Part shown: piece by piece, positions 1-35,061 of the stretch
Layout: the number at the start of each line of letters is the position of its first letter
How positions within the stretch are numbered: position 1 is the first letter of the stretch
DNA from: a virus
Taxonomy: Duplodnaviria > Heunggongvirae > Uroviricota > Caudoviricetes
Strand: one strand, 5' to 3'
Length of the DNA: 35,061 bases
Virus record (IMG/VR): IMGVR_UViG_2654587570_000013
Location: 1 to 35,061 of that record
Notes under the pieces: model-generated
The model's database searches: none
Seen by the model: only the letters and a program-made list of their open reading frames with translations
What the model was told of the DNA's origin: nothing
Translations under genes and position numbers: made by a program

Positions 1-387
1 ATGTTCAATATCATGATTCGTAAATTTGGCGAGATGACTTTCGAGAAAGCTGGTGTTGCGCGTACCGAAGAAGAAGCAATGGCCTTAGTTCTGGTAGCAC
101 TGAGATCATCACCTGAGATTATCGACGCTGAATATGTAGCCGCAGAAGGTGAGATTAAAGAGATTAAAGCAGTGGCTAAGGAATTAGGTGTTAAAGGTTT
201 CCGTAAGCTGAAACTATCCCGCGAGACTTATGTCATTGGACAGCAAGGACAATACCTAGATGAGAATAGCGCGATTGTCCTACTGAATAAGATCACCCGC
301 TATGGTTTCCAGATTGAGCAATATAAAACGTGTTTCGAATTATACGAAAAAGGTTTGCTGGATACTCTGACCATCGTTCGCGCTTAA
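1..387 (+). CDS. hypothetical protein (may be truncated at window edge)
   Basis: 128-aa ORF starting at window position 1; no motif recognised; followed by a hairpin plus T-run at 402-427. Confidence 0.4.
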   Translation: MFNIMIRKFGEMTFEKAGVARTEEEAMALVLVALRSSPEIIDAEYVAAEGEIKEIKAVAKELGVKGFRKLKLSRETYVIGQQGQYLDENSAIVLLNKITRYGFQIEQYKTCFELYEKGLLDTLTIVRA

Positions 388-401
388 TTAATTTCTAATT
401 T

Positions 402-427
402 GGTGGGTGCAATTCCCACCGCTTTTT
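402..427 (+). terminator. putative rho-independent terminator
   Basis: GGTGGG-tgcaatt-CCCACC stem-loop followed by gcttttt, immediately after the ORF ending at 387. Confidence 0.5.
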
Positions 428-444
428 AAACTGGAGAATCAAAC

Positions 445-525
445 ATGTTAGCTTTTATCTCATTCGTGGGAGGTAGTCTCACAACCATGATTAGTCTTTC
501 TTATATTGTCGTTAGTATGGGGTGA
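445..525 (+). CDS. small hydrophobic peptide (26 aa), speculative
   Basis: ATG at 445 preceded by ggag; translation MLAFISFVGGSLTTMISLSYIVVSMG is essentially one transmembrane segment. Below the ORF-track size cutoff. Confidence 0.2.
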   Translation: MLAFISFVGGSLTTMISLSYIVVSMG

Positions 526-528
526 GCA

Positions 529-654
529 ATGAAACAATTTCATGATGGCATTTCATCCAAGACATTCAAGAAAGAATATAGCGGATTGTGTATTAACTGG
601 ATTGATTTGATTGGTGCGGTTGTGTTTGGTTTGGTAATCAGCATCAACTTTTAA
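529..654 (+). CDS. small membrane peptide (41 aa), speculative
   Basis: ATG at 529; translation MKQFHDGISSKTFKKEYSGLCINWIDLIGAVVFGLVISINF has a C-terminal hydrophobic helix; sits between a terminator and the secreted-protein gene. Confidence 0.3.
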   Translation: MKQFHDGISSKTFKKEYSGLCINWIDLIGAVVFGLVISINF

Positions 655-699
655 CGATATAAATATATCGTAATTCAAATAACAAGAGGAAATTCTACT

Positions 700-945
700 A
701 TGAAAAAGATTATCGCGGGTGTTGTTCTTGCTCTGGGTTTGGTTGGTGCTGCAAATGCCGAACAATATGTACAGGGTGATAGTGTCAAGCGTGCTGCCGT
801 TGCACCTTCTTTAAATCAACTGTGTACTGAATTAGCACAGGTTGCCGGAGTTGGTGACGATGACGACTTTATTACTGCGTGTGTATGGAGTCATATCGAG
901 GATATTAATAAACGTGATGCAAAACTAACTGGAAAGAAATATTAA
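700..945 (+). CDS. small secreted/periplasmic protein of unknown function (possible moron)
   Basis: N-terminal signal peptide MKKIIAGVVLALGLVGAANA with an A-N-A signal peptidase I site; mature part has two Cys; SD agagga upstream; terminator at 962-998 downstream. Confidence 0.55.
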   Translation: MKKIIAGVVLALGLVGAANAEQYVQGDSVKRAAVAPSLNQLCTELAQVAGVGDDDDFITACVWSHIEDINKRDAKLTGKKY

Positions 946-961
946 TGACTTACTAACCAAT

Positions 962-998
962 GCCCCTATCGTTATAATACGCGGTAGGGGCGTTTTTG
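962..998 (+). terminator. putative rho-independent terminator
   Basis: GCCCCTA ... TAGGGGC stem followed by gttttt gttt. Confidence 0.5.
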
Positions 999-1010
999 TT
1001 TGGAAATGGT

Positions 1011-2690
1011 ATGAAAACTAAACTGTATTCGTATATTCGCTTCTCGTCTATGCGTCAGAATGATGGTTCGAGTTATGAACGACAAATCAGGATGGCGAGA
1101 GAGGTTGCGGCAAAGTATGACCTTGAACTGGTAAATGATTATCAGGATCTGGGTGTATCTGCGTTTAAGGGTGCTAACTCTAAAACAGGGGCGCTATCTC
1201 GTTTCCTTGATGCAATTGGTAGATCCGTTCCTGTTGGTAGCTGGCTATTCATCGAGAACTTGGACCGTTTATCCCGTGCCGATATTGTCAGTGCGCAGGA
1301 GTTATTCCTTTCAATAATCCGTAGGGGGATAACCATTGTTACTGGCATGGATAACAAGATCTACTCGCTGGATACTGTTACCGCTAACCCGATGGACCTG
1401 ATGTTCTCCATCCTTTTATTCATCCGTGGTAATGAGGAAAGCCAGACTAAGCGCAATCGTACTAACTCAAGCGCATTGATTAAGATTAAAGCTCATCAAG
1501 AAAATCCACAAAATCCGGCAGTGGCTATCGAGGAAGTTGGAAAGAATATGTGGTGGACTGATACCACTTCCGGTTATGTGTGTCCCGATCCGGTCTTCTT
1601 CCCTATTGTTCAGGAGGTTGTGGAATTACGCAGGAATGGACGGTCTACCGCCGAGATACTGGATCACCTTAACGCGACATATACACCACCACCAGCCGCA
1701 AGTCACAAGAGGCATTCAAACTGGTCACGAGCAATGATTGAAAGGTTGTTCCATACCCGCGCTTTGATTGGTATCAAGGAAATCTCTGTAGATGGCGTTA
1801 AGTATGAGTTAAAGGATTATTACCCTCGTGTGCTAGATGACGCTGAGTTTTATCACCTTAAGAAAAGCATTGGTGTTAGAGCATGTAACTATGGAGACAA
1901 AGAAGAAGCTAAACCGATCCCCCTGCTTAGTGGTGTTAATCTGCTGAAATGTGAACATTGCGGTTCCGCTATGGTTAAGGTGAAAGGAACTAACAAACGG
2001 CCTAACCAATATCGTTATTCATGCGATGCAATGCGCTCTAGTCGTATTGCATGTGTGCATACAAACTGGAGTTTTCGAGGTGATCAATTAGAGAAAGCTG
2101 TATTGCAATTGCTGGCTGATAAAATCTGGATTGCTGAGGATAAGGCTAATCCTGTTCCGGCTTTGAAAGTACAGATTGATGAGATATCACGCAAGATTGA
2201 TAACCTGATTACCCTTTCTGCTATGACTGGAGCAACGAAGGAGTTAGCCGACCAGATTACTACCCTCAATAGCGAGCGTGAAACACTCTATAATCAGATT
2301 AAGATGGCAGAAGAGGAAATGTATTCTGTGGACTCTCAAGGCTGGGAGAAGCTCGCAGAATTTGATTTAGAAGATGTTTATAACGAGGATCGCATTAAGG
2401 TCCGGTTTAAGATTAAGCAAGCTCTAAAACGGATCGGGTGTAGCAGGATTGACAAATACAAAAACTTGTTTGTATTGGAATACATTGATGGCAAGACCCA
2501 GAGAGTTGTAATAGAAAATTCAAGAGGACCGAGGAAAGGACAAATCTTTGTCGATTTGAAAACTATCAATGATAGGCAGATTCTGGAGAGTAACGGGCTT
2601 GTTCTGCATCCATGTTTAGACATGCTGACAGATAAAGACTGGAAGCCAGAAGAGGAAATACCAGGTCCATTACAGGAATTTGGAATTTAA
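1011..2690 (+). CDS. large serine recombinase (probable integrase)
   Basis: N-terminal resolvase-type catalytic domain with YIRFSSMRQ serine motif, a recombinase domain, a Cys-rich zinc ribbon (CEHCGS...C..C) and a C-terminal coiled coil. Start placed at MKTKL; the ORF track begins 15 nt earlier at 996. Confidence 0.85.
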   Translation: MKTKLYSYIRFSSMRQNDGSSYERQIRMAREVAAKYDLELVNDYQDLGVSAFKGANSKTGALSRFLDAIGRSVPVGSWLFIENLDRLSRADIVSAQELFLSIIRRGITIVTGMDNKIYSLDTVTANPMDLMFSILLFIRGNEESQTKRNRTNSSALIKIKAHQENPQNPAVAIEEVGKNMWWTDTTSGYVCPDPVFFPIVQEVVELRRNGRSTAEILDHLNATYTPPPAASHKRHSNWSRAMIERLFHTRALIGIKEISVDGVKYELKDYYPRVLDDAEFYHLKKSIGVRACNYGDKEEAKPIPLLSGVNLLKCEHCGSAMVKVKGTNKRPNQYRYSCDAMRSSRIACVHTNWSFRGDQLEKAVLQLLADKIWIAEDKANPVPALKVQIDEISRKIDNLITLSAMTGATKELADQITTLNSERETLYNQIKMAEEEMYSVDSQGWEKLAEFDLEDVYNEDRIKVRFKIKQALKRIGCSRIDKYKNLFVLEYIDGKTQRVVIENSRGPRKGQIFVDLKTINDRQILESNGLVLHPCLDMLTDKDWKPEEEIPGPLQEFGI

Positions 2691-2726
2691 GCGGACTAAA
2701 TCGACGTATAACGAGCTAAACACTTT

Positions 2727-2751
2727 AAGGGGTACATCTGTACCCCTTTTT
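2727..2751. terminator. bidirectional hairpin terminator between convergent genes
   Basis: Near-perfect palindrome AAGGGGTACA-TC-TGTACCCCTT with T-run on the plus side, between the recombinase stop (2690) and the convergent minus-strand gene end (2764). Confidence 0.5.
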
Positions 2752-2763
2752 AATTTAATTGTA

Positions 2764-3762
2764 TTAAAGAGCCTCTAAAGGGCTTAAATCGAGTTCTAAG
2801 TCTTCCGGTATTAAATCAGCTAACGGTGCATTCATCCACTGCGATAAATCTCGTTCTATGTCTTCATCACTAATGTAGTTGTTCAGATTGATTGCGTTGG
2901 TATCATCAAAATACATTGGCTTAGATGGGTTGGTGTGGATGTATTCATTGATGAATGATTTAACATCTTTCAGCTTGCTAATCGGTAGCGTTTCTGTGAA
3001 TCCGCTATTCATTACCTTACGTGGGATTTTCTTGCCCTGAATATTCTTTTTAATCCCCATTTCTAAATCACCAGCTTTCCATCCAATGTTAAACAAATGT
3101 GAGCATTCAAAGGTGATTTTCTCGCTGGTGTGCTTCTGGTGTTCTCTTACCCGTTGCATCGGATCTTTGCGAGTGGTAATTCCATATTTGAAAAACTTCT
3201 CGCCAACACGAATTAGATAAAAGTGCATAGAGCGCTGTGCAAACTTGTTTCTGATAACCTGTTTTCTACCATTCTGAATTGATTTAAGTACACCCCTAAC
3301 CAAAGGGCATGTTAACCCACCTTGTCTGCGGTTATTGTGTAAATCACCTTTCTTGTGAATCTTTCCGTGGCACTTACAACGAAGAATTAGTTTAGTGTCA
3401 ACACCCTGATAAGGTTCAGCCAGACCTAACACATCCCACCCTATCGGCTTGTAGAACTTGCGAGCGTTTTCTAAGTGTTCTTCTTCGGTAAATCTAAACT
3501 TCTTCTTAGGCGGTGATACTCTATCTTTGCCAGTAAACTGACCAGTTAGAACATGACTAATACATGGCGTTTTAACCTTTCCGTTAACTTCTATGCAAAC
3601 TTTGGTGTTCTGGAATGGTTTCTTTACAGGAAGCACAAAACCACTGTATAACCATCCATGCGCTTGACAAACTTTAATGATTCTGGTTTCATATTCGACC
3701 GGAGGGGTCGCACGTTTGCTTTTTGCGGTAAATTCGATATCCTTTGCTAAAGTAGTATTCAT
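2764..3762 (-). CDS. putative nuclease with Cys/His zinc-finger-like segment and a GIY-YIG-like motif
   Basis: 332 aa; mid-protein HFYLIRVGEKFFKYGITTRKDPMQRVREH resembles the GIY...YIG...R..H core of GIY-YIG nucleases; upstream CKCHGKIH...C cluster; acidic C-terminus. Confidence 0.45.
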   Translation of the reverse strand: MNTTLAKDIEFTAKSKRATPPVEYETRIIKVCQAHGWLYSGFVLPVKKPFQNTKVCIEVNGKVKTPCISHVLTGQFTGKDRVSPPKKKFRFTEEEHLENARKFYKPIGWDVLGLAEPYQGVDTKLILRCKCHGKIHKKGDLHNNRRQGGLTCPLVRGVLKSIQNGRKQVIRNKFAQRSMHFYLIRVGEKFFKYGITTRKDPMQRVREHQKHTSEKITFECSHLFNIGWKAGDLEMGIKKNIQGKKIPRKVMNSGFTETLPISKLKDVKSFINEYIHTNPSKPMYFDDTNAINLNNYISDEDIERDLSQWMNAPLADLIPEDLELDLSPLEAL

Positions 3763-3808
3763 AGTAGTGAATCCTCAATAAAATAATATTCACTACTATT
3801 TATAAGAA

Positions 3809-4066
3809 TTAATTATTGTAGTTTTGGAAACCAGTAAGATCACAAAATGAATCAGTATCATGTGCAGGAGAACGATGCTCTGCTTCGTCAGAGAAAATGT
3901 TGGCTACCGGAGATTCCACTTTAACTTCCAGTGCTTCTTCAACATCTGACTTAACTTCTTCGACCACTGGTTCAACTGCTGGAGATTCTTCTTTTGTTTC
4001 TTCAATGACGATCTCAGGTTCTTTCATTGCTTCAACCAGAGACGGATCAACTTCGTCGAATACCAC
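3809..4066 (-). CDS. small highly acidic protein (unknown; DNA-mimic-like composition)
   Basis: 85 aa, about one third Asp/Glu; apparent GTG start. The overlapping plus-strand Ser/Thr-rich ORF (3897..4121) looks like its antisense shadow. Confidence 0.35.
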   Translation of the reverse strand: MVFDEVDPSLVEAMKEPEIVIEETKEESPAVEPVVEEVKSDVEEALEVKVESPVANIFSDEAEHRSPAHDTDSFCDLTGFQNYNN

Positions 4067-4146
4067 TTTATCATCTGCGGTATATTTGTCTATAATGAAA
4101 AATGGTCAGAAATATAGCTAACGTCGCCAGCATATTCTAACAAAAA

Positions 4147-4166
4147 AGCGCCCACTGGAGGCGCTT
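4147..4166 (-). terminator. putative terminator at end of the late operon
   Basis: GCGCC-cactgga-GGCGC hairpin; on the minus strand it is followed by a T-run, immediately after the endolysin gene. Confidence 0.45.
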
Positions 4167-4171
4167 TAATT

Positions 4172-4525
4172 TTATCCATTCCACCGTGATTTTTTTGATC
4201 TGGAATCAATATGCGTAAAGGTTTTATATTTTCCTAAGCCGTATTGAGTAGGATATTTCCCATCAAGATAAGCATGAACAATATCAGGCGAGACACCCTT
4301 GATAACAATGTCAGCCGCGCGGCCTCGAACATGATAGCTATTGGTTGCGCCGCCTACATTCTTGTTATGAGTCGGGCAACGGTTCCCACTGTTAATAATC
4401 ACTGGTTTACCGAAGTGCTCTCGTACATCCTCAAGAATCACCAGTAATTCAGCGTCGATTGTATCATAATCACATTTTCCGCATTTACATTTAAATTCCT
4501 TGCGAGAAAAATGCTTACTTAACAT
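4172..4525 (-). CDS. peptidase M15 family cell-wall hydrolase (probable endolysin)
   Basis: SGNRCPTHNKNVGGATNSYHVRGRAADI ... FTHID matches the zinc-binding H/D/H signature of M15 peptidases; 117 aa, no signal peptide; last gene of the late operon. Confidence 0.8.
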   Translation of the reverse strand: MLSKHFSRKEFKCKCGKCDYDTIDAELLVILEDVREHFGKPVIINSGNRCPTHNKNVGGATNSYHVRGRAADIVIKGVSPDIVHAYLDGKYPTQYGLGKYKTFTHIDSRSKKSRWNG

Positions 4526-4534
4526 ATTACCCCC

Positions 4535-4882
4535 TTAGATCATTTCGAAGATATAACCAATAAAGCGCATACCCTTGATATAATAAGGAGCAGTGCCTAC
4601 ACACACCGCGCGTGCATCACCCAGACAGTTAAAGCTATAAGGATTAACTACATCGACTTCTTGCCCTACACGAAAACGATATTTAGGACGTTTAGCCAAT
4701 GTAGCGACACAAAACACGGTCCCCTTTTCATGATCACGGATACATTCTTTATATTGTTTATGTTTAACTCTCTTCGCCTCAAAATCATAGGTCATAGATT
4801 CTGGGCTAATGCCATTAATAAAAATACCGGAAAGCTGATCAACCGGATAAGTAGGAAATTCAGTGAAAATATTTTTAGCCAT
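4535..4882 (-). CDS. hypothetical protein
   Basis: 115-aa ORF co-oriented and tightly packed in the operon; no recognisable motif. Confidence 0.5.
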   Translation of the reverse strand: MAKNIFTEFPTYPVDQLSGIFINGISPESMTYDFEAKRVKHKQYKECIRDHEKGTVFCVATLAKRPKYRFRVGQEVDVVNPYSFNCLGDARAVCVGTAPYYIKGMRFIGYIFEMI

Positions 4883-4920
4883 GTTATACCCCCATAAGAT
4901 TCTATGAGGGTATTTATTGA

Positions 4921-5604
4921 TTAAACGTATTTCATGCGCGATTTAATGTGCTTATTGATGTTTTCAAGCATCATTGCTTCGTTGCTTTCCCACGATCCTA
5001 GCGTCGAATAACGAGTAGAAATTTTATCCGACTTAACGGCAACAATTCGCTTACTCTGTTTCTGGATGCGTTTCTCTAAGCGACGTTTTGCCACCGCCGA
5101 TCCATTCTTAGCGCGTTTGGTTCGGGATTTCTTAGGCTTGTACTTCTTCATGATAAAAGTCCCTTCCTTGTTCTCTACCTTGATGAAGTTGCCGTTTTCG
5201 ATGTTACGCATCATCTTACCGCCTTTGATGGCCTTAATGTTCCCGTGGGAGTCTAAGACCTTACCGTTGGCGATTGGCACTAGCTTATTGATTTTGCCAC
5301 CATCGAAATAGTGTTTCAGATAGTCATCCTGACTGCCGATCTTCTTGTCCTTATCCCTTGCGCCCTTGATGAAGATTTGGTGTCTGGTCCCTGATCGGTT
5401 CTTGTAGTTGGTATTACCTACAGCTTGCTGAGTCCAGCGAGTAGGTCTATCAACATTCTTGTTAATCTTCTTCTGGAGTGCACGAGCAGCAAAGATCGCC
5501 CCTTCCCCTATCGCCCTTTCGAATGTATCGGTTGCTTTATCAGTCCATTGGCGTAACGCTTTCTTTGTCCTTAGAGCGTTTCGTTTATTGGTACTGGTTG
5601 CCAT
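4921..5604 (-). CDS. very basic Lys/Arg-rich protein of unknown function
   Basis: 227 aa with long K/R-rich stretches (possible nucleic-acid binding or virion internal protein); SD AGGGGG upstream. Confidence 0.5.
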   Translation of the reverse strand: MATSTNKRNALRTKKALRQWTDKATDTFERAIGEGAIFAARALQKKINKNVDRPTRWTQQAVGNTNYKNRSGTRHQIFIKGARDKDKKIGSQDDYLKHYFDGGKINKLVPIANGKVLDSHGNIKAIKGGKMMRNIENGNFIKVENKEGTFIMKKYKPKKSRTKRAKNGSAVAKRRLEKRIQKQSKRIVAVKSDKISTRYSTLGSWESNEAMMLENINKHIKSRMKYV

Positions 5605-5605
5605 G

Positions 5606-5776
5606 TTAGCCCCCTAATAACGAAAAGACCCCCGCCAGTGTCCTTAGCAATTGTTCATCCACGGTCATAGCCGGGAGTTCAAGCCCAAAGGACGTTAGCA
5701 GAGGTCTAATAGCTACGTTATAAGTGAGGGCGACAATCAAGAGATAACCAAAATATTTCTTAAGTTTATTCTTCAT
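5606..5776 (-). CDS. small membrane protein (56 aa), speculative
   Basis: Translation MKNKLKKYFGYLLIVALTYNVAIRPLL... has one transmembrane helix; its stop abuts the SD of the next gene. Below the ORF-track cutoff. Confidence 0.35.
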   Translation of the reverse strand: MKNKLKKYFGYLLIVALTYNVAIRPLLTSFGLELPAMTVDEQLLRTLAGVFSLLGG

Positions 5777-5794
5777 ATATTCACCCCTTTATTA

Positions 5795-6073
5795 TTATTT
5801 TTGTTTGAGTATGTCGAGAACTTGGTCAAATTTGGCGTCCATCGCAACCACTTTCTTCTCTATACCGTGTAGTGTTTGTTCCATTTGGTAAACACGTTCA
5901 GCAATCTGAGTATGGTTATTCTGCATCGTCTCAAACTTCTGGTTTAACAATGCGTCGCTGGATTCCAATTTCGACAATCTATTTTCTGTGGCTAATTGAT
6001 TTCGGTGAAGTCTCCAAAGCCCACCACAAATTAAGGCGATAACACCGATACCGCCATATATAATTTCAGTCAT
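5795..6073 (-). CDS. membrane-anchored coiled-coil protein (holin/spanin-like or exclusion protein, unassigned)
   Basis: 92 aa; N-terminal transmembrane segment GGIGVIALICGGLW followed by a heptad-like coiled coil; immediately downstream of the J-like gene. Confidence 0.5.
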   Translation of the reverse strand: MTEIIYGGIGVIALICGGLWRLHRNQLATENRLSKLESSDALLNQKFETMQNNHTQIAERVYQMEQTLHGIEKKVVAMDAKFDQVLDILKQK

Positions 6074-6127
6074 TACGCCCCCGATATTTTTATATAATTT
6101 AATGGCAGAATTATTTAGATAAAAATA

Positions 6128-6165
6128 ATCCCGCCTAACTCAAAAGAATTAAGCGGGATTAATTA
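6128..6165 (-). terminator. putative hairpin terminator after J-like gene
   Basis: ATCCCGC ... GCGGGAT stem with a long loop; T-rich on the minus strand. Confidence 0.35.
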
Positions 6166-6178
6166 TTAGAATTAAATT

Positions 6179-9100
6179 TTAAGAAACAGAAATACCAGTA
6201 GCGGCTTTCTTAGTTACCATTACCGTTAGATCGCTGATATATGCACTTGGGTTATAGTTGTTAACGCCCTTACAGTAAACTTCAAAAGTCATTGTTACTG
6301 CCCCGTGTCCGGCTGGCATGTCAATAACTCCACTGTACATACAGCCAGAAGTTGCAGTGCGATCATATAGAACACCACCATTTTTCTTAACGATTAGTCG
6401 GCAAGTATCCCAATGATCGCTACTTTCGCCACGACGAACAGACCCGTTATGATGAATCGCTGGAATCACTATTTGGCGATCGAATGGATGATCATCTTCG
6501 ACCCTTACAGTGATTGCACCATCAGGCCAGTTTGGTTGGCGATGCGGGAAACTCCTACCAACCACTTTCACGAAGTCACCACGCACCTGATTAGCATCAA
6601 GCATACCCAAAATGCGGCAACTTGAATTAATCGTTACGTTGTTCATTTCGCCGGAATCAGCCACCAAATGACCACGAATATTAGCGTGTCTAAAATGACA
6701 AGTGCCATCTTTGCCGATATACCATCCATCGTTACCATTCCAGTTATAAGACTGGATATAGTTACCAATTTTAGCATTATCGATAGAGCCATCAATGATA
6801 TGACCTGTTCCGATCTGTGCGTGTTGGATGTGAGCGCCGTTAATCTGGGCTGTGCCGATCTTAGCCGTGGTGATACTAGCATCACTAATCTGGGCTGTGC
6901 CAATTGCAGCATTACGAATCATCGCATTATCAAGATAAACTTTGTTATCTTCGATGCCAAACGGACAAACTTCTGATCCGTCTTGTGGAGCTACCGCGAT
7001 TTTATCAGCCGTAAAGATGATTCTTGTCGGTTCTGCCGGATCATTGGTTGCGCTCATATGAATACCAGCCACGCGACCATCTGCATTAACTGCCAGATTA
7101 TATTTGCTGTTAATGGTTCCCTTCAAAGCATCGATTTTTACATCTGCTTCCTGATTCACACCAGCAATCTTGCCATCCATTTCTACCCGAACTTGATCAA
7201 TCTTACTTGCGCTTGCTGCCTCACTGGTAGCAATTGCTTGTTTCAGGGTAGTAGCAGATGCGCTAACTTCTTTGGTGATATCGCCTTTCAGTTCAGCTTT
7301 AACCTGATCAATCTTAGTTGCGCTGGCTTGCTCACTGGTAGCAATCAGACTCTTGAGAGTATCGGCTGAGGCTTGGACCGTCTGCCCTGTCTCGGTAGTA
7401 ATCTGTTTATGCATTGCATCAATCTTAGCATCGGCATTAGCGCCAGCTTGAGCAATAGCATCCGCGATGGTTTCATCTAAGCGATCTTGTAAACCAATCA
7501 GGTCTTCCAGTGCTTCTTTGTCCTGATCGTCCCAGCTAATGGTAGATTTCATTTGCATGAAATACGGTTCAGACCAAACAGCATCATCCATACCGAAAAT
7601 ATCATAGTGAGCACCACGGATATAATAATCACCGTCAGCCAAATCAAAGGAAGTATGACTAACGCTATTGGTAGTCACTGCCCTTGCATCGGAGAAAGTA
7701 TTATCGGTTGCATACTGGATGATTGACCCTGCATAGTCATGTTCTACGTCATCCGCCCAGCTAACAAACGCAGTATTAAAGCCACCACGCGCACTAAAAC
7801 CTTTCATCGGCTTATGTTGTGGGTTGATAGCCACTAAACGCGCTGGGGCGCTCTCTGAGTTGTTATAGCCCTTGACTGATACTTCTACCGTCAATTCACG
7901 GGAAAGGCCGTTAAACTGGTTCATATCAAGCGTATAAGTCCATGATTCAGGATCGCGGGTACGGTACTGAATAGACTTACCAGCCTTGTTAGTCACCTTG
8001 ATAATGTATGCTTCAAACAGGTCACTAAACTTGTTAGCTTCACCGTTGATCATCACATCTAATTGTTGCTGATTTTCCCATTCGATAATCAGATCATTGC
8101 CTTCGAAAGTACCAGGTGAACTACCCTGATTTTTGATTCGAATAACCGGAGTCGGCAATTCATAGGTAACAGTAGGATTCTGGTTAACCAGTTCCACCCA
8201 TTCGGAACGAGCAATAATACCGAAAGCACAAACGCGGTAATCGTAGGAACGATCTTTAGCCAGTGCATTGATATTGAAAATTTGCTGTGAAGTCTGTCCC
8301 AGCTTAATCCAGTTAGGTGATCCACTCACTTTGTAATCAATCTGGAAACCGTAGCGGTTGAAATCTTCCGGTACATCCCATGTCAAAGTTACGTTTTTAC
8401 CGTGGATTGTCTCACCAGTTGCCTTAATTCTGAAATTAGTCGGTTTCTGTACTGTCATTGAATCCGGTAAACCAGTAGGTCTATTGTCTGGATTCGCCGC
8501 ATAGTTCAGGTCAGTATAAACCTGAGAATTATATTCTGTGGCGGTGATAGTCATCATCCCAGCAATACCAGAATCAATAGAGCGATCAATTGCAGTAATA
8601 CGCCAAAGTGAATTATTCAGTTTTAATTCATCATAGGTTACGCTAATAACATCCCAAACTTCGGCAGTGAATGCGTCAGTAGTCATAAAGCTGATAACCT
8701 GAGTGATACGAGATTTATTTCGTTCTACACTCGCTAGTTTATCAATCTGGGCTTTAGACTTAACAAAACGATATTCAATATCTTTAGCGATAATTCGACC
8801 ATCTTGACGAATAGTAGCATCGTTTTCAGCATCAGCCGGATAACGTAGCATTTGCTCTGAATAGTCAATTGATGGTTCTTGATACATCGCGTTAATGGTA
8901 TTGAAATAACCATTAGTGCCACCTGTTTTCAGTGATACTTTTCCCATCATGATATTGTCTTCATTGAAGGTATGCTTAACAATATCAGGAGCATCCAGTT
9001 TCAGAGTAATACGTCCAAAGGATTCGAACATCACCCCGCCGAAAGTCTGCATAAGACTGGTCAAGTTCTCTTTAAAGCTGGCGTTCGGATCACATGCACC

Positions 9101-9925
9101 GTTTGAATGCAAATCCATCTGGCGTACTTGTTTACGTACTTTCAGGAATGAATCAACGTTGATGTTTTCAATTGGTACGGATAAGCCATATTTTTCATTT
9201 GTTAGGTAGTGGAAAATCTGGTCCACGCCGTTAGTGCTTGCCTCAATAGCATTGGTTTCAAGGTTACGGATTTTTAAGCCCATAACATCGACCGCTACCT
9301 GGCTATTTGGTTGAAGGATATCAACACCAGCAGCCAAAGATTTGTCATCACGACGTAAAACAATACACATGGTCGCAATGCCGTTACCCTGATACCGATC
9401 ATCCCAATCAGCGCCCAAATGATGTTTAGCAAGATCTAATGCAGTGTTAGGATTTTTACCCGTGCGAAACTCGACTTCTAAAACTTTGCGGTATTCGTCT
9501 TTAATGTTTCCTTTATCGAGAATGCCATCACGAATTGTCATATTCTGGCTAATGAGAACGTTTTTATTATCGATGTGCAGTGCTTTAAAGTGATCGATCT
9601 CACCTTCGGCAATAGCAAAAATTTGTACCAGCTTGTTATTTTCACGCTGTGAAATTGCTTTGTAAACGCAGATTGCACCAGTTCGGGTAGTACCGAAAAG
9701 AACGGGTAAAACTGTCTTAGGATCGTTTGATGTTCCTAGTGTCACCGCATTATCTGGGCTTTGTACTTTCGGTGTTTTTGGTGCGCCTACAGTGGAAGCG
9801 ATCAAGGTCATTGCACCAGCAGCCATACCGATAGCGACTGCGGTCATAACAGAAAATGTTGCAGCAGCAGCCATCCCAGCAGACGCACCAGCAATAACCG
9901 CGCCTACTAATATTTCAAATCCCAT
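6179..9925 (-). CDS. central tail fibre / host specificity protein (lambda J-like) with I-like hydrophobic N-terminus
   Basis: 1248 aa; C-terminus (DDHPFDRQIVIPA ... IDMPAGHGAVT ... KKAATGISVS) closely resembles the lambda J receptor-binding end as I recall it; internal fibre-shaft repeats; N-terminal Gly/Ala-rich hydrophobic segment; start overlaps the upstream stop (TAATG). Confidence 0.85.
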   Translation of the reverse strand: MGFEILVGAVIAGASAGMAAAATFSVMTAVAIGMAAGAMTLIASTVGAPKTPKVQSPDNAVTLGTSNDPKTVLPVLFGTTRTGAICVYKAISQRENNKLVQIFAIAEGEIDHFKALHIDNKNVLISQNMTIRDGILDKGNIKDEYRKVLEVEFRTGKNPNTALDLAKHHLGADWDDRYQGNGIATMCIVLRRDDKSLAAGVDILQPNSQVAVDVMGLKIRNLETNAIEASTNGVDQIFHYLTNEKYGLSVPIENINVDSFLKVRKQVRQMDLHSNGACDPNASFKENLTSLMQTFGGVMFESFGRITLKLDAPDIVKHTFNEDNIMMGKVSLKTGGTNGYFNTINAMYQEPSIDYSEQMLRYPADAENDATIRQDGRIIAKDIEYRFVKSKAQIDKLASVERNKSRITQVISFMTTDAFTAEVWDVISVTYDELKLNNSLWRITAIDRSIDSGIAGMMTITATEYNSQVYTDLNYAANPDNRPTGLPDSMTVQKPTNFRIKATGETIHGKNVTLTWDVPEDFNRYGFQIDYKVSGSPNWIKLGQTSQQIFNINALAKDRSYDYRVCAFGIIARSEWVELVNQNPTVTYELPTPVIRIKNQGSSPGTFEGNDLIIEWENQQQLDVMINGEANKFSDLFEAYIIKVTNKAGKSIQYRTRDPESWTYTLDMNQFNGLSRELTVEVSVKGYNNSESAPARLVAINPQHKPMKGFSARGGFNTAFVSWADDVEHDYAGSIIQYATDNTFSDARAVTTNSVSHTSFDLADGDYYIRGAHYDIFGMDDAVWSEPYFMQMKSTISWDDQDKEALEDLIGLQDRLDETIADAIAQAGANADAKIDAMHKQITTETGQTVQASADTLKSLIATSEQASATKIDQVKAELKGDITKEVSASATTLKQAIATSEAASASKIDQVRVEMDGKIAGVNQEADVKIDALKGTINSKYNLAVNADGRVAGIHMSATNDPAEPTRIIFTADKIAVAPQDGSEVCPFGIEDNKVYLDNAMIRNAAIGTAQISDASITTAKIGTAQINGAHIQHAQIGTGHIIDGSIDNAKIGNYIQSYNWNGNDGWYIGKDGTCHFRHANIRGHLVADSGEMNNVTINSSCRILGMLDANQVRGDFVKVVGRSFPHRQPNWPDGAITVRVEDDHPFDRQIVIPAIHHNGSVRRGESSDHWDTCRLIVKKNGGVLYDRTATSGCMYSGVIDMPAGHGAVTMTFEVYCKGVNNYNPSAYISDLTVMVTKKAATGISVS

Positions 9926-10344
9926 TATTCACCCCCGAATCTATAAACTTGTTCATAGTCAATGTCTGAAACAGGAATGGTCATCCAGATACCATCTTCT
10001 TCAACGAGGCCATAACCGGAATAATGAGGAACTACGGAATAATATTTGCGGTTTCCTAATTTGTGGGCTGTGACCAGTAAGTCGCCGTCCTGTAAATCAT
10101 CAGTGACTAATTTGAAATGTTTCTTAATTGGTTGAAGGATATTTGTGTATCCGCTTAATTCTTTGCAGATTTTCAAGCCTTCTTCTTTAGTTGAATATTT
10201 TTTATAAAGAGAATTATATAGGTCAGTACCAGCGAGAATATCGATGATCTTACATGCAATTATATTGCAATCATTCTCGCCTTGAACGAACTCCTGACCT
10301 ATTAAAGAATTGATGTAATCGGTGATAAGCCTAGTTTTTAGCAT
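9925..10344 (-). CDS. tail tip assembly protein (lambda K-like, NlpC/P60-type Cys/His motif)
   Basis: Start placed at MLKTRL, which has a GGAGGT SD; the ORF track extends to 10500 and would overlap the upstream gene by 110 nt. ENDC...H...H pattern; sits between the L-like and J-like genes. Confidence 0.55.
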   Translation of the reverse strand: MLKTRLITDYINSLIGQEFVQGENDCNIIACKIIDILAGTDLYNSLYKKYSTKEEGLKICKELSGYTNILQPIKKHFKLVTDDLQDGDLLVTAHKLGNRKYYSVVPHYSGYGLVEEDGIWMTIPVSDIDYEQVYRFGGE

Positions 10345-10390
10345 GTTGAATACCTCCATGCAGTTATTTACTAGGCTTAGGGAGAAGGGA

Positions 10391-11044
10391 TTATTTCTTC
10401 GATGAATGCCACTTGCTTTCGCTATTCCAGCGACCCGTCCTTGAGAAGAATAGATCGTTCTCGTTTCCAACATAGGAACGGTGGATACCATCGGAAGCAT
10501 GACTACGAGCGTTTTTATCTAGAACTTCCCAGATACTATTAAGCTGAAATTCTGATTCGTTTTTACACTCTTCATCTTCATGTTCGATGTTAATACCGAT
10601 GGAATCGACTACCCCACGGAAAACAGGGTAAGTAGTTTCAACCTTGCCCGTGTTGGGGTTAAGGAAAACCATCTCGATTTTCACATCAGATTTATCGAAT
10701 TGCTTGTTACGAATCAGGGTAATGTATTCTTCGCGAACGTTAGAAACAGTTACGTTGATCCCGTTGTTGTTGATCTCCTTCTCTTCGGTATTCGATGAGA
10801 TTTGAAGAAAGTCACCCGTTGCAAGATACGTAAAACCGTTATAGTCCAAATCGAAGTACCCATCTGTAAGCCGTAGAACGTCTCCTGACGCGGTTATTAC
10901 TTCGATAATGTGAAACATCGATCCAGTGGAAAAAAGCTGCGGTAGAGTCAATCTAGACACATTCTGCCCTGTCTGGTCGTTGTAGACCTCGATGAAGTCC
11001 AGATTAGTGCATAGTTTGCTGAATGATTCCTGAATAGTTGCCAT
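10391..11044 (-). CDS. minor tail protein (lambda L-like position)
   Basis: 217 aa; position between the M-like and K-like genes; start overlaps the upstream stop (TAATG). Confidence 0.5.
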   Translation of the reverse strand: MATIQESFSKLCTNLDFIEVYNDQTGQNVSRLTLPQLFSTGSMFHIIEVITASGDVLRLTDGYFDLDYNGFTYLATGDFLQISSNTEEKEINNNGINVTVSNVREEYITLIRNKQFDKSDVKIEMVFLNPNTGKVETTYPVFRGVVDSIGINIEHEDEECKNESEFQLNSIWEVLDKNARSHASDGIHRSYVGNENDLFFSRTGRWNSESKWHSSKK

Positions 11045-11604
11045 TATACATTCTCCACTAATTCAAATTTCATCTTGCCGATCTGAGCGATCTTCCAATC
11101 GATGTTTTCAGTTTTGAGAACAAATTCACCTTCTACGTTCTGATACTTGATCACCTCACCCGCTAGGACGTTCTGACGCAAGTTAGGGAAGAGTTTCATT
11201 TCGCCACCTGATTTCACATCTTCGGTGATCGTGTAGATTTTCTTGTGGTTCTCAAACTGGATGATAGTTCCCGCTTTCAGTGTTCCGGTGAAGTTGGAGA
11301 TTCTCACCTTACGCCCACCGCGAGCAGTACCAGCAGCAGCCGTTACCATCTGGCGTACATCACCTGTGTATTTTGAAAAGTAAGACAGTGGCACATTGAA
11401 AGGACGACCAAAAAGGTGACGTGCTACAAATTCTTTTACTTCGTTAATATCCTGAGCCATGAAATTCGCGGTAAATTCTGCTTCGTAAAAATGGATGCCA
11501 GTAAAGCGACGCTGGAACTTACCGGATATAGATTGCGCCTTGAAGAAAGGCTGTTTTGATTTAAGAGTAAAATCTGTGATTTTAATATTCTTGGATTTGA
11601 ACAT
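11044..11604 (-). CDS. minor tail / distal tail protein (lambda M position)
   Basis: 186 aa, immediately downstream of the tape measure gene. Confidence 0.5.
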   Translation of the reverse strand: MFKSKNIKITDFTLKSKQPFFKAQSISGKFQRRFTGIHFYEAEFTANFMAQDINEVKEFVARHLFGRPFNVPLSYFSKYTGDVRQMVTAAAGTARGGRKVRISNFTGTLKAGTIIQFENHKKIYTITEDVKSGGEMKLFPNLRQNVLAGEVIKYQNVEGEFVLKTENIDWKIAQIGKMKFELVENV

Positions 11605-11610
11605 AGAAAA

Positions 11611-11648
11611 GCCCCCATAGTTTTATGATTATTTATGACTATGGGGGC
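11611..11648 (-). terminator. intercistronic hairpin (attenuator) between tape measure and M-like gene
   Basis: GCCCCCATAG ... CTATGGGGGC 10-bp stem with flanking A/T runs. Confidence 0.4.
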
Positions 11649-11654
11649 TTTTAA

Positions 11655-14084
11655 TTACATCTTACGACGCTGTGCGTCTTCTACCGCCTGAGCAACTAAC
11701 TTAGCGTGACGTTTGATAGCATCCATGACCATCTTGTCTGAGCTATTAACGTTGCCGTTAATGTTCAAAGGCGCATTAACTTCAATCGGCTGAGAGTTAC
11801 CACCACCTGATTTTTGAGCAGCAAGGAAGTCTTTCAAATCGCCGTTAGTACGCTGATCAACTACTCGTTCACCCTTATCAAGCAACCATGTACCCTCACG
11901 CGGGATGTTATCGATACCATCATGAGCCATACCGCTAACGTTAGTAGACTTGATGTTTGCGATGTTCCCCATGTTCTGAGAAACAGCCAATGCAGCAGCA
12001 GCGATCTTTTGTCCTGTGGTGACGTTGGTCGGATCGTTCCATGCATCGGTAGCAGCCGTCCACATGTTCACCGTCGCTTGTCCGATAGAGAATGCTTTAT
12101 GAGCATTGAAAGCCATCTGCATAGCTTTAGTGTTTTCCTGCCCGAAGAGAGTCATTGCAGCAGCAAAACCGCCATACATATCATCGGCTATTGACTGGCG
12201 AGCATCAGCATATTTCTTTTCAATTGCAGCCATCCGTTTTTGATGGTTTTCATTGAGTTTTTCTAATGCTTCCATCCGTTTAGCCGGATCATTAATACCG
12301 TCAATCTTGAGTTTATCGGTCTTATAATCTTGTTCAGCATCCGATTTCTCTTTATCGATTGCATTAAATTTAGCAAACGGATTATTTGAGTCTTGATAAT
12401 CATAACCACTAGTTAATTGATTGGTTTTATAACCATCCATTCCCTGTAAAGAATTTTCAATCTGAGAATAGTTTTGCTCGGTATCGTTCACACGACGCAT
12501 ATATTCTTCGTAGGAGATAGCTTTACCATCAAGTAACCGTTTATGGCTTTCTAGCTCGTTGTCCCTGATTTGTTGCAATTGTGTTAAAGCATTCAGAGCA
12601 TCAATCGGATCAGCACCCAACATCATTTTATAAACGTTTTCAGTATTCTGATCGATTAGCGCCTGGCGTTTCGCGGCTGCGTCTTCCTGAGAGATTAAGC
12701 CCAGAGCTAACGCGTCGTTCACATCTTTTAAGCTGTTTTGCAACTGGCTATTTTGAGAAGTGATAGACGCTGCAACTTGCCCTTGCAATTTAACATCAAG
12801 TGCATTCAGTCGCTTGATTGCATCCTCGCGTGCTTTCTGTGCTTTTTCTGCGGCTTCCTTAGCCTTTTTAGCTGCCTCTTCCGCTTTCTTGCGTGCTTCT
12901 TCTTCGGCTTTCTTCTCATTACCAGACTTACCCAATGATTCTGGTCTTACTGGTTTATTTGGTATAGTCAAATCACGGTTAGGATCTGCCTTGCGGGTTA
13001 GATGTTCCCCGTTATCGACAACAATCAGAGAGCCATTTTTCTTATAAGAATCACCAAAACGTTTCTTAAATCCTTCAACATCAAAGCCAGCAGTACGAGG
13101 ATCGACACCAGCACCACGGATCGCGGCCTTTTCCCAATCTGCCAGATTATTCCAACGCTTTTCTTTATTGTACTTGTCAATAATTTTTTGAGCGTCTTTA
13201 TGGTTGGCGTTAAGAATACCGCCAGTTGCGGTCTTGCCTTCTTTATTCAGTCGATCTAATGCCCTGAATAGAGAACTCTTTTCCCAATCAATATTAAACC
13301 AGTCAAATAACCAGTTTAAACTATCAACCAGCGGACCAGAAATGGTCATACCGACACCTTTCAGGTTATTTTCCAGCTTATTGATATTTTGAGAAAATTT
13401 ATCATATTTTTTAGCGTTTTCTTCGGTGACGTTAACAGATTGATTCTGAATAGCGATCATCGCCTCTTGAGCAGTATTATATTTCTCAAGCTGGCTGGTC
13501 ATATGGCTTGAATCACTGGCTAAAGATTCCATCATGAACTTGATTTCAGCCATTGATTTTCCGGCTTTCTTCATGTCATAGAACACTTGGATCGCCGCTT
13601 TCATACCACCTTGCGGATCAGTCATGAAGTGAGCATAGTTTTCTAACTTAAGGCCAACCGATTCTAAGTCATCGGCAATACCGCCACCGTTAGCCCATGC
13701 ATCACCCATTTTATCTAAGGTGTCTTTGTTGATATCACCAAATTTTTCAACTGTTAGGCCAGTACCAGAAAATTCCTTTTCCAGTCTTTGAAGGGATTCA
13801 ATCGAGAGTCCGGTCGCCTTAGATACTTCTGAATATTGTTTAACGTATTCCGCGCCAGCTTTAGCGGCTGCAACCACTGCGGTCGCAACTAAGCCGATAC
13901 CACCAGCAGCTAAACCAGCAGAGCCAGCAATACCACGAAGAGATCCAGTCAGACCAGACAAGCCACCACCAAAATCAATATTACTTGCCTTTTCAGACAA
14001 ATCATCGAGCAGGTCAGCGGCTTCACTAGTGCTTCTCTTTAGCCCTTTATTATCCCCTTCTATTGTTACTATATGTTTTGTCAT
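11655..14084 (-). CDS. tail tape measure protein
   Basis: 809 aa; Ala/Gly-rich N-terminal hydrophobic stretch, long alpha-helical/coiled-coil body; canonical position after the chaperone pair and before the tip genes. Confidence 0.85.
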   Translation of the reverse strand: MTKHIVTIEGDNKGLKRSTSEAADLLDDLSEKASNIDFGGGLSGLTGSLRGIAGSAGLAAGGIGLVATAVVAAAKAGAEYVKQYSEVSKATGLSIESLQRLEKEFSGTGLTVEKFGDINKDTLDKMGDAWANGGGIADDLESVGLKLENYAHFMTDPQGGMKAAIQVFYDMKKAGKSMAEIKFMMESLASDSSHMTSQLEKYNTAQEAMIAIQNQSVNVTEENAKKYDKFSQNINKLENNLKGVGMTISGPLVDSLNWLFDWFNIDWEKSSLFRALDRLNKEGKTATGGILNANHKDAQKIIDKYNKEKRWNNLADWEKAAIRGAGVDPRTAGFDVEGFKKRFGDSYKKNGSLIVVDNGEHLTRKADPNRDLTIPNKPVRPESLGKSGNEKKAEEEARKKAEEAAKKAKEAAEKAQKAREDAIKRLNALDVKLQGQVAASITSQNSQLQNSLKDVNDALALGLISQEDAAAKRQALIDQNTENVYKMMLGADPIDALNALTQLQQIRDNELESHKRLLDGKAISYEEYMRRVNDTEQNYSQIENSLQGMDGYKTNQLTSGYDYQDSNNPFAKFNAIDKEKSDAEQDYKTDKLKIDGINDPAKRMEALEKLNENHQKRMAAIEKKYADARQSIADDMYGGFAAAMTLFGQENTKAMQMAFNAHKAFSIGQATVNMWTAATDAWNDPTNVTTGQKIAAAALAVSQNMGNIANIKSTNVSGMAHDGIDNIPREGTWLLDKGERVVDQRTNGDLKDFLAAQKSGGGNSQPIEVNAPLNINGNVNSSDKMVMDAIKRHAKLVAQAVEDAQRRKM

Positions 14085-14095
14085 AAATTACCCCT

Positions 14096-14482
14096 TTAAC
14101 CGCTTCTGAGTTTCTCAAGCAAAGATGGATCAAACATGTTCAGCATTGTCGCTTTACGTTCTTCTTCTTTCTTGCGTACAAGTTCTTCCTGTTCTTCTTT
14201 AGTTTTAAAGAGTTTTTCTTCTCTAATTAATTGGAATTGGCTAGGCTTGAGTTTCTTTGCAGTTTCACGAGTCATTCCTTGCGACGTCATATACATGGAA
14301 TACTGCAACATCGCATTCTGCATATCATGAAACGCGGGGCTTTGTGGTTCTAAGTAGGTGTCGAAAATGTATAATTTCCAAAATAGAGTGATTGGCATAT
14401 TATCCATTTCATCTTTACTAAGCCCCGATCTCATCATTTGCCGGAAATAGAAATTCAGAAGCGGGTTTACTTTACCTCGTTT
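14096..14482 (-). CDS. tail assembly chaperone extension (lambda T-like; candidate -1 frameshift product with upstream gene)
   Basis: Reading frame is open from 14482 to 14096; it overlaps the 3' end of the G-like ORF in the -1 frame and has no well-placed independent start. Confidence 0.4.
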   Translation of the reverse strand, partial: KRGKVNPLLNFYFRQMMRSGLSKDEMDNMPITLFWKLYIFDTYLEPQSPAFHDMQNAMLQYSMYMTSQGMTRETAKKLKPSQFQLIREEKLFKTKEEQEELVRKKEEERKATMLNMFDPSLLEKLRSG

Positions 14483-14775
14483 TCAATTACCGCCGGATCT
14501 TGCATCAATGAGGCTTGAGCAACCAAACCGATTAATTCACTGCGGACGTTAGTATACAGTGCCTTAACTTGTTCAATAGATTCAAATACTGGTTTACCGT
14601 CTTCATCTTCAATACAACGAAGAATCGAACGTTCGTCACGGTCTTCTTTATCAGTATTAAAAACATGTTCGTTAAATTCTTTTACTGACATAGGGCGAGC
14701 ATAGAAAGTGAATCCACCGATGGTCAGAGATTCGCGTTTCGGAGAGAGTGCGGCTAACATTTCGTTAATATTCAT
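14467..14775 (-). CDS. tail assembly chaperone (lambda G-like position)
   Basis: 102-aa acidic ORF between the tail tube gene and the tape measure gene. Confidence 0.5.
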   Translation of the reverse strand: MNINEMLAALSPKRESLTIGGFTFYARPMSVKEFNEHVFNTDKEDRDERSILRCIEDEDGKPVFESIEQVKALYTNVRSELIGLVAQASLMQDPAVIENEVK

Positions 14776-14830
14776 TCTTGTTTCCTCTTAAGTTAATTAG
14801 ATATGTTTATTTAGAATTGGAAACAAAAAA

Positions 14831-14848
14831 GCCACCCCGAAGGATGGC
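14831..14848 (-). terminator. hairpin terminator/attenuator after the tail tube gene
   Basis: On the minus strand GCCAUCC-UUCG-GGGUGGC (UUCG tetraloop) followed by a T-run. Confidence 0.45.
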
Positions 14849-14857
14849 TAGATAATA

Positions 14858-15328
14858 TTAGACTTTCTGGAAAACAGCTTGTTTGACCGGAGCACCATCT
14901 ACTACAAAGGTGAAGGTACGGCCTACTACAGCATCCTCACCACCAGTCATGGTAGTTTTAGACAGGAAGCCGTTATAAGCGATATGTACACCAGATTTTT
15001 TCGTAGCATCGATGTAGTAAGCAATTTTAAGCTGTACGCGCTTACCGTCTTCGGTTGCTTTAATCAGTTTTTCGTGTACTTCGTTACCCGGCATGTAGTT
15101 GATCGAAAGTTCGATATCCGGTACAGACATACGACCAACCAGCTTACGGTTATACGGACCACCGAAGTTAGGAACATCGATAGTAGAACGTTCTACACCA
15201 GTTTCCGGGAAAGCCGCACATTCTGGAATTTCCAGATAGCTTTCACTGTCAAGATCGGTGTTAGTTACTTCTTCATGCAGAAACAGACCAACGAGGCCAC
15301 CAGAAAAAATATCAAATTTAGTAGTCAT
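14858..15328 (-). CDS. major tail tube protein (lambda V N-domain-like)
   Basis: 156 aa; INYMPGNEVHEKLIKATEDGKRVQLKIAY resembles the conserved lambda V segment as recalled (WMPGE...ALLAWFNEGD...YKIRF); very strong optimal-codon bias typical of an abundant structural protein; terminator hairpin downstream. Confidence 0.6.
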   Translation of the reverse strand: MTTKFDIFSGGLVGLFLHEEVTNTDLDSESYLEIPECAAFPETGVERSTIDVPNFGGPYNRKLVGRMSVPDIELSINYMPGNEVHEKLIKATEDGKRVQLKIAYYIDATKKSGVHIAYNGFLSKTTMTGGEDAVVGRTFTFVVDGAPVKQAVFQKV

Positions 15329-15382
15329 TATTCTTTTCCTTCTATTTTAAACAATAGGGCACATACCCGTAATTCTATTTAT

Positions 15383-15685
15383 TTAGCGGTTGCTCAAACG
15401 TCTATAACGAAGATGAGCGATCCCCCTATTTGTGCTAACGGTAATTACCGCCCCTTGCGGTGCAATACAAGAATGAATCTGTCCCCAATCATGACCCTTA
15501 TGGCTTCCAGAAACACACAAACCATGAATAAGCAATTCAGAGTCACCACCGCCACCACCGGAAGAATGAGCACAGAATGAAATAGTCCCGAAAGCGTCGG
15601 CTGTCCAACCGTTAGGAATATCAAACCATCCCTGATTTGCTTTACCCGCCCTATTCCCCAAAGCGCCATCTACCCAAAATGCCAT
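15383..15685 (-). CDS. small Gly/Trp/His-rich protein, paralogue 1 of 3 (unknown function)
   Basis: 100 aa; shares WFDIPNGW, a Gly-rich segment, D-SEL--GL and a C-terminal aromatic-basic tail with the two adjacent ORFs. Confidence 0.55.
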   Translation of the reverse strand: MAFWVDGALGNRAGKANQGWFDIPNGWTADAFGTISFCAHSSGGGGGDSELLIHGLCVSGSHKGHDWGQIHSCIAPQGAVITVSTNRGIAHLRYRRLSNR

Positions 15686-15990
15686 TAGTGCATTCTCCTG
15701 AATTTAAAATAATGCAAGCTACCTTTACCCAATGTAAAGCTAACGGTAGCACCAGCGCCAACTAAAGAACTAGCGCCCCAACTCCCGGCATCAGCCGCAT
15801 GATGACCCGATTCAATCAATCCATTTACGACCAATTCAGAATCAAGATCACCAGCACCGTTAATGGCTTCCATATGAGCAAAAACAATTCCGCATGAATC
15901 AGTAACCCAGCCGTTGGGGATATCAAAATATCCACCATTAGCCCAAATACTAATAGCGTTTGACATTCTTTGATTTATCCATCCAGCCAT
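15685..15990 (-). CDS. small Gly/Trp/His-rich protein, paralogue 2 of 3
   Basis: 101 aa; YFDIPNGW motif; its stop overlaps the start of paralogue 1 (TAATG). Confidence 0.55.
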   Translation of the reverse strand: MAGWINQRMSNAISIWANGGYFDIPNGWVTDSCGIVFAHMEAINGAGDLDSELVVNGLIESGHHAADAGSWGASSLVGAGATVSFTLGKGSLHYFKFRRMH

Positions 15991-15992
15991 AA

Positions 15993-16289
15993 TTAAAACT
16001 CCATGAATTTAAAATATTCAACACCACCTTCACCCCCTAAACCAAAGGAGACGGTGCAGCCAGCAGGAACAAACGAATTTATAGTAGATCCCCAATTGGT
16101 CCCACCACGACGACGAGCAACGGTCAAACCATCTACGTTAATATGTGCATCAGACCACCCACCACCAGCATTATGACGCATTACAGCGACACCAGCACGA
16201 GCAGTACCATAGCCGTTAGGAATATCAAATACATGCCATTTTAAAGCATCGATTTTAGTATTAATTTCGCTACTTACCCAATATCCCAT
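15993..16289 (-). CDS. small Gly/Trp/His-rich protein, paralogue 3 of 3
   Basis: 98 aa; VFDIPNGY motif; 2-nt gap to paralogue 2. Confidence 0.55.
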   Translation of the reverse strand: MGYWVSSEINTKIDALKWHVFDIPNGYGTARAGVAVMRHNAGGGWSDAHINVDGLTVARRRGGTNWGSTINSFVPAGCTVSFGLGGEGGVEYFKFMEF

Positions 16290-16327
16290 ATAAGAATCCT
16301 TAGCGGAGATTTCTCCCCGCTTTCCAA

Positions 16328-19300
16328 TTACCCTAATTTAGCTTCAATTGCAGCAAGACGTTCACGAAGAAGTTTATTTTCTTCGCTCATTTCTTGGACC
16401 GCTTTAATTAAAAGCGCGTTCACTGCGGAGTTTGAAATTGTTAAAATTTCTTCTGGGTTATCAAAACCACCAATTTTTGCGGTTTTAACAGCTTCCGGTA
16501 ATACCTCTTGTAAATCCTGTGCGATAATACCAATCTCATGACCTATAACTTCTCGGTCATTAAGAGATTTAACTTTATCGTAGGTTTTAACTTTGAGTTT
16601 ATTTACCTTATCCACCGCATTTTCTTCGTAATCTTCAACATTAATTTTCAGACGACGATCGGAACGAATATAAACATCGTTAAAGTTACCATTACCAGGA
16701 CAGTAAAAAGTACCATCATGATGGAACTCGAATACAGCTTGAGGGTGACCAGCCGCTGGCGATGCCTCCGCAGATCCAACACGAATAATTGCTTGCCCCC
16801 AATTTTGAGGAACACGACGCATACCAAAATCGACGGCAGTTGTATACCCTTGATTGGTGATTAAACTTCTTCCTTTGATAATCGGATAATAACAGTCCGG
16901 TGAAACATAGCCATGATCGACAAATATTGGCGCTTCTAAGCCCCATTGATCACCCCAACCTCCAGATTGGCTAGCAGTCCAACGTTCACCATGAACATAG
17001 AATCGAACGTTATTGACATGAGTCATTTCGACACCTTTTGGACTTAGCGCGATATCCCCCGCGTTTGTAATATTGATAGCAGCATTAGTAGCATAGCTAT
17101 AGAACGCTAATCCATTATCAGCACCACCTTTACCGATATACCAGTTGTTATTATCAGCACAAGTACCCAACAAATATATCGACGAATCGCCCGTTTCGGC
17201 ATTCATGATGATTGCGTCAGAACCACGATTAACTTTAAGTTTCCCGAAGAAGGTGTTTTTAATGGTATTATCACCCAATCGTTCAAATTCGGCTAAAAAT
17301 CCTTTTGAGTCACGAAGGCTTAAAACGTTATTTCGACCTGTATTGCTTGCCCCCCAATGGACGAGTTCCATATAGTCCATAGATTGACGAGAACCAGCTT
17401 TAAAGAAAAGATTGTCCTCAAGACGAGTGCTACCATCAATTCCAAGATGCAAACAGCGTGCGGTCGCTGTGCCACCTAGATCTAATCCACCACCAGCAAA
17501 ATCATAACTAAATGGTCTACGGCTATTCCACCCACCGAAAGAATCACCGTGATCTGTGGAAAGAATATGGAAGCTAGTTCCATCATTACGGAACATCAAA
17601 CCATAATTACCACCTTTAACAGCCAAACGAGCATTTTCAGATAATGCAACTTCGCTATTCATTACAATTTTCTGGCCTTTACCACCAGTAATATGTAATT
17701 CACCATCTTCAATCAGGTTTATCGAGTTTTGACCGTTATCATTCCACCAAATAAAATCTTTGGTTGTTCCATCACCGAAGCCAAACCAGCCATTACGAAC
17801 ATCTTGTCCAGTGCGATAATCCATGAAATTAAAATGGCTTGATTCGTTTGGTCCTCGACGAATATCAATACCAGAATTTCCACCAACACCACCATCCAAT
17901 GTTAATCTCTTGACATGTAACCCGGTTGTTGCTGTCAGCAATAATTCCTGATTTGTATCTTCGTATCCAGTAGCAAGACGATATGCGTTATCATCAACTG
18001 TCTCATGCCAGATAGTGGCAGGAGCAGAACTACGGAAGCGACGCAACATTTTCTTAGCATTTGTTTGCTGTTCGTTCAAATGCTCAATGTCATATTGGCC
18101 TTGATGGTTTCCAGCAAAATTTAACGTTCCACGGTTGCTAAAGTTATTGAACGATGAAATGTTAAGAGCATCAAAAATTTCATCTGCAACAGGTTTTTCA
18201 CCGCCCAGGTATTCAGGAGTATCCAACAGGTTTAAAGAAACACCACCGGAAGAAACTTGATATTCTGCTAAAACAAATCCTGTATGTGCACCATAGTAAG
18301 CGTAAAGATCATAATTGTCGCCATCGGTTGGAATAGCGCAAAAATGTTGTTCATAATGCCAAATAGTATAATACGCATTGAATACAACACCTTTCGGGCT
18401 ATTGTTGCCGCATCGAATCACCAATTCGATAATATTGGCTTGTCCATTCATCCCGACGTTATAACCGTTACCACCAACTAAGCGGATCTTAGCACTACGA
18501 CCGTGTTGCTGTGGCATTGTCAAAGTGCCTAGTTTAAACCAACCACCCTCGATCCCAAAATTAAGCGTCTTCTGGAACAGTCGGTCAATTTCTGCTTTCG
18601 AATATGCGCCAATTTCGGCAGGAGTAGGTTTATCACCTTCATGATACATGCGGTGAGAATATGCCAAATGACCCAATTCATCATAGCCGTATGTTCTTAC
18701 CGTATGAACCGGATTAGACCCATAAGTGAACTCAAAGCCACGAGCATGATTAACACCAGATGGATGCGGAACATGCAAGATCATTGCAATATGACCCGCC
18801 AGGTCATTCATGCGGAATGCACCAAAGTAATCAAGATTACGCGCATTTGGATCATCAAAATAGTTTGCGGTCTTAGACAGCAAATAACCATCAGTATAAG
18901 TGTTTACGTGTTTTTTGATGTACTTGCCATCAGCAGATCCATCGGCTGCATCAATACGGCTTTCTAAGCGTGCCAATTCAGAATCAGTGTAAGACTTGTT
19001 ATTGTCAACTTTGCTATGAATTGCTGTATTTTTGGCTTCAACATCACGGGTTAATGCTGCGACGTTATCCGCTGCCTCTTGCTTATTGGCTGCAATCACA
19101 CCAGTAAGGTTATTGTAGGTGTCAGTTAACTGATTTTCCGCATAGACTTTATTTGCTGCGATAGTGCGGTCAGTTTCTGTCTTAATCAGATCAACTTTGT
19201 CATTGATTGCTTTGTCATTACTTGCGATTGTCGCGTCGGTACGGGATTTAATATCATCAACTTTTTTATTGATGCGGGTATCCAGTTCCTGGGTTGCTAC

Positions 19301-19738
19301 AGCAGCCGCATTTTTATTAGCGTTGATGGTATCCGACAATTCAGCTTTAACACCAGCAAGGTCGGAAGCAGCTTTATTTTTATTGGCCTCGATTGTCGCG
19401 TCGGTTTCGCGTTTAATTACATCAACTTTATTGTTAATTTCTGCGTGATTTGCTGCGATGGTTGCATCAGTAGTTTGTTTAATTTCATCTACTTTAGCGT
19501 GAATATTGCGGTCATTTACTGCAATTGTGCTATCCAGTTCTTGTTTGTTAGCATCAACTTTAGATTCTAGTGCCGCGTGAGTTTCAGGAGAAACAGAGAT
19601 TTGAACTACTTCATGATCTCGGTCTTTGGTAAAAATAACATGGTCTTTAAGGTTGATTGCTACCTCACCGACCTGTAATTGTTCCGGCGTTGGTTTTTTG
19701 CCAGAAACATTTGTTCGTTTAAATTGGATCGACTGCAT
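16328..19738 (-). CDS. tail fibre/tailspike with C-terminal intramolecular chaperone (peptidase S74-type) domain
   Basis: 1136 aa; N-terminal array of roughly 22-aa shaft repeats (KVDxIKxxTDATIxAN); C-terminal ~110 aa has the S-DxRxK autoproteolysis signature (YIRS/DRRLK) and a terminal coiled coil, as in T5 L-shaped fibre and K1F endosialidase chaperone domains. Confidence 0.85.
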   Translation of the reverse strand: MQSIQFKRTNVSGKKPTPEQLQVGEVAINLKDHVIFTKDRDHEVVQISVSPETHAALESKVDANKQELDSTIAVNDRNIHAKVDEIKQTTDATIAANHAEINNKVDVIKRETDATIEANKNKAASDLAGVKAELSDTINANKNAAAVATQELDTRINKKVDDIKSRTDATIASNDKAINDKVDLIKTETDRTIAANKVYAENQLTDTYNNLTGVIAANKQEAADNVAALTRDVEAKNTAIHSKVDNNKSYTDSELARLESRIDAADGSADGKYIKKHVNTYTDGYLLSKTANYFDDPNARNLDYFGAFRMNDLAGHIAMILHVPHPSGVNHARGFEFTYGSNPVHTVRTYGYDELGHLAYSHRMYHEGDKPTPAEIGAYSKAEIDRLFQKTLNFGIEGGWFKLGTLTMPQQHGRSAKIRLVGGNGYNVGMNGQANIIELVIRCGNNSPKGVVFNAYYTIWHYEQHFCAIPTDGDNYDLYAYYGAHTGFVLAEYQVSSGGVSLNLLDTPEYLGGEKPVADEIFDALNISSFNNFSNRGTLNFAGNHQGQYDIEHLNEQQTNAKKMLRRFRSSAPATIWHETVDDNAYRLATGYEDTNQELLLTATTGLHVKRLTLDGGVGGNSGIDIRRGPNESSHFNFMDYRTGQDVRNGWFGFGDGTTKDFIWWNDNGQNSINLIEDGELHITGGKGQKIVMNSEVALSENARLAVKGGNYGLMFRNDGTSFHILSTDHGDSFGGWNSRRPFSYDFAGGGLDLGGTATARCLHLGIDGSTRLEDNLFFKAGSRQSMDYMELVHWGASNTGRNNVLSLRDSKGFLAEFERLGDNTIKNTFFGKLKVNRGSDAIIMNAETGDSSIYLLGTCADNNNWYIGKGGADNGLAFYSYATNAAINITNAGDIALSPKGVEMTHVNNVRFYVHGERWTASQSGGWGDQWGLEAPIFVDHGYVSPDCYYPIIKGRSLITNQGYTTAVDFGMRRVPQNWGQAIIRVGSAEASPAAGHPQAVFEFHHDGTFYCPGNGNFNDVYIRSDRRLKINVEDYEENAVDKVNKLKVKTYDKVKSLNDREVIGHEIGIIAQDLQEVLPEAVKTAKIGGFDNPEEILTISNSAVNALLIKAVQEMSEENKLLRERLAAIEAKLG

Positions 19739-19767
19739 CGAATCACCTCACTATAAAACAGGAATAA

Positions 19768-19785
19768 GGGAGGCGTTAACCTCCC
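19768..19785 (-). terminator. hairpin (attenuator) between V-like gene and fibre gene
   Basis: GGGAGG-cgttaa-CCTCCC stem-loop; flanking sequence only moderately T-rich. Confidence 0.3.
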
Positions 19786-19811
19786 GCGTCATGTTTTATT
19801 TAGAGAAGCAA

Positions 19812-20645
19812 TCAGTATTCCCCGAAGTCGATCCGGTCATGGATAGAAACGGCTTCAATCTCGGCTGGTGTCGGTTTTTCTTCTGTGGAATACACTTTCA
19901 CCCATCCAGAATTACCGTCTTTCTGGACTGTGCGAACTCGTAAACGTGGTGCGCCGGAAGCGGTGCAAGTTAATTGCCATCCACCATCTTCATTAGGTTG
20001 AACGTGAATTAGTGAAGTATCAGCACTAAATGGATTAGATACGCTCGATCCCTGATAAGTTACGAAACGGTTTCCGGCTAATGCTTCGCTATCAATCGGA
20101 CCTATGAATGGGCTAACGCCTGAACCTACGCCATAATCCCCTTGTCGCAGAATTTTTCCCTCGGTCGCGATACCCCTTGCAAGAATCCCGCCATCTGGTT
20201 CAAGTTTAAATTCCAGTGTTACAGCTTTGTTATCTGCGCCACGGGTTTTATGTGATGTGACGTAAGCATCGAATATACAAAAGTACCCTGTGTTAGCAGC
20301 ACTATAGCCAGAGTTCACAACATAGAACATACGGAAGCGTAAAGGTGTTTTATCCTCTACCGCTTTCATCAACATTGCTTGATGTTCGTCATCCAGAACA
20401 CGGTTTAACGTGAGTGTTGTCGGTTCCAGTTTACGATAACCAGCAAGTTTCCCCGTAGCGTCCTGGTCATACTCTTCTAACGTCTGGATCTCTGTGGATT
20501 CGGTTATCGTCGGAAATGCTGCGATGTTCTCGATAGGACTAAAGCTAGGATCGAAAAAGTCCGGCTGGTTATCCACCATAGTAGACACGGAGACTTCAAC
20601 ATGCGACCCCGTGAAAATGTCTAAGTTATCTTGTGTAATATTCAT
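19812..20645 (-). CDS. tail tube-fold protein with C-terminal extra domain (lambda V-like major tail protein or tail terminator)
   Basis: 277 aa; TLTLNRVLDDEHQAMLMKAVEDKTPLRFRMF resembles the same V-like segment; C-terminal ~100 aa beta-rich domain carrying a KPTPAEI motif also present in the fibre. Confidence 0.5.
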   Translation of the reverse strand: MNITQDNLDIFTGSHVEVSVSTMVDNQPDFFDPSFSPIENIAAFPTITESTEIQTLEEYDQDATGKLAGYRKLEPTTLTLNRVLDDEHQAMLMKAVEDKTPLRFRMFYVVNSGYSAANTGYFCIFDAYVTSHKTRGADNKAVTLEFKLEPDGGILARGIATEGKILRQGDYGVGSGVSPFIGPIDSEALAGNRFVTYQGSSVSNPFSADTSLIHVQPNEDGGWQLTCTASGAPRLRVRTVQKDGNSGWVKVYSTEEKPTPAEIEAVSIHDRIDFGEY

Positions 20646-20654
20646 TATTACCCC

Positions 20655-21077
20655 TTAAAAACGCGCTAGATAAGAAAATTTAAGGCTAAGTGTCCCAACG
20701 ATACCCCCATCACTAGAATCATCGTCATAATCGGTATTAGAGGCTACTGGAGTGATATCTGAAATAGAGAAGCCCAAATCTTTAAAACGTGGATTATCCG
20801 GCTGAATCTGGATTATCTGGCAAATACCCTCATGAATTTTGGTTTCATGATTCTGAGAATACAACTGCATTTCGATAACGCATTCAGCTTGCATTGCATT
20901 ACCACCACGGACCCTATTGTAAGTCTCATTCATTCCGGTAATCCAACAAACCACGTCATCACTAAAGCCTTGCTGAGTTTGTTCTACGTTTAAAGCCAGA
21001 CCTAAATCTTGTTCGATAATATCCTGCAAGGCGCGTTTGATTTTCAGTCTAGGCATATTATTAACGGTAGCGAGCAT
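20655..21077 (-). CDS. head-tail joining / tail completion protein (by position)
   Basis: Start placed at MLATVNN, which has a GGGGG SD; the ORF track extends to 21125. Located between the capsid and tail genes. Confidence 0.45.
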   Translation of the reverse strand: MLATVNNMPRLKIKRALQDIIEQDLGLALNVEQTQQGFSDDVVCWITGMNETYNRVRGGNAMQAECVIEMQLYSQNHETKIHEGICQIIQIQPDNPRFKDLGFSISDITPVASNTDYDDDSSDGGIVGTLSLKFSYLARF

Positions 21078-21351
21078 GTGTACCCCCTGCACGAGCAATA
21101 AAGCAATCAGAAGTATTATCACCATTGCGCTTAACGTATTGAACTTTGAAACGCTGATTTTCTACAGTGACAACATCACCCTGATTTAAGTCTCCCTCAC
21201 GACAAAATAGAAATTCTGTCTCTGTCATTACCCCTTGTTCGTCGGTAGTAGTAATTTCATGATAAGCACGAATTGATTTACCACCTTCCACCGAAAATAC
21301 AGGAGCACTTCGGAACATTCTTGATAATTGTGATTCTGATAATTTGAACAT
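21061..21351 (-). CDS. head-tail connector protein (by position)
   Basis: 96-aa ORF immediately downstream of the capsid gene and its terminator. Confidence 0.45.
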   Translation of the reverse strand: MFKLSESQLSRMFRSAPVFSVEGGKSIRAYHEITTTDEQGVMTETEFLFCREGDLNQGDVVTVENQRFKVQYVKRNGDNTSDCFIARAGGTHARYR

Positions 21352-21386
21352 AGTTACCCCCTTTATGGAGTATTTACATACAAAAA

Positions 21387-21408
21387 AGCCCCACCGTTAG
21401 GCAGGGCT
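21387..21408 (-). terminator. weak hairpin plus T-run after the capsid gene
   Basis: AGCCC ... GGGCT stem; on the minus strand followed by TTTTTTG. Confidence 0.3.
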
Positions 21409-21545
21409 AATTATTATTTTGCTTTAGTCTTACGTTCTTTTTTAACTGTGGCTTTCGCCGTAACCGTCTGAGATTCTTCTTCCTGAGATGGAATCAGATT
21501 TTCTTCCCCCAAATCGGGGGAAGGTTCAGATGGTTCTACGTTATT

Positions 21546-23558
21546 TCATTCAGCGGAGATGTGAAGAACTTTCAGAGCTTCCGGCTGAACTACGGTGAAG
21601 TCCAGGTCTACCCAGATACGCGGAACGATAGCAGACTGTGCGCGGTAAGTGGTGTCGTCCATATCCAGTTCCAGACCACCCCATTCACCGATCATGATAC
21701 CGGAGAAGTCACCCAGAACGATGTGGTCTGCCGGAATAACGCCAGAAGTAACTACATCGTAACCAGCCAGTTTGCCGTTTTCGATGATATAACCGGAAAC
21801 GCCGTTATCTTTCAGGGTAGATTCCAGTTCAGCAGCAGTTGCACCGCTCATTGCAAACTTGATGGACTGTGCCGGAACGCCAGCGTCGGTCAGTGCTGCA
21901 ATTTCTTTCAGGAAGTCTTTGTAAGAGAAAGCAGCTTTCTTAGTAACGCGACCACCGTCTACCAGTTGCTTAACCAAACCTTTCGGACCGCGAGTATTGT
22001 CTTTGTCAGACAGAATCAGTTGTTCCAGTTTGATGCGAACAGCTTTGTTAATATGATCAGTGATCAGGGTAGCAATATTCGGAACAGTTTTCAGAGACTG
22101 ACGGCTGATCGGGTTGCCACCAGCAAAAGTTTTCGGAGCCATTTTCACGTTTTCAAAGGTAGCCTTCGACTCGGGGGCACTTCCATTTTCGTCTACAAAA
22201 CCAAAGGCATCAACGCTGGAAGCAGTCATTTTCGGTACAGCGATCGGGCTATTCAGACCAGACAGGACGGTCACGCCCAGACGACCCAGACACGAAGCAG
22301 GAAGCAGCATTTCGATGTATGATTCAGTCAGCAGTTTTTCGTCAGTTACAGCGGTCAGAGTAGTTTTGGTGTTACCATCAGCAGCAGCACGCAGAGCAGC
22401 AGCCGGAACGAATACAGAGCCACCGCGAGCAGCACGACCACGCTGCATTGCAGCACCAGCAGCCATAGCGGAATATTCAGCTTCGTTAGCACCCAGAGCA
22501 GCACCATCTACCAGAGAGCGAATTACGTTGTTCAGGTCAAAAGTTTTTTCCATTTTAGAGTCCTTAATTTGTTGTTCGTTGTTACGTTGAGCAGTAGCGA
22601 TTTTATTTAGTGCCTTAGTGCGGAATGCTTCCGGCGTAATTTCTTTATTTGCCAATGCGCGTTTAAATTCTTCATCGTCTTCGTTAATATTTAGCTCGCG
22701 AGCGATCTCGCGAATTTCTAATTCGTCTTCTTCGGAACGTTCAGCCACTTCTTCGATTTTTTCTTCTTCAACCGGAGCGGCTTCACGTTCTTCTTTTACT
22801 TCTTCTGCTTCCCGAACAGTTGAACTATCATCATCAACACTTTCAGGATGTTCAGCGTCTTTTCCGTCTTCGAGATTTTCATTTTCTTTATTCTCTTCAA
22901 CTTGGCGCTCTTGAGTTTCTTCAACTTCCGGTTCTTTATTTTCTTCTACCGGAGTTTCTTCAACCTGAGCGGCTTCTTGTTCTTCTTTGATTTCTTCGAT
23001 TTGTTCTTTAGTCATATCGCGTTTAGCCTCCAAATTAACTGTGATAGTATTTAGAGAGCGATTTAAACCGACCGAATCATCAGCAGGAACGGTGACAAAT
23101 GAGAGTTCATAGGGCGCCCACTTAGTAACAATCAATTGCCCTTTGGCGTAATCGATGTGATATTCTTTAATGTCATAGCCGACAGAAATTTTTTCCATCG
23201 TACCTTCAATGACTTTATTGCGAATATCATTAGCCAAAGTGCCATGCTTAGAGAATTTAACCAGAGCACGACCTACGTTATCCGCATCGATTCGAGCGTC
23301 GCAGACTACACCTAAATGATTATCGAAATTATGATTGAACAGCAACGGAGCGTTATTATTCAGACGAGACAGATCAACCGCTTCCGGTGTATGTACCAGA
23401 ATTTCATCTAGTACCACCATCTCTTGATTTTGCTCATCCCAGAATTGGCGCTGATACGGCTGTTCACTGGAGAAAGCAATTTCAAATTCGTATTGATCGT
23501 TATGCCCTTCGTTAATAACTCCACCGTAACCGTTAAGATCGCGGCGAAATTTAAGCAT
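21546..23558 (-). CDS. prohead protease - acidic scaffold-like linker - HK97-fold major capsid protein (single ORF)
   Basis: 670 aa; N-terminal ~170 aa protease-like, central ~150 aa extremely acidic/coiled-coil, C-terminal ~330 aa Ala/Gly-rich capsid-like region; strong codon bias; internal ATG at 22553 has an AAGGA SD. Confidence 0.7.
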   Translation of the reverse strand: MLKFRRDLNGYGGVINEGHNDQYEFEIAFSSEQPYQRQFWDEQNQEMVVLDEILVHTPEAVDLSRLNNNAPLLFNHNFDNHLGVVCDARIDADNVGRALVKFSKHGTLANDIRNKVIEGTMEKISVGYDIKEYHIDYAKGQLIVTKWAPYELSFVTVPADDSVGLNRSLNTITVNLEAKRDMTKEQIEEIKEEQEAAQVEETPVEENKEPEVEETQERQVEENKENENLEDGKDAEHPESVDDDSSTVREAEEVKEEREAAPVEEEKIEEVAERSEEDELEIREIARELNINEDDEEFKRALANKEITPEAFRTKALNKIATAQRNNEQQIKDSKMEKTFDLNNVIRSLVDGAALGANEAEYSAMAAGAAMQRGRAARGGSVFVPAAALRAAADGNTKTTLTAVTDEKLLTESYIEMLLPASCLGRLGVTVLSGLNSPIAVPKMTASSVDAFGFVDENGSAPESKATFENVKMAPKTFAGGNPISRQSLKTVPNIATLITDHINKAVRIKLEQLILSDKDNTRGPKGLVKQLVDGGRVTKKAAFSYKDFLKEIAALTDAGVPAQSIKFAMSGATAAELESTLKDNGVSGYIIENGKLAGYDVVTSGVIPADHIVLGDFSGIMIGEWGGLELDMDDTTYRAQSAIVPRIWVDLDFTVVQPEALKVLHISAE

Positions 23559-23604
23559 TTAATCACCTTTAATTAATTGGGGGCATTGCGCCCCCCGTTG
23601 GTTA

Positions 23605-25116
23605 TTAGGGATCGGCTGGGGAATTTTTTTCTTCACCCTCGCCATCAACGATAATATTTAGTGCGCTCTTTTCGGCTTGAATCTCTGAGAATACTTTTTC
23701 AGGATCATCACCACGTTCAAGAATAACGGCAGTACGTGATTTAAGTCCTTTATCAATTAAAGCAATATCAGCGTTTACGTCTTTAATAACATCGACAGAC
23801 TCGAAACGCGGACGAATAATAGTTGTATTATCGATAATATGTGGAATTGCAGTAATACGAATCGGAACAATACCACGCGCGGAATAATGGCGTAGATACG
23901 CTTCGAAAATTGGCAATACCACTGTTTCAATCAATTTGTTTTGAAGTGCTTTAACGCGGTTACGTTGAAGTAGTTCACCAAAACGTGCGGCGCTGTAATT
24001 TATTTGGCTAGTATCGCCAGTTAAGCCCTGATTGAACACGCCAAGACCCATCGCTATACTCTTGAACATTCCATCATTGAAGCTGTTAAAGTCATCACCA
24101 CTTTGCGATGATTGAATTGACTTGATTGTTGCCCCTTCCGGCAATTCCTGAATAGTACCAGGCGCGAAATCGTGAATAACTTCCGGCGCTTGATATTGGT
24201 CTTCATCTTCACCAGTATCAAAATCGTCACCAGAATCTTTCGGACGCTCGATGAACGCCATGCTACAACTTGAAATTCGTTTATGTACCAGTACAGCTTC
24301 GCGGAATGCGTCTTGATGTGCGATATCCTTAATCACTGGCAGGAAGTCAGTCACACCACGCAGAGATTCAGCCGCAAGTGGTTGATAATAATGGCATACT
24401 TGCGAAGCATCTACGCGATAGTTATCACCTGTGTAGGTCTGAGTCAGTAGGTTGATTTTACGAAACCAGTATGCAACAGGGCGCATTGTGTGTAGGTCAT
24501 ACTCCACACCTTGATATATCGCACGCTCTTTGCTTACTTCACGGTTGAGCGACCAGTCGCACTTATCAGCAGACAGGATAGAAACATTTAACTCATTGTT
24601 TTCTTTAGTTAAAACGATGAAACACTCACCACCCATAACGCGCTCACGTTCAGCCATTACCAGCAGTTCACGGAAGTTAAAGCGACCGTTACGAGAGAAG
24701 CGTTTAGCATTCTGCGCCCACTTCCAGAAAGCATTCTCAATCTGCTTATTCAGTGCGCTATCAAGTTTGCCATTTGATTTAACGATTGATGGCTTCGGAT
24801 CTAGGCCAGTACCTACCACCATATCGGTTATGTATTGCGTGTAGCGACTGCCTACGGAAGTGTTTAAGGCCAGAGTACGACCCTGATCATAAAGGCGCTT
24901 ACCGTTCGATTTGAGAGCCTTATTGAAGGTTCCGGTGATAGTATCTTGTTGAAGCTGTCCATCAATGCGATCACCAACCAGTCCTAAACTCCGAGTCGCC
25001 AAAGATCTCTGGTATTTTTCTACTTGTTTGTCGATGAAAATTTTTGGTTGTTGCTGGCGGTGATTAGTTTTAACTGGAGTTTCTACCGCCTTTTTGCGTC
25101 GAAAAAGATTAAACAT
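23605..25116 (-). CDS. portal protein (lambda gpB family)
   Basis: 503 aa; KSIAMGLGVFNQGLTGDTSQINYSAARFG resembles the conserved lambda portal segment as recalled (IAAGLGVSYEQLSRNYAQMSYSTARAS); located after the terminase gene. Confidence 0.8.
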   Translation of the reverse strand: MFNLFRRKKAVETPVKTNHRQQQPKIFIDKQVEKYQRSLATRSLGLVGDRIDGQLQQDTITGTFNKALKSNGKRLYDQGRTLALNTSVGSRYTQYITDMVVGTGLDPKPSIVKSNGKLDSALNKQIENAFWKWAQNAKRFSRNGRFNFRELLVMAERERVMGGECFIVLTKENNELNVSILSADKCDWSLNREVSKERAIYQGVEYDLHTMRPVAYWFRKINLLTQTYTGDNYRVDASQVCHYYQPLAAESLRGVTDFLPVIKDIAHQDAFREAVLVHKRISSCSMAFIERPKDSGDDFDTGEDEDQYQAPEVIHDFAPGTIQELPEGATIKSIQSSQSGDDFNSFNDGMFKSIAMGLGVFNQGLTGDTSQINYSAARFGELLQRNRVKALQNKLIETVVLPIFEAYLRHYSARGIVPIRITAIPHIIDNTTIIRPRFESVDVIKDVNADIALIDKGLKSRTAVILERGDDPEKVFSEIQAEKSALNIIVDGEGEEKNSPADP

Positions 25117-25126
25117 GATTTACCCC

Positions 25127-25621
25127 TTATCGCGTAAGACGTAATTTGATATTTTTAATCGGGCTAATTCCCTGTTTACGTCGTTCGGCTTGAATTAATT
25201 TTGATAACTGACGTTCATAATCGACTTTTAGAGTCTGGAGAACAGCCAATGACTCATAGGCGAAAGTATTCCCTTTCACTGTCATTGCTGATAATGCGGC
25301 TTCGTCCCCAGATAAACGGGCGAAAATAACTTGCTCGATTAAGGCGATAGTTTCCCGCAGATATTCTTTTTTGGATTGTTTGGCGAATACTGGTAAAACA
25401 GTTAATTCCTGCATTGATACCAGTTCTTCTTCCAAAGTGGTTACGATGGTATATTTACCTTCGGCAAAATCTAAGGTTTTGATCTCATGATTAGCCGGAG
25501 TATCATCAACCTGATAAATGATACCTTTACTATTTCCTACCTGAATTGTTACACCCTCTTCATTCGCCAGCGTGATTTTTTCGCCTTTACGAATTACTAA
25601 GGGAATTAGTTCTAAACTCAT
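25127..25621 (-). CDS. hypothetical protein between terminase and portal genes
   Basis: 164-aa ORF in operon context; no motif recognised. Confidence 0.45.
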   Translation of the reverse strand: MSLELIPLVIRKGEKITLANEEGVTIQVGNSKGIIYQVDDTPANHEIKTLDFAEGKYTIVTTLEEELVSMQELTVLPVFAKQSKKEYLRETIALIEQVIFARLSGDEAALSAMTVKGNTFAYESLAVLQTLKVDYERQLSKLIQAERRKQGISPIKNIKLRLTR

Positions 25622-25693
25622 AATTACCCCTTATTTAATTGTTATTGGATTAACAATATTTAGGAGTAAGCCGCCCCGAAGGACGGCGAGTTA

Positions 25694-27601
25694 TTAGAAC
25701 GATGTTACCCAACTACGGCCTCTATTTGGAGGTCTGACGATGTTTTGACGTTGCGGTCGTGTGATTGGCTTAGTTTCTTCGATTTGCTCGTTAGATTGCG
25801 ATTTAGGAGCTTTTACGGGTTCTTCGACAACGCGGTTTAAGCTGTCTTTCATTGCAATGAGTTTATCCCATGACATTTTTGAAAGGACGTAGCGAGAAGC
25901 CGCATAGCTATAAACCAGACAGTCGAGAGCCTCGTTTCGGGTACTACCTGGATTTTTCACCCAACGCACGCCAGTAGTAGTACGCTTGATGGATTCACTC
26001 AAAAGCTGATCGAGATAATCATCAGGAACGGTTTCTGATATCTCTAAACCAATATGAGGATTGTCTTTCAGGTTTCTAACCAGCATTTCACGAACAGCAG
26101 ATTTACCAACGTTAACACCCAGCATAAGCAATTCATGACCACCTGTGCGGGTAGGTTTAACCGGAATCACTGGAGCATTACCAGATGAACTACCTTTGAT
26201 CGCGTGTAGGTTCTTCCACTTACCGCAAATACGGTATCCGGCTTGAGTGAATCGACCGTTCGATGTATCAAGGAAGCTGGCGAGCATAGGAACACGATCA
26301 CCCGATACAGTAGTAAATTTGGTTTTATGGAAGTTGATTAATCTATCCCATACAGGGGATTCATATCGTTCACAGTTATGATCGTAAAAGCTGCGGTGAT
26401 CCAGAATGTAAACCTTATCTTTCGCTACACCTAAGATGGTAGTTTCTGCGCGATCTAATTGCTGGTCAGTACCCGCACATAAGAAAATCACGTCATCAGG
26501 GATATTCTCGATAGAAACATCTGTTTTGAGTTGTTCCAGTTCATTTGCTTCTACTGCCGTGTCCTGATCGTCGTATACCTTGCCTAACACGGTGTTAAAA
26601 AAGGATTGTAAATCAAAGGATTGCCACGCATGACTAAAATCAACCACACAAGCGCGAATCGTGCTGAAAGGTGAATACAGACGACTGATCCAGAATCCTG
26701 CTACCTCACTTTCACGGGTTGCTCTCCACTCTCCTTGTGCTACTGCCCTGATTCGTTCCCCTTCTGTCCATGCGTTCTTACAGTGGGGGCAAATATAACG
26801 AGCGGTATCAGGATCGGGTAAGTTCTTACCATCAATGTTACGCCATTCAAATTGAACGTTTTCCCACTCGATCACCTGGTGTCTACCGCAATGAGGACAC
26901 GGAACAAAAAACATACGCATATCGCTTGATAACCATTGCTGGTTAATGCTTCCCAGCTTACTGGTCGGGGTACTGGATACGACTAATCGACCTTCATCGC
27001 CAAAGGTAGTTAAACGGTTAGCAGCCAGTGCCACCGGATCACCTTCTTCTGAGGCTGTGGCAGCATCAATTTCGTCAAGTAATCCAACCTTTGCGGTCTT
27101 ACCACGTAGGGTTGATGGGCTGGTAAGCGATACCATGTACAGGAAGTGATTCGTTTTTAACTGGAGTTGGTTGTTGTTGTTAACCGCGTTGCGATCATTC
27201 TTGTCTGTAACCACGTCTTTCAATGCATCACATGCTTCGATAGACGGTCGGATCTTACCCGCGAGATATTGAGACATTTCTTTAGCGGTTGATTGTCCGA
27301 TAATCATATTGCATGGATCGTTAGCCATCTGGTTAAACAGGATACCGTTTAGGATGGTAGTTTTTCCGATCTGCGCACTGGTCATCAGTACATACTTTTT
27401 CTTATTCTCAAGGAAAGGAGCATCAATCATGCCTTTCTGGAATGACAGCAATTTAACTTTATCCCCCGCTTGAGGACCATCTACCAGCACCATATTCGCT
27501 TCGCACCATTCAGACGGAAGGAGCTTAGGCGGTGGAGTGATATATTTTGCGGCATTTTTAAGAATCTTTTTTAATTTTGCCTTATTAGAAATCAGTTTCA
27601 T
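25694..27601 (-). CDS. terminase large subunit (lambda gpA family)
   Basis: 635 aa; Walker A-like SAQIGKTT; VPCPHCG zinc motif; C-terminal [14 protein letters not shown] resembles lambda gpA RNEALDCFVYALAA as recalled; GAGGGT SD; first gene of the leftward operon. Confidence 0.9.
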
Positions 27602-27688
27602 GTAATTACCCTCATTACGAAATATGAAGGTATTTATTAAATTATTGATATTTTGATAAATACGGGTATTAAGATTTAAGGAGGGTGT

Positions 27689-28285
27689 ATGCTAATTAAT
27701 CAGCAAGAAAGAGATGAATTAGCCTTGTCTTGTACCGATCATGAATATCGTTTACCCGTTAAGCATAAGCATTTAAAAACCGATTACACAACATCTGGGT
27801 TTAGCCGTGAGGAAGCGAAAGAGATTTTAATAGAATTTTACCGTGATAATGGCTATAGAGACGTTCATAACTTCTTTAAGAAGCATCGCACATCACAGAC
27901 AGAGTTTCAGCGAGTCCGTGAGTGGTTTGATTTTGATATCAAGCGTTATTATCGCATTGATGACGGTCCTATCTATCGGTTGCAGTGGAAGCCGATCAGG
28001 GAAGTGTTGAAACAGAAGAGATTGAATCACGCAATTACACGCTATCGTAACGAGGCTTTCAAGAAAGGCTATGGTGATACAAGGGAACTATTCGTTGAAC
28101 TCGCTAACGTGAAGTACAGCCACTATTACAACGATCCTAAAGGGTTCTTTGAAGTGCTTCGCAAGGTTGATATAAGTCGGGGTACATATTATTCACGGTT
28201 GAAGAAGTACGGGATTAAGGCAGAGTTCTTTATGTCGGTTGACGATGGAGAACTTTTTCCGATAAAATGTAAGTCCTCTAAATAA
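27689..28285 (+). CDS. protein with two copies of a small HTH-like module (putative DNA-binding regulator)
   Basis: 198 aa; AAGGAGGG SD; two internal segments ([17 protein letters not shown]...FFKK and [17 protein letters not shown]) match the module found in the two small downstream proteins. Confidence 0.5.
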
Positions 28286-28314
28286 AGGTGAACATTCACT
28301 TTAATTTGGAGAAA

Positions 28315-28548
28315 ATGACTATGACTACTAAAGCTACTCGCGGTCGCCCTACCCGTTTTAATCGTGAACAGATGGCTGATATTGCCTACGCTTACTATAC
28401 AGCGGATCGTGGTAAGGAAGCGAAAGAACAGATTCTTAGTGAACATGGGATCTCAATCGCCCAATTCTATAAGAATATGAAGAAGTTAGACATTAAATTC
28501 TATGTTCAGATCGGTGATGGTCAGATCGTAGAAGCAACAGGTTTTTGA
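28315..28548 (+). CDS. small HTH-like DNA-binding protein (paralogue family)
   Basis: Start placed at ATG 28315 after GGAG; the ORF track starts at a GTG at 28288. RGRPTRFNREQMADIAYAYY ... GISIAQFYKNMKKLDI parallels the 31655 protein. Confidence 0.5.
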   Translation: MTMTTKATRGRPTRFNREQMADIAYAYYTADRGKEAKEQILSEHGISIAQFYKNMKKLDIKFYVQIGDGQIVEATGF

Positions 28549-28556
28549 TTCTCTTT

Positions 28557-28581
28557 GCCACTCTTCGGAGTGGCTTTTTTG
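28557..28581 (+). terminator. rho-independent terminator (UUCG tetraloop)
   Basis: GCCACTC-TTCG-GAGTGGC followed by TTTTTTG. Confidence 0.6.
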
Positions 28582-28707
28582 TATGTAAAACAATCGGCGC
28601 AAAACTGCGCTCATCTCTAAGTTGAGTCCAAATCTGGACTGATCTATAGATGCATCCAAATCTGGAGGGATGTGCTTAACTTTCAGCGCATCTACAGATA
28701 CAAAAAA

Positions 28708-28726
28708 GCCCCTGAAATTCAGGGGC
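28708..28726 (-). terminator. rho-independent terminator of the Rha-like operon
   Basis: GCCCCTGA-aat-TCAGGGGC 8-bp stem; T-run on the minus strand. Confidence 0.55.
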
Positions 28727-28734
28727 AAAAATTA

Positions 28735-29577
28735 TTACAGTCCGAAGGCTTCCAGAGTTCCGATATTCTTACGAATCAGTGCAGCCGTATTGTTGATAAT
28801 TGCACGAGCATTGTTTGGCTGCGGTAATTTCAAAGTTGCTACCGTCTCTTCCTCAATCAAGCCCAATTTAACCAGCACTGGTAAACAGTCAGTTGTGAAC
28901 TCAAGCTGACCATGTGCTGATTGTCGAGCGTACATGTAAGCAGGAGGAAGAACATCATAGCCGTTAGGCTTACCAGAAGCATCCAGACGACGCTCAATGT
29001 GTTTAGCCTCACATAATCCCTTAAGAATACGTTGTACCTTCGTAGAGCCTCGTTTTTCGCCTAATAAGCGGGTGAGACTGTGTGCGTCAATGGCACGTCT
29101 GATGTGGAGATCAACTAAACGTTTATTTTCGCGGGTTTTCTCTAATGCCAGTTCGATCCAATCGGTTTCTTCAAAGTGTTCATATGGATTAACCGGAACA
29201 TTAGCTTTACCTTCTTTCATCAAACGCCATTCTTTAGCAATTTTGAAGCGAAGCGGTGCATCGTATCCCATAACCAGAGTATTACAGAGATCTTCATCCA
29301 GTTCATACATCGGTTTATTACGATTCAGAGAATCTTTATAAGTCGTTTCTTTATAAAAACCGATGGGCGCAAAATTGCGCTCATCTCCTCCGACCAGTTT
29401 GCTACCCTTTTCAAGCGAATCAACCATATTACGAAAATCACGCATAACATCTTTATGATTCTTTCCGGTTAATTCCGCGATCTGCAAAGTAGACATGGTC
29501 AGCGGTTTGGTGTTATCAACAACCAGAGACACGGAAGCAGGTTTAATAGCAGTATTCATAGTAGTAACAGTATTCAT
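28735..29577 (-). CDS. Rha-family phage regulatory protein / antirepressor-like
   Basis: 280 aa; N-terminal LTMSTLQIAELTGKNHKDVMRDFRNMVDSL matches the Rha-type N-terminal DNA-binding signature. Confidence 0.6.
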   Translation of the reverse strand: MNTVTTMNTAIKPASVSLVVDNTKPLTMSTLQIAELTGKNHKDVMRDFRNMVDSLEKGSKLVGGDERNFAPIGFYKETTYKDSLNRNKPMYELDEDLCNTLVMGYDAPLRFKIAKEWRLMKEGKANVPVNPYEHFEETDWIELALEKTRENKRLVDLHIRRAIDAHSLTRLLGEKRGSTKVQRILKGLCEAKHIERRLDASGKPNGYDVLPPAYMYARQSAHGQLEFTTDCLPVLVKLGLIEEETVATLKLPQPNNARAIINNTAALIRKNIGTLEAFGL

Positions 29578-29666
29578 AGTAAAATCCCCCTTAAACGGTT
29601 TAGTGATGATCCTCCTAGTTCCGGCATCACTACCGGAACAATTTTATTTATAAAGAAATTTTTATC

Positions 29667-29813
29667 TCATTTAGATTCAGCAATCGCGCGATCAATTTCT
29701 TCTTGAATGCGACGCTGGCGTTCATGGAAGTCAACCATTGAGAAATTCAGGTTTGGGGTCCACGGTTTGCGGTTCGGGTTTTTACGTCCATCAATTTTCT
29801 TAGTAGTGTTCAT
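29667..29813 (-). CDS. small basic protein (48 aa), speculative
   Basis: Translation MNTTKKIDGRKNPNRKPWTPNL...; AAGAGGA SD; lies between a near-consensus promoter and the Rha-like gene. Below the ORF-track cutoff. Confidence 0.35.
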   Translation of the reverse strand: MNTTKKIDGRKNPNRKPWTPNLNFSMVDFHERQRRIQEEIDRAIAESK

Positions 29814-29871
29814 AATTAACATCCTCTTTACAAATCTAGGTCAAATAGGTTCAAAGTTGTCAAGTGCGATA

Positions 29872-29900
29872 ATCATAAAAAAGTTAGAAAATTTTGTCAA
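29872..29900 (-). promoter_or_regulatory. near-consensus sigma70 promoter (leftward)
   Basis: Minus strand reads TTGACA - 17 nt - TATGAT; the -35 element is embedded in a TTGTCAA/TTGACAA inverted repeat. Confidence 0.45.
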
Positions 29901-29935
29901 TGCCCCTTGACAAGCCACCAAAGGGTTGACCTAAC

Positions 29936-30394
29936 TTACAGCATATCTAAGCCTTCATCATGGCCGTAGAAGCCACCGTGAGAAGAGAAACAGATTGGTG
30001 CGTAGTCGTCGTCATCTTCGTCTTGTTCATCTTGTTCTGGGGCTTCCTGAGCGGGTTGTTTGCCGTAATCAGCCATAATCTGGTCAAGATCAGCGATCCC
30101 ATAGTAAGAGCCTAAATCAACGTCATATTCACGAACATCAAACGGCAGGTCATCACGAACAATAATTGCTGGAATATCGTTGTATTGAAGACGACCTTCA
30201 TCAGTAAGACAGTCGATGATCACAGTAGGACGACCATTTCGTTTTAAAGCGTAGAAAGCAGTTGAGTAGTTGGAGTCTTCGGAATGACGAATGATGTTAT
30301 AACCACGATTAGCGAAAACTTCTAGCATATGGAAGTTACCATAGTTTTCAGAGTCCAGACCCAGAAGTACGAAAGGAGTTTTAGTATTGATCAT
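29936..30394 (-). CDS. hypothetical protein with acidic C-terminal tail
   Basis: Start placed at MINTKTP, which has a GAGGA SD; the ORF track extends to 30424. 152 aa with a DEQDEDDDD tail. Confidence 0.5.
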   Translation of the reverse strand: MINTKTPFVLLGLDSENYGNFHMLEVFANRGYNIIRHSEDSNYSTAFYALKRNGRPTVIIDCLTDEGRLQYNDIPAIIVRDDLPFDVREYDVDLGSYYGIADLDQIMADYGKQPAQEAPEQDEQDEDDDDYAPICFSSHGGFYGHDEGLDML

Positions 30395-30967
30395 AGTGGT
30401 ATCCTCTAAAAGAAAGTGAATCAAACAAATTACACTAGTATTTATACGAGAAAAAAATATCTATTTGGAAGTGATTGGATTCAGTCGGCTTCGCCTCCTT
30501 CATGATTTTGATTAAATCATCATCAAAACGAAGGAGTATCTTTAGAATATAAGAATCTTTCTTTTGGAGAAATAATAATCAGGAAGCAATTTGGCAACCG
30601 AAGGTTGCAATCCCGAAGGGATACCAATACCTTTCTAGAAAGTGATTGTTACTCACTTCGTTCGTTTACTAGAATCAGTTAGTAACTAGCATTAAATCCC
30701 TTTCTAAGAAAATCCTTTCAAAAGTGAGTGAACGCCGTAGGCGTGAACGTGAGCGAAGCGAACTATCCAATCCCTTTCGAATCCTGCTTGCAGGTCTTAG
30801 AAGGTGTTGATGGGCGCTTCGCGCACGGCTACGCCGTATTCTTTTTGCGAGATCTTTCTTGAACGTAGTGAGAGAAAACGAGCAAAAAGGAGAACGTTAG
30901 TTCGAATTTTATATTCTATGGTCTGTGGGGTGAAATGTTTTTCAAGATCATACACTTATGAGATTGA

Positions 30968-31090
30968 AGTGTAGGGTTAGTGTAGGTGTGTAGGTTTCAT
31001 AGTGTAGGTTTGAGGGTGTTATAGTGTAGGTTTACTGGCTAGTGTAGTGTAGGCCAATCCCTTTAAAGTGTAGGTTTGTAGTGTAGGGTT
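30968..31090 (+). repeat. array of ~9 direct GTGTAGG(T/G)TT repeats (iteron-like)
   Basis: Copies start at 30969, 30980, 30988, 31002, 31024, 31047, 31068 and 31081, plus a degenerate copy at 31042; all same orientation with irregular 8-23 bp spacing, inside a 1.2-kb ORF-free region. Confidence 0.6.
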
Positions 31091-31284
31091 TTCATCAAAA
31101 ATTTTGATAGAAAATTCTTGTATATTATTTAATCAGAAAATCACCAAAAATCGCGGTAACTGCATGATTTAAAAGGAATGGTCAAAAGGTCACCGTGCTA
31201 TAATAGGTTATAAAGGTTGATAATCGTTATCCGCCATTTTCACACAAAAATTTTGATAGTCTTTTCTCGTTTAGGTCAAGTGTA

Positions 31285-31313
31285 TTGACAACTGTCAAGG
31301 ATTATTTTATACT
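31285..31313 (+). promoter_or_regulatory. near-consensus sigma70 promoter (rightward) with overlapping palindromic operator-like site
   Basis: TTGACA - 17 nt - TATACT; the -35 element is part of the palindrome TTGACA-ac-TGTCAA. Confidence 0.5.
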
Positions 31314-31654
31314 TTTTATCGCTGGTGGGGGTTGAAATTTTCTAAACAGCCCCCATATAGATGATAAGCAAGATTTTTCGTGTATAAATACATGCATGAA
31401 ATGATTGTTCACTTCTGAAAATCCCCTGATTCACTGTTAACACATACAGCACTGGTTAAACACACAGTGCTTTTTCGATTAAATAATGTACGAAATGATT
31501 AATTATTAATCTTCTCTTTAGCAATTCGTGCTCCCACTGATCGGATATACAGTGGTTTTACAGGGTTTTCTGAAATGACTTTTATAAATAGAAGTATCGA
31601 GGGCGAAAAGCTCTTTTTATTGTCCTTATTAATCCACATTTGAGGAATCTACTT

Positions 31655-31834
31655 ATGGCTAGACCTGTTAAGTTTACTCGTGAAATGATTGTTGATATTG
31701 CTAAACGCTTTTATGGCGATACTGAACGAGGCGGCGAGAATTTCTTTAAGAAGGAAGGAATTGATAGAAGCGGATTCTATAAGTTAATGAAGAAATACGA
31801 AATTCAGATAAAGATTAACGTTCAAGTTTGTTAA
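31655..31834 (+). CDS. small HTH-like DNA-binding protein (paralogue family)
   Basis: Start placed at MARPVKF, which has a TGAGGA SD; the ORF track starts at 31640. ARPVKFTREMIVDIAKRFY ... GFYKLMKKYEI parallels the 28315 protein. Confidence 0.5.
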   Translation: MARPVKFTREMIVDIAKRFYGDTERGGENFFKKEGIDRSGFYKLMKKYEIQIKINVQVC

Positions 31835-31950
31835 TCCACTTTCACTGAGAATTATATGATGGCTTTAAAAATAAAAAGCCTCCCTTGTTGCAGCAAAGGA
31901 GGCTTGAAATGAACAATTAAAACTAACACAGCATTCAGGAGTATTTATAA

Positions 31951-32946
31951 ATGAAAAATTCTAAGCGCATCACCTTCAACCTGTTTATTAAATCCAACGG
32001 CAAACTGAACATTACCGTCATGGAAGGTAAAGCAAGCAAACAAGACAAATCCTTTGAAGTAGTATCCGGTAAGACTCTGACCGAAATGCGTCAGAATGCT
32101 GGCATCAAAGACGGTGCTGAATGGCAGATCACTAACCGTTTCGACAAACGTCACGTTAAACCTACACTGGTAGAAGGTGAATCCGTTTATTGCTTCGCTC
32201 GTGCTGTTAAAGCCGATGAAACTTACTATCTCGCTGTTGTTAAAACTGCTTCCGGCTTCCGTGCTGTAATGCATCACAAGAGCAAGCGTAACGAATACGG
32301 CGTAGAGACCCAGGAAGTCGCAAAACGCTTCCGTACTGTTGCTACCGAATCCACTGTAAAGGATGTTTCTGGTACTGTTAACACCGCTAAAGGCGGTTCC
32401 TTCTACAACCACGCATTACAGGTTACTTCCTCCTTCTTCTGCAAAAAAGAAGCACAGAAAGAAGTTTCTCCGGTAGTAGTTGAAGAAGTTAAAGAAGAAG
32501 TTGCAGTGGTTGAATCTTCCGAAGTTGAAGCACTGAAAGCACGCATTGCTGAACTGGAAGCTGAAAACGCATCTCTGAAAGCTGAACTGGCAGCACAGGA
32601 AACCACTTTCGAAGTAGCAGCGGTTGAAGTTGAAGCAGTTGAAGAAAAATCCATTGATGAAGAACTGGAAGAACTCCTTAACTATCGCTGGGGTGTTGTT
32701 GCAGAAGTAGAACAAGAAGTTGCTCCGGTAGTTGTTCCGGTTGAAGTTGAAAAAGAATCCGCACCTGTTACTAACTTTGAATCCCTGCGCAATAACTTTA
32801 TGGCTAAATTCAAAACCACTTGGGAAGATACCGAAGAAGAACAAGAAGAGATTGAAGTAAACGAAGACGAGATCCGCGAAGCACAGATGGCACTGCATGA
32901 CGCTATCTACGACACCAACTACAGCGCCTACGCATACGCAGCTTAA
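31951..32946 (+). CDS. abundant acidic coiled-coil protein of unknown function (early region)
   Basis: 331 aa; globular N-terminal ~170 aa followed by a Glu/Val/Ala-rich coiled-coil and acidic tail; very strong optimal-codon bias (cgt, ctg, ggt, gaa); AGGAG SD. Confidence 0.7.
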   Translation: MKNSKRITFNLFIKSNGKLNITVMEGKASKQDKSFEVVSGKTLTEMRQNAGIKDGAEWQITNRFDKRHVKPTLVEGESVYCFARAVKADETYYLAVVKTASGFRAVMHHKSKRNEYGVETQEVAKRFRTVATESTVKDVSGTVNTAKGGSFYNHALQVTSSFFCKKEAQKEVSPVVVEEVKEEVAVVESSEVEALKARIAELEAENASLKAELAAQETTFEVAAVEVEAVEEKSIDEELEELLNYRWGVVAEVEQEVAPVVVPVEVEKESAPVTNFESLRNNFMAKFKTTWEDTEEEQEEIEVNEDEIREAQMALHDAIYDTNYSAYAYAA

Positions 32947-32961
32947 TAGAGGGGTGAATCT

Positions 32962-33204
32962 ATGATGAATCAAAACAAAGAATTTCTGGGTAATCTGATG
33001 TTAGAAATTACCAAAATGAAAGAAAGAATGGTAGCGATGGAATCAGAGATTAAAACTCTTAAAGCTGATAATAAGGCGTTGAGAAAGTCCTTAAAGCTGA
33101 TTGATGAGACTAATGCGGTTATGATGGATCATGTATTCCCTGAGTGGCGAAATGAAACTAAACCTACACAACATAAGAAACTTACACTTCGAATTGTTGC
33201 ATAA
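32962..33204 (+). CDS. small coiled-coil protein
   Basis: 80 aa; AGAGGGG SD; heptad-like pattern (MKERMVAMESEIKTLKADNKALRKSLK). Confidence 0.5.
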   Translation: MMNQNKEFLGNLMLEITKMKERMVAMESEIKTLKADNKALRKSLKLIDETNAVMMDHVFPEWRNETKPTQHKKLTLRIVA

Positions 33205-33210
33205 AAAAAA

Positions 33211-33228
33211 GGGACTCCGAAGAGTCCC
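33211..33228 (-). terminator. hairpin terminator (UUCG loop on the minus strand)
   Basis: GGGACTC-CGAA-GAGTCCC; an 8-nt A-run on the plus side gives a T-run on the minus transcript. May also stop rightward transcription. Confidence 0.45.
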
Positions 33229-33313
33229 TAGTAAGTTTAGGTTAGGTTTGCACAACAAAGATGAGGTTATAATGAACATAATGCTACATTATTCTTTAAA
33301 GCCAGAAAAATAA

Positions 33314-33330
33314 CCGCCCCGAAGGGGCGG
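33314..33330 (-). terminator. hairpin terminator (UUCG loop on the minus strand)
   Basis: CCGCCCC-GAA-GGGGCGG; T-rich on the minus side. Confidence 0.45.
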
Positions 33331-33479
33331 GAGGATTAATACTCAATCTATACTTGTTATGTTTTTGTGTTGTATGGATCACTGACTATGAAAACACTGT
33401 TTTTATGGCTTTTAATCGGGAACTCTCTTTCGAAAATTCCCTGTTAAAACCACATAAGGAGAAAAGGCAGATTACAATA

Positions 33480-33653
33480 TTATTTAGTGTCTGATTTATA
33501 GCAACTAAAAAGAATAAACAGGATTAAACATACCCAGCCGTAAGGCGTACCGATTAGAAATTTGAAAAACACCACCAGCGATATAAAAATCAATTTAATG
33601 CCAGCGACGATAGTCAAAAACAGCAGAGTAGCAAAGTAGACAAAAAGATCCAT
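33480..33653 (-). CDS. small membrane protein (57 aa), speculative
   Basis: AGAGGA SD; translation MDLFVYFATLLFLTIVAGIKLIFISLVVFFKFLIGTPYGWVCLILFILFSCYK... has 2-3 predicted transmembrane segments. Below the ORF-track cutoff. Confidence 0.4.
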   Translation of the reverse strand: MDLFVYFATLLFLTIVAGIKLIFISLVVFFKFLIGTPYGWVCLILFILFSCYKSDTK

Positions 33654-33706
33654 AGATAATCCTCTTTGAAAACGACCATCATCTATAGTTCAATTCATCG
33701 ATTTAA

Positions 33707-33808
33707 TTAATGATACTTGAAAGCATTACACACAGCAGAAATGCCAATGTGAGCAAATGAATATACGATAGTTAATCCTACAGCCAGATAAATCAAAAAT
33801 TCAACCAT
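33707..33808 (-). CDS. small membrane peptide (33 aa), speculative
   Basis: GAGGA SD; translation MVEFLIYLAVGLTIVYSFAHIGISAVCNAFKYH is a single transmembrane helix. Confidence 0.3.
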   Translation of the reverse strand: MVEFLIYLAVGLTIVYSFAHIGISAVCNAFKYH

Positions 33809-33904
33809 AGGTAAATCCTCAAATAAGAAAAAGGTTAGCGGGGGATGTTCTCCCCCGTAGACGTTGACCATCAACATCTTTCATACATTTATTTATAACG
33901 CGTT

Positions 33905-34456
33905 TTAAGACACATCAAATTCATCGTCTTCTTCTGGTTCTTGTTCCGGTTCATCCATTAATGGTAATTCTTCTTCCTCGTCTTCTCCTAAATCCGCATT
34001 TTCGAACAAGTCCCCTACTTCATTTAAACGACGCTCGATGATCTCCCTTAGCTTATTCTTCAATGTTTTCTGGTCGGTGGCAGATTCAAGAATTTCTAAA
34101 GCGTCGATTGTGGCGATCTGCAAAATAGTCTGTTTCACCTTCCCGCAATATTCCGCTAGTTCCTGCTCAACATACCCGACCGGAATCAGGAGGTTCATTG
34201 CTTCCTGGTTCTCTCGTTCGGCTGCATCTGCTAATGCTCTCTCACGGCGTAATTTCTCTACGTCGATTTGTTCCTTGACAGTAGTTTCCCTGAGTGGACT
34301 GATGATATTTTTTGCTACCCACTCGGTCCCCTCTTTGAGTGGCACGCGGCGGGTATTGGTATTGTAAGGTAGTCCCCTTTCTAACCATTTCTTAGCGGCG
34401 TTAATTGTATAGCCGTATAAGCGGGAAATTTCTGTAAGGGTTAATTCTTCTTTCAT
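33905..34456 (-). CDS. HTH DNA-binding protein with acidic C-terminal tail (Nu1/terminase-small-subunit-like N-terminus; alternatively a regulator)
   Basis: 183 aa; N-terminal LTLTEISRLYGYTINAAKKWLERGLPY resembles the Nu1-type HTH; central coiled coil; DEEEELPLMDEPEQEPEEDDEFD tail. Confidence 0.5.
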   Translation of the reverse strand: MKEELTLTEISRLYGYTINAAKKWLERGLPYNTNTRRVPLKEGTEWVAKNIISPLRETTVKEQIDVEKLRRERALADAAERENQEAMNLLIPVGYVEQELAEYCGKVKQTILQIATIDALEILESATDQKTLKNKLREIIERRLNEVGDLFENADLGEDEEEELPLMDEPEQEPEEDDEFDVS

Positions 34457-34755
34457 CCGGTTATCCTCCTTTAAATTTGCGTAAAATTATTTATCTGATC
34501 TGCGCATTCAGGAGAGCGCCTAAAACGCTTTATAACGAAGGGAAAGATCGAGGCATGGAAAGGGATTGGCGTGTGTTAATAGTCGCGTAGCGACCGCGCT
34601 GGTGGGCTGCACTGCACCTGTTTTGAAATCTCACACGCACATCAAATACCGGGGTGCCGAAAACTCCCTTTATTTCACCCGTGGAACAGTACCTTTTGAT
34701 TTTGTCAAGTCTTTTTTATAAATAATCGAAAATATTTTTCACACGAGGGCAAATC

Positions 34756-35061
34756 ATGAAGACTAAAGATATTAAGATTGAATTTGAAACTGTTGATGAC
34801 GTTCGGGAACATCGCATTGATTCTACTGGCTGCATCTTCCAGCTTACTAACTCCCCTATTGGATTGATTATCTATGTAGCAGAAGATGACGTGTACGCTA
34901 TATGGGATGGACAGGATGAGTTTAAAGGCGGGAATAGCCATCTGATCAATACTCATGAGGGATTTGATCCGACTCCTGTCTGTATGCTTGCTTATCACGT
35001 AACACTGGATGAACTACCGGAAGCAAGCGCGCGTATCCGTAGAATGAAAGACATTAAGTGA
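34756..35061 (+). CDS. hypothetical protein
   Basis: 101-aa ORF with AGGG SD and an upstream TTGTCAAG-containing promoter-like region; ends at the window edge with a stop codon. Confidence 0.45.
   Translation: MKTKDIKIEFETVDDVREHRIDSTGCIFQLTNSPIGLIIYVAEDDVYAIWDGQDEFKGGNSHLINTHEGFDPTPVCMLAYHVTLDELPEASARIRRMKDIK

What the first reader, a model, noticed from the sequence alone, without database searches (positions are those of the whole stretch)
15383..16289. Three tandem paralogous ~100-aa genes embedded in the tail module next to the fibre gene
Three consecutive, translationally coupled ORFs of 98-101 aa share a conserved core: (W/Y/V)FDIPNG(W/Y), a Gly-rich loop, D-SEL--GL and an aromatic-basic C-terminus. 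They have diverged strongly at the nucleotide level, so the triplication is old and maintained. They lie between the self-cleaving tail fibre and the tail tube gene, which is not a position in the canonical lambda-like gene order. Possible roles are collar or fibre-anchoring subunits, small adhesin or lectin modules, or fibre assembly factors. I do not recognise the family.
Basis: partly seen in the sequence, partly recalled or inferred. Interest (0 to 1): 0.7.

Follow-up and report, generated by a model that had tools for sequence, protein, structure and literature searches.

The report
Three-gene cap for self-cleaving tail fibres
Three small, anciently triplicated phage genes of an undescribed family always follow a self-cleaving tail-fibre gene and sit where some T4-like phages carry the gp38 fibre-tip adhesin, so they most likely form a three-part cap on the fibre tip.

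Summary
Three translationally coupled genes on the minus strand (A 16289-15993, B 15990-15685, C 15685-15383; 98/101/100 aa) are paralogues (BLASTP E 1e-11 to 6e-9). All three are under purifying selection (dN/dS 0.03-0.24). They match nothing in Pfam, PHROGs, NCBIfam or PDB sequences.

The informative context is the fibre gene upstream, not the tail tube gene downstream. In every locus found, exactly three genes in the order A-B-C directly follow a fibre that ends in a Peptidase_S74 self-cleaving chaperone. These loci are E. coli and Salmonella siphovirus prophages, T4-like Krischvirus phages and a T7-like fibre contig.

In Krischvirus the trio fills the slot next to gp37 where some relatives carry the gp38 adhesin. 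G37-3 and G2248 have the trio and no detectable gp38. KFS-EC has gp38 elsewhere, and its trio is a deleted, frameshifted remnant.

AlphaFold models of A and B show a low-confidence N-terminal helix with a near-invariant Trp4, followed by a compact jelly-roll. The jelly-roll most resembles the trimeric C1q/TNF knobs.

Best reading (about 0.45): an A:B:C heterotrimeric cap docks on the fibre end exposed by self-cleavage. Heterotrimer formation, virion presence and receptor binding are inferred, not shown. An assembly-factor role is not excluded.

The parts
15993..16289 (-). Paralogue A (98 aa); always the first gene of the trio; C-terminus ...YFKFMEF
   Evidence: ORF. AF2 model: pLDDT 82, N-terminal helix 2-12 plus beta-sandwich. 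Foldseek against PDB gives TWEAK, C1q chain C, C1QL, TNF and cerebellin as best hits. Position-1 proteins form one clade.
15685..15990 (-). Paralogue B (101 aa); always second; carries a ~30-aa N-terminal extension in the Salmonella and T7-like versions
15383..15685 (-). Paralogue C (100 aa); always third; the most conserved of the three; start overlaps the B stop by 1 nt
   Evidence: ORF; BLASTP to B E 2e-14. Position-3 proteins cluster together except L021_3. dN/dS 0.08-0.23.
16328..19738 (-). Tail fibre (1136 aa): prophage-specific N-terminal shaft, exchangeable distal cassette and C-terminal self-cleaving chaperone; the proposed partner of the trio
   Evidence: Pfam Gp34_trimer at residues 644-745 and Peptidase_S74 at 1026-1085. 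PHROG 'long tail fiber protein distal subunit', E 1.7e-129. The distal part is 78-94% nt identical to Krischvirus and other T4-like gp37 genes.
16331..16663 (-). Intramolecular chaperone (residues 1026-1136), predicted to be released by autocleavage after R1025
   Evidence: The Pfam S74 match starts at S1026. The motif DVYIR^SDRRLK is the one assigned as the cleavage site in T2-like gp37 (PMC7917993).
16664..16678 (-). D-V-Y-I-R (residues 1021-1025): the new C-terminus after cleavage and the proposed docking end for the trio
   Evidence: The last 120 mature residues are 94% identical to MIZ4 gp37 and 84% to DalCa gp37, both of which are followed by a T2-type gp38. The docking role of this end for gp38 is taken from PMC7917993 and PMC6851490.
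16302..16321 (-). Stable hairpin between the fibre stop codon and the Shine-Dalgarno of A; it has no U-tract and may dampen or stabilise expression of the trio
   Evidence: MFE -14.7 kcal/mol, z -2.8 against shuffles. The sequence is identical in KFS-EC. A terminator is annotated at the same place in G2248.

Best explanation
A, B and C are three subunits of one accessory complex of the fibre's distal (C-terminal) end. The proposed sequence of events is as follows. The fibre trimerises with the help of its own C-terminal S74 chaperone. The chaperone then cuts itself off after ...DVYIR. This exposes the three-fold-symmetric end that docks the gp38 adhesin in T2/S16-like phages. In this phage one copy each of A, B and C assembles into a pseudo-three-fold knob of C1q/TNF-like jelly-rolls. 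The knob plugs into that end through its three N-terminal, Trp4-bearing helices. This would mirror the three Trp-tipped helices that monomeric gp38 supplies from a single chain. The knob would then be the outermost part of the fibre. It could cap the hydrophobic end and probably contacts the cell surface. Shown here: paralogy, selection, strict linkage to S74 fibres, the complementary pattern with gp38 in Krischvirus, and the predicted fold. Inferred: heterotrimer formation, docking through the Trp helices, presence in the virion and receptor binding.
For: (1) Linkage. Every locus recovered has an S74-terminated fibre directly upstream and exactly three paralogues. These include 10+ E. coli prophage contigs, two Salmonella prophages and three Krischvirus myoviruses. 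They also include a T7-type fibre carrying the Phage_T7_tail domain and two further metagenomic lineages. The fibres share only their C-terminal end.

(2) Fixed triplet. Positions 1 and 2 each form one clade and position 3 nearly does. A census of 77 non-redundant family members gives 27 A, 26 B and 24 C. The genes are tightly coupled. All are under purifying selection.

(3) Relation to gp38. In kvi, MIZ4 and DalCa the gene directly after gp37 is the ~260-aa T2-type gp38. In G37-3, G2248 and UPWr_E1 the trio sits in that slot. G37-3 and G2248 show no gp38 at megablast level. KFS-EC has gp38 at a remote locus, and its trio is an A/C deletion fusion with a frameshift. The window fibre's mature end is 94% identical to the MIZ4 gp37 end, which is followed by a gp38 gene. 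The window itself encodes no gp38.

(5) Docking element. Each paralogue has an N-terminal helix with low pLDDT, as expected of a segment that orders on binding. Trp4 is present in 71 of 75 sequences. S16 gp38 docks by three Trp residues on three helices that occupy three symmetry-equivalent pockets of gp37 (PMC6851490).
Against: The 1:1:1 complex therefore rests on comparative arguments only.

The trio shows no sequence or profile similarity to gp38 (hhalign probability 0.2). A PSSM test of the Trp-helix resemblance was not significant (p 0.04-0.18).

Nearly identical trios (96-98%) accompany at least three unrelated mature fibre tips. Among sister prophages the swapped cassette is the fibre's distal 250-350 aa, not the trio. 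The trio is therefore unlikely to be the main specificity determinant. Any docking must use only the shared extreme end.

Absence of gp38 in G37-3 and G2248 was checked only by megablast. UPWr_E1 was not resolved.

There are no virion proteomics or genetics for any trio-bearing phage.
Confidence: 0.45

Rival explanations
1. The trio are fibre assembly or maturation factors that are not part of the virion. They would act like T4 gp38/gp57A or lambda/Mu Tfa, helping folding, trimerisation, self-cleavage or removal of the released chaperone domain.
For: Small genes directly downstream of a fibre gene are the classical place for fibre chaperones. The trio is inherited as a block with the conserved chaperone domain while the mature distal domain is swapped. 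It is indifferent to which mature tip type it accompanies. T2-type gp38, its positional counterpart, was long annotated as an 'assembly catalyst'.
Against: The fibre already carries its own intramolecular chaperone. There is no similarity to any known Tfa, gp38 or gp57A family. The predicted fold is a jelly-roll knob typical of fibre ends, not a chaperone fold. KFS-EC has a 96%-identical tip and a 98%-identical chaperone domain but only a broken trio. A need for exactly three conserved paralogues is hard to explain for a chaperone.
Confidence: 0.22
2. Each paralogue forms its own homotrimeric knob (A3, B3, C3). These alternative caps would load onto different fibres of one particle, giving a multivalent virion with a broadened host range.
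For: The C1q/TNF-like fold commonly forms homotrimers. The A and B alleles differ by 22-26% between phages while C is conserved. That pattern could reflect independent binding specificities.
Against: The copy number is exactly three, in the same order, in all lineages. The A:B:C census is balanced at 27:26:24. Alternative caps would be expected to vary in number and to be lost singly. The one reported case of three tandem tail paralogues forms a heterotrimer (virophage DSLV2, PMC12724248).
Confidence: 0.12
3. The trio is cargo unrelated to fibre function, for example an anti-defence or host-manipulation module. It would simply ride in the recombination-prone slot downstream of fibre genes.
For: The slot between gp37 and Dc5/holin in Krischvirus is variable: empty in RB49, gp38 in kvi and MIZ4, the trio in G37-3. 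KFS-EC is viable with a broken trio.
Against: The same three genes follow S74 fibres in siphovirus, myovirus and podovirus-type contexts whose other genes differ. They are never seen elsewhere: only 19 hits among 1.84 billion representative proteins, four of them judged spurious. The fold is fibre-knob-like. The proteins lack hydrophobic N-termini or transmembrane segments (sequences).
Confidence: 0.08

Closest known systems
T2/S16-type gp38 long-tail-fibre tip adhesin (PDB 6F45)
   Same: The gene lies directly downstream of a gp37-type fibre that ends in a self-cleaving S74 chaperone. In Krischvirus the two occupy the same slot and show a complementary pattern. The window fibre ends in the same DVYIR docking end. 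Both offer Trp-bearing N-terminal helices, three in one gp38 chain against one in each of three chains.
   Different: There is no detectable homology. gp38 is a single ~260-aa chain with a polyglycine-II sandwich and hypervariable loops. The trio is three ~100-aa jelly-roll proteins. gp38 is the hypervariable specificity element, whereas the trio is conserved while the fibre's distal domain is swapped.
C1q/TNF superfamily knobs (complement C1q head, collagen VIII/X NC1, BclA, C1q-like ends of phage fibres)
   Same: These are the best structural matches for both modelled paralogues. They are trimeric knobs at the end of a trimeric stalk. From general knowledge, the C1q head is itself a heterotrimer of three paralogous chains A, B and C.
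   Different: The trio core is only ~80 residues against ~130, and the scores are moderate. There is no Pfam C1q match. The trio proteins are free-standing rather than the covalent C-terminus of the stalk chain. Trimerisation was not tested.
Tripartite tail proteins of virophage DSLV2 (PMC12724248)
   Same: Three consecutive paralogous tail genes are conserved as a set with position-specific clades. That paper reports a 1:1:1 heterotrimeric receptor-binding complex.
   Different: Those proteins resemble the T4 gp37 needle tip and form the fibre itself. They do not cap another protein and have no S74 partner.
Tail fibre assembly chaperones (T4 gp38, gp57A, lambda/Mu Tfa)
   Same: Small genes immediately downstream of a fibre gene.
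   Different: There is no sequence match in Pfam, PHROGs or NCBIfam, and the predicted fold is different. The partner fibre already has an intramolecular chaperone.

Membership tests
T2/S16-type gp38 adhesin | Sequence or profile homology to gp38 (conserved N-terminal attachment domain) | tested here: not met
   hhalign of the trio family against a gp38 alignment gives probability 0.2, E 0.3. No PHROG or Pfam adhesin hit.
T2/S16-type gp38 adhesin | Polyglycine-II sandwich with about ten glycine-rich motifs flanking hypervariable loops | tested here: not met
   The AF2 models are ordinary beta-sandwiches. Each paralogue has only one short Gly run.
T2/S16-type gp38 adhesin | Encoded next to a gp37-type fibre whose S74 chaperone is cleaved to expose the docking end | tested here: met
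   S74 at residues 1026-1085 with the DVYIR^SD motif. The trio is in the slot directly after gp37 in G37-3, G2248 and UPWr_E1. Cleavage itself is inferred from PMC7917993.
T2/S16-type gp38 adhesin | Docks through three conserved Trp residues on three helices into three symmetric gp37 pockets | tested here: inconclusive
   Each paralogue has a predicted N-terminal helix, and Trp4 is present in 71 of 75 sequences. Motif similarity to the gp38 Trp helices is not significant (p 0.04-0.18). No complex model could be made.
T2/S16-type gp38 adhesin | Remains on the virion and binds the host receptor | not testable with these tools
   Needs virion proteomics and adsorption assays. None was found in the literature searches.
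C1q/TNF superfamily | Jelly-roll fold of the gC1q/THD type | tested here: inconclusive
C1q/TNF superfamily | Sequence signature (Pfam C1q PF00386 or TNF PF00229) | tested here: not met
   No Pfam hit at E up to 1.
C1q/TNF superfamily | Assembles as a trimer around a three-fold axis | not testable with these tools
The only support is the fixed triplet of orthogroups.
Tail fibre assembly chaperones (T4 gp38 / Tfa / gp57A) | Homology to a known chaperone family | tested here: not met
   No hit in Pfam, PHROGs or NCBIfam or in PDB sequences.
Tail fibre assembly chaperones (T4 gp38 / Tfa / gp57A) | Required for fibre folding and absent from the mature virion | not testable with these tools
   Indirect only: KFS-EC keeps a 96%-identical tip and a 98%-identical chaperone domain with a broken trio.

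The most novel reading that the evidence does not exclude
An undescribed protein family supplies a symmetry-matched alternative to gp38. Three tandem paralogues would build a heterotrimeric C1q-like knob. The knob would plug one Trp-tipped helix per subunit into the three equivalent pockets exposed when an S74 chaperone cleaves itself off. The module would be portable between siphovirus, myovirus and podovirus fibres.
Probability: 0.3. Interest if true: 0.8.

Novelty: new variant of a known kind. Interest (0 to 1): 0.68.

Why it matters
Fibre-tip adhesins decide which bacteria a phage can attack, and they are the parts engineered to retarget therapeutic phages. The only well-described detachable tip on S74-matured fibres is gp38, a monomer that sits on a trimer despite the symmetry mismatch.

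A second, unrelated solution built from three paralogous subunits would have several consequences:
- It would explain how T4-like phages without detectable gp38 (G37-3, G2248), and a whole prophage lineage with a T2-type fibre end, complete their fibres.
- It would name a family now annotated only as 'hypothetical protein' in E. coli and Salmonella genomes.
- It would provide a small module that already works on three tail types.
- It would give a prokaryotic-virus parallel to the heterotrimeric C1q head.

If the trio proves to be an assembly factor instead, it would still be a new class acting on fibres that already carry their own chaperone.

Tried and rejected
- **Family libraries.** Pfam, PHROGs and NCBIfam scans and a PDB sequence search gave nothing usable. 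The weak CAF17 and PHROG tail hits are below threshold, and the 'Pizza' designer proteins are repeat artefacts.
- **Homology to gp38.** Rejected by hhalign.
- **Giant proteins in the representative search.** P0043 is an ankyrin-repeat protein and P0054 a repetitive adhesin-like protein. Both reached significance only by summing many weak repeat matches. P0050 and P0052 were not inspected; I judged them spurious from their size (2715 and 3591 aa) and repeat-type or short matches. No protein that fuses this domain to a fibre was found.
- **Heterotrimer model.** MAFFT stacked all homologues onto the middle segment of a linked A-B-C construct. I did not try to get round that.
- **Trp-helix motif shared with gp38.** A PSSM test against 571 background Trp windows was not significant. 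It is kept only as a structural analogy.
- **Match between trio alleles and fibre tip types.** None was found. Tip type II occurs with both allele sets, and allele set 1 occurs with tip types I and II. This rules out tip-type-specific docking.
- **Correlation with the chaperone's C-terminal tail.** The coiled-coil-like ending is the general S74 form, also present in RB49, and is not specific to the trio.
- **Collar or N-terminal anchoring role.** Rejected because the partner fibres have unrelated N-termini.
- **IMG/VR scan.** It added only close E. coli prophage relatives.
- **gp38 in UPWr_E1.** The check was inconclusive.

Full report
**Observation**

The three ORFs are real but lie on the minus strand: A 16289..15993 (98 aa), B 15990..15685 (101 aa) and C 15685..15383 (100 aa). 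A and B are 2 nt apart. B and C overlap by one base (TAATG). Each has its own Shine-Dalgarno sequence.

Pairwise BLASTP gives E 1e-11 (A-B, 41% identity), 2e-14 (B-C, 36%) and 6e-9 (A-C, 24%). The alignment shows the F-D-I-P-N-G-(W/Y) motif, a Gly-rich loop and an aromatic C-terminal strand. The D-SEL--GL element is present only in B and C. A ends in FMEF rather than a basic tail.

Upstream on the coding strand is a 1136-aa fibre with Pfam Gp34_trimer (residues 644-745) and Peptidase_S74 (residues 1026-1085). Downstream are the tail tube gene, the G/T-like chaperone genes and the tape measure gene.

**Family**

None of the three proteins matches Pfam, PHROGs or NCBIfam, and a family profile finds no solved structure by sequence. 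A word-indexed search of 5.8 billion proteins returned 35 clusters, all unnamed E. coli, Shigella or Salmonella proteins.

An exhaustive profile search of 1.84 billion representatives returned 19 hits. Fifteen of them are free-standing proteins of 97-129 aa. Two of the four giant proteins were inspected and are repeat artefacts. The other two are judged spurious from their size and match pattern. The family is therefore small, narrow and never fused to anything.

It occurs in 24 of 5,426 complete E. coli genomes, always on the chromosome and always annotated 'hypothetical protein' three times. It occurs in 4 phages among the 50,697 phage records and in 7 IMG/VR contigs.

**Context is the key result**

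The window belongs to a 40-52 kb siphovirus or prophage lineage. Its gene order is terminase, portal, protease-capsid fusion, 96-aa, 140-aa and 277-aa genes, S74 fibre, A-B-C, tube, chaperones, tape measure, distal tail protein and a J-like tip protein.

Salmonella prophages of the same design carry diverged A, B and C in the same order.

The same cassette, 96% identical in DNA, lies in the T4-like Krischvirus phage G37-3, and at ~80% identity in G2248 and UPWr_E1. There it sits directly after gp37, the distal long-tail-fibre subunit, and before Dc5 and the holin gene.

More distant versions follow three further fibres:
- a 615-aa fibre with the T7 gp17 tail-binding domain plus S74;
- S74 fibres in two other metagenomic lineages.

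Every upstream fibre ends with the (Y/F)xRSD...LK self-cleavage motif. The N-termini of these fibres are unrelated. The association is therefore with the fibre's C-terminal end.

**Always three**

In an NJ tree of 35 proteins from 12 loci, position-1 and position-2 proteins each form one clade. Position-3 proteins do too, except the most divergent one. Seventy-seven non-redundant family members split into 27 A, 26 B and 24 C. dN/dS is 0.03-0.24 for each gene at every divergence level tested. The triplication therefore predates the spread of the module, and each copy is individually maintained.

**Relation to gp38**

In Krischvirus kvi and MIZ4 and in Tequatrovirus DalCa, the gene right after gp37 is the ~260-aa T2-type gp38 'receptor-recognition' adhesin. 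Their gp37 distal parts are ~80% nt identical to the window fibre. In RB49, Phi1 and JSE the slot is empty and gp38 lies at a remote locus.

G37-3 and G2248 have only the flanks of that remote locus and no other gp38-like place in the genome at megablast sensitivity. KFS-EC has gp38 at the remote locus. Its trio is wrecked by a ~460-bp deletion that fuses A (residues 1-89) to the middle of C, plus a 1-nt frameshift.

The window fibre's last 120 mature residues are 94% identical to MIZ4 gp37. The last 45 residues differ by a single Ser-to-Cys change. The window and all trio loci nevertheless lack any gp38 homologue by tblastn. Trio and gp38 thus behave as alternatives for the same fibre end.

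**What the literature says about that end**

In S16 and T2-like phages the last ~113 residues of gp37 are an intramolecular chaperone. It cuts itself off after trimerisation (at DVYIR^SD in T2-like sequences) and exposes a hydrophobic docking surface (PMC7917993).

No paper found mentions the trio.

**Structure**

AlphaFold2 with family alignments gave confident models for B (pLDDT 86, pTM 0.72) and A (pLDDT 82). Both have an N-terminal helix (residues 2-13) of low confidence followed by a beta-sandwich with pLDDT around 90.

The scores are moderate and other small sandwiches (GOLD domains, CBMs) also appear. The statement is 'compact C1q/TNF-like jelly-roll', not membership of that superfamily.

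**Mechanism proposed**

One copy each of A, B and C would form a pseudo-three-fold knob. This is suggested by the fixed triplet, the translational coupling and a fold class that forms trimers. The three N-terminal helices each carry Trp4, which is present in 71 of 75 sequences. They would occupy the three equivalent pockets that gp38 fills from a single chain. The knob would then be the fibre's outermost element.

These steps are inference. The Trp-helix motif resemblance to gp38 is not statistically supported.

**What weakens the adhesin reading**

Trios that are 96-98% identical accompany at least three unrelated mature tip types. Among sister prophages the exchanged cassette is the fibre's distal 250-350 residues, flanked by a conserved shaft and a conserved chaperone-plus-trio block.

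The trio therefore looks like a conserved accessory rather than the main specificity element. It may be a cap that shields the exposed hydrophobic end, possibly binding a conserved surface feature. A and B do exist as two allele sets differing by 22-26%, with changes concentrated around residues 28-30, 40-55 and 64-68. Some adaptive variation is therefore possible.

**Rivals**

An assembly or maturation factor that is not in the virion remains plausible (about 0.22). The other rivals are three alternative homotrimeric caps (about 0.12) and unrelated cargo in a variable slot (about 0.08). A published precedent for three tandem tail paralogues forming a 1:1:1 receptor-binding complex exists in virophage DSLV2, with a different fold (PMC12724248).

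**Verdict**

The finding is genuine and more interesting than its position next to the tube gene suggested. It is an undescribed, ancient three-gene module that travels with self-cleaving fibres across three tail morphotypes and substitutes for gp38. I rate it a new variant of a known kind (a detachable fibre-tip accessory), with interest about 0.68. The mechanism is held at about 0.45 confidence until multimer modelling, virion proteomics and genetics are done.

Noticed in passing
window 19812-20645 (-) and 14858-15328 (-): The fibre-trio cassette is flanked by two tail-tube-like genes. The 277-aa protein (N-terminal 154 residues) and the 156-aa tube protein both match PHROG 158 'major tail protein'. 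The longer one has a ~120-aa C-terminal extension and might be the ring that anchors the side fibre.
   Followed up: partly
window 16328-17300 (-) compared with L008, L011, L012, L030, L031, L034: Sister prophages share the first ~800 fibre residues (80-100% identity) and the chaperone domain. Between these they carry unrelated distal cassettes (13-30% identity). The window's cassette is 78-94% nt identical to Krischvirus and other T4-like gp37 genes, which indicates host-range cassette exchange between temperate siphoviruses and lytic myoviruses.
   Followed up: partly
L004 4945-5268 (-) (KFS-EC gp139) and L028 242-1018 (-) (gp231): In KFS-EC the trio has decayed to a 107-aa A/C fusion, by a deletion between the Gly-rich loops of A and C plus a 1-nt insertion. 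An RB49-type gp38 sits 55 kb away, even though the gp37 tip is of the T2 type.
   Followed up: yes
L029 7657-7700 (RB49), L016/L017 2119-2901, L001 6017-6923: The slot between gp37 and Dc5/holin in Krischvirus exists in three states: empty (RB49), T2-type gp38 (kvi, MIZ4) or the trio (G37-3, G2248, UPWr_E1).
   Followed up: yes
window 16302-16321 (-): A stable 8-bp hairpin without a U-tract (-14.7 kcal/mol, z -2.8) lies between the fibre stop codon and the ribosome-binding site of A. It is identical in KFS-EC, and a terminator is annotated at the same spot in G2248. It might set the fibre-to-trio expression ratio.
   Followed up: partly
L014 7603-8001, L015 7947-8339, L021 2289-2657: In the Salmonella and T7-like versions, paralogue B carries a ~20-30-aa N-terminal extension (e.g. 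MENKFINTPVKSEEIKQAMTLAA...RIP) ahead of the conserved Trp. Its role is unknown.
   Followed up: no
L019 1375-4083: In one metagenomic lineage the trio is followed by a second large fibre-like gene (902 aa), so the module lies between two fibre genes.
   Followed up: no
L035 6001-6306: One IMG/VR prophage contig has an apparent frameshift in paralogue B. This is either a second case of decay or an assembly error.
   Followed up: no
window 14830-14849 (-): A strong intrinsic terminator (8-bp GC-rich stem followed by a T-run) lies just after the tail tube gene, ahead of the tail assembly chaperone genes.
   Followed up: no

What the first reader, a model, noticed from the sequence alone, without database searches (positions are those of the whole stretch)
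16328..19738. Tail fibre with self-cleaving C-terminal chaperone and shaft repeats shared with the J-like protein
The C-terminal 110 aa carry the intramolecular-chaperone signature. The predicted cleavage is after the Ser encoded at 16661-16663 (YIRS/DRRLK, with Lys five residues downstream). The N-terminal shaft is built from about 22-aa repeats (KVDxIKxxTDATIxAN). Similar repeats (KIDQVKAEL...) occur in the middle of the J-like protein, which suggests shaft-module exchange between the two fibres. The central ~500 aa may be an enzymatic depolymerase or a receptor-binding domain.
Basis: partly seen in the sequence, partly recalled or inferred. Interest (0 to 1): 0.45.

Follow-up and report, generated by a model that had tools for sequence, protein, structure and literature searches.

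The report
T4-type tail fibre on a prophage
This gene encodes a tail fibre of an E. coli prophage that is an end-to-end relative of the T4-type long-tail-fibre protein gp37, with a self-cleaving C-terminal chaperone; most of it has recently been swapped with virulent T4-like phages, while the proposed repeat sharing with the J-like protein and the proposed enzyme domain are not supported.

Summary
The ORF (16328-19738, minus strand, 1136 aa) is real. Its last 111 aa are a Peptidase_S74 intramolecular chaperone (Pfam E 6.6e-15). By analogy with T5 pb1 the cut should fall before the Ser (R1025|S1026), not after it.

The 22-aa N-terminal repeats are real: five strong units in a Pro-free stretch of about 210 aa with 11/22-residue periodicity, most likely a coiled coil.

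The J-like protein does not carry this repeat unit: a profile of the units finds none there, there is no DNA similarity, and J's period is 37 aa. The central region is not an enzyme. Residues 283-1136 are 86.5% identical (94% at DNA level over 2.2 kb) to gp37 of the virulent T4-like Krischvirus KFS-EC, and residues 1-51 match the gp37 N-terminus.

Residues about 800-1000 form a hypervariable tip with two alleles, each shared between prophages and Krischviruses. This is the likely receptor-binding part.

Two side leads: the upstream 277-aa protein is a tail-tube paralogue with a gp36-like C-terminal tail, a likely docking adaptor. Three downstream paralogues of about 100 aa have a predicted C1q/TNF-like fold and sit where gp38 sits in sister prophages.

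The fibre is a new member of a known kind.

The parts
16328..19738 (-). Tail fibre gene, 1136 aa (125.1 kDa). It is a gp37 (long tail fibre distal subunit) homologue from end to end.
   Evidence: ORF list. PHROG 1699 'long tail fiber protein distal subunit', E 1.7e-129. tblastn: aa 283-1136 are 86.5% identical to KFS-EC gp37. Mass.
19586..19738 (-). N-terminal joint, aa 1-51 (MQSIQFKRT...GEVAINLKD...FTKD). It is homologous to the gp37 N-terminus and is the likely attachment end.
   Evidence: 41% identity to KFS-EC gp37 aa 4-54, E 6e-16. The first ~68 aa travel together with the upstream 277-aa gene in other E. coli prophages whose fibres are otherwise different (H92-H115).
18944..19573 (-). 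Repeat shaft, aa 56-265. Five strong 22-aa units (aa 59-202) and about four degenerate ones. Inferred alpha-helical hendecad coiled coil about 30 nm long.
   Evidence: Repeat positions. DNA repeats 4 x 49 nt. Unit HMM hits with E 1e-9 to 1e-10. Hydrophobic periodicities at 3.67, 5.5, 11.1 and 2.2 residues; 0 Pro and 2 Gly. Faint Apolipoprotein (11/22-mer) Pfam match. The segment is absent from Krischvirus gp37.
17339..18892 (-). gp37-type shaft, aa 283-800, including a Gp34_trimer-like domain at aa 644-745 (17504-17809).
   Evidence: Pfam PF21446, E 1.2e-15. PDB sequence matches to T4 gp34 and Mu fibre protein S. Identity to KFS-EC gp37 is 54-98% in 50-aa windows.
16664..17338 (-). Distal tip, aa 801-1025. 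Its hypervariable core (about aa 800-1000) is the probable receptor-binding region.
   Evidence: Two alleles. The window, KFS-EC and ETEC4085 are 94-100% identical to each other but only 8-28% identical to ETEC1718, G37-3 and TO6, with conserved sequence on both sides. The AF2 model is of low confidence here.
16331..16663 (-). Intramolecular chaperone (Peptidase_S74), aa 1026-1136. Catalytic Ser1026 is at 16661-16663 and Lys1031 at 16646-16648. The predicted cut is R1025|S1026.
   Evidence: Pfam E 6.6e-15. Ser conserved in >=90% of 42 homologues; Asp1027 and Lys1031 invariant. AF2 pLDDT 84-93. Foldseek top hit is the MyRF ICA domain 7dc3, E 9e-5. S16 gp37 (6f45) E 1.2e-5 with SDRR[IL]K aligned. 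Cut position taken from PMC4690869.
19812..20645 (-). Upstream 277-aa protein. It is a tail-tube paralogue (aa 4-163) with a 114-aa extension ending in a gp36-like tail. Proposed docking adaptor for the fibre.
   Evidence: hhalign against the 156-aa tube protein: probability 98.5%, E 1.6e-15. PHROG 158. The last 28 aa are 46% identical to the last 28 aa of Krischvirus gp36, pairwise E 3e-5. Database-wide the match is only E 0.004-0.9.
15383..16289 (-). Three tandem paralogous genes (98, 101 and 100 aa) directly downstream of the fibre gene. Predicted C1q/TNF-like jelly roll. They are part of the exchanged cassette; function unknown.

Best explanation
The gene encodes a homotrimeric side fibre of a temperate, siphovirus-type E. 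coli prophage. The fibre is a complete homologue of the T4-type distal long-tail-fibre protein gp37.

Layout from N to C:
1. aa 1-51: a gp37-type N-terminal joint.
2. aa 56-265: an inserted Pro-free coiled-coil rod built from 22-aa (2 x 11) repeats.
3. aa 283-800: a beta-structured gp37 shaft.
4. aa about 800-1025: a hypervariable tip that binds the receptor.
5. aa 1026-1136: an S74 intramolecular chaperone.

Proposed mechanism: the chaperone nucleates trimer folding from the C-terminus. Once the trimer is correct, the Ser1026/Lys1031 dyad cuts the R1025|S1026 bond. This releases a 12.4-kDa fragment and unmasks the tip.

Shown here: domain identities, conservation of the dyad, the mosaic map and the repeats.
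Inferred: trimer formation, the cleavage itself, the coiled-coil structure, and receptor binding by the tip.

The segment from aa 283 to the end, together with the three small downstream genes, is a cassette that has moved recently and repeatedly between this prophage family and virulent T4-like Krischviruses.
For: - Family assignments.
- 86.5% amino-acid and 94.3% nucleotide identity to KFS-EC gp37.
- N-terminal joint homology, E 6e-16.
- Mosaic map with two tip alleles, each shared by prophages and Krischviruses.
- S/K conservation in 42 homologues.
- Confident chaperone model that matches the solved MyRF ICA domain.
- S16 gp37 chaperone aligned residue for residue at SDRRxK.
- In T5 pb1, cleavage at Thr1263|Ser1264 unmasks receptor binding: PMC4690869.
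- Most T-even gp37 proteins carry such a self-cleaving domain: PMC9569957.
- Repeats and their periodicity.
- The window is a prophage inserted in hicB, with a serine recombinase and a non-contractile tail module (tube protein, tape measure, J-like tip).
- FDAARGOS_946-type relatives carry the same kind of fibre with no accessory gene, and KFS-EC keeps only a broken remnant of the small ORFs. Both are consistent with the fibre tip being able to bind a receptor without an accessory protein.
Against: - No experiment here shows cleavage, trimerisation or receptor binding.
- The tip model has low confidence (pLDDT 38-65), so its fold and binding surface are unknown.
- Sister prophages with a 98-100% identical tip carry a gp38 adhesin gene downstream. 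In those, the tip may only be a docking platform.
- The three conserved small genes (dN/dS 0.1-0.3) may play that role here.
- The coiled-coil assignment rests on periodicity and composition only.
Confidence: 0.8

Rival explanations
1. The fibre is only a scaffold. After the chaperone leaves, the true adhesin is a separate protein that caps the tip. Here that would be one or all three of the small C1q/TNF-like proteins encoded at 15383-16289, filling the role gp38 plays in T2/S16-type fibres.
For: - In most T-even phages a gp38 monomer binds the gp37 tip after the chaperone is removed (PMC9569957).
- Sister prophages ETEC4085 and TO6 have a genuine GP38 gene (Pfam E 4e-72) in exactly this position.
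- The small genes always follow an S74 fibre and are under purifying selection.
- Their predicted fold resembles the distal knobs of many phage fibres.
Against: - KFS-EC is a plaque-forming phage with a 94-100% identical tip, yet it keeps only a chimeric, frameshifted remnant of the small genes.
- FDAARGOS_946-type prophages have no accessory gene at all.
- The small proteins show no sequence similarity to gp38. The window has no gp38 homologue.
Confidence: 0.2
2. One reading: the central ~500 aa are an enzymatic depolymerase, and the N-terminal repeats were exchanged with the J-like tail-tip protein.
For: There is a weak local protein similarity between fibre aa 62-186 and J aa 800-935: 27% identity, E 9e-6. 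Its Smith-Waterman score of 104 exceeds the scores against other helical segments in the window (41-62).
Against: - No enzyme family was hit at E <= 1.
- The central part hits the Gp34_trimer domain and fibre PHROGs, and is 54-98% identical to a gp37 shaft.
- A unit HMM finds no hits in J; there is no nucleotide similarity; the periods are 37 aa and 22 aa.
- Homologues of the fibre's repeat module are found only in E. coli prophage fibres.
Confidence: 0.04
3. The gene is a decaying remnant in a defective prophage and makes no functional fibre.
For: In some relatives the fibre gene is interrupted by IS elements or nucleases (H64, H68, H71, H81).
Against: - The reading frame in the window is intact, with the same start and end as its relatives.
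- The catalytic residues are conserved.
- The window holds complete head, tail, lysis and integration modules.
- The family is present in about 60 of 5426 complete E. coli genomes with conserved synteny.
Confidence: 0.06

Closest known systems
gp37, long tail fibre distal subunit of Krischvirus (RB49-like T4-type phages), closest KFS-EC YP_010097272
   Same: aa 283-1136 are 86.5% identical. The N-terminal 51 aa are homologous. The C-terminal self-cleaving chaperone is the same. In G37-3 the same three small genes lie downstream.
   Different: The window's fibre carries a coiled-coil insertion of about 230 aa after the N-terminal joint. The host virus is a temperate siphovirus-type prophage with no gp34, gp35 or full gp36. 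Attachment therefore cannot be through a T4-type proximal half-fibre.
T5 L-shaped tail fibre pb1 and K1F endosialidase (solved S74 intramolecular chaperones)
   Same: A C-terminal chaperone of about 110-130 aa with a Ser-x4-Lys dyad. In those proteins cleavage is N-terminal to the Ser and unmasks the receptor-binding end (PMC4690869). T5 is also a siphovirus with side fibres.
   Different: No detectable sequence similarity outside the chaperone. The tip fold here is unknown. There is no endosialidase or other catalytic domain.
Salmonella phage S16 / T2-type gp37-gp38 tip complex (PDB 6F45)
   Same: Best solved sequence match to the chaperone (E 1.2e-5). Sister prophages ETEC4085 and TO6 use exactly this gp37 plus gp38 arrangement.
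   Different: The window has no gp38. Three unrelated 100-aa proteins occupy its position.
Lambda side tail fibre Stf and other mosaic fibres of temperate phages (P2 H, Mu S)
   Same: A temperate-phage fibre whose distal part is homologous to T-even gp37 and is subject to horizontal exchange (general knowledge). Mu S is a PDB sequence match to aa 649-756.
   Different: Here nearly the whole of gp37 is shared, at up to 94% nucleotide identity. Folding relies on an intramolecular chaperone rather than on a Tfa/gp38-type separate chaperone.

Membership tests
Peptidase_S74 intramolecular chaperone (endosialidase CTD type) | Profile match above the curated threshold | tested here: met
   PF13884: 55.6 bits against a cut-off of 22, E 6.6e-15, aa 1026-1085.
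Peptidase_S74 intramolecular chaperone (endosialidase CTD type) | Catalytic Ser with Lys five residues downstream, conserved among homologues | tested here: met
   S1026 and K1031. Ser is conserved in >=90% and Lys is invariant in 42 homologues. Both align to SDRRIK of S16 gp37.
Peptidase_S74 intramolecular chaperone (endosialidase CTD type) | Chaperone fold (helices, hairpins and a terminal coiled-coil helix) at the extreme C-terminus of a fibre | tested here: met
   AF2 pLDDT 84-93 for aa about 1029-1136, ending in a 33-residue helix. Foldseek: MyRF ICA 7dc3, E 9e-5, TM 0.66.
Peptidase_S74 intramolecular chaperone (endosialidase CTD type) | Autoproteolytic release after trimer folding | not testable with these tools
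   Needs expression of the wild-type protein and of S1026A and K1031A mutants.
T4-type gp37 (long tail fibre distal subunit) | Homology along the length of gp37, including the N-terminal joint | tested here: met
   aa 283-1136 are 86.5% identical to KFS-EC gp37. aa 1-51 match with E 6e-16. PHROG 1699.
T4-type gp37 (long tail fibre distal subunit) | Part of a gp34-gp35-gp36-gp37 long tail fibre on a contractile tail | tested here: not met
   tblastn finds no gp34 or gp35 in the window, and gp36 hits only a short motif. The tail module is of the non-contractile type. The protein is therefore a sequence homologue but not a functional equivalent within a T4-type fibre.
Tailspike or fibre depolymerase | A recognisable catalytic domain (pectate-lyase-like beta-helix, sialidase, hydrolase) | tested here: not met
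   No such Pfam family at E <= 1, no such PHROG, no such PDB sequence match.
Shared shaft-repeat module with the J-like protein | The same repeat unit present in both proteins | tested here: not met
   The unit HMM finds five hits in the fibre and none in J. blastn best E is 0.4. J's period is 37 aa.
gp38-dependent (T2/S16-type) fibre tip | A gp38 adhesin gene next to the fibre gene | tested here: not met
   No tblastn hit of a GP38 protein in the window. GP38 is present in sister prophages.

The most novel reading that the evidence does not exclude
A siphovirus-type prophage mounts a T4-type distal half-fibre on its tail through a dedicated paralogue of the tail-tube protein. The C-terminal extension of that paralogue mimics the gp36 end that binds the gp37 N-terminus. 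After the chaperone is shed, the fibre tip is capped by three stand-alone C1q/TNF-like knob proteins, possibly as a heterotrimer, which take the place of gp38. On this reading the whole tip cassette circulates between temperate siphoviruses and virulent T4-like myoviruses.
Probability: 0.2. Interest if true: 0.65.

Novelty: new member of a known kind. Interest (0 to 1): 0.4.

Why it matters
The fibre itself is an ordinary member of the gp37/S74 class. The locus is still useful in three ways.
- It shows host-range cassettes (fibre shaft, tip, chaperone and accessory genes) moving at up to 94% nucleotide identity between a temperate siphovirus-type prophage family and virulent T4-like phages that are used as biocontrol candidates. 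This bears on predicting and engineering host range, and on how therapeutic phages may acquire new specificities from prophages.
- It provides natural 'swap' series: two tip alleles combined with three accessory-gene states (none, gp38, three small genes) on one conserved scaffold. These could be used to ask what the accessory proteins do.
- It suggests a way in which a T4-type fibre can be docked onto a non-contractile tail.

Tried and rejected
- Tandem Repeats Finder found nothing relevant in the fibre gene. The repeats are too diverged at DNA level and were recovered with the repeat finder and at protein level instead.
- NCBIfam gave no family for the fibre, the small ORFs, the adaptor or the gp38-like protein.
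- Pfam and PHROGs gave nothing for the three small ORFs.
- The AF2 monomer model of the tip (aa about 880-1000) was too uncertain to interpret.
- I considered that chaperone type dictates the downstream gene. Among seven fibres it looked so. However, a Salmonella relative combines the 'gp38-type' chaperone tail with small ORFs, so physical linkage is the simpler explanation.
- The adaptor's gp36-like tail is significant only in the pairwise comparison. Database-wide it reaches E 0.004-0.9, although most hits are fibre proteins. I keep it as a hypothesis.
- The review PMC5899708 on T4 fibre domains is not held.
- Direct BLASTP of the adaptor against the tube protein found nothing. Only the profile-profile comparison showed the paralogy.
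Full report
**The observation**

The ORF at 16328-19738 on the minus strand exists and encodes 1136 aa. The peptide YIRSDRRLK is present.

The motif KVDxIKxxTDxTIxxN occurs at aa 82, 104, 159 and 181, with a fifth, more diverged unit at aa 59. At DNA level these units appear as four 49-nt copies spaced 66, 165 and 66 nt. The two repeat blocks align with a Smith-Waterman score of 145, against 37 +/- 7 for shuffled sequence. The sequence features are therefore real and well beyond chance.

**The C-terminal chaperone**

- Pfam places Peptidase_S74 at aa 1026-1085: E 6.6e-15, 55.6 bits against a curated cut-off of 22.
- In an alignment of 42 homologues of aa 780-1136, the Ser is conserved in at least 90%, and Asp1027 and Lys1031 are invariant.
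- An AlphaFold2 model built on that alignment is confident for the chaperone (pLDDT 84-93) and ends in a long helix.
- Its best structural match among solved structures is the MyRF intramolecular-chaperone autocleavage domain 7dc3 (E 9e-5, TM 0.66).
- The best solved sequence match is the chaperone of Salmonella phage S16 gp37 (6f45, E 1.2e-5), with SDRR[IL]K aligned residue for residue.

One correction is needed. In T5 pb1 the cleaved bond is Thr1263-Ser1264, and the Ser leaves with the chaperone. The same was seen for the K1F endosialidase (PMC4690869). By homology the cut here should be R1025|S1026. That gives a 112.8-kDa mature fibre and a 111-aa, 12.4-kDa fragment. Cleavage itself cannot be tested with these tools.

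**What the rest of the protein is**

The central region is not an enzyme. No catalytic family appears in Pfam even at E <= 1. What is found is a Gp34_trimer domain at aa 644-745 (E 1.2e-15) and a weak gp37_trimer match. PHROGs assign the protein to 'long tail fiber protein distal subunit' (E 1.7e-129). PDB sequence matches are to T4 gp34 and the Mu fibre protein S.

The decisive result is that aa 283-1136 are 86.5% identical to gp37 of Escherichia virus KFS-EC, a 165-kb virulent T4-like phage of the genus Krischvirus. The nucleotide identity is 94.3% over window 16022-18217. The first 51 aa are also homologous to the gp37 N-terminus (41% identity, E 6e-16).

The fibre is thus a gp37 homologue from end to end. 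About 230 aa have been inserted between the N-terminal joint and the shaft, and the insertion is the repeat region.

**The repeat region**

Residues 56-265 contain no proline and only two glycines. Their hydrophobicity has periodicities of 3.67, 5.5, 11.1 and 2.2 residues, all harmonics of an 11/22-residue repeat. Pfam also gives a faint match to the 11/22-mer Apolipoprotein family. I infer a hendecad-type trimeric coiled coil about 30 nm long.

Homologues of this module are found only in tail-fibre proteins of E. coli. Some are only about 40% identical and use different repeat sequences in the same layout.

**The claimed link to the J-like protein**

The J-like protein (6179-9925) has its own repeats at aa 834, 871, 908 and 930, spaced 37, 37 and 22 aa.

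- An HMM built from the five fibre units recovers all five in the fibre (E about 1e-9 to 1e-10) and nothing in J, even with all filters off.
- blastn with 7-nt words finds nothing better than E 0.4.
- A weak local protein similarity does exist: 27% identity over about 140 aa, E between 9e-6 and 3e-3 depending on the set-up. It scores higher than comparisons with other helical segments of the window (104 against 41-62).

I read this as two Ala/Thr/Lys/Asp-rich helical rods, perhaps distantly related. It is not evidence of module exchange.

**Where the real exchange is**

The window is an E. coli prophage inserted in hicB, with a large serine recombinase at 996-2690. Relatives occur in about 60 of 5426 complete E. 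coli genomes. Its tail module is of the non-contractile type.

A 50-aa sliding comparison of eight fibres gives a clear mosaic:

| Segment | Pattern |
|---|---|
| aa 1-265 | Specific to the prophage family; at least 88% identical among the prophages compared. |
| aa 283-800 | gp37 shaft, shared with Krischviruses. |
| aa about 800-1000 | Two alleles. The window, KFS-EC and prophage ETEC4085 are 94-100% identical to each other. They are 8-28% identical to prophages ETEC1718 and TO6 and to Krischvirus G37-3. ETEC1718 is about 88-92% identical to each of TO6 and G37-3 over the first three-quarters of the segment. |
| aa 1001-1136 | The chaperone, which again shuffles independently. |

Each tip allele is present in both prophages and virulent phages, so exchange has happened more than once. 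A hypervariable block flanked by conserved sequence at the distal end of a fibre is the usual signature of the receptor-binding part. That assignment is an inference.

**Surroundings: the downstream genes**

Three paralogous genes of 98, 101 and 100 aa follow the fibre at 15383-16289. They are 25-41% identical to each other and share an FDIPNG[WY] motif. They have no Pfam, PHROG or NCBIfam match.

- They are 97-100% identical to three genes that follow gp37 in Krischvirus G37-3.
- The family has only 18 representatives among 1.84 billion protein clusters.
- They evolve under purifying selection (dN/dS 0.10-0.30).
- They follow an S74 fibre in every place looked at, including a Salmonella relative with two copies.

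In sister prophages the same position holds a genuine gp38 adhesin gene (Pfam GP38, E 4e-72) or holds nothing. Most T-even gp37 proteins shed their chaperone and are then capped by gp38 (PMC9569957). The small proteins could therefore be an alternative cap.

Against this, KFS-EC has the same tip but keeps only a chimeric, frameshifted remnant of them. I treat the cap idea as a minority hypothesis.

**Surroundings: the upstream gene**

The 277-aa protein encoded at 19812-20645 aligns over aa 4-163 with the whole 156-aa tail-tube protein (hhalign probability 98.5%, E 1.6e-15). Its last 28 residues resemble the last 28 residues of Krischvirus gp36, and both end in IDFGx[YF] (46% identity, pairwise E 3e-5).

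In T4, trimeric gp36 binds the N-terminal region of gp37 (PMC3004832). This gene and the first ~68 aa of the fibre travel together in many prophages whose fibres are otherwise different.

I therefore propose that a tube-protein paralogue presents a gp36-like end to which the fibre docks. The tail similarity is short and is not significant database-wide (E 0.004-0.9), so this step is suggestive only.

**Comparison with what is known, and verdict**

S74 chaperones on fibres, gp37-like fibres in temperate phages, and horizontal exchange of fibre modules are all established. PGAP already names this protein 'tail fiber domain-containing protein'. The fibre is a new member of a known kind.

The cut position was off by one residue. 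The J-like link and the enzyme suggestion were wrong.

The points worth following up lie beside the original finding:
- the very recent traffic of cassettes with virulent Krischviruses;
- the possible tube-paralogue adaptor;
- the three C1q-like small proteins in the gp38 position.

Noticed in passing
window 15383-16289 (-): Three tandem paralogous genes of about 100 aa sharing an FDIPNG[WY] motif. They have no family assignment and a predicted C1q/TNF-like jelly-roll fold. They are 97-100% identical to three ORFs downstream of gp37 in Krischvirus G37-3, and sit where sister prophages carry gp38. The family has only 18 cluster representatives in 1.84 billion proteins.
   Followed up: partly
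window 19812-20645 (-): A 277-aa protein. Residues 4-163 are a paralogue of the 156-aa tail-tube protein encoded at 14858-15328 (hhalign E 1.6e-15). The C-terminal 28 aa resemble the C-terminus of Krischvirus gp36. It may be the docking adaptor for the fibre.
   Followed up: partly
window 19768-19785 (-), between the 277-aa gene and the fibre gene: A terminator-like hairpin, GGGAGGTTAACGCCTCCC followed by a T-rich tail, overlapped by a promoter-like site (19750-19779). This may indicate separate transcription of the fibre cassette. It is a consensus match only.
   Followed up: no
window 996-2690 (+) and the window ends; L001: The window appears to be essentially a whole prophage of about 35 kb. 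In strain ETEC1718 the related prophage splits the hicB antitoxin gene and encodes a large serine recombinase. Its G+C content is about 42%, well below that of E. coli. No close relative was found among deposited phage genomes outside the fibre cassette.
   Followed up: partly
L002 9598-10085 (KFS-EC): The single ORF after gp37 in KFS-EC is a fusion of small ORF1 (aa 1-92) to the middle of small ORF3, followed by a frameshift. This looks like a deletion by recombination between the paralogues.
   Followed up: yes
L008 (PQ671644.1, Escherichia phage DCP80) 1-23000: This record is classified as a T4-like Gaprivervirus but begins with about 23 kb of a siphovirus-type module syntenic with this prophage: capsid 44% identical, a 698-aa protein whose N-terminal part is homologous to the 277-aa protein, a fibre, then the tube protein. 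It may be a chimeric assembly.
   Followed up: partly
window 7094-7426 (-), J-like protein aa 834-944: The J-like tip protein has its own internal repeats (KIDxxK..., spaced 37, 37 and 22 aa) just upstream of its Phage_Tail_Tip and Ig_GpJ_C domains.
   Followed up: partly
window 21546-23558 (-): The 670-aa capsid gene is a protease-capsid fusion. Homologues carry Peptidase_S78 plus Phage_capsid, and there is an acidic low-complexity linker in the middle.
   Followed up: no
relatives H64, H68, H71, H81, H82 and L009: In several related prophages the fibre region is interrupted by IS elements (IS421, IS3/IS2, IS903B) or carries an inserted GIY-YIG nuclease gene.
   Followed up: no
L010 (Salmonella enterica GCA_013591785.1) 2866-6616: A Salmonella member of the same prophage family has a shorter, 1029-aa S74 fibre followed by only two small paralogues. 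Its chaperone ends like those that accompany gp38 in the E. coli relatives.
   Followed up: partly

What the first reader, a model, noticed from the sequence alone, without database searches (positions are those of the whole stretch)
21546..23558. Protease, acidic scaffold-like linker and capsid domain fused in one 670-aa ORF, with a possible internal start
In lambda and HK97 these are separate or nested genes. Here a single frame spans a protease-like N-domain, a ~150-aa extremely acidic coiled-coil linker and the capsid domain. An internal ATG at 22553 (MEKTFDL...) is preceded by AAGGA, so a nested capsid-only product is possible.
Basis: partly seen in the sequence, partly recalled or inferred. 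Interest (0 to 1): 0.5.

Follow-up and report, generated by a model that had tools for sequence, protein, structure and literature searches.

The report
Protease-capsid fusion gene with internal starts
One prophage gene joins the capsid-trimming protease, an acidic spacer and the capsid shell protein, a known and common arrangement, and conserved internal ribosome-binding sites suggest it also yields shorter capsid-only products.

Summary
The 670-codon ORF (21546-23558, minus strand) is real. It lies in an E. coli prophage, directly after the portal gene.

- **C-terminal domain:** an HK97-fold capsid protein. Its closest solved relative is roseophage R4C (8GTA).
- **Linker:** very acidic, but predicted disordered over aa 157-272, not coiled coil. 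Only aa 276-334 are helical.

The fusion is not unusual. At least 515 protein clusters and 80 viral contigs share it, and three-in-one capsid genes are published.

It is strongly supported by comparison. Met336 is invariant in 65 relatives down to 33% identity. AAGGA lies 7, 10 or 13 nt upstream in every locus with this Met. Its Lys codon is AAG in 14 of 14 cases, against 5 of 73 elsewhere. The local mRNA is unstructured.

A second internal start, ATG 23015 with GGAGG, lies at the protease/linker border and fits a family-wide positional pattern.

The Met336 product is not capsid-only. It keeps a roughly 65-aa propeptide.

No shorter product has been observed; none of this has been tested experimentally.

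The parts
21546..23558 (-). Full ORF of 670 aa (73.8 kDa): protease, acidic linker, helical segment, propeptide and HK97-fold capsid domain.
   Evidence: PGAP annotates the 98.5%-identical copy in E. coli UTAK-14 as one CDS.
23563..23569 (-). Shine-Dalgarno AAGGTGA of the main start (ATG 23556-23558).
   Evidence: Sequence. Duplex dG with the 16S 3' end is -6.9 kcal/mol.
23058..23498 (-). Prohead serine protease domain (about aa 21-167). Catalytic codons: His76 at 23331-23333, Ser125 at 23184-23186, Glu151 at 23106-23108.
23013..23031 (-). Candidate internal start 1: GGAGG (23027-23031), 11 nt, then ATG (23013-23015) = Met182. The product would be 489 aa (53.2 kDa): linker plus capsid, without the protease.
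   Evidence: dG -9.3, as strong as true gene starts in the window. The Met182 motif is found in 216 of 223 E. coli-clade cluster representatives. The divergent alleles L084 and L085 have GTG plus GGAGA at this position. Family-wide, ATGs 20-50 aa after VPAD carry an SD in 48-74% of cases against 6-15% further downstream, and they exceed codon-shuffle nulls. Caveat: the SD is predicted to sit inside a hairpin.
22743..23090 (-). Acidic, predicted disordered linker (aa 157-272).
   Evidence: Composition. AF2 pLDDT below 35 with no secondary structure. Poorly alignable and of variable length in relatives.
22557..22733 (-). Helical segment (aa 276-334; helices 276-288, 296-303 and 309-334). It is the best candidate for a scaffold-like part.
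   Evidence: AF2 pLDDT 61-76. Moderately conserved motifs in relatives, for example E281 and F312.
22551..22565 (-). The product would be 335 aa (35.2 kDa).
   Evidence: Met336 is invariant in 65 homologues down to 33% identity and in 223 of 223 E. coli-clade representatives despite three different intervening tripeptides. AAGGA lies 7, 10 or 13 nt upstream in 14 of 14 loci with this Met. The Lys codon is AAG 14/14 against 5 AAG and 68 AAA in other K-[DE] dipeptides. An in-frame ATG/GTG with an SD is found in 15/15 loci against 0/15 in each other frame. The mRNA is unstructured here.
22359..22550 (-). Conserved propeptide (about aa 337-400), containing the F-D-L-x-x-V-I-R-S helix and the GGxxFVP motif. 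It is inferred to be removed on maturation.
   Evidence: Conserved in both subfamilies. It lies upstream of the first residue of the deposited R4C virion capsid chain.
21549..22358 (-). HK97-fold major capsid domain (about aa 401-670, roughly 28.7 kDa when mature).
   Evidence: Pfam PF05065. phmmer to 8gta, E 4.5e-27. Foldseek top hits are R4C, RcGTA, HK97 and D3 capsids.
21387..21408 (-). Intrinsic-terminator-like hairpin plus T-run, between the capsid gene and the next gene (start at 21351).
   Evidence: 9-bp stem with 6 GC pairs, followed by TTTTTTG.

Best explanation
This is the head-assembly gene of a temperate E. coli siphovirus-like prophage with an RcGTA/R4C-like module order: TerL, connector, portal, then this gene.

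**Domains (shown).** The gene is a natural fusion of three functions that HK97 keeps in two genes:
- an S78 (HK97 gp4-type) prohead serine protease, about aa 21-167;
- a long acidic disordered spacer followed by a helical segment, aa 157-334;
- an HK97-fold major capsid protein with a conserved propeptide of about 65 aa, aa 336-670.

**Products (inferred from conservation, not observed).** The gene most likely makes more than one polypeptide through in-frame internal initiation:
- the full-length 74-kDa protein;
- a 35-kDa pro-capsid protein started at Met336 (ATG 22553, SD AAGGA);
- probably also a 53-kDa linker-plus-capsid protein started at Met182 (ATG 23015, SD GGAGG).

**Mechanism (inferred).** All forms share the capsid domain, so they would co-assemble into one shell. 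The full-length copies would carry the protease and spacer to the inside of the procapsid by covalent tether. The relative strength of the three ribosome-binding sites would set the ratio of protease to spacer to shell protein.

After assembly the protease would cut every form near aa 395-401. That would release protease, spacer and propeptide and leave a mature capsid protein of about 270 aa, as seen in the R4C virion. This step is inferred by homology.
For: **Domain identity**
- Pfam and PHROG matches.
- Invariant H76, S125 and E151, with the same 49-residue His-Ser spacing I recall for HK97 gp4 (my own knowledge).
- Fold match of the N-domain to T4 gp21 and herpes assemblins, and of the C-domain to R4C, GTA and HK97 capsids.

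**Fusion is real and under selection**
- It is intact in at least 44 E. coli genomes and in 78 of 80 related viral contigs (one is cut by its contig end; in one the frame matched only the protease part).
- Synonymous diversity greatly exceeds amino-acid diversity in both folded domains.
- No separate protease, scaffold or capsid gene was detected in the ten neighbouring head/tail-module ORFs scanned.

**Met336 start**
- Met336 is an invariant column in 65 sequences down to 33% identity.
- AAGGA lies at 7, 10 or 13 nt in all 14 loci with this Met, spread over about 8 lineages.
- The Lys codon is AAG 14/14 against 7% AAG in other K-[DE] dipeptides of the same genes.
- In DCP80 and L006 the Met is Leu and AAG is AAA. 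Both have another ATG with an SD 13-17 codons upstream.
- 15/15 in-frame hits against 0/15 in each other frame.
- It is among the least structured mRNA windows of the gene: top 0.3% in the window, median about 8% across loci.

**Met182 start**
- It has the strongest SD of any genuinely internal ATG in the window.
- The divergent alleles keep a start codon (GTG) and an SD.
- There is a family-wide positional enrichment and an excess over codon shuffles.

**Mature end**
- The 8GTA chain equals R4C residues 362-629.
Against: - No experimental data exist for this prophage or any close relative. No shorter product has been observed.
- Within the window alone the AAGGA-ATG at 22553 is no better than 10.6% of internal ATGs.
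- The loci are phylogenetically related, so the raw counts overstate independence. I count about 8 lineages.
- Most distant relatives ('pattern B', including R4C, VP882 and Bas97) lack the Met336 site. At the corresponding motif they alternate Leu and Met without an SD. The fusion can therefore work without this start.
- The Met182 SD is predicted to be base-paired. A simple frame control for that site was not significant: 10/15 in frame against 6/15 in frame +1. Four subfamily-A loci have no Met in the linker at all.
- The cleavage position is inferred only from what the depositors of 8GTA modelled.
Confidence: 0.7

Rival explanations
1. Only the full-length 74-kDa polyprotein is made, and every shell subunit brings its own protease and spacer. 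The internal SD-ATG motifs are inert relics of the separate protease and capsid genes that fused.
For: Most family members ('pattern B', including the cultured phages R4C, VP882 and Bas97) have no SD-ATG at the Met336 position yet keep the fusion. Site 1 lies exactly where a former gene boundary would be. Mosaic alleles break at that border.
Against: An unselected SD plus ATG would not survive in about 8 lineages at 30-40% protein identity while the residues between them change. The AAG codon bias of 14/14 against 5/73 points to selection on the nucleotides. Low mRNA structure at the site is shared across loci. By my own rough estimate, not computed with a tool, 415 copies of a 45-kDa internal part would fill more than half of a T=7 procapsid.
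Confidence: 0.2
2. The K-(D/E)-x-x-M motif is conserved for a protein-level reason, for example as a recognition or cleavage site for the protease or as a capsid-contact residue. It would not be a translation signal.
For: The motif sits at the junction of the long helix 309-334 and the conserved propeptide, in a low-confidence loop typical of cleavage sites. In pattern B a hydrophobic Leu/Met occupies a fixed position in a conserved peptide motif without any SD.
Against: Protein-level selection does not explain the exclusive use of AAG rather than AAA for the Lys. It does not explain the variable number of intervening residues giving 7, 10 or 13 nt. It also does not explain the joint change of AAG to AAA and Met to Leu in DCP80 and L006.
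Confidence: 0.07
3. The internal SD-like sequences act as ribosome pause sites that help the domains fold one after another during translation. They would not act as start sites.
For: They lie at both domain borders: protease/linker, and linker/propeptide. SD-induced pausing has been proposed in the literature; this is from my own knowledge, and the effect is disputed.
Against: A pause site needs no ATG at a fixed in-frame distance. Here the ATG is invariant and in frame in 15/15 loci, against 0/15 in each other frame.
Confidence: 0.03

Closest known systems
HK97 gp4 (S78 prohead protease) plus gp5 (delta domain plus major capsid protein)
   Same: Same protease family, with His/Ser/acidic residues and the same 49-residue His-Ser spacing I recall for gp4 (my own knowledge). 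Same capsid fold. Same gene order after the portal. An N-terminal part of the capsid precursor is removed by the protease (the HK97 pathway is from established knowledge).
   Different: HK97 has two genes, and its protease enters the shell non-covalently. Here the two are one ORF, joined by a 100-aa acidic disordered spacer. The helical region before the capsid domain has no detectable sequence similarity to the delta domain.
Dinoroseobacter phage vB_DshS-R4C gp6 (PDB 8GTA) and related Cronusvirus and Rhodobacter phages
   Same: Homologous full-length fusion: 629 aa, 31% identity, and the same TerL-connector-portal-fusion synteny. The virion capsid chain is only the C-terminal 268 aa.
   Different: R4C belongs to the subfamily without the Met336 SD-ATG; it has IGLSESEVKRY|SL there. 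Its spacer is Pro/Ala-rich rather than acidic. The R4C structure paper does not mention 'protease' or cleavage at all, though it describes the gene only as the capsid protein.
Pseudomonas phage MD8 gp5 (published three-in-one gene: protease, scaffold and MCP)
   Same: One 693-aa ORF with a protease domain, a scaffold-like middle and an HK97-fold capsid domain. [quoted passage not shown]
   Different: The MD8 protease is modelled on ClpP and aligned to the lambda gpC protease region, not S78. Its capsid domain is closest to that of phage Mu. In the passages I read, no internal starts were discussed.
Nested in-frame capsid-assembly genes: lambda C/Nu3, HSV-1 UL26/UL26.5, HFTV1 gp17/gp17.5
   Same: [quoted passage not shown] The arrangement sets the ratio of a rare enzyme to an abundant structural partner (bioRxiv 10.64898/2026.09.13.751334).
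   Different: In those systems the nested product is the scaffold, and the capsid protein is a separate gene. Here the nested product or products would contain the capsid protein itself. Up to three nested products are proposed, none yet observed.
'Major capsid and protease fusion protein' of actinobacteriophages, and fused capsid/protease of Rhodobacter RcC phages
   Same: Same architecture, recognised in annotation practice.
   Different: These are only noted in genome announcements. I did not test their sequence relationship to this protein.

Membership tests
Peptidase S78 (formerly U35; HK97 gp4-type prohead serine protease) | Significant match to the family profile above the curated threshold | tested here: met
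   PF04586: 39.7 bits against a 21-bit cut-off, E 6.9e-10, aa 40-162.
Peptidase S78 (formerly U35; HK97 gp4-type prohead serine protease) | Catalytic His and Ser plus an acidic third residue, conserved | tested here: met
   H76, S125 and E151 are invariant in 151 representatives and present in all 81 loci examined.
Peptidase S78 (formerly U35; HK97 gp4-type prohead serine protease) | Assemblin / prohead-protease fold | tested here: met
Peptidase S78 (formerly U35; HK97 gp4-type prohead serine protease) | Proteolytic activity on the capsid precursor | not testable with these tools
   Needs an S125A mutant and a product analysis.
HK97-fold major capsid protein (Pfam Phage_capsid PF05065) | Profile match and HK97 fold | tested here: met
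   PF05065: 92 bits against a 24.2-bit cut-off. 8gta E 4.5e-27. Foldseek hits to R4C, GTA, HK97 and D3 capsids, E 6e-14 to 5e-9.
HK97-fold major capsid protein (Pfam Phage_capsid PF05065) | N-terminal part removed on maturation | not testable with these tools
   Inferred only from the homologue. The R4C virion chain starts at residue 362 of 629, which aligns to about aa 401 here.
Fused protease-capsid proteins (PHROG 617 'major head protein', PHROG 4523 'major head and protease protein') | Colinear full-length match, and one uninterrupted ORF in relatives, placed directly after the portal gene | tested here: met
   phrog_617 covers aa 21-665 on profile positions 24-621 of 626, E 1.6e-97. 149 of the best 150 cluster representatives are 560-893 aa. 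78 of 80 viral loci have a stop-free frame matching both domains. Synteny.
Nested in-frame capsid-assembly genes (lambda C/Nu3 type) | In-frame internal start codon with a ribosome-binding site, conserved among relatives | tested here: met
   Met336 with AAGGA. Met182 with GGAGG.
Nested in-frame capsid-assembly genes (lambda C/Nu3 type) | The shorter product is actually made | not testable with these tools
   No ribosome-profiling or proteomic data are available for this prophage.
Nested in-frame capsid-assembly genes (lambda C/Nu3 type) | The nested product is a separate scaffold, and the capsid protein is encoded by another gene | tested here: not met
   Both candidate nested products end with the capsid domain. 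None of the ten neighbouring ORFs scanned in the head/tail module matched a capsid protein.
HK97-type delta (scaffolding) domain | Helical, coiled-coil-like domain of about 100 aa directly N-terminal to the capsid domain | tested here: inconclusive
   Helices at 276-334 and 342-393 are predicted with pLDDT 55-76. The acidic aa 157-272 are predicted disordered. There is no sequence match to the delta domain.

The most novel reading that the evidence does not exclude
A single phage gene carries the whole capsid-assembly toolkit. It delivers it as three nested in-frame products: protease-spacer-capsid, spacer-capsid and pro-capsid. Their ratio is set by the strengths of three ribosome-binding sites. 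The start at the protease/spacer border would be used across hundreds of lineages of fused capsid genes. The start just before the propeptide would be an innovation of the enterobacterial subfamily, relieving crowding inside the procapsid.
Probability: 0.45. Interest if true: 0.65.

Novelty: new variant of a known kind. Interest (0 to 1): 0.5.

Why it matters
Fused protease-capsid genes are common in prophages and environmental phages, but they are usually annotated simply as 'major capsid protein'. How such a polyprotein achieves the very unequal amounts of protease, scaffold and shell protein that other phages need has not, as far as I could find, been addressed.

Conserved internal start sites would give a simple answer. 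They would extend the nested-gene strategy known from lambda, herpesviruses and an archaeal virus to the capsid protein itself.

They would also matter for annotation, because two products are currently missed. They matter for engineering of capsid nanocontainers, where cargo or enzyme could be tethered at a tunable ratio. They may matter for capsid- and protease-sensing defence systems such as CBASS, which respond to these proteins.

The test is easy. A synonymous AAG to AAA change removes the Shine-Dalgarno sequence without altering the protein.

Tried and rejected
- **Sequencing error or missing stop.** Rejected: the ORF is intact in at least 44 complete genomes and in 78 of 80 viral contigs.
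- **Coiled-coil linker.** Rejected for aa 157-272 by the AF2 result.
- **Bordetella BPP-1 as a relative with known processing.** Its capsid protein is uncleaved and it is not a fusion. Dropped.
- **Papers checked for processing of such fusions.** The CBASS escape-mutant preprint, the Thoeris paper, the Stx2 phage Sp5 paper, the Vibrio XM1 paper and the encapsulin preprint contained nothing on them.
- **Simple frame control for site 1.** 10/15 in frame against 6/15 in frame +1 was inconclusive, because GAT-Gxx codons create +1 ATGs in acidic sequence. I replaced it with codon-shuffle and positional tests.
- **Synonymous-diversity dip as evidence for the internal starts.** Uninformative. The whole linker (aa 160-270) has near-zero synonymous diversity, which looks like recent mosaic spread rather than a local signal.
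- **Two homologue searches** returned almost only near-identical E. coli proteins. Diversity came from the representative search, the viral contigs and a third search seeded with non-E. coli members.
- **Genome-contig scan with alignment A1** failed for lack of a conserved stretch.
- **Split-gene relatives whose capsid gene starts at the Met336 equivalent.** I did not find any. The matching PHROG families have profile lengths of 551-752, consistent with fusions.
Full report
**1. What is in the sequence**

The window holds one stop-free ORF of 670 codons at 21546..23558 on the minus strand. It starts with ATG, preceded by AAGGTGA.

Its neighbours are typical of a phage head module. Upstream lie a large terminase (25694-27601), a small head-tail joining protein (25127-25621) and a portal (23605-25116). 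Downstream lie small proteins and tail-tube-like genes. None of the ten neighbouring head/tail-module ORFs I scanned matched a protease, scaffold or capsid family.

The ORF is 98.5% identical to a gene in E. coli UTAK-14 that NCBI's pipeline annotates as a single CDS, 'phage major capsid protein'. That gene sits in a prophage inserted in ycdX. Forty-nine of 5,426 complete E. coli genomes carry the gene, and in 44 the match covers at least 80% of it. The window is therefore an E. coli prophage, and the long ORF is not a sequencing artefact.

**2. The domains**

Pfam finds Peptidase_S78 at aa 40-162 and Phage_capsid (HK97 family) at aa 415-666, both above the curated thresholds. S78 is the family formerly called U35, the caudovirus prohead serine protease.

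*Protease.* In an alignment with 150 representatives of 50%-identity clusters, His76, Ser125 and Glu151 are invariant. The same triad is present in all 81 DNA loci I examined. The 49-residue His-Ser spacing is the one I recall for HK97 gp4 (His65/Ser114); that comparison rests on my own knowledge.

*Capsid.* The C-terminal domain matches the capsid protein of roseophage R4C (PDB 8GTA) by sequence (E 4.5e-27). By fold it matches R4C, RcGTA, HK97 and D3 capsids.

*Linker.* The linker is indeed very acidic, with 56 D+E in aa 181-333 and a net charge of -35. In the full-length model, however, aa 157-272 have pLDDT below 35 and no secondary structure. Only aa 276-334 form helices. 'Coiled coil' is not supported for the acidic part. 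It looks like a disordered spacer followed by a helical segment.

**3. Is the fusion unusual? No**

- PHROG 617 matches the protein end to end (E 1.6e-97). PHROG 4523 is named 'major head and protease protein'.
- A search of 1.84 billion cluster representatives found 515 with E<=1e-30. Of the best 150, 149 are 560-893 aa long and match in both halves.
- Eighty related viral contigs were retrieved. In 78 of them one stop-free frame matches both domains; one locus is cut by its contig end and one matched only the protease part.
- Cultured phages with the same long ORF include R4C, RcCronus, phiHAP-1, VP882, ECO1230-10, ep3 and Bas97.
- Fused capsid/protease genes are noted for Rhodobacter RcC phages (PMC8601537) and for actinobacteriophages.

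**4. Where the mature capsid protein starts**

The deposited R4C capsid chain (268 aa) corresponds exactly to residues 362-629 of the 629-aa R4C ORF. This aligns to about aa 401 of the window protein.

Between Met336 and that point lies a segment conserved in both subfamilies, containing the helix F-D-L-x-x-V-I-R-S and the motif GGxxFVP. A product started at Met336 would therefore be a precursor with a propeptide of about 65 aa, not a 'capsid-only' protein. The cleavage position is an inference from what was deposited for a 31%-identical homologue.

**5. The internal start at 22553 (Met336)**

Taken alone it is weak. 10.6% of the 160 internal in-frame ATGs in the window's genes have an equally good Shine-Dalgarno match. 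Comparison changes the picture.

The family splits into two patterns just before the conserved helix. The window belongs to the first pattern.

- **(a) Invariant Met.** In the window's subfamily (prophages of Escherichia, Shigella, Enterobacter, Cronobacter, Leclercia, Klebsiella and Pantoea, plus metagenomic viruses) a Met lies 4-6 residues before the helix. It is an invariant column in 65 sequences down to 33% identity, alongside the catalytic residues. It is present in 223 of 223 E. coli-clade cluster representatives, although the three residues before it occur in three versions: DSK, EQI and EKN.
- **(b) Conserved AAGGA.** In all 14 DNA loci with this Met, two to four codons upstream there is Lys-Asp/Glu written as AAG-GAN. 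This gives AAGGA at 7, 10 or 13 nt from the ATG.
- **(c) Codon choice.** That Lys is AAG in 14 of 14 loci. Other Lys-Asp/Glu dipeptides in the same genes use AAG 5 times and AAA 68 times. With about 8 lineages that are reasonably independent, this is still far beyond chance.
- **(d) Joint change.** In the two subfamily members where the Met is Leu (DCP80 and L006), the Lys codon is AAA. Another ATG with an SD lies 13-17 codons upstream.
- **(e) Frame control.** An ATG or GTG with an SD (dG <= -5) within 20 codons before the helix occurs in frame in 15 of 15 loci, and in neither other frame in any locus.
- **(f) Open mRNA.** The mRNA around the site is almost unstructured. In the window, a 63-nt segment folds at -0.9 kcal/mol against a gene mean of -10.9, which places it in the top 0.3%. 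The median across loci is about the top 8%. An 81-nt segment folds less well than 95% of its own shuffles.

In the second pattern, which covers most distant relatives including R4C, VP882 and Bas97, the motif is (I/V/L)-G-(L/M)-(S/T)-x-x-E-x-x-x-(F/Y)-S. Leu and Met alternate there, with no SD. Those phages evidently manage without this start.

**6. A second internal start at 23015 (Met182)**

*Evidence for*
- GGAGG lies 11 nt upstream, with dG -9.3. Only three of the 160 internal in-frame ATGs in the window score this well. The other two are really mis-called gene starts that PGAP places at those ATGs.
- The site is 25 residues after the VPAD motif that ends the protease domain.
- The Met182 motif is found in 216 of 223 E. 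coli-clade representatives. In two divergent alleles whose protease domain has been exchanged, it is replaced by GTG with GGAGA.
- Across all loci, in-frame ATGs 20-50 residues after VPAD carry an SD in 48-74% of cases. Those 50-130 residues after it do so in 6-15%.
- The share of loci with a linker ATG plus SD is 67% in subfamily A and 62% in B. Codon-shuffled linkers give 14% and 36%, and none of 100 shuffles reached the observed value.

*Caveats*
- The loci are related.
- Four subfamily-A loci have no linker Met.
- A simple frame control was inconclusive.
- In the window the GGAGG is predicted to pair within a hairpin. That could limit initiation there or couple it to upstream translation.

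**7. Best explanation**

The gene is a member of the known family of fused prohead-protease/capsid genes. It most likely yields nested products:
- the 73.8-kDa full-length protein;
- a 35.2-kDa pro-capsid protein from Met336;
- probably a 53.2-kDa spacer-capsid protein from Met182 (masses).

All share the capsid domain and would co-assemble. The full-length copies tether the protease inside the shell. The protease then trims all forms to a capsid protein of about 270 aa.

Domain identities and conservation of the signals are shown. The existence of the shorter products, their ratio and the cleavage site are inferred. I put the probability that Met336 is a functional start at about 0.7, and Met182 at about 0.5.

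**8. Comparison with known systems**

The parts are those of HK97 gp4 and gp5. The architecture is that of R4C gp6 and, by analogy, MD8 gp5.

The nested-start logic is that of lambda C/Nu3, HSV-1 UL26/UL26.5 and the recently reported HFTV1 gp17/gp17.5. In those systems, though, the nested product is the scaffold, not the capsid protein.

In the searchable library I found no paper that reports internal initiation inside a protease-capsid fusion. Absence from this library is not proof of absence.

**9. Verdict**

The fusion itself is ordinary and already known. This is a testable and modestly new variant of the nested-gene theme.

Noticed in passing
window 21387-21408 (minus strand); also hairpins at about 21495-21516 and 23578-23597: An intrinsic-terminator-like hairpin with a T-run sits between the capsid gene and the next gene. 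GC-rich hairpins also lie just after the capsid stop codon and between the portal stop and the capsid SD. These may set the relative levels of head and tail transcripts, or stabilise the mRNA.
   Followed up: partly
window 22743-23080 (aa 160-270), compared in loci L001, L004, L005 and L084-L096: Among 16 E. coli-clade alleles, synonymous diversity is almost zero across the acidic linker while amino-acid differences persist. The flanking protease and capsid domains show synonymous diversity of 0.1-0.5. The cause could be recent mosaic spread of the linker module or a nucleotide-level constraint. It remains unexplained.
   Followed up: partly
L084 (E. coli ETEC1718) and L085 (CFSAN061761), against window 23006-23558: Some alleles keep the full fusion, but their first roughly 185 codons (the protease domain) are too divergent for megablast. 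The similarity resumes at about query nt 553-559, a few codons downstream of the Met182 codon (query nt 544-546), so the recombination joint lies close to the protease/linker border. ETEC1718 also has an extra 1-kb gene between portal and capsid.
   Followed up: partly
window 9925-10500 and 20655-21125 (minus strand): The longest-ORF starts of these two genes have no Shine-Dalgarno sequence. Internal ATGs at codons 53 and 17 have very strong ones (dG about -10.7 and -10.8). These match the shorter CDSs annotated in UTAK-14, so the real genes are shorter than the ORF list suggests.
   Followed up: partly
L003 (Escherichia phage DCP80, PQ671644.1, nt 1-15786): The record is a 141-kb genome classified as Straboviridae (T4-like). 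Its first 8 kb carry a TerL-portal-fusion capsid module of this temperate, siphovirus-like type, all annotated as hypothetical. This could be a chimeric assembly or prophage contamination.
   Followed up: no
Loci L016-L083 and R4C (L002), about 9 residues before the conserved helix: Most distant relatives share a conserved peptide, (I/V/L)-G-(L/M)-(S/T)-x-x-E-x-x-x-(F/Y)-S-(L/F)-x-x-A-(I/L)-R, at the border of linker and propeptide. It may be a protease recognition or cleavage site, or a docking motif.
   Followed up: no
window 16328-19738 (minus strand): The 1,136-aa tail-fibre-like protein begins with many tandem copies of a motif of about 20 aa (…VDxIKxxTDATIxANxxxINxKVD…), visible in the translation. 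PGAP calls the UTAK-14 copy a 'tail fiber domain-containing protein'.
   Followed up: no
E. coli genomes H67, H75 and H83: In several genomes the fusion gene is interrupted or truncated by IS elements (IS903B, IS1A, IS3). This splits it into pieces annotated as 'prohead protease' and 'major capsid protein', so those prophages are decaying.
   Followed up: no

Follow-up and report, generated by a model that had tools for sequence, protein, structure and literature searches.

Paralogous basic helix-turn-helix proteins as probable regulators in the non-structural block of an enterobacterial prophage

What do three small proteins built on one recurring module do in a prophage whose other non-structural genes are almost all without annotation? 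The question is raised by genes A, B and C in a 35,061-nucleotide stretch of viral DNA (the window), which is a temperate enterobacterial siphophage-like prophage of E. coli, about 35 kb long. The prophage encodes a large serine recombinase (996-2690) and, on the minus strand, a gpA-type large terminase, TerL (25694-27601), the first gene of a long structural operon that continues with a portal and then a protease-capsid fusion. About 8 kb of non-structural genes lie to the right of this operon. Of 5426 complete E. coli genomes, 58 (approximately 1%) contain a close relative of the prophage, and in these every gene of the non-structural block except Rha is annotated 'hypothetical'. Among cultured phages we found none related at the DNA level or through protein A, and no relatives of the C-like protein or of the p331-like protein discussed below; the closest TerL (45%) is that of phage DCP80, whose upstream genes are unrelated. 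Scans of the window for tRNA genes and Rfam families were both empty. Members of the group are integrated in hicB, leaving a truncated hicB, or beside a truncated PHP-domain gene (L001 30264-30572; the right flanks of L002 and L037-L040), and their right-end cargo varies, comprising an LprI-family protein, p101 or, in L044, a reverse transcriptase-TIR protein.

The genes, the shared module and its fold

The three genes exist as an earlier note on this DNA had described them, each an open reading frame with its own ribosome-binding site. Gene A (27689-28285, plus strand, ribosome-binding site AAGGAGG) encodes 198 residues with a pI of 9.4, laid out as an N-terminal peptide (residues 1-17) that is conserved but modelled with low confidence, followed by two helix-turn-helix (HTH) modules with a variable linker between them. 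In the AF2 model, which has a pLDDT of 72 overall and 80-92 within the modules, module 1 (residues 36-100; 27794-27988, plus strand) consists of helices at 40-54, 59-65 and 70-80 and a hairpin at 84-98, and module 2 (residues 128-192; 28070-28264, plus strand) of helices at 132-145, 150-159 and 164-173 and a strand at 178-184. The 39 homologues of A, from Escherichia, Salmonella and Proteus, are all annotated 'hypothetical' and fall into five types that are mutually 44-68% identical. The hairpins and module 2 are the best conserved parts of the family, the three helices having a mean pairwise identity of 69% in module 2 compared with 54.5% in module 1, and the linker and residues 18-36 are the most variable.

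Gene B (28321-28548, plus strand) encodes 75 residues with a pI of 9.3; of its possible starts at 28288, 28315 and 28321 we chose the last, because the homologues begin MTTKATRGRP. The protein comprises an N-terminal RGRP arm, RGRP being the core of the AT-hook, then a highly conserved three-helix HTH and a β-hairpin, and its family conserves the RGRP and GISIAQFYK stretches. B is missing from the related prophage L040. Gene C (31655-31834, plus strand; 59 residues, pI 9.6) is found in all related loci, in four types that are mutually 41-61% identical. It encodes an ARPVKF arm and a three-helix HTH with a truncated hairpin, and its family conserves ARPVKFTRE at the N-terminus, ahead of helix 1. 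All three proteins are thus basic (pI 9.3-9.6), and their homologue families are confined to prophages of Escherichia, Salmonella and Proteus.

The note's claim that a module recurs four times, twice in A and once each in B and C, is borne out. In BLASTP, with E-values that refer to single comparisons, B matched C at 3e-10 (36% identity), A module 1 matched B at 1e-4, and each module of A matched C at 4e-5. Aligning the family profiles with hhalign (26 A, 13 B and 19 C sequences), the profile-profile check that the note had proposed, gave significant results in all six comparisons, with E-values from 1e-5 to 2e-10: module 1 with module 2 (1.1e-5, 82%), with B (6e-7, 92%) and with C (1.2e-8, 96%); module 2 with B (5e-6, 86%) and with C (1e-8, 96%); and B with C (2e-10, 97%). 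The repeat is therefore real, but its unit is about 60 residues rather than the 45 or so first suggested, and the consensus then given fits B and C well but both A modules loosely. A conserved β-hairpin follows the third helix in A module 1 (FYVQIGDGQIVE), A module 2 and B, and is shortened in C.

The AF2 models (pLDDT 80-92 in the modules) show a three-helix bundle, in which helices 2 and 3 form the HTH, plus the hairpin, and so support a predicted fold of the homeodomain-like, or HTH_23/HTH_7, kind. Sequence databases placed the module less directly. A Pfam scan of A, B and C gave no match with E < 0.01, and none reached a curated threshold; scans against Pfam, PHROGs, NCBIfam and PADLOC returned nothing significant, and a PDB sequence search with the module profile matched no solved structure. 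When 43 modules were scanned singly, weak scores appeared for HTH_Tnp_1, HTH_7, HTH_10 and HTH_28 (E 0.017-0.12). We also ran the module profile against 1.84 billion representative proteins in an exhaustive HMMER search, which found only 31 proteins; beyond the A, B and C families these were a few C-like proteins of 59-64 residues and proteins with 4-8 tandem units of about 50 residues. The multi-repeat proteins matched the profile at E 4e-16 to 1e-5 in 5-8 stretches each, and, of ten scanned against Pfam, nine had strong scores (1e-15 to 1e-35) for HTH_23, HTH_28, HTH_7 or HTH_Tnp_1. We conclude that the module forms, among the simple tri-helical HTH domains, a branch that lacks annotation: a new and narrow member of a very well known kind.

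Outside the prophage families, the closest relatives of the module are the proteins P0086-P0098 (375-981 residues), which carry 5-8 tandem HTH units of about 50 residues with the pattern GIS..TYY.LLKKYGI.

The nearest known systems are the HTH domains of the Hin/resolvase and transposase type (HTH_7, HTH_23, HTH_28, HTH_Tnp_1, and the bipartite Tc3, CENP-B and paired domains). The prophage proteins differ from these in scoring below the Pfam thresholds, in having the extra conserved β-hairpin after helix 3, and in being free-standing, without a catalytic domain. With homologous modules, a predicted HTH fold and three basic proteins, the description of A, B and C as a set of related DNA-binding proteins holds, and it is reasonable to regard them as related DNA-binding regulators at the level of fold and context, their DNA binding, targets and regulatory role being what we infer. 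Our preferred reading, to which we give a probability of about 0.55, is that they are paralogous basic arm-plus-HTH transcription regulators of the prophage's regulatory and replication block. One module, a three-helix homeodomain-like HTH followed by a β-hairpin, would lie behind all three, with a short basic arm ahead of the HTH in B (RGRP) and C (ARP). Hin and Tc3 insert their third helix into the major groove and place the arm in AT-rich minor groove; the prophage proteins would bind in the same way, the arm occupying the adjacent minor groove and the hairpin acting as a wing or as a surface for protein-protein contact. The two-module build of A suggests, by analogy with Tc3 or paired domains, a bipartite site, so that A would be a two-module bipartite binder and B a dispensable single-module partner encoded behind it. 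No binding site for A, B or C was identified.

Gene A and the small terminase subunit

A different role for A had also been raised, that of a small terminase subunit in disguise: A, alone or with B, would place its HTH domains on a cos or pac site and recruit the gpA-type TerL. The position of the gene invites this. A is divergent from TerL and only 87 bp from it, and nothing lies ahead of TerL on its own strand; both genes have a ATAAATAC box; the 198 residues of A compare with 181 in lambda Nu1, which is likewise a phage DNA-binding protein of about 180-200 residues beside a gpA-type TerL (the binding by A being predicted); and both termini of A are conserved among its types.

The similarity to Nu1, however, belongs to another protein. 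p183 (33905-34456, minus strand, 183 residues) is a candidate Nu1-like small terminase subunit; hhalign of its family alignment (A5) against lambda Nu1 gave a probability of 93% and an E-value of 3e-7 over 104 columns that span the N-terminal winged HTH and the central ER-rich region. Two orthologues match Pfam Phage_Nu1 at 1.2e-5 and 0.004, below the curated cut-off, and terminase small subunits head its PDB sequence matches, weakly. The gene lies about 6 kb from TerL, with the regulatory and replication block between them, and has its own ATAAATA box at 34488. Such a separate Nu1-like protein was present in every family member checked, and A, B and C showed no similarity, by sequence or profile, to Phage_Nu1, DUF1441 or solved terminase small subunits. 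Among all fold and family matches the only small subunit was a PHROG match at E 0.09 from one of the 43 modules, and the model of A has no central coiled-coil or oligomerization region.

Gene order and exchange point the same way. A adjoins TerL in the window and in L002 and L037-L040. In L044 the two are apart: TerL is flanked by Rha, and A (split into two open reading frames), B, C and a p331-like gene are contiguous on one strand in a rightward block directly behind the iterons. Moreover, the A and TerL types recombine freely: A may be only 52% identical against a 97%-identical TerL, and the reverse is also seen. From p183, the L044 gene order and this free recombination, it is therefore unlikely that A is a small terminase subunit, and we rate the chance as very low; neither fold search supported the idea.

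Iterons, promoters and boxes

If the proteins are regulators, as we prefer, the next question is which DNA they might recognize, and the earlier note had pointed to the iteron array (30965-31090, plus strand), about eight copies of AGTGTAGGTTT. Every lineage has 8-16 short direct repeats at this place, with a repeat sequence that differs: AGTGTAGGTTT in the window and L037, TTTCAGGGGCAAA in L002, CTAGGGATG in L039 and TTTCACGGACAAAAA in L040. Proximity would favour A, B or C as the origin or centromere recognition factors that bind the array, which precedes C by about 600 bp and, in L044, comes immediately before A; in addition, A has tandem HTH domains, and iteron-binding Rep proteins carry two winged-helix domains. 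When A, B, C, p331 and the iterons were typed in 35 related loci, however, the iterons followed p331 (31951-32946, plus strand), a hypervariable coiled-coil protein of 331 residues with no family match. Iteron type matched p331 type in all 33 typed loci: 15 pair GTGTAGG repeats with the window-type p331, 16 pair CAGGGGCA with the type-2 p331, and two are singletons. The module proteins behave otherwise. Loci with A type W include 13 with one iteron type and 15 with the other, and B types W and 2, like C types 40 and 37, are likewise seen with each; among the common types of A, B and C, the window-type C alone does not occur with both common iteron types. Between the window and L037 the iterons are shared and p331 is 96% identical, but identity is only 52% for A, 65% for B and 46% for C; conversely, L039 and L040 share an 87%-identical C but have unrelated iterons.

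Because the types of A, B and C assort independently of iteron type, iteron specificity is not set by the module proteins, the suggestion to that effect fails, and we consider iteron binding by them the least probable of the roles weighed here. The C gene sits between the iterons and p331 and is exchanged independently of both, so the coupling of iterons to p331 looks functional, and p331 is likely to be the iteron-binding protein, as an initiator or a centromere binder.

The promoters offer a second set of possible targets. The note had placed both small genes first behind strong promoters, which is right in part. C is the first gene of a rightward operon, C-p331-p80, and a σ70-type promoter (TTGACA-17-TATACT, 31285-31313, plus strand; 11 of 12 positions) is kept in all loci with several spacer variants, but it lies about 340 nt upstream of C, and between the two, in most lineages, come a TATAAATA box (31583-31590) and a terminator-like hairpin (31599-31615), both on the plus strand just upstream of C. 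B, on the other hand, is the second gene of an A-B operon that ends at an intrinsic-terminator-like hairpin with a T run (28557-28574, plus strand), and a promoter-like site, matching at 10 of 12 positions, lies inside the end of A (28239-28268). Moreover, A shares its -10-like ATAAATAC box with the TerL operon, so that A and B, which the note called early, might instead be expressed late. The two boxes stand back to back, that of TerL on the minus strand (27630-27637) and that of A on the plus strand (27656-27663), in the 87 bp between the divergent genes. This interval is kept in all six lineages that we compared, despite an identity of only about 50% for A among them; neither box has a good -35 element.

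These boxes belong to a larger set. The ATAAATA 7-mer, mostly as TATAAATA, which equals the consensus of the T4 late promoters, occurs 15 times in the window (659, 3797, 4911, 11630, 15376, 27631, 27656, 29645, 30439, 31384, 31584, 31942, 33890, 34488 and 34718), and 13 of the 15 copies lie 13-75 nt upstream of a gene start and are oriented with the gene. Among the genes so preceded are TerL, A, C, Rha, p150, the Nu1-like gene and those of the tail and lysis operons; no site has a recognizable -35 element. TATAAATA itself was observed nine times against 2.6 expected, and none of 100 shuffles reached nine. For the TTGTCAAG sites, which the note had named as another possible target, the count of the 8-mer, four copies against 1.7 expected, was not significant (9 of 100 shuffles reached four).

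One could imagine that A, B and/or C are phage factors that steer RNA polymerase to the TATAAATA and ATAAATAC promoters that lack a -35 element. The correct placement and excess of the boxes, which stand before nearly all operons, speak for such a factor, as do the failure to recognize a sigma-like protein among the proteins scanned, the position of C as the first product of a strong σ70 promoter, and the high conservation alike of A module 2, the HTH of B and the box motif; an AT-hook-like arm would also suit a motif made only of A and T. Yet nothing links protein and motif directly, B is dispensable, and the recognition helix of C varies where the motif does not. The T4-like phages that have C-like genes encode their own late sigma factor, and TATAAA could serve the host σ70 as a -10 element. 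On balance we regard a promoter-steering role as unlikely.

Nor did operators emerge that vary with the type of protein. This candidate was rejected: leader, promoter spacer and iterons each vary in type without regard to A, B or C; the variants of the promoter region do not follow A, B or C type, no DNA element was found that co-varies with the type of A or B, and C types differ from one another only over a segment from about -100 to +180 relative to the gene. Because the C and A types recombine freely with respect to the flanking types, no operator co-variation supports sequence-specific regulation. A, B and C may recognize conserved sites, or may not be determinants of specificity at all.

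Several further features of these promoters were observed. The -35 element of the rightward promoter (31285-31300) forms part of a palindrome, TTGACAACTGTCAA, and the leftward promoter (TTGACA at 29900) is flanked by an inverted pair, TTGTCAAG and CTTGACAA (29857-29864 and 29906-29913), which is retained in most E. coli loci; no repressor gene was identified. Downstream of C there is a conserved stretch, TGAGAATTATATGATGGCTTTAAAAA.

The C cassette and the proposed roles

The surroundings of C give our preferred reading its more specific form. C is always the first gene before a p331-like gene, in a cassette with the conserved order iterons, σ70 promoter, long leader, C, putative antisense RNA, p331 and p80. 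We predict an antisense RNA of about 70 nt (31935 to 31866, within the minus-strand segment 31866-31949) opposite the 5' region of p331, since the minus strand has a TATAAATAC box across the start codon of p331 and an intrinsic terminator (31905-31876). The box and terminator between C and p331 are present in the lineages of E. coli and Salmonella that we compared, as well as in L044, and the variation in the stem favours pairing on the minus strand; the exact box is absent from the Proteus locus L039, and the box from L003 and L026. On the plus strand, a mini-ORF of 2-3 codons (ATG AAC AAT TAA, 31890-31920), with its Shine-Dalgarno sequence in the 3' arm of the hairpin, is kept in most lineages, including L044 despite a different hairpin sequence.

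This layout is that of plasmid copy-control units, in which a small repressor, an antisense RNA, an initiator and iterons go together (CopG, RNAII and RepB in pMV158; CopB, CopA and RepA in R1), and we therefore propose, by analogy in gene order and from the predicted antisense RNA, that C is a first-gene regulator of the Cop or Cro type. The likeness is one of gene order only, a small DNA-binding protein, a short predicted antisense RNA and an iteron-linked protein with iterons nearby; CopG is a ribbon-helix-helix rather than an HTH protein and has no sequence or fold similarity to C. A second parallel is with lambda Cro, P2 Cox, 186 Apl and Mu Ner, which like C are small basic HTH proteins encoded first behind a strong σ70 promoter, in operons that also hold replication genes. 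The prophage differs from these systems in having no adjacent divergent repressor gene and no operators that vary with type, and the proteins have no sequence similarity. C would then be the small first-gene regulator of the cassette, acting before an initiator gene as CopG and CopB, or Cro and Cox, do.

P2 Cox and 186 Apl combine excision with early regulation. In an alternative reading, one of the small proteins would act in their manner, as the recombination directionality factor (RDF) of the large serine recombinase, with C the likeliest for this role. The phage integrates by that enzyme and has no annotated RDF, and C is small, basic and first in the operon behind the σ70 promoter at 31285. 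Against this, the types of A, B and C are unlinked to the integration site (hicB or the PHP-domain gene), which we used as a proxy for integrase specificity, and C-like genes occur in T4-like lytic phages without a nearby integrase. An RDF among these proteins thus seems improbable to us.

The T4-like genes lie in two metagenomic contigs, L042 (4890-6625) and L047 (5117-7077). In L042, a long non-coding region with its own iterons (AGCGATTAC) precedes the C-like gene, after which a p331-like protein (E 3e-10 against the p331 N-domain) is encoded; the same minus-strand ATAAATAC box and terminator, laid out as in the prophage, and a coiled-coil protein of 80 residues complete the set, the whole inserted between homologues of T4 genes 3 and 2; its proteins occur in no cultured phage. 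In L047, the C-like gene follows a non-coding region of about 880 bp, in which no clear iteron array was seen, and precedes a 295-residue protein of uncertain relation to p331. T4 oriE/RepEA/RepEB was considered as a homologue of the cassette and rejected, since RepEB and RepEA are open reading frames of 45 and 50 residues antisense to gene 5 and the metagenomic cassette lies between genes 3 and 2.

The region upstream of the cassette has features of its own. Some 0.5 kb ahead of the iterons (30440-30960) holds no convincing open reading frame but many short G+C-rich hairpins with GAAG or GNRA-like loops (for example GCAACCGAAGGTTGC and ATCCCGAAGGGAT), and a similar hairpin-rich stretch precedes the iterons of L042. 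Within it, 75-78 nt of non-coding sequence (30507-30584) are about 80% identical to an unannotated intergenic region near gene 24 in RB49-like (Krischvirus) T4-type phages, and correspond to no tRNA or Rfam family. A conserved 150-residue protein (29936-30394, minus strand), divergent from the iteron region, ends in an acidic tract and a near-invariant C-terminal peptide, DDYAP..F....G.....GLDML, the last five residues of which loosely resemble a sliding-clamp-binding motif.

A bolder version of the regulatory role may also be put forward: the module proteins, C above all, would be the dedicated regulators of an iteron/HTH/antisense/p331 cassette portable between lytic T4-like phages and the prophages of enterobacteria, and at least one of them would also activate the T4-late-like TATAAATA promoters that lack a -35 element. 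Taken jointly, these claims are quite unlikely, but if they held, the entire programme of a temperate phage would be driven by a class of promoter hitherto associated with T4 gp55.

At the level of the preferred reading, that of arm-plus-HTH regulators, the module adds to this prophage an unannotated HTH subfamily of three helices and a hairpin, with an AT-hook-like arm in some members. The more unusual features of the locus are around the HTH family rather than within it: a replication-like cassette in common with T4-like phages, an iteron array whose sequence changes in step with one hypervariable protein, a small terminase gene apart from the large one, and a TATAAATA box before almost all operons. 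The main value of the module family is as a way into the regulatory block of this phage group, and the binding locations of A, B and C, once known, would help to show how the phage is switched on.

What the first reader, a model, noticed from the sequence alone, without database searches (positions are those of the whole stretch)
28595..29387. A 22-bp palindromic element present twice, once intergenic and once inside the Rha-like gene
GGCGCAAAA(C/T)TGCGCTCATCTC occurs at 28595-28617 (intergenic) and 29365-29387 (inside the Rha-like ORF) with 21 of 22 positions identical. It contains the inverted repeat GCGCA-N4-TGCGC. Such conservation between a coding and a noncoding copy is unlikely by chance and suggests a protein-binding site or a recombination or processing signal.
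Basis: seen in the sequence. Interest (0 to 1): 0.5.

Follow-up and report, generated by a model that had tools for sequence, protein, structure and literature searches.

The report
Rha regulator's operator, in-gene and duplicated
The repeated 22-bp element is two copies of the DNA site that this E. coli prophage's Rha regulator is predicted to bind: one lies inside the Rha gene itself, which proves to be the norm for the large, poorly understood Rha family, where three residues of the recognition helix predict the bases of the site.

Summary
GGCGCAAAA(C/T)TGCGCTCATCTC occurs at 28596-28617 and 29366-29387 (21/22 identical), nowhere else in the window, and no shuffle reproduces it.

The core is a 14-bp palindrome, GCGCA-N4-TGCGC. 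The coding copy lies 54 nt downstream of the codons for the Rha recognition helix (H41-K42-D43-V44-M45-R46), in a segment that encodes a low-confidence loop.

Most Rha genes examined carry a perfect palindrome xxx[C/G]A-N4-T[G/C]xxx at this place: E. coli prophage alleles, about 100 unrelated viral and metagenomic genes, and P22 rha. It occurs in all three codon registers and encodes unrelated peptides.

Its bases track three helix residues:
- Position 6: R gives C; A or V gives G.
- Position 3: D gives G; H gives C; N gives T.
- Position 2: K gives G; D gives C; small residues give A.

On an independent set the rule predicted 51/51, 49/50 and 47/50 bases. I therefore read the palindrome as Rha's own operator; binding itself is inferred.

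The intergenic copy is the first unit of a polymorphic array of 28-bp operator-like palindromes between two convergent terminators. The units carry several Rha specificities. This unit is a copied gene fragment, and its pairing with the matching Rha here is no more frequent than chance.

What binding achieves (autoregulation?) and why the array exists remain unknown.

The parts
29366..29387 (.). Coding copy of the 22-bp element. The core palindrome GCGCA-AAAT-TGCGC is at 29367-29380 and the extended imperfect palindrome GATG-g-GCGCA-AAAT-TGCGC-t-CATC at 29362-29385. On the minus (coding) strand it encodes G-D-E-R-N-F-A-P, Rha residues 63-70. I predict it to be the self-operator of the Rha protein.
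   Evidence: codons GAT GAG CGC AAT TTT GCG CCC; palindromes at the same codon position in other alleles; helix-to-base code; residues 63-70 have pLDDT below 50.
28596..28617 (.). Intergenic copy (unit P1). The core palindrome GCGCA-AAAC-TGCGC is at 28597-28610. It is the first unit of the operator-like array and matches the resident Rha helix type (K-D...R).
   Evidence: The same unit is present in relatives L046, L047/49, L052, L056, L057 and L068, which carry other Rha alleles.
28576..28595 (.). Left flank of P1, homologous to the Rha coding sequence downstream of the palindrome (codons for I-G-F-Y-K). It shows that P1 is a fragment of about 42 nt from a W-type Rha gene, abutting terminator T1.
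   Evidence: 42 nt at 81% identity; the same-frame translation reads DERSFAPIVLHTK; the W3 allele matches the slot of L045/L074 over CAATCTGAGCA... and TGTATA.AAA.CAATC.
28625..28640 (.). Array unit P2: AGTCCA-AATC-TGGACT, a perfect palindrome. Its half-site GTCCA is the type found inside Rha alleles with helix H-K-H-V-x-R.
   Evidence: It matches 23/26 nt of the GTCCA-allele coding segment, flanks included.
28654..28667 (.). Array unit P3: ATCCA-AATC-TGGAG, with one mismatch. Half-site ATCCA is the H-[A/C/F/S]-H-V-x-R type. It lies 28 bp from P2.
   Evidence: (D3).
28672..28689 (.). Array unit P4, degenerate: GTGCTTA-ACTT-TCAGCGC. Its right half plus flank (TTTCAGCGCATCTA) is identical to the coding segment of the GCTGA (H-K-N-V-x-A) allele.
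   Evidence: 14/14 match..
28735..29577 (-). Rha-family gene (280 aa). It is mosaic, with a conserved leader, a variable DNA-binding module and a variable C-terminal half.
   Evidence: PF09669, 62.4 bits, residues 28-121; mosaic alignment; PHROG anti-repressor/Rha families.
29440..29457 (-). Codons for H41-K42-D43-V44-M45-R46, the start of the second helix of the helix-turn-helix. K42, D43 and R46 are the residues that predict half-site bases b5 = G, b3 = G and b2 = C (GCGCA).
   Evidence: sequence; AF2: helix 30-37, turn, helix 41-61, pLDDT 87-89; code.
28557..28580 (+). Intrinsic terminator T1 of the convergent gene pair p198/p86. It forms the left border of the variable spacer ('slot').
   Evidence: Conserved in all related loci.
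28703..28726 (-). Intrinsic terminator T2 of the Rha gene. It forms the right border of the slot.
   Evidence: Conserved or replaced by alternative terminators in relatives.

Best explanation
Both copies carry the cognate binding site (operator) of the Rha-family protein encoded at 28735..29577. The site is a 14-bp palindrome, GCGCA-N4-TGCGC.

Inferred mechanism: a Rha dimer binds double-stranded DNA, and each helix-turn-helix reads one 5-bp half-site (b5 b4 b3 b2 b1 = G C G C A, numbered from the outside towards the centre). Position 2 of the recognition helix (K42) specifies b5 = G. Position 3 (D43) specifies b3 = G. Position 6 (R46) specifies b2 = C.

The copy inside the gene is the family-typical arrangement. 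The operator sits a few tens of nucleotides downstream of the codons for the helix that reads it, in DNA that encodes a tolerant surface loop. Specificity and target therefore form one small cassette that recombination can swap as a whole. Its most likely use, which is inferred and not shown, is autogenous control: bound Rha would obstruct transcription through its own gene.

The intergenic copy arose as a copy of a fragment of about 42 nt from such a gene. It is the first unit of a polymorphic tandem array of 28-bp operator modules, of the form TAGATG-n-half-site-N4-half-site-n-CATCTA, that carry several different Rha specificities. The array lies in the hypervariable spacer between two convergent terminators. 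Because its 10 half-site bases are identical to the intragenic site, the resident Rha should bind it too. That match appears fortuitous rather than designed.
For: 1. Position-locked palindromes with different sequences. In 35 syntenic E. coli prophage loci, at least six Rha alleles carry a perfect palindrome with a 5-6-bp stem and 4-nt centre at the same codon position: GCGCA, GTCCA, GCTCA, ACGCGA, CGCTGA and AATCCA.

2. Generality.
- 44 of 48 distinct Rha genes from unrelated viral contigs have a perfect palindrome of at least 5 bp (up to 11 bp) within 90 nt after the helix motif. Control windows gave 6-14 of 48.
- Distant homologues P0010 and P0011 (39-42% identity) carry GCGCA palindromes there.
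- P22 rha has GCGCA-TTTT-TGCGT at 39812, the only such site in P22.

3. Not a protein constraint. The palindrome occurs in all three codon registers (12, 11 and 27 cases). The same half-site is encoded by unrelated peptides, for example GCGCA by ERNFAP, GADLR and AQFCA.

4. Recognition code in 39 clusters.
- Helix position 6: R gives b2 = C in 35/35; A or V gives G in 4/4.
- Helix position 3: D gives b3 = G in 9/9; H gives C in 12/12; N gives T in 16/16.
- Helix position 2: K gives b5 = G in 16/16; D gives C in 8/8; A, S, F, G or C gives A in 13/13.
- Each association has permutation p <= 5e-5, and the mismatched residue-base pairs are not significant. The code is therefore modular and is not a haplotype effect.

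5. Independent tests.
- In the P22 clade, H-A-D-V goes with (G/A)CGCA and H-Q-H-V with (A/G)CCCA.
- In 80 metagenome loci the code predicted b3 in 51/51, b2 in 49/50 and b5 in 47/50 cases. Excluding 9 near-duplicates of the first set, the figures are 42/42, 40/41 and 38/41.

6. Structure model. The AF2 model has helix 30-37, a turn, and helix 41-61 with pLDDT 87-89. The palindrome-encoded residues 63-70 have pLDDT below 50.

7. Origin of the intergenic copy.
- Flank homology to Rha coding sequence.
- Other array units match the operator segments of other alleles with their flanks: 21/21, 24/26, 23/26 and 22/24.
- The units have a 28-bp period.
Against: - No binding experiment exists. Binding is inferred from covariation alone, and dimerisation is assumed from the site's symmetry.
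- The function of intragenic binding is untested. In 49 of 53 diverse loci no second site lies within 700 nt, so there is no promoter-proximal operator to support a conventional repression model.
- Some alleles with the motif lack a perfect internal site: the S-N...R alleles of the E. coli family, and 16 of 68 genes in the test set.
- A cognate unit sits in the slot in only 2 of 21 loci, which equals the chance expectation. Nine of 35 relatives have an empty slot. The intergenic copy is therefore dispensable, and the two-copy arrangement is not a conserved design.
- Any palindrome can also fold as an RNA hairpin (-12.9 kcal/mol for the coding copy), so an additional RNA-level role is not excluded.
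- The fold search gave no significant structural relative.
Confidence: 0.75

Rival explanations
1. The intergenic copy is only a non-functional relic: a short leftover or duplicate of a Rha gene fragment produced by recombination in a hypervariable spacer. The two-copy arrangement then has no joint function. This is compatible with the coding copy being Rha's operator; it rivals only the idea that the pair works together.
For: P1 carries about 15 extra nucleotides of Rha coding sequence and reads DERSFAPIVLH in the Rha frame. The slot is a moron insertion site that varies from 87 to 820 bp and is empty in 9 of 35 relatives. The cognate unit co-occurs with the matching allele at the chance rate, 2 of 21. 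Several units are degenerate, including P3, P4 and the hybrids in L045 and L066.
Against: Apart from the first unit's extension of about 15 nt, the units retain exactly the 28-bp palindromic module and nothing else of the gene, and they abut head to tail. Random deletion would not leave that pattern. The inner palindrome of P1 is perfect in every locus that has it, while its flanks vary (TCATCTC, TCATTTC, TCATCTA). All units keep the orientation of the Rha gene.
Confidence: 0.45
2. The element acts as a nucleic-acid hairpin rather than a protein site. Candidate roles are an intragenic attenuator or terminator, an RNase processing site in the Rha mRNA and its 3' region, or a DNA cruciform.
For: Stems vary between alleles while pairing is kept, which is the classic signature of structure. 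The coding copy folds at -12.9 kcal/mol (z = -2.3) and the whole slot at about -38 kcal/mol (z = -3.4 to -4.8). P1 on the minus strand is flagged as a weak terminator-like site. In several alleles a T-rich run follows the hairpin. Some relatives use a terminator built on a GCGCA-N4-TGCGC core.
Against: A hairpin model does not predict that stem bases follow the identity of three residues in the protein's recognition helix, with 98-100% accuracy on new sequences. Pairing is Watson-Crick perfect for up to 11 bp, and wobble pairs are not notably used. The T-run is absent in some lineages, for example P0011.
Confidence: 0.1
3. The palindromes are origin iterons and the Rha-like protein is this prophage's replication initiator, as with lambda O and ori-lambda, which lies inside the O gene.
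For: The site lies inside the gene of the protein that reads it, it is type-specific between alleles, and a tandem array with a 20-28-bp period lies nearby. No recognisable replication gene was found among the window ORFs scanned. P22, in the same record as rha, has its origin annotated inside gene 18.
Against: There is only one site inside the gene. The array is absent in a quarter of relatives and mostly carries non-cognate specificities. Pfam finds only Phage_pRha and no initiator domain. P22 carries rha in addition to its own O-like initiator and origin. From my recollection, rha is dispensable in P22 and phi80.
Confidence: 0.07
4. The spacer holds the packaging site (cos or pac), and the palindrome is part of it.
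For: The spacer lies about 1 kb upstream of a GpA-type large terminase gene. No small terminase subunit has been identified.
Against: Nine of 35 relatives with 88-100% identical terminases have only about 20 bp between the two terminators and no palindromic unit. The palindrome type does not track the terminase allele.
Confidence: 0.02
5. The element is a host or mobile intergenic repeat (REP-, BIME- or MITE-like) that also landed in a gene, or the match is chance.
For: The units are small palindromes in tandem between convergent genes, which superficially resembles REP/BIME arrays.
Against: No genome among 185,579 species representatives has more than one exact copy, and none of the hits is related. 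No shuffle gives a match. The coding copy is ancestral to the Rha module: RNFA/DERNFA and its codons are shared by diverged alleles, including one from Salmonella.
Confidence: 0.02

Closest known systems
Lambdoid replication initiators with their origin inside the initiator gene (lambda O / ori-lambda; P22 gene 18)
   Same: The DNA-binding protein's type-specific, dyad-symmetric binding sites lie within its own coding sequence, so specificity and target are inherited together. Alleles in related phages have different sites. P22's record annotates rep_origin 32840-32984 inside gene 18, 32488-33303. The lambda details are from established knowledge and were not checked here.
   Different: Here a single site lies inside the gene, not four tandem iterons. 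The protein is a Phage_pRha family member, not Phage_rep_O. The neighbouring array is dispensable and mostly non-cognate. There is no evidence of replication function.
Terminase small subunits whose pac site lies inside their own gene (P22 gene 3)
   Same: A helix-turn-helix protein's recognition site is embedded in its own ORF. P22 pac at 4-25 is annotated within gene 3. Rha genes sit next to the packaging genes in P22 and here.
   Different: Rha is not a terminase subunit. P22 has both genes. The site is a short perfect palindrome, and the array is absent in close relatives.
Lambdoid repressor-operator immunity modules (lambda, 434, P22 c2) and their recognition-helix readout
   Same: A dimeric helix-turn-helix protein reads a palindromic operator with an AT-rich centre. 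A few residues at the start of the recognition helix set specificity, and alleles with distinct specificities circulate among recombining phages. In 434 repressor these are helix positions 1, 2 and 6 (from memory); here they are positions 2, 3 and 6.
   Different: The operator lies inside the coding sequence rather than in a promoter region. There is usually one site, not a tripartite operator. The residue-to-base mapping is unusually simple and additive. The regulatory output is unknown.
Intragenic auxiliary operators and transcriptional roadblocks (e.g. lac O2 within lacZ, PurR within purB) - from established knowledge
   Same: A regulator's site within a transcribed coding region can block elongation or loop to a second site. 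This is the mechanism I favour for the Rha self-site.
   Different: Those sites lie in target genes, not in the regulator's own gene next to the helix codons. No looping partner is conserved here.
Iteron or decoy arrays next to the gene of the protein that binds them (e.g. P1 incA downstream of repA) - from established knowledge
   Same: A tandem array of short binding sites lies immediately downstream of the gene for a DNA-binding protein.
   Different: In those arrays all units bind the same protein. Here the units carry different predicted specificities and rarely match the resident protein.
T4-type PeSL cassettes and lambdoid module-boundary sequences (short repeated stem-loop motifs at mosaic junctions) - from established knowledge
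   Same: Short hairpin-capable repeats lie in a hyperplastic intergenic slot that gains and loses small ORFs.
   Different: There is no associated promoter. The units are copies of an intragenic operator of a neighbouring gene, which has not been described for PeSLs.

Membership tests
Rha family protein (Pfam PF09669, Phage_pRha) | Significant match to the family HMM over the N-terminal domain | tested here: met
   62.4 bits against a cut-off of 29.9, residues 28-121 on profile positions 1-90 of 91. PHROG anti-repressor and Rha-like families match at E = 3e-17 to 7e-9.
Rha 'self-operator' (pattern defined here) | A perfect palindrome xxx[C/G]A-N4-T[G/C]xxx within about 20-90 nt downstream of the codons for H-x-x-V-x-[R/A/V]-D-I | tested here: met
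   GCGCA-ATTT-TGCGC on the coding strand starts 53 nt after the motif. The same pattern is present in 44 of 48 viral genes and 52 of 68 metagenomic genes.
Rha 'self-operator' (pattern defined here) | Half-site bases b5, b3 and b2 are predicted by helix positions 2, 3 and 6 | tested here: met
   K42, D43 and R46 predict G..GC., and the observed half-site is GCGCA in both copies. The code was validated on independent sets.
Rha 'self-operator' (pattern defined here) | Physical binding of the protein to the site | not testable with these tools
   This needs EMSA, footprinting or ChIP. No solved structure of a homologue exists by sequence, and the fold search was uninformative.
Lambda-O-type origin inside the initiator gene | Several tandem iterons inside the gene followed by an AT-rich segment | tested here: not met
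   There is a single palindrome in the gene and generally a single site within 700 nt on either side in other Rha loci.
Lambda-O-type origin inside the initiator gene | The protein belongs to an initiator family and is followed by a helicase-loader or helicase gene | tested here: not met
   Only Phage_pRha was detected. Of the neighbouring ORFs, p51 (29667-29822) and p162 (29936-30424), on the upstream side of the Rha gene, and p86 and p198, in the opposite orientation on the far side of the slot, have no such domains.
cos/pac packaging site | Present in all functional relatives that share the terminase | tested here: not met
   The slot is empty in 9 of 35 syntenic loci.
REP/BIME-like host repeat | Many dispersed copies in the host chromosome | tested here: not met
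   The genome-contig scan found single, unrelated hits only. The region occurs 1-2 times per E. coli genome that carries it. The strain's own chromosome could not be scanned for the short motif.
Intrinsic terminator / attenuator | A GC-rich stem followed directly by a U-run on the transcribed strand, conserved among homologues | tested here: inconclusive
   P1 on the minus strand is flagged with a 5-bp stem. T-rich tracts follow the hairpin in several alleles but not in P0011. The hairpin energy is -12.9 kcal/mol.
Known RNA family (Rfam) | Match at or above a family's gathering score | tested here: not met
   There are no gathering-level hits in the window. Only sub-threshold, terminator-driven hits occur near the slot.

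The most novel reading that the evidence does not exclude
Rha-family proteins form a large class of 'self-addressed' phage DNA-binding proteins. Their one conserved target is a palindrome inside their own gene, read through a simple additive three-residue code. The arrays of foreign-specificity operators kept downstream of the Rha gene in this E. coli prophage family would then be functional: they would let a prophage sense, titrate or exploit the Rha proteins of competing or co-resident phages, a form of phage-phage cross-talk. They would not be recombination debris.
Probability: 0.15. Interest if true: 0.9.

Novelty: new variant of a known kind. Interest (0 to 1): 0.78.

Why it matters
Rha (PF09669) is one of the commonest 'regulatory protein' or 'anti-repressor' annotations in temperate phages. 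As far as I know and could find, it has no defined DNA target or mechanism; four full-text searches that ran (a fifth was rejected with a syntax error) returned nothing relevant.

If the inference holds, three things follow:
- Almost any Rha protein gets a predicted binding site, readable directly from its own gene.
- The family offers a compact residue-to-base code (helix positions 2, 3 and 6 to bases 5, 3 and 2). The code can be tested by point mutation and could supply sets of orthogonal repressors.
- Specificity and target travel as one small swappable cassette, which fits the mosaic alleles seen here.

It also raises a concrete new question: why one prophage family stores tandem copies of operators of several specificities between two terminators.

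Tried and rejected
- Gene relic only. I first read the intergenic copy as a pseudogene remnant, because the same frame gives DERSFAPI and L010 has a second Rha-like ORF in the slot. I kept this as the origin of the unit but not as the whole story.
- cos site. Rejected, because the slot is empty in 9 relatives.
- Host repeat. Rejected.
- Known phage or RNA family. Megablast against GenBank phages found nothing. Protein-level hits were at most 45% (terminase) and 34% (Rha) identical. Rfam gave no hits and there are no tRNAs.
- Other slot units copied elsewhere in the window. Only P1 has a significant match. A 17/18 match of an L058 unit at 16794-16811 was left unexamined.
- Hairpin or structured-RNA reading. 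I pursued this until the residue-base covariation appeared.
- Looping pair. The idea that the resident Rha needs the second site was rejected, because cognate co-occurrence is at the chance level and most Rha loci have one site.
- Rha as small terminase. I considered this because a truncated Rha gene sits directly upstream of the terminase gene in L082. There is no supporting correlation between the Rha C-terminal allele and the terminase allele.
- Structure. The AF2 model is good only for residues 28-124. Foldseek against the PDB gave no hit below E = 0.4, and sequence search of the PDB gave none.
- Literature. One search call failed on syntax.
Full report
**1. The observation**

The + strand reads GGCGCAAAACTGCGCTCATCTC at 28596-28617 and GGCGCAAAATTGCGCTCATCTC at 29366-29387, which is 21/22 identical. 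With up to three mismatches these are the only two copies in the window, and none of 100 dinucleotide-preserving shuffles produced a match. The inner 14 bp form the palindrome GCGCA-N4-TGCGC.

The first copy lies between two convergent intrinsic terminators: T1 at 28557-28574 (+) and T2 at 28726-28708 (-). The second lies inside the 280-aa ORF 28735..29577 (-), a clear Phage_pRha protein (62.4 bits against a cut-off of 29.9). Ungapped similarity extends leftward to 42 nt at 81% identity.

**2. Context**

The window is an E. coli prophage.
- The exact Rha protein occurs on NCBI and Logan contigs.
- The 1.3-kb region occurs in 55 of 5,426 complete E. coli genomes, once or twice each.
- In one annotated genome the element sits next to a truncated hicB and yncJ.
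- The window encodes a large serine recombinase at 996-2690 and a GpA-type terminase at 25694-27601.
- No close relative exists among GenBank phages.

Thirty-five syntenic loci share the gene order p162 - (p51) - Rha - spacer - p86 - p198 - terminase.

**3. The spacer ('slot') is hypervariable**

Between T1 and the Rha terminator the relatives have 87 to 820 bp.
- Nine have essentially nothing.
- Some carry a small ORF. One is a 156-aa fusion of a Rha-like domain with a DUF559/Vsr-like nuclease; another is a 214-aa protein of unknown function.
- The rest carry one to about seven short palindromic units.

This rules out an essential cos site in the slot. A scan of 185,579 representative genomes for the 19-mer found only single, unrelated hits, so the element is not a host repeat. 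Rfam finds nothing.

**4. The Rha gene is mosaic, and its alleles all carry a palindrome at the same place**

Alignment shows a conserved leader, a variable DNA-binding module with about ten alleles, and three C-terminal alleles.

At the six codons aligned with E-R-N-F-A-P of the window, other alleles have perfect palindromes with different stems:
- GTCCA-AATT-TGGAC (encodes ESKFGR)
- GCTCA-GTTT-TGAGC (VLSFER)
- ACGCGA-AGTT-TCGCGT (HAKFRV)
- CGCTGA-AATC-TCAGCG (ALKSQR)
- AATCCA-ATTT-TGGATT (ESNFGF)

The motif (D)ERNFA and its codons CGC AAT TTT GCG are shared by diverged alleles, including a Salmonella one. The coding copy is therefore ancestral to the module and not an insertion.

**5. The slot units are copies of these intragenic segments**

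Units match the palindrome-plus-flank segment of different alleles:
- W1 allele with P1: 21/22
- GCTCA allele with an L057 unit: 21/21
- ACGCGA allele with an L044 unit: 24/26
- GTCCA allele with P2: 23/26
- W3 allele with an L045 unit: 22/24

For W-type units the match continues into the codons for G-F-Y. This explains the 42-nt match and the in-frame reading DERSFAPIVLH.

The full module is a 28-bp palindrome: TAGATG-n-(5 bp)-N4-(5 bp)-n-CATCTA. In the slot, modules abut head to tail, which gives the 28-bp period seen in the window for P1, P2 and P3. All units are co-oriented with the Rha gene.

**6. The palindrome is a family-wide feature**

Distant homologues at 39-42% identity, from unrelated contigs, carry GCGCA-GATT-TGCGC and GGCGCA-GTTT-TGCGCC at the homologous place but in different codon registers.

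Among 48 distinct Rha genes from unrelated viral contigs, 44 have a perfect palindrome of at least 5 bp (up to 11 bp) within 90 nt after the helix-turn-helix motif. Control windows gave 6-14 of 48.

Across all sets the palindrome occupies all three registers (12, 11 and 27 cases). The same half-site is encoded by unrelated peptides, for example GCGCA by ERNFAP, GADLR and AQFCA. Protein-level constraint therefore cannot explain it.

P22 rha has GCGCA-TTTT-TGCGT at 39812, the only such site in the phage.

**7. A recognition code**

Write the motif as H-x2-x3-V-x-z-D-I and the half-site as b5 b4 b3 b2 b1, with b1 = A next to the centre. In 39 sequence clusters the associations are:

| Helix residue | Half-site base | Counts |
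|---|---|---|
| z = R | b2 = C | 35/35 |
| z = A or V | b2 = G | 4/4 |
| x3 = D | b3 = G | 9/9 |
| x3 = H | b3 = C | 12/12 |
| x3 = N | b3 = T | 16/16 |
| x2 = K | b5 = G | 16/16 |
| x2 = D | b5 = C | 8/8 |
| x2 = A, S, F, G or C | b5 = A | 13/13 |

Each association has permutation p <= 5e-5. The crossed pairs (x3 with b5, x2 with b3, z with b3) are not significant. The residues and bases therefore assort independently and map one to one. Direct readout predicts this pattern; linkage or shared ancestry does not.

The pairings are also chemically ordinary, judged from established knowledge: Arg and Lys with G, Asn with A, and Asp with C on one strand or the other.

Two independent tests agree.
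- In the P22 clade, H-A-D-V goes with (G/A)CGCA and H-Q-H-V with (A/G)CCCA.
- In 80 metagenome loci the code predicted b3 in 51/51, b2 in 49/50 and b5 in 47/50 cases. Without 9 near-duplicates the figures are 42/42, 40/41 and 38/41.

The AF2 model has helix 30-37, a turn, and helix 41-61 with pLDDT 87-89. H41-R46 therefore open the second helix of a helix-turn-helix. Residues 63-70, which the palindrome encodes, have pLDDT below 50 and are followed by a beta-hairpin.

**8. Interpretation for the window**

The resident Rha has K42, D43 and R46, which predict GCGCA. That is the half-site of both copies. I conclude that both are cognate sites for this protein, with confidence about 0.75 that Rha binds them.

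The intragenic position is the family norm. In 49 of 53 diverse loci it is the only site within 700 nt. The most economical function is autogenous control by obstruction of transcription through the gene. This step is inferred and not shown, and I give it about 0.4.

The intergenic copy is a different matter.
- GCGCA units occur next to non-cognate alleles.
- K-D...R alleles occur without a GCGCA unit.
- The cognate combination is found in 2 of 21 loci, and about 2 are expected by chance.

The two-copy arrangement is therefore not a conserved design. The array as a whole carries GCGCA, GCTCA, GTCCA, ATCCA, CGCGA, ATTCA, CCTCA and CAGCA types. It is either recombination debris that preferentially retains the palindromic module, or a functional multi-specificity set of sites. 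I cannot decide between these.

**9. Rivals**

- A pure hairpin or RNA role fits the compensatory stems and the folding energies but does not predict the protein-DNA code.
- A lambda-O-like origin shares the site-inside-its-own-gene logic (P22 gene 18). It fails on the number of sites, the protein family and the dispensability of the array.
- cos/pac, host repeat and chance are excluded as described above.

**10. Novelty**

Four full-text searches that ran (a fifth was rejected with a syntax error) for Rha together with binding-site or operator terms found nothing relevant. The library omits most subscription journals, so prior description cannot be excluded.

The principle is known: a helix-turn-helix dimer on a palindrome, and a site inside the protein's own gene as in lambda O or P22 gene 3. 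Three things appear to be new: its family-wide occurrence in Rha, the simple code, and the heterologous operator array. I rate it a new variant of a known kind, with interest 0.78.

Noticed in passing
L010 6888-7358; L069/L070 slot (same position as window 28582-28702): Some relatives carry a 156-aa ORF in the slot. It joins a Rha-like N-terminal domain (PF09669, 24.9 bits, below the cut-off) to a DUF559/MTES_1575 Vsr-like nuclease domain, an architecture like that of a free-standing homing endonuclease. L066 and L074 instead carry a 214-aa ORF with no family match.
   Followed up: partly
window 27689-28285 and 28288-28548: p198 and p86 are paralogous small proteins that share DNA repeats (repeat finder families D2, D11 and D13). 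They have no Pfam or PHROG match and are transcribed divergently from the GpA-type terminase. No small terminase subunit was identified in the window.
   Followed up: partly
window 21373-21389 (-) vs 28573-28589 (+): The 17-nt tail of terminator T1 (GCTTTTTTGTATGTAAA) recurs exactly downstream of the capsid gene region, which suggests a reused terminator module.
   Followed up: no
window 29544-29579: An 18-nt tandem duplication at the 5' end of the Rha gene (TAATAGCAGTATTCATAG / TAGTAACAGTATTCATAG) gives MNTVTTMNTA with two in-frame ATG codons.
   Followed up: no
L045, L047, L056, L057, L060 (Rha terminator region): An alternative Rha terminator, GCCCAGCGCAATTATGCGCCGGGC, contains a GCGCA-N4-TGCGC core. 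The window's own T2 hairpin, GCCCCTGA-AATT-TCAGGGGC (28708-28726), also has the xxxGA-N4-TCxxx operator format.
   Followed up: no
L091, L098, L101 (one 110-kb viral contig, IMGVR_UViG_3300031853_000009): Three Rha paralogues in one genome each have a different helix type and matching internal palindrome: K-H with GTCCA, D-N with CCTCA and F-H with ATCCA. This looks like a set of orthogonal specificities.
   Followed up: partly
L082 1501-3363: A truncated Rha gene lies directly upstream of the GpA terminase gene, with no p86/p198 pair or slot between them. This suggests the p86/p198 module is an insertion.
   Followed up: no
window 16794-16811: TGCCCCCAATTTTGAGGA, inside the 1136-aa ORF, matches an L058 slot unit (TGCCCTCAATTTTGAGGA) at 17/18 positions. 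It may be chance (E = 0.018).
   Followed up: no
window 996-2690; L078 (NZ_CM136169.1): The prophage encodes a large serine recombinase. In an annotated E. coli chromosome it lies beside a truncated hicB, next to yncJ, which suggests integration into the hicAB locus.
   Followed up: partly
window 27630-27663: A 16-bp inverted repeat (GTATTTATTAAATTAT / ATATTTTGATAAATAC) lies in the 87-bp divergent region between the terminase gene and p198. It may be a regulatory or packaging-related site.
   Followed up: no
L044, L045, L049, L055, L061, L062, L067 (Rha genes): Rha alleles with helix H-S-N-V-M-R are predicted to bind ATTCA but have no perfect internal palindrome. ATTCA units are present in the slots of other phages (L046, L052, L057, L058).
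   Followed up: partly

What the first reader, a model, noticed from the sequence alone, without database searches (positions are those of the whole stretch)
29857..31300. Recurring TTGTCAAG / CTTGACAA motif at early promoters
Exact TTGTCAAG copies occur at 29857-29864 and 34702-29924 is not a range: the exact copies are at 29857-29864, on the minus strand at 29916-29924, and at 34702-34709. One-mismatch copies occur at 29894-29901 and 31292-31300, where the motif forms the palindrome TTGACA-ac-TGTCAA over a -35 element. All copies are intergenic, and I would expect roughly one 8-mer hit by chance in this window. This may be a shared operator for a repressor, or an extended -35 element of a co-regulated early promoter class.
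Basis: seen in the sequence. Interest (0 to 1): 0.45.

Follow-up and report, generated by a model that had tools for sequence, protein, structure and literature searches.

The report
Operator-like boxes at two prophage promoters
The repeated TTGTCAAG motif marks the two strongest host-type promoters of an unstudied E. coli prophage: some copies are the promoters' own -35 elements, and the others are conserved flanking boxes that look like repressor binding sites, which is an ordinary kind of phage control region in a new phage family.

Summary
The motif is real, but its count is not above chance. There are 4 exact copies against 1.67 expected, and 9 of 100 shuffles reach 4. One coordinate was wrong (29906-29913, not 29916-29924), and a coding copy at 3663-3670 was missed.

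The signal lies in where the copies sit and how well they are conserved.
- The window is a roughly 35-kb prophage that inserts into ycdX of E. coli, with relatives in Salmonella and Proteus.
- Its only two near-consensus sigma-70 promoters are P_B (minus strand, -35 at 29900-29895) and P_A (plus strand, -35 at 31285-31290). Each -35 hexamer is one motif copy.
- The other copies are halves of a bipartite element, TAGGTCAA-N13-TGTCAAG. It is exact three times, against 0 in 200 shuffles.
- Two copies lie inverted on either side of the P_B core promoter. The third lies over the -35 and spacer of P_A.
- In 26 E. coli-type relatives, 3 of 36 box columns vary against 40 of 77 other columns (p=4e-6).
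- TGTCAAG and the box at +2..+10 also persist in Salmonella, where the -10 hexamer has changed.

Best reading: these are operators for a prophage-encoded DNA-binding protein that shuts off both early promoters. That is inferred, not shown. The binder is unknown; an orphan tandem helix-turn-helix-like protein (27689-28285) is only a candidate. This is a new member of a known kind, of modest interest.

The parts
29872..29900 (-). P_B core promoter. The inferred start is near 29865. It drives the 51-aa ORF 29667-29822 and the Rha-family gene 28735-29577.
   Evidence: Consensus scan gives 11 of 12. It is one of only two such sites in the window. The -35 is conserved in E. coli and Salmonella relatives, while the -10 changes to TAACAT, TAGCAT or TATCAT. 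The start site is inferred, not mapped.
29906..29933 (-). Upstream bipartite element of P_B: TAGGTCAA (29933-29926) - N13 - TGTCAAG (29912-29906), at about -68 to -41. It contains the minus-strand TTGTCAAG copy.
   Evidence: Exact match. Both boxes are invariant in 26 E. coli-type sequences while the N13 varies. TGTCAAG is invariant in Salmonella as well, while the left box becomes GATCAC or AATCAC.
29837..29864 (+). Downstream bipartite element of P_B, inverted relative to the upstream one: TAGGTCAA (29837-29844) - N13 - TGTCAAG (29858-29864). On the transcribed strand it reads CTTGACA at +2..+8 and TTGACCTA at +22..+29. The upstream and downstream elements share a dyad centre near 29885, in the middle of the promoter spacer.
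   Evidence: Exact match. N13 differs among relatives, for example ATATAATAAAAGT and ATATGATCAAGGT. TTGACA stays 8 bp after the -10 in all E. coli and Salmonella relatives. No usable -10 follows it (sequence).
31285..31313 (+). P_A core promoter: -35 TTGACA at 31285-31290, a 17-bp spacer, and -10 TATACT at 31308-31313. It is followed by a roughly 335-nt leader and then ORFs 31655-31834, 31951-32946 and 32962-33204.
   Evidence: Consensus scan gives 11 of 12. It is conserved in 12 related loci and in Salmonella L027 and L031.
31272..31299 (+). Bipartite element over P_A: TAGGTCAA (31272-31279, about -48..-41) - N13, which contains the -35 - TGTCAAG (31293-31299, about -27..-21).
   Evidence: Exact match. 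In relatives the two hexamers are kept while the central dinucleotide varies: AC, TC, TG, GG. The left box varies: TAGGTCAA, TAGATCAT, GAATCAC.
34702..34709 (+). Site C: a lone TTGTCAAG with no left box 19 bp upstream. It lies 8 nt before a TATAAATA at 34717-34724 that precedes ORF 34756-35061, and 245 bp upstream of the divergent small-terminase-like gene 33905-34456.
   Evidence: The octamer is kept in 17 related loci and in Salmonella, and the sequences diverge into at least four unrelated cargo modules immediately after it. Its function is unresolved.
3663..3670 (-). Fourth exact TTGTCAAG, inside ORF 2764-3762. It is treated as a chance copy.
   Evidence: It is coding, with no partner box and no promoter.
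27689..28285 (+). Candidate binder (inference only): a 198-aa orphan protein with two tandem domains, each of three helices plus a beta-hairpin, at residues ~38-98 and ~131-190. The domains are paralogous to the small proteins at 28321-28548 and 31655-31834.
28321..28548 (+). 75-aa single-domain paralogue, co-transcribed with the 198-aa gene. It is another possible box-binding protein.
31655..31834 (+). 59-aa single-domain paralogue, the first gene of the P_A operon. It is a possible Cro-like counterpart.
   Evidence: 37% identity to the 75-aa protein, E 9e-11. No other evidence.

Best explanation
The window is a roughly 35-kb prophage of a family that inserts into ycdX.

The promoters. It has two near-consensus sigma-70 promoters, P_B (leftward) and P_A (rightward). 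Host RNA polymerase should use them without help, so a silent prophage must keep them shut.

The boxes.
- The TTGTCAAG/CTTGACAA copies are of two kinds. Two are the -35 hexamers themselves. The others are protein-binding boxes (operators) built on the same TTGACA-like core.
- The binding unit is bipartite: a lineage-specific left box (TAGGTCAA in E. coli types), 13 unconstrained bp, and an invariant right box, TGTCAAG.
- At P_A one unit lies over the -35 and spacer, so a bound protein would exclude polymerase.
- At P_B two inverted units lie on either side of the core promoter, at about -68..-41 and +2..+29. There a bound protein would block upstream contacts and promoter escape. The two units might also be bridged, trapping the promoter in a small loop.

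The binder. It is most likely encoded by the prophage. By elimination the best candidate is the 198-aa tandem helix-turn-helix-like protein, whose two domains would match the two boxes.

Shown: the sequences, their positions relative to the promoter consensus, and their selective conservation.
Inferred: that the promoters fire, that a protein binds the boxes, that binding represses, and which protein binds.
For: 1. P_A and P_B are the only 11-of-12 sigma-70 matches on either strand of the 35-kb window.
2. TAGGTCAA-N13-TGTCAAG is exact three times, always with a 13-bp gap and with unrelated N13 sequences. It occurred 0 times in 200 shuffles.
3. The two P_B units share one dyad centre, at 29885, in the promoter spacer (sequence).
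4. Among 26 distinct E. coli-type sequences, 3 of 36 box columns vary against 40 of 77 other intergenic columns (Fisher p=3.7e-6). With Salmonella added, box 2 varies at 0 of 7 columns and box 4 at 1 of 7, while the -10 varies at 6 of 6 and other columns at 68 of 77.
5. The P_B intergenic DNA is 88-96% identical in loci where the adjacent 153-aa protein is only 58-61% identical, and where the first downstream gene has been swapped.
6. In P_A relatives both hexamers of TTGACA-NN-TGTCAAG are kept while the central bases vary.
7. Left boxes change by lineage (GGTCAA, GATCAC, AATCAC) at the same 13-bp distance, in both P_A and P_B of Salmonella L027.
8. None of the extra boxes has a usable -10 at 16-19 bp on either strand (sequence).
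9. Across IMG/VR the inverted pair occurs only in this prophage family, in 29 loci. The single hits are chance matches or coding repeats.
10. The prophage encodes four copies of one orphan three-helix domain in three proteins, and no CI/Cro-type repressor was detected.
Against: - No experimental evidence exists: no mapped start sites and no binding data.
- The octamer count is within chance.
- The bipartite pattern was defined after looking at the data.
- All relatives belong to one family, so some conservation reflects shared ancestry.
- About half of the E. coli relatives carry a different P_A module. There the TTGACA copies are simply the -35 hexamers of two tandem consensus promoters, and no bipartite element is present. 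The boxes are therefore not indispensable at that position.
- The downstream left box is absent from most Salmonella types, where that stretch is the ribosome-binding region.
- The 19-bp start-to-start spacing is not a whole number of helical turns.
- A predicted correlation between a recognition-helix residue and the left-box type failed when tested on new loci.
- The candidate binder at only 52% identity still sits with identical boxes.
Confidence: 0.55

Rival explanations
1. Nothing beyond promoters. The motif is the sigma-70 -35 consensus TTGACA with chance flanks. The extra copies are decayed or auxiliary -35 hexamers, and the conservation is hitch-hiking in a recently spread, recombining family.
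For: - The octamer count is within chance, and TTGAC[AC] is not enriched overall.
- Two copies are genuine -35 hexamers.
- In the alternative P_A module, both TTGACA copies are -35 elements of tandem promoters.
Against: - The boxes are far less variable than the intervening bases in the same alignment (p=4e-6), and less variable than the -10 across genera.
- The left box TAGGTCAA has no -35 meaning, yet it recurs three times exactly at one fixed distance.
- No -10 follows the extra boxes on either strand.
- Five hexamers within 100 bp were never reached in 200 shuffles.
Confidence: 0.15
2. The P_B-upstream boxes are arms of a hairpin. Box 1 (GGTCAAC) pairs with the -35 region (GTTGAC), and CCCTTTGG pairs with TCAAGGGG. 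The hairpin would act as a terminator or RNA element at the end of the 153-aa gene, or as a DNA cruciform, rather than as protein sites.
For: The predicted RNA hairpin has a free energy of -13.6 to -19.9 kcal/mol in five lineages, with z-scores down to -4.7. There is one compensatory C-G to A-U change, in L008.
Against: - The covariation measures equal the shuffled controls: 87.8% of cells paired against 87.7%, and one double change.
- There is no U-tract next to the stem.
- A hairpin does not explain the downstream unit, whose boxes are direct repeats on the transcript.
- It does not explain the same bipartite unit at P_A.
- Pairing is expected anyway from inverted TTGACA-type boxes.
Confidence: 0.1
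3. A host regulator binds the boxes. For example, a CRP/FNR-family dimer could bind the P_A palindrome TTGAC-N4-GTCAA, which would tie prophage early transcription to host physiology.
For: - The P_A site has the 5-4-5 layout of the FNR consensus TTGAT-N4-ATCAA (the consensus is from general knowledge). It matches 8 of 10 positions, and its central four bases vary in relatives while the half-sites are kept.
- The boxes stay constant while every prophage protein diverges.
Against: - No such palindrome exists at P_B. There the hexamers are arranged GTCAA-N6-TTGAC, or as direct repeats.
- The lineage-specific left boxes argue for a partner that co-evolves with the prophage.
- No known E. coli regulator consensus that I could recall matches TAGGTCAA-N13-TGTCAAG. 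This was not tested against a regulator database.
Confidence: 0.08
4. The bipartite element is itself a promoter for an alternative sigma factor or a phage-directed polymerase.
For: It is a two-block motif at fixed spacing upstream of genes, and two of the three copies point in the direction of the adjacent operon.
Against: - The third copy (29837-29864, plus strand) points against P_B, into the antisense strand of the 153-aa gene.
- A 13-bp gap between the blocks fits no sigma family I know.
- No sigma-like or polymerase gene was detected.
Confidence: 0.03

Closest known systems
Lambdoid OR/OL operator sets (CI/Cro) - from general knowledge
   Same: Several copies of one short site overlap the strong early promoters that diverge from a control region of a temperate phage. 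Site sequence is conserved while the flanking DNA and neighbouring genes are mosaic.
   Different: - The individual sites here are not 17-bp dyads but bipartite direct half-sites 19 bp apart.
- No CI-type (HTH_3 plus S24) or Cro-type protein was detected.
- P_A and P_B lie 1.4 kb apart, not back to back. A gene and an iteron-rich non-coding region lie between them.
P2-type immunity: C repressor binding two direct repeats that flank the -10 of Pe, and Cox/Apl proteins binding arrays of direct repeats - from general knowledge
   Same: The half-sites are directly repeated about two helical turns apart around a core promoter, and the candidate binders are small winged helix-like proteins.
   Different: - There is no sequence similarity to C, Cox or Apl (no Pfam or PHROG hit).
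- Here two such units are inverted around the promoter.
- Start-to-start spacing is 19 bp rather than about 22 bp.
Promoter-flanking operator pairs that repress by looping (GalR OE/OI, DeoR) - from general knowledge
   Same: The sites lie upstream and downstream of the core promoter and are symmetric about it.
   Different: The separation here is only about 50-90 bp, no looping has been shown, and the binder is unknown.
Bipartite two-HTH DNA-binding domains (Tc3 transposase, CENP-B, Pax paired domain, MarA/SoxS)

Membership tests
Sigma-70 promoter | A TTGACA-like -35, a 16-18 bp spacer, a TATAAT-like -10, upstream of a gene on the same strand | tested here: met
   P_B is TTGACA-17-TATGAT and P_A is TTGACA-17-TATACT, both 11 of 12. 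They are the only such sites in the window, and genes follow on the same strand.
Sigma-70 promoter | Transcription starts 6-8 nt after the -10 | not testable with these tools
   No transcript data are available. The starts near 29865 and 31320 are inferred.
Extended -35 promoter class | The motif sits in one fixed register at the -35 of each promoter of the class | tested here: not met
   Of the nine TTGAC[AC]-type boxes at the three loci (five at P_B, three at P_A, one at site C), only the two at 29895-29900 and 31285-31290 are -35 hexamers. The others lie at about -68, -47, +2 and +22 of P_B, about -48 and -27 of P_A, and at site C.
Phage repressor operator set | Repeated sites overlap or flank the early promoters at positions that would block polymerase | tested here: met
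   One unit lies over the -35 and spacer of P_A, and units lie at -68..-41 and +2..+29 of P_B.
Phage repressor operator set | The sites are under selection independently of the surrounding DNA | tested here: met
   3 of 36 box columns vary against 40 of 77 others (p=3.7e-6). Boxes 2 and 4 are kept in Salmonella while the -10 changes. The N13 is diverse.
Phage repressor operator set | A cognate repressor is encoded nearby and binds the sites | not testable with these tools
   No CI/Cro-type protein was found. The orphan HTH-like proteins at 27689-28285, 28321-28548 and 31655-31834 are only candidates.
Phage repressor operator set | Operator and repressor specificity change together between immunity types | tested here: inconclusive
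   The left box changes by lineage, but no protein or residue tracks it. The one predicted correlation failed on L101 and L102.
CRP/FNR-type site | A 5-4-5 palindrome, TTGAT-N4-ATCAA, at every regulated promoter | tested here: not met
   Only P_A has TTGAC-N4-GTCAA (8 of 10). P_B and site C have no such palindrome.
Intrinsic terminator or structured RNA | A stable stem followed by a U-tract, with the stem supported by compensatory changes | tested here: not met
   A stem is predicted, but no U-tract adjoins it and covariation equals the shuffled control.

The most novel reading that the evidence does not exclude
The boxes are the operators of a previously undescribed immunity system. An orphan family of tandem three-helix proteins, the 198-aa protein and its 59- and 75-aa single-domain paralogues, would replace CI/Cro. 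It would read bipartite direct half-sites, and inverted pairs of those sites would clamp the core promoter.

The setting is a ycdX-integrating prophage family of E. coli, Salmonella and Proteus. Most of its other transcription units carry a T4-late-like TATAAATA element instead of a -35/-10 promoter.
Probability: 0.2. Interest if true: 0.5.

Novelty: new member of a known kind. Interest (0 to 1): 0.33.

Why it matters
If correct, this defines the control region of a prophage family found in about 1% of complete E. coli genomes (58 of 5426), and also in Salmonella and Proteus. The family has no cultured relative: the best large-terminase match is 45% identical.

It would give two promoters, a set of operator boxes and three candidate regulators, which are concrete handles for asking how this prophage stays silent and how it is induced.

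The principle itself, a repressor sitting on early promoters, is textbook. Only the site architecture and the orphan candidate binders would be new.

Tried and rejected
- Near-identity search of phage records and plasmids found no match. A distant search found only a 75-bp match to RB49-like phages.
- The scan of GTDB species-representative genomes with the 153-aa protein found no relative.
- Rfam and tRNA scans of the window found nothing.
- Literature searches for the motif strings and for ycdX prophages returned nothing relevant.
- I looked for the binder through co-variation. The residue after YY in the second-domain helix seemed to track the left-box type in seven loci. The prediction failed on new loci L101 and L102, so it is rejected.
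- I looked for the candidate binder in other phage backgrounds. All 33 IMG/VR relatives belong to this same family, so no independent test was possible.
- I scanned IMG/VR for the bipartite pattern to find other phage families that share it. Hits outside the family are single chance matches or a coding repeat.
- I tested the extra boxes as -35 elements of further promoters on either strand. No acceptable -10 lies at 16-19 bp, in E. coli or Salmonella versions.
- The hairpin or terminator reading has no covariation support.
- IHF, LexA, DnaA and other host consensus sites, recalled from memory, do not fit the boxes. This was not checked against a database.

Full report
**What the window is**

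The large ORFs on the minus strand encode:
- a lambda-type large terminase (25694-27601);
- a portal (23605-25116);
- a fused protease and capsid protein (21546-23558);
- tail and tail-fibre proteins.

A large serine recombinase lies at 996-2690. No phage record is similar at the DNA level, and the best large-terminase match is 45% identical.

The region of the finding is 84-96% identical to chromosomal DNA of 58 of 5426 complete E. coli genomes. In strain UTME-9 the element ends next to a truncated ycdX. Related elements beside a PHP-domain (ycdX) gene occur in Salmonella and Proteus.

The window is therefore a roughly 35-kb ycdX-integrating prophage of an undescribed family. It has no recognisable CI/Cro, replication or lysis genes in the libraries searched.

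**Checking the observation**

- Exact TTGTCAAG occurs four times: 3663-3670 (-), 29857-29864 (+), 29906-29913 (-) and 34702-34709 (+).
- The one-mismatch copies at 29894-29901 and 31292-31299, and the palindrome TTGACA-AC-TGTCAA at 31285-31298, are as described.
- Four copies against 1.67 expected is reached by 9 of 100 shuffles. With one mismatch the count is 41 against 37 expected. The 8-mer frequency alone is therefore unremarkable.

**What the copies are**

A consensus scan finds only two 11-of-12 sigma-70 matches in the whole window.
- P_B is on the minus strand: TTGACA at 29900-29895, 17 bp, TATGAT at 29877-29872. It precedes a 51-aa ORF and a Rha-family gene.
- P_A is on the plus strand: TTGACA at 31285-31290, 17 bp, TATACT at 31308-31313. 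It precedes a roughly 335-nt leader and three ORFs.

Two motif copies are these -35 hexamers. Reading the rest in context shows that TGTCAAG is always the right half of a longer unit, TAGGTCAA-N13-TGTCAAG. The unit is present three times with no mismatch and always with a 13-bp gap:
- on the minus strand at 29933-29906, about -68..-41 of P_B;
- on the plus strand at 29837-29864, which is +2..+29 of P_B read in reverse;
- on the plus strand at 31272-31299, across the -35 and spacer of P_A.

The three N13 stretches are unrelated. The two P_B units are inverted about a common centre at 29885, the middle of the promoter spacer.

In 200 dinucleotide-preserving shuffles the exact pattern never occurred. 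No shuffle had more than three TTGAC[AC] hexamers in 100 bp, against five observed. The pattern was found post hoc, so I rely more on the comparative evidence below.

**Comparative evidence**

Twenty-four IMG/VR loci, one annotated E. coli locus and eleven loci found through homologues of the 198-aa protein were compared.
- The P_B intergenic DNA is 88-96% identical to the window in all 24 IMG/VR loci. This holds even where the adjacent 153-aa protein is only 58-61% identical, and where the first downstream gene is replaced right at its start codon.
- Within that DNA, variation avoids the boxes. In 26 distinct E. coli-type sequences, 3 of 36 box columns vary against 40 of 77 other columns (Fisher p=3.7e-6).
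- With five Salmonella sequences added, box 2 (TGTCAAG) varies at 0 of 7 columns, box 4 at 1 of 7 and the -35 at 2 of 6. The -10 varies at 6 of 6 and other columns at 68 of 77.
- The N13 spacers come in many versions.
- At P_A the hexamers of TTGACA-NN-TGTCAAG are kept, while the two central bases vary: AC, TC, TG, GG.
- The left box is lineage-specific (GGTCAA, GATCAT, GATCAC, AATCAC) but stays 13 bp from TGTCAAG. In Salmonella L027 both P_A and the upstream P_B unit carry AATCAC.
- A scan of IMG/VR for the exact bipartite pattern finds the inverted pair in 29 loci, all of this family. The remaining hits are single chance matches or a coding repeat.

**Limits of that evidence**

- About half of the E. 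coli relatives carry a different module in place of P_A. There two TTGACA hexamers 28 bp apart are simply the -35 elements of tandem consensus promoters, and there is no bipartite unit.
- In most Salmonella types the downstream left box is replaced by the ribosome-binding region.
- The Proteus relative lacks P_B. Its P_A has diverged boxes, TAGCACAA-N13-AAGCAAG.
- The universal core is therefore TGTCAAG upstream of the -35, the -35 itself, and TTGACA 8 bp after the -10. The left boxes are an accessory that varies by lineage.

**Mechanism**

Near-consensus promoters in a prophage need to be held off. The boxes sit where a bound protein would do that: over the -35 and spacer at P_A, and on both sides of the core promoter, including +2..+10, at P_B.

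None of the extra boxes has a usable -10 on either strand, in E. coli or Salmonella versions. They are therefore not further promoters.

I conclude, with about 55% confidence, that the boxes are operators for a prophage-encoded DNA-binding protein that represses both early promoters.

**Who binds is open**

- The 198-aa protein (27689-28285) is transcribed on its own between the late genes and the P_B operon. It contains two copies of a domain that also forms the 75-aa (28321-28548) and 59-aa (31655-31834) proteins.
- AlphaFold2 models show three helices plus a beta-hairpin per domain, with pLDDT 72 and 81.
- A two-domain protein would fit a two-box site, but that is only a fit.
- A homologue of only 52% identity sits with identical boxes.
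- A predicted link between one residue and the left-box type failed on new loci.
- The protein occurs only in this family, so there is no independent context in which to test it.

**Rival explanations**

- 'Only -35 hexamers plus chance' is contradicted by the selective conservation, and by the left box, which has no promoter meaning.
- A hairpin pairing box 1 with the -35 region is predicted, at -13.6 to -19.9 kcal/mol. It has no adjacent U-tract and no covariation beyond shuffled controls. It also cannot explain the other two units.
- The P_A palindrome has the 5-4-5 layout of an FNR-type site, TTGAC-N4-GTCAA. P_B has none.
- A promoter for an alternative sigma factor is unlikely, because one unit points the wrong way.

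**The third locus (34702)**

This locus is different. It is a lone TTGTCAAG with no left box, and it is kept in 17 related loci and in Salmonella. The sequences diverge into at least four unrelated cargo modules immediately after it. In the window it lies 8 nt before a TATAAATA that precedes the next gene. It may be a single operator half-site, or part of the conserved region upstream of the small-terminase-like gene. I could not decide between these.

**Verdict**

The operator interpretation is the best supported but remains unproven. The feature is an ordinary kind of element, operators at the early promoters of a temperate phage, in an uncharacterised prophage family. Interest is modest.

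Noticed in passing
window 658, 3797, 29645, 30439, 31383, 31583, 31942, 33890, 34717 (start coordinates of the 8-mer): TATAAATA, the same octamer as the T4 late-promoter consensus, occurs 9 times against 2.6 expected (0 of 100 shuffles reach 9). All copies are intergenic, and eight of the nine point at a gene start about 20-110 nt downstream. A longer form, TTTTTCNNNTATAAATAC, is exact three times. The same octamer is mostly intergenic in Salmonella (5 of 6) and Proteus (6 of 7) relatives. It looks like a second, -35-less promoter class for most transcription units of this prophage.
   Followed up: partly
window 31868-31950, minus strand: A TATAAATA at 31949-31942 (minus strand) points at the minus-strand terminator-like hairpin 31905-31876. 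Together they predict a roughly 65-nt RNA antisense to the 5' untranslated region of ORF 31951-32946. The promoter element is conserved in Salmonella L027.
   Followed up: no
window 30960-31095; also 32158, 33160, 33178; L026 12860-13130: Seven to eight direct repeats of AGTGTAGGKTT lie in non-coding DNA (10 matches against 0.8 expected), with further copies inside ORFs 31951-32946 and 32962-33204. In the Proteus relative the same position holds about 17 copies of a different repeat, GCTAGGGATG. These are iteron-like repeats that differ between lineages, probably a replication origin or another protein-loading site.
   Followed up: partly
window 30430-30900: About 470 bp of non-coding DNA is packed with short GC-rich hairpins with GAAG, GTAG, TTCG and TACG loops, including GCGAAGC, which is known from the literature as a very stable DNA mini-hairpin. 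It also holds repeats of CCAATCCCTTT, exact at 30767, 31054 and 34559 (minus strand). The layout, but not the sequence, is kept in Salmonella and Proteus. There is no Rfam match.
   Followed up: partly
window 30507-30584: A 75-bp stretch is about 80% identical to unannotated intergenic DNA of RB49-like T4-type phages, in 57 phage records.
   Followed up: no
window 34570-34640: A GC-rich segment with the palindrome GTCGC-GTA-GCGAC lies upstream of the small-terminase-like gene 33905-34456 and is conserved in Salmonella L027. It is a candidate packaging (cos) site. The small- and large-terminase genes are 6 kb apart, separated by the early region.
   Followed up: no
window 27689-28285, 28321-28548, 31655-31834: An orphan domain family of three helices plus a beta-hairpin is present four times in three proteins of this prophage. 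It has no Pfam, PHROG or PDB sequence match. Homologues occur only in this prophage family, in E. coli, Shigella, Salmonella and Proteus.
   Followed up: partly
L003-L024 (alternative module), e.g. L004 reverse strand around 7358-7420: About half of the E. coli relatives replace P_A with two overlapping consensus promoters 28 bp apart, TTGACA-17-TATA(A/C)T then TTGACA-17/18-TATAAT. These lie directly after the iterons, and one iteron sits in the first spacer.
   Followed up: partly

What the first reader, a model, noticed from the sequence alone, without database searches (positions are those of the whole stretch)
30425..30960. About 500 bp of ORF-free, structured sequence upstream of the iteron array
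No ORF of plausible size falls here, yet the segment has local GC-rich blocks (gtgagtgaacgccgtaggcgtgaacgtgagcgaagcgaac ... gcgcacggctacgccg), small stable hairpins with GAA loops (GGCAACC-gaa-GGTTGC; CCC-gaa-GGG), a long hairpin at 30488-30545 (CTCCTTC ... GAAGGAG) and a palindrome CTTTCTAGAAAG. Candidates are a noncoding RNA, a replication origin unwinding region or a packaging site.
Basis: seen in the sequence. Interest (0 to 1): 0.45.

Follow-up and report, generated by a model that had tools for sequence, protein, structure and literature searches.

The report
Hairpin-rich control region beside prophage iterons
The ORF-free stretch is real and consists of several exchangeable non-coding modules (operator-like palindromes, an element shared with RB49-like phages, and clusters of tiny three-base-loop hairpins) lying next to the repeat array of an uncharacterised E. 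coli prophage; its function is inferred, not shown.

Summary
Window 30425-30960 has no credible ORF, folds better than shuffles, and holds 5 of the window's 7 perfect C-GNA-G triloop hairpins with stems of at least 4 bp.

It is not one element. It is the left part of a 1.26-kb divergent early intergenic region (30395-31654) of an E. coli prophage integrated in ycdX. Three modules make it up:
- An exchangeable cassette (about 30477-30636): a 75-bp element about 80% identical to RB49-like phages, plus tandem hairpins. It is absent, replaced or inverted in relatives.
- Operator-like GAAAGKGATT sites, including a 24-26-bp palindrome around CTTTCTAGAAAG.
- A type-specific block (30728-30960): an inverted set of mini-hairpins, a hairpin with one compensatory change, and an AT-rich zone. 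This block is inherited together with the iterons and with the orphan protein p331 (31951-32946).

Best reading (confidence about 0.33): the third module is the left arm of an iteron/p331 replicon, and its hairpins act as strand-specific single-strand initiation signals, as ssiA/ssiB do in RSF1010.

A + strand structured RNA is nearly as likely (about 0.28). The lowest-stability DNA lies right of the iterons, outside the finding. A packaging site is not supported. No experiment is available.

The parts
30395..31654 (.). The whole 1.26-kb intergenic region between divergent early genes p162 (29936-30394, - strand) and p64 (31655-31834, + strand). The finding is its left part.
   Evidence: ORF list. 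PGAP annotation of homologous prophages shows no feature here.
30485..30497 (+). hpX, a short GC hairpin (GGC-TTC-GCC). The stem is kept and the loop is hypervariable among relatives. The same 'CAGTCGGGC..GCCCTCCT' unit recurs at the right end of the type B GC block.
   Evidence: loop alleles TTC, AAA, TAAA, ATA and TA, and a compensatory TGGC/GCCA stem in L049.
30506..30581 (+). AT-rich 75-bp element shared with RB49-like (Krischvirus) phages. Its core is the hairpin TTTTGAT-N9-ATCAAAA. A second, shorter copy lies at 31473-31511.
   Evidence: blastn gives about 80% identity to 57 phage records, with two tandem copies in RB49. Core stem with one compensated pair in the second copy. The element is inverted in L049, diverged in L024, L050 and L051, and absent in L016.
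30594..30622 (+). Tandem triloop hairpins GCAACC-GAA-GGTTGC and ATCCC-GAA-GGGAT.
   Evidence: In L018, L023 and L049 they are replaced by GACGCTC-loop-GAGCGTC plus GC-GAA-GC. The first loop is CAA in L050 and L051.
30624..30649 (.). Operator-like palindrome CCAATACCTTTCTAGAAAGTGATTGT, made of two inverted GAAAGKGATT half-sites.
   Evidence: In L004 it is a perfect 26-bp palindrome, CCAATCACTTTCTAGAAAGTGATTGG.
30695..30720 (-). Further GAAAGKGATT-type half-sites (AATCCCTTTC, AATCCTTTC). Others lie at 30467, 30769 and 31056. Their copy number varies between relatives, and they coincide with the mosaic breakpoints.
30732..30758 (+). Left arm of the type-specific GC block: ACGCC-GTA-GGCGT (30732-30744) and mini-hairpin GC-GAA-GC (30752-30758). 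The GNA loops are on the + strand.
   Evidence: In type B the equivalent is CCAC-GCA-GTGG, CGTC-GCA-GACG and GC-GAA-GC. L017 has a G.T wobble in the stem.
30783..30794 (.). Central palindrome CCTGCTTGCAGG, at the centre of the 106-bp imperfect palindrome 30732-30837.
   Evidence: It is invariant in the 14 type A loci in which it was located.
30814..30837 (-). Right arm of the GC block: GCGC-GAA-GCGC (30814-30824) and ACGGC-GTA-GCCGT (30825-30837), read on the - strand. A T-run follows on the + strand (ATTCTTTTTG).
   Evidence: The stems of hp1 and hp1' differ by a compensated C-G/G-C swap (seen in the sequence). The loop polymorphism T30819A is common.
30841..30889 (+). Hairpin H3 (stem CTTTTTGC/GCAAAAAG) enclosing ACGTAGTG.
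   Evidence: Pair 30848-30882 goes C-G, then T.G (L050, L054), then T-A (L049). RNA fold z = -2.7.
30900..30945 (.). AT-rich, promoter-like zone just left of the iterons. On the + strand TTTATA-17-TGAAAT (TATAAT in six loci: L019, L047, L050-L053). On the - strand TTCACC-17-TAAAAT.
   Evidence: The second position of the hexamer is hypervariable.
30964..31090 (+). Iteron array: 8 exact GTGTAGG cores, mostly spaced 11-23 bp apart. It lies outside the finding but belongs to the same type-specific module.
   Evidence: It is replaced by other repeat families in types B, C and D.
31091..31140 (.). AT-rich segment (GC 0.15), the least stable duplex next to the iterons and a candidate unwinding element.
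   Evidence: -39.5 kcal per 40-mer, sixth least stable 40-mer of the window.
31951..32946 (+). p331: a type-specific N-terminal domain, a coiled coil and an acidic tail. It is the inferred iteron-binding protein. Inverted iteron copies lie inside it (32157-32168) and inside p80 (33159-33169).
   Evidence: Co-variation in 7 of 7 type A loci against 0 of 16 loci of other types. Domain layout. Extra iterons. No family or structure match.

Best explanation
The 500 bp are not a single element. They are the left two-thirds of the divergent early control region of an uncharacterised temperate E. coli siphophage.

The left half (about 30465-30727) holds binding sites for a conserved phage regulator (GAAAGKGATT half-sites, one full palindromic operator). 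Between two of these sites sits an exchangeable cassette: a short GC hairpin, the RB49-like AT-rich element and two triloop hairpins.

The right half (30728-30960) is the left arm of a type-specific replicon module whose core is the iteron array and whose specificity protein is p331.

Inferred mechanism: p331 binds the iterons and opens the adjacent AT-rich DNA. As unwinding spreads, or under negative supercoiling, the GC-rich inverted block folds into extra-stable C-GNA-G mini-hairpins, on the + strand in its left arm and on the - strand in its right arm. These SSB-resistant hairpins then mark where a priming or helicase-loading enzyme starts each strand, diverging from the centre of the palindrome. 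This is how ssiA and ssiB work in RSF1010 oriV and how hairpins work at the G4 complementary-strand origin.

Shown: the anatomy, the modularity, the co-inheritance with the iterons and p331, and the conservation of the hairpins through compensatory changes.

Inferred: that p331 is an initiator, that the hairpins form in DNA, and that they prime.
For: Context:
- The window is a prophage in ycdX with a large serine recombinase.
- No recognisable replication protein was found among the proteins scanned, so p331 is the only candidate.

Module structure:
- Mosaic breakpoints lie at about 30635, 30727 and 31090.
- Four allelic modules (types A-D) each combine a GC-hairpin segment with a different repeat family.

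Link to p331:
- A p331 homologue of 93-99% identity is present in all 7 type A loci and in none of the 16 others. The others carry a protein of the same layout with a different N-terminal domain.
- Replicon-like extras: inverted iterons inside p331 and p80, a conserved antisense-type terminator upstream of p331, and an AT-rich minimum beside the iterons.

Hairpins:
- 5 of the window's 7 C-GNA-G hairpins with stems of at least 4 bp lie in 30594-30837, with the loops on opposite strands in the two arms.
- Most of the hairpins catalogued here and in relatives have 3-base loops.
- Local stems are kept by compensation. hp1 and hp1' differ by a C-G/G-C swap. Type B has CGTC-GCA-GACG and GGGC-TAC-GCCC at the same places. 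The GCGAAGC cores are identical in types A and B although the p331 domains are only about 27% identical.
- None of the 10 variable sites among 8 type A haplotypes breaks a local stem.
- The common T30819A change is neutral for the mini-hairpin but puts an A.A mismatch in the long-range helix.

Literature:
- GNA mini-hairpins occur at G4 oric, in RSF1010 ssiA (CCGAAGG) and in N4 promoters (PMC13037366).
- ssiA and ssiB are 40-nt inverted repeats on complementary strands within an iteron origin (PMC8567376).
Against: - p331 has no detectable similarity to any initiator and its structure could not be predicted. It could instead be a repressor or a centromere-type protein.
- No primase or helicase is encoded, and no DnaA or IHF sites are found.
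- Types C and D have only one GC hairpin (GCGCCC-CGCA-GGGCGC), so no inverted pair.
- Similar hairpin pairs occur where there are no iterons: in the RB49 intergenic region and at 34582-34594 upstream of the TerS-like gene.
- The tandem GAA hairpins sit in a cassette that L016 lacks, and one of their loops is CAA in L050 and L051.
- The loop of the right-hand hairpin in type B varies (TAC, AAA, TAAA), so GNA is not always kept.
- Three of three stem transitions give G.U on the + strand, and + strand RNA folding is much better than - strand folding. This fits an RNA equally well.
- Co-inheritance with the iterons may be mere linkage between recombination points.
Confidence: 0.33

Rival explanations
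1. A + strand structured RNA (a small RNA or a long leader) is transcribed through the region. It starts somewhere between the RB49-like element and about 30685. It folds into the tandem hairpins, the 106-nt GC hairpin (30732-30837) and H3. In type A it ends at the T-run at about 30846, or it reads on into the iterons. It would act as a regulator of early or replication genes, or as a primer or R-loop RNA for the adjacent origin.
For: - The + strand RNA fold of 30728-30840 is -51 kcal/mol with z = -5.0, and the centroid equals the MFE structure. The - strand folds markedly less well (-68.7 against -50.3 kcal/mol for the 177-nt type A block).
- The same asymmetry is seen in type B, whose interior differs in sequence but still pairs.
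- The scan flags 30825-30837 plus ATTCTTTTTG as terminator-like.
- H3 shows the path C-G, U.G, U-A.
- C30742T and A30810G also give G.U on the + strand.
- In RB49 the homologous element and hairpin pairs lie in the sense orientation in an early intergenic leader and are followed by U-runs.
Against: - No Rfam family matches, even at E = 10.
- No promoter with conserved geometry: TTGTTA-18-TAGAAT scores 9/12, and the spacing collapses in type B relatives.
- Promoter-like hits are not enriched: 9 found against 7.6 expected.
- In type B the T-run is 11 nt from the last hairpin.
- Triloops dominate, which is unusual for RNA (own knowledge).
- T30819A, found in about half of the type A sequences, breaks the 8-bp core helix.
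- The perfect local stems with a compensated swap argue for local hairpins rather than the long helix.
- A crude arm comparison shows no excess of G.T over A.C (3 against 2, and 3 against 4).
- The element is inverted in L049.
- No type-consistent complementarity to the p331 mRNA: duplex energies equal those of shuffles, and the 13-mer match occurs in type A only.
Confidence: 0.28
2. This is purely a double-stranded regulatory and architectural region. The palindromes and repeats are operators for phage regulators of the two divergent early operons, forming an immunity region. The GC palindrome is a bidirectional terminator or insulator, or a protein-binding inverted repeat. p331 plus the 'iterons' would be an immunity (repressor-operator) or centromere-like module rather than a replicon.
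For: - GAAAGKGATT sites cluster here. They also occur at the two other divergent regions, TerL/p198 at 27590 and TerS-like/LprI at 34558.
- A perfect 26-bp palindrome is present in L004.
- CAAAAATTTTGATAG occurs twice, flanking the strong promoter at 31285.
- Repressor-operator modules are classically polymorphic among related temperate phages (own knowledge).
- The 12-mers GTGAGCGAAGCG and CGCTTCGCGCA are conserved as sequence between types A and B.
- p331 has a coiled coil and an acidic tail, like some DNA-binding partition or regulatory proteins.
Against: - Arrays of 8 to about 25 same-orientation repeats in helical phase are typical of iterons or centromeres, not of repressor operators (own knowledge).
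- An integrated prophage needs no centromere.
- Stems change by compensation while the loops stay GNA, which a sequence-reading double-strand binder does not explain.
- The short stems lack U-tracts, so most of them are not terminators.
Confidence: 0.2
3. The region is a packaging site (cos or pac). The GC-rich imperfect palindrome would be the nicking site, and the repeats would be small-terminase binding sites, as cosN and cosB are in lambda.
For: - The order 'GC-rich palindrome, then repeats, then a gene for a protein with an N-terminal DNA-binding domain, a coiled coil and a C-terminal tail' resembles cosN-cosB-Nu1 (own knowledge).
- The large terminase is of the lambda gpA type.
Against: - A separate TerS-like gene exists at 33905-34456 (phrog_57, E = 4e-15).
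- The large terminase gene (TerL) lies 2.8 kb away on the other strand.
- The block varies with p331, while the gene next to TerL, p198 (function unknown), stays 87-95% identical across types.
- Contig ends near the region coincide with repeats or with polymorphic boundaries, not with a fixed end.
Confidence: 0.04

Closest known systems
RSF1010 (IncQ) oriV: iterons, GC/AT-rich segment and ssiA/ssiB
   Same: - Iterons bound by a dedicated protein.
- Next to them, two hairpin-forming sequences on complementary strands arranged as an inverted repeat.
- The ssiA hairpin contains the CCGAAGG mini-hairpin, and the same heptamer occurs in both tandem hairpins here.
(PMC8567376; PMC13037366.)
   Different: - No RepB'-type primase, RepA helicase or RepC homologue.
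- The hairpins are shorter (4-6 bp) and there are several per arm.
- The strongest AT-rich minimum lies on the other side of the iterons.
- Types C and D have a single hairpin.
- The element is in an integrated phage, not a plasmid.
Lambda-type phage origin (iterons, AT-rich region, palindrome; initiator with a type-specific N-terminal domain)
   Same: - Direct repeats in helical phase with an adjacent AT-rich segment.
- The specificity of the repeats and of the N-terminal half of the protein is swapped as a module among related phages, while the C-terminal motif is shared. The lambda side of this comparison rests on my own knowledge.
   Different: - The repeats lie about 0.9 kb upstream of the gene, not inside it. 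Only two stray inverted copies are inside genes.
- p331 shows no similarity to the lambda O protein.
- No P-type helicase loader is present.
Phage N4 virion RNA polymerase early promoters and the phage G4 complementary-strand origin
   Same: Function depends on small DNA hairpins with 5-7-bp stems and G-N-A three-base loops closed by C-G. These resist SSB and can extrude from supercoiled DNA (PMC13037366). The hairpins here have the same geometry.
   Different: - No N4-type polymerase gene is present in the window.
- This is not a single-stranded phage.
- No activity has been tested.
PeSL cassettes of RB49/phi1 (promoter-early stem-loop)
   Same: - Short GC stem-loops (GGGC..GCCC type) at module boundaries in intergenic DNA.
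- Cassettes are gained, lost and inverted between close relatives.
- The region shares a 75-bp element with RB49 itself.
(PMC2839356; PMC4122927.)
   Different: - A PeSL is defined by a near-consensus sigma-70 promoter right after the stem-loop and before a gene start. None is found after hpX.
- The shared 75 bp lie downstream of the RB49 PeSL-like terminator, not within it.

Membership tests
Iteron-type theta origin | Array of three or more direct repeats in one orientation, roughly in helical phase. | tested here: met
   8 exact GTGTAGG cores at 30969-31087 against 2.0 expected. Start-to-start spacings 8-23 bp, most of them 11-23. The array lies just outside the finding.
Iteron-type theta origin | A cognate initiator protein whose specificity matches the repeats. 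| tested here: inconclusive
   p331 co-varies perfectly with the repeat type: 7 of 7 against 0 of 16. It has no similarity to any known initiator, and its structure could not be modelled.
Iteron-type theta origin | An AT-rich unwinding element next to the repeats. | tested here: met
   31094-31135 has GC 0.15 and is the sixth least stable 40-mer of the window. It lies right of the iterons, not inside the finding.
Iteron-type theta origin | Host-factor sites (DnaA boxes, IHF). | tested here: not met
   One 1-mismatch DnaA box at 31630 and no IHF consensus in 30395-31654.
IncQ-type single-strand initiation signals (ssiA/ssiB) | Two hairpin-forming sequences on complementary strands, as an inverted repeat inside the origin. 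| tested here: inconclusive
   Met in type A (30732-30758 on the + strand, 30814-30837 on the - strand) and in type B. Not met in types C and D, which have a single hairpin.
IncQ-type single-strand initiation signals (ssiA/ssiB) | A cognate plasmid primase (RepB') and helicase (RepA). | tested here: not met
   No primase or helicase family hit in any of the proteins scanned.
IncQ-type single-strand initiation signals (ssiA/ssiB) | Priming of complementary-strand synthesis on single-stranded DNA. | not testable with these tools
   This needs an M13 ssi assay or in-vitro priming.
Any curated RNA family (Rfam 15) | A covariance-model score at or above the gathering threshold. | tested here: not met
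   No hit in the whole window. The best sub-threshold hits are eukaryotic snoRNA or miRNA models at 11-24 bits.
Intrinsic terminator or terminator-ended small RNA | A GC-rich stem immediately followed by a U-tract, with a promoter upstream. | tested here: inconclusive
   Type A has ACGGCTACGCCGT followed by ATTCTTTTTG. In type B the T-run is 11 nt away, and in types C and D it is weak. The promoter geometry is not conserved.
PeSL cassette (T4-type phages) | A stem-loop, an AT-rich tract and a near-consensus sigma-70 promoter directly upstream of a gene start. | tested here: not met
   The hpX stem-loop is present, but no promoter of at least 9/12 follows it (the only + strand 9/12 match begins 150 bp downstream, at 30646) and no gene start follows. 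Definition from PMC4122927.
Lambda-type nut site (boxA plus boxB) | A 5-bp stem with a GNRA-like pentaloop, preceded by boxA. | tested here: not met
   The hairpins in the finding have 3-base loops. The only GAAAA-loop hairpin is at 31599-31615, outside the finding.
cos/pac packaging site | Lies next to the terminase genes, and its specificity matches the terminase. | tested here: not met
   TerL is at 25694-27601 and the TerS-like gene at 33905-34456. The block co-varies with p331, not with the terminase-side genes. Physical genome ends are not testable here.

The most novel reading that the evidence does not exclude
C-GNA-G triloop DNA mini-hairpins, typically one hairpin with a G-T/C-A loop followed by GCGAAGC, may be a portable class of single-strand initiation or recognition signals. 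They would be shared by unrelated coliphages: this temperate siphophage family and the T4-like RB49 group, which also share a 75-bp element and tail-fibre DNA. A host enzyme or a still unidentified phage protein would read them. Here they would form the strand-specific start sites of a new phage replicon built on an orphan initiator family (p331) that exists in at least four interchangeable specificities.
Probability: 0.15. Interest if true: 0.7.

Novelty: new variant of a known kind. Interest (0 to 1): 0.45.

Why it matters
If the reading is right, this prophage family carries a compact replicon of a known logic (iterons, a specificity protein, hairpin start signals) built from unknown parts:
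- an initiator with no relatives outside E. coli and Shigella, present in at least four interchangeable specificities;
- DNA mini-hairpins of the kind so far studied mainly in G4, RSF1010 and N4.

That would give a natural system for asking how such hairpins are read in a double-stranded temperate phage. It would also allow a test of why the same hairpin pair and a 75-bp element occur in T4-like RB49 phages.

If the RNA reading is right instead, it is a new, type-variable phage RNA next to an origin.

Either way the finding is a lead, not a result. Nothing here has been shown experimentally, and much of the left half is dispensable, exchangeable DNA.

Tried and rejected
- Rfam at gathering threshold and at E up to 10: nothing.
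- tRNA and tmRNA: none.
- blastn against plasmids: no match.
- Scans of species-representative genomes with p162 and with a hairpin pattern: nothing.
- p331: no phage tblastn hit. Only coiled-coil hits in Pfam and PDB. The single-sequence AlphaFold model was unusable, pLDDT 44. Only 6 representatives among 1.8 billion proteins.
- Antisense pairing of the region with early mRNAs: energies no better than shuffles. The 13-nt match to p331 (30829-30841 against 32293-32305) has no counterpart in type B.
- DnaA, IHF and Dam site enrichment: none.
- A sigma-70 promoter inside the RB49-like element or at 30646-30675: weak, with non-conserved spacing.
- Small conserved ORFs: none.
- Considered by eye only and dropped as weak: CRISPR-repeat mimicry (types I-F and I-E); an IncP-type nick site (AATCCTGC at the palindrome centre, absent in type B); similarity to E. 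coli REP elements (a 10-mer GGCGTGAACG, with no multicopy hits in E. coli genomes).
- G.T against A.C asymmetry of the palindrome arms: uninformative.
Full report
**What the window is.** The 35-kb window is most of a prophage of about 37 kb.
- In E. coli UTME-9 the same element splits ycdX and carries a 564-aa serine recombinase, a lambda gpA-type large terminase, portal, capsid and siphovirus tail genes.
- 58 of 5,426 complete E. coli genomes hold the 30300-31700 stretch, always on the chromosome.
- No isolated phage is close. The best large-terminase match is 45% identical. Only the tail fibre is shared, at 80-94% DNA identity, with RB49-like Krischvirus phages.
- The finding lies in a 1.26-kb gene-free region (30395-31654) between two divergent early operons. 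Leftward: p162, p51 and a Rha/Ant-like protein. Rightward: p64, p331 and p80.

**Check of the observation.**
- The largest ORFs are 44-56 aa, and PGAP annotates nothing there in seven genomes.
- The 536 nt fold better than 100 dinucleotide shuffles on both strands: + strand z = -4.9, - strand z = -3.3.
- In 150-nt windows the region is only moderately unusual (z = -2.3 to -3.4) and is not among the top 20 of 699 windows.
- The sharper signal is the kind of hairpin. Perfect stems of at least 4 bp closed by C-G around a G-N-A loop occur 7 times on both strands of the window, and 5 of them lie in 30594-30837.
- The 'long hairpin' outer stem CTCCTTC/GAAGGAG is perfect only in this window.
- CTTTCTAGAAAG is the centre of a 24-26-bp palindrome of two GAAAGKGATT half-sites, which is perfect in L004.

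**Relatives show a mosaic, not one element.** I compared 24 IMG/VR loci found through p162, 21 loci found with a DNA pattern (most of them come from contigs already in the first set) and 7 E. coli genome loci. Breakpoints lie at about 30635, 30727 and 31090.

*1. The left cassette (about 30477-30636).* It has three parts:
- a short GC hairpin, hpX;
- a 75-bp AT-rich element that is about 80% identical to two tandem copies in the ORF165c/ORF164c intergenic region of RB49 and its relatives;
- two triloop hairpins.

It is flanked by direct GAAGTGATTG repeats. Relatives differ as follows:
- L016 lacks the cassette.
- L018, L023 and L049 replace the hairpins by GACGCTC-loop-GAGCGTC plus GC-GAA-GC.
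- L024, L050 and L051 have diverged elements.
- In L049 the core of the element is inverted.

So the sequence is exchangeable, but 'two adjacent hairpins, the second GCGAAGC-like' is kept.

*2. The operator-like sites.* GAAAGKGATT sites number 7 in 30412-31065. They vary in copy number and mark the module junctions. Single copies also sit in the TerL/p198 and TerS-like/LprI divergent regions. This is what operators of a conserved regulator would look like.

*3. The type-specific block (30728-31090).* This unit exists in at least four versions:

| Type | Repeat family | GC segment |
|---|---|---|
| A (this window) | GTGTAGG | inverted set of mini-hairpins |
| B | GGGGCAAA | larger inverted set of mini-hairpins |
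| C | ACGGGGA | single hairpin GCGCCC-CGCA-GGGCGC |
| D | CCGGGGGATTT | single hairpin GCGCCC-CGCA-GGGCGC |

Each version has a GC-hairpin segment, then a conserved AATATCTTT-like tract, an AT-rich stretch and the repeats.

**The specificity partner.** A p331 homologue of 93-99% identity is present in all 7 type A loci and in none of the 16 others. p64, p162, p86 and Rha vary independently.
- The other types encode, at the same place, proteins of 313-360 aa with the same layout: a divergent N-terminal domain of about 25-27% identity, a coiled coil and an acidic region. Types A, B and D share a C-terminal motif.
- Two further iteron copies lie inverted inside p331 and p80.
- A - strand terminator between p64 and p331 is conserved in all four types with compensatory changes. 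This predicts an antisense RNA over the p331 ribosome-binding site.
- The least stable duplex next to the iterons is 31094-31135, on their right.

These are the habits of an iteron replicon. But p331 matches nothing known and could not be modelled. 'Initiator' is therefore an inference.

**The hairpins.** In type A the block 30732-30837 is a 106-bp imperfect palindrome.
- Left arm, + strand: ACGCC-GTA-GGCGT, then GC-GAA-GC.
- Right arm, - strand: ACGGC-GTA-GCCGT, then GCGC-GAA-GCGC.
- Centre: CCTGCTTGCAGG.

The two GTA hairpins differ by a compensated C-G/G-C swap. Each local stem is therefore perfect, while pairing between the arms is mismatched at exactly those two positions.

Type B has CCAC-GCA-GTGG, CGTC-GCA-GACG and GC-GAA-GC on the left, and GCGC-TTC-GCGC and GGGC-TAC-GCCC on the right. 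The stems are changed, the loops are again GNA, and the GCGAAGC cores are identical. RB49 has CTCC-GTA-GGAG-TT-CGC-GAA-GCG after its first element copy and CCGC-GTA-GCGG (- strand) after the second.

Among 8 type A haplotypes, 10 sites vary over 184 nt and none breaks a local stem:
- C30742T gives G.T.
- The pair 30848-30882 of hairpin H3 goes C-G, T.G, T-A.
- T30819A changes only a loop base, yet it would put an A.A mismatch in the middle of the long-range helix.

Most of the hairpins catalogued have 3-base loops.

**DNA or RNA.**
- For DNA: C-GNA-G triloops are the 'extraordinarily stable' DNA mini-hairpins. They are known at the G4 complementary-strand origin, in RSF1010 ssiA (CCGAAGG, a heptamer present in both tandem hairpins here) and in N4 virion-polymerase promoters (PMC13037366). 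In RSF1010, ssiA and ssiB are inverted 40-nt hairpin signals on complementary strands of an iteron origin (PMC8567376). The local stems, and not the long helix, are what variation preserves.
- For RNA: the + strand folds much better than the - strand. The long hairpin has z = -5.0 and is followed by a T-run in type A. All three stem transitions give G.U on the + strand. In RB49 the homologous pieces lie in the sense orientation in an early leader.
- Against RNA: there is no Rfam hit, no promoter with conserved geometry, no terminator in type B, and no type-consistent target complementarity.
- A crude count of G.T against A.C positions between the arms is uninformative.

**Verdict.**
- I put the origin-flank, DNA-hairpin reading first (0.33). 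The + strand RNA reading is close behind (0.28). A purely double-stranded regulatory reading follows (0.20), and a packaging site is unlikely (0.04).
- The left 250 bp of the finding are mainly operator-like sites and a dispensable, exchangeable cassette.
- The finding is real and of moderate interest. It is a new variant of known kinds of element built from uncharacterised parts, and the experiments listed would decide between the readings quickly.

Noticed in passing
window 31866-31990: A - strand intrinsic terminator (31876-31905 plus a T-run) between p64 and p331 is conserved in all four iteron types with compensatory stem changes. Together with a - strand promoter-like site (31987-31958), it predicts an antisense RNA of about 85 nt covering the p331 ribosome-binding site, as in plasmid rep-gene control.
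   Followed up: partly
window 31285-31620: A near-consensus sigma-70 promoter (TTGACA-17-TATACT, 31285-31313) is followed by a leader of about 340 nt. The leader has strongly + strand-specific structure (z = -4.5 against -1.3), a hairpin at 31325-31356, and a GAAAA-loop hairpin plus T-run at 31599-31615 just before p64. This could be an attenuator or a nut-like site.
   Followed up: no
window 32157-32168 and 33159-33169: Two extra copies of the iteron (AGTGTAGGTTTA), in inverted orientation, lie inside the p331 and p80 coding sequences.
   Followed up: partly
window 31473-31511: A second, shortened copy of the RB49-like element (GATTAAATAATGTACGAAATGATTAATTATTAATC) lies in the p64 leader. The motif TGATTAAAT also occurs inverted at 31124-31138, and it resembles a Fis site (1-2 mismatches to a loose consensus).
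   Followed up: partly
window 27590-27599 and 34558-34594: The GAAAGKGATT motif also occurs in the TerL/p198 and TerS-like/LprI divergent regions. At 34582-34594 it is followed by another GTA-loop hairpin (GTCGC-GTA-GCGAC) and a GC-rich tract, which could be a second control site or cos.
   Followed up: no
window 30485-30497; L005, L006 and L025 right end of the type B GC block: The hairpin hpX keeps its stem, but its loop has five alleles (TTC, AAA, TAAA, ATA, TA) among otherwise near-identical sequences. L049 has a compensated TGGC/GCCA stem. The same unit, CAGTCGGGC-loop-GCCCTCCT, recurs as a direct repeat at the far end of the type B block.
   Followed up: partly
window 30931-30936: The hexamer T-N-A/T-A-A-T just left of the iterons is hypervariable at its second base among type A prophages (TGAAAT, TATAAT, TTAAAT, TCAAAT, TAAAAT). 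If it is a -10 box, its strength would differ widely between strains.
   Followed up: no
window 28288-28548 and 31655-31834: p86 and p64 are paralogous small proteins with a GRP-type arm followed by a helix-turn-helix-like segment. One follows p198 and the other heads the p331 operon. Both occur in several alleles that assort independently of the iteron type.
   Followed up: no
window 16328-19738: The tail-fibre gene shares 80-94% DNA identity with the long-tail-fibre distal subunits of RB49-like and other T4-type coliphages. This is evidence of recent exchange between this temperate siphophage and lytic myophages.
   Followed up: no
whole window: The heptamer GCGAAGC occurs 11 times against 3.1 expected (none of 100 shuffles reaches 11). 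Three copies are in the finding and most of the others are in coding sequence.
   Followed up: no
window 29936-30394: p162 is restricted to E. coli and Shigella (75 clusters, 44-97% identity). It models as a Rossmann-like alpha/beta domain with a disordered acidic tail (EDDDDYAPICF...). It has no P-loop and no informative structural neighbour.
   Followed up: yes
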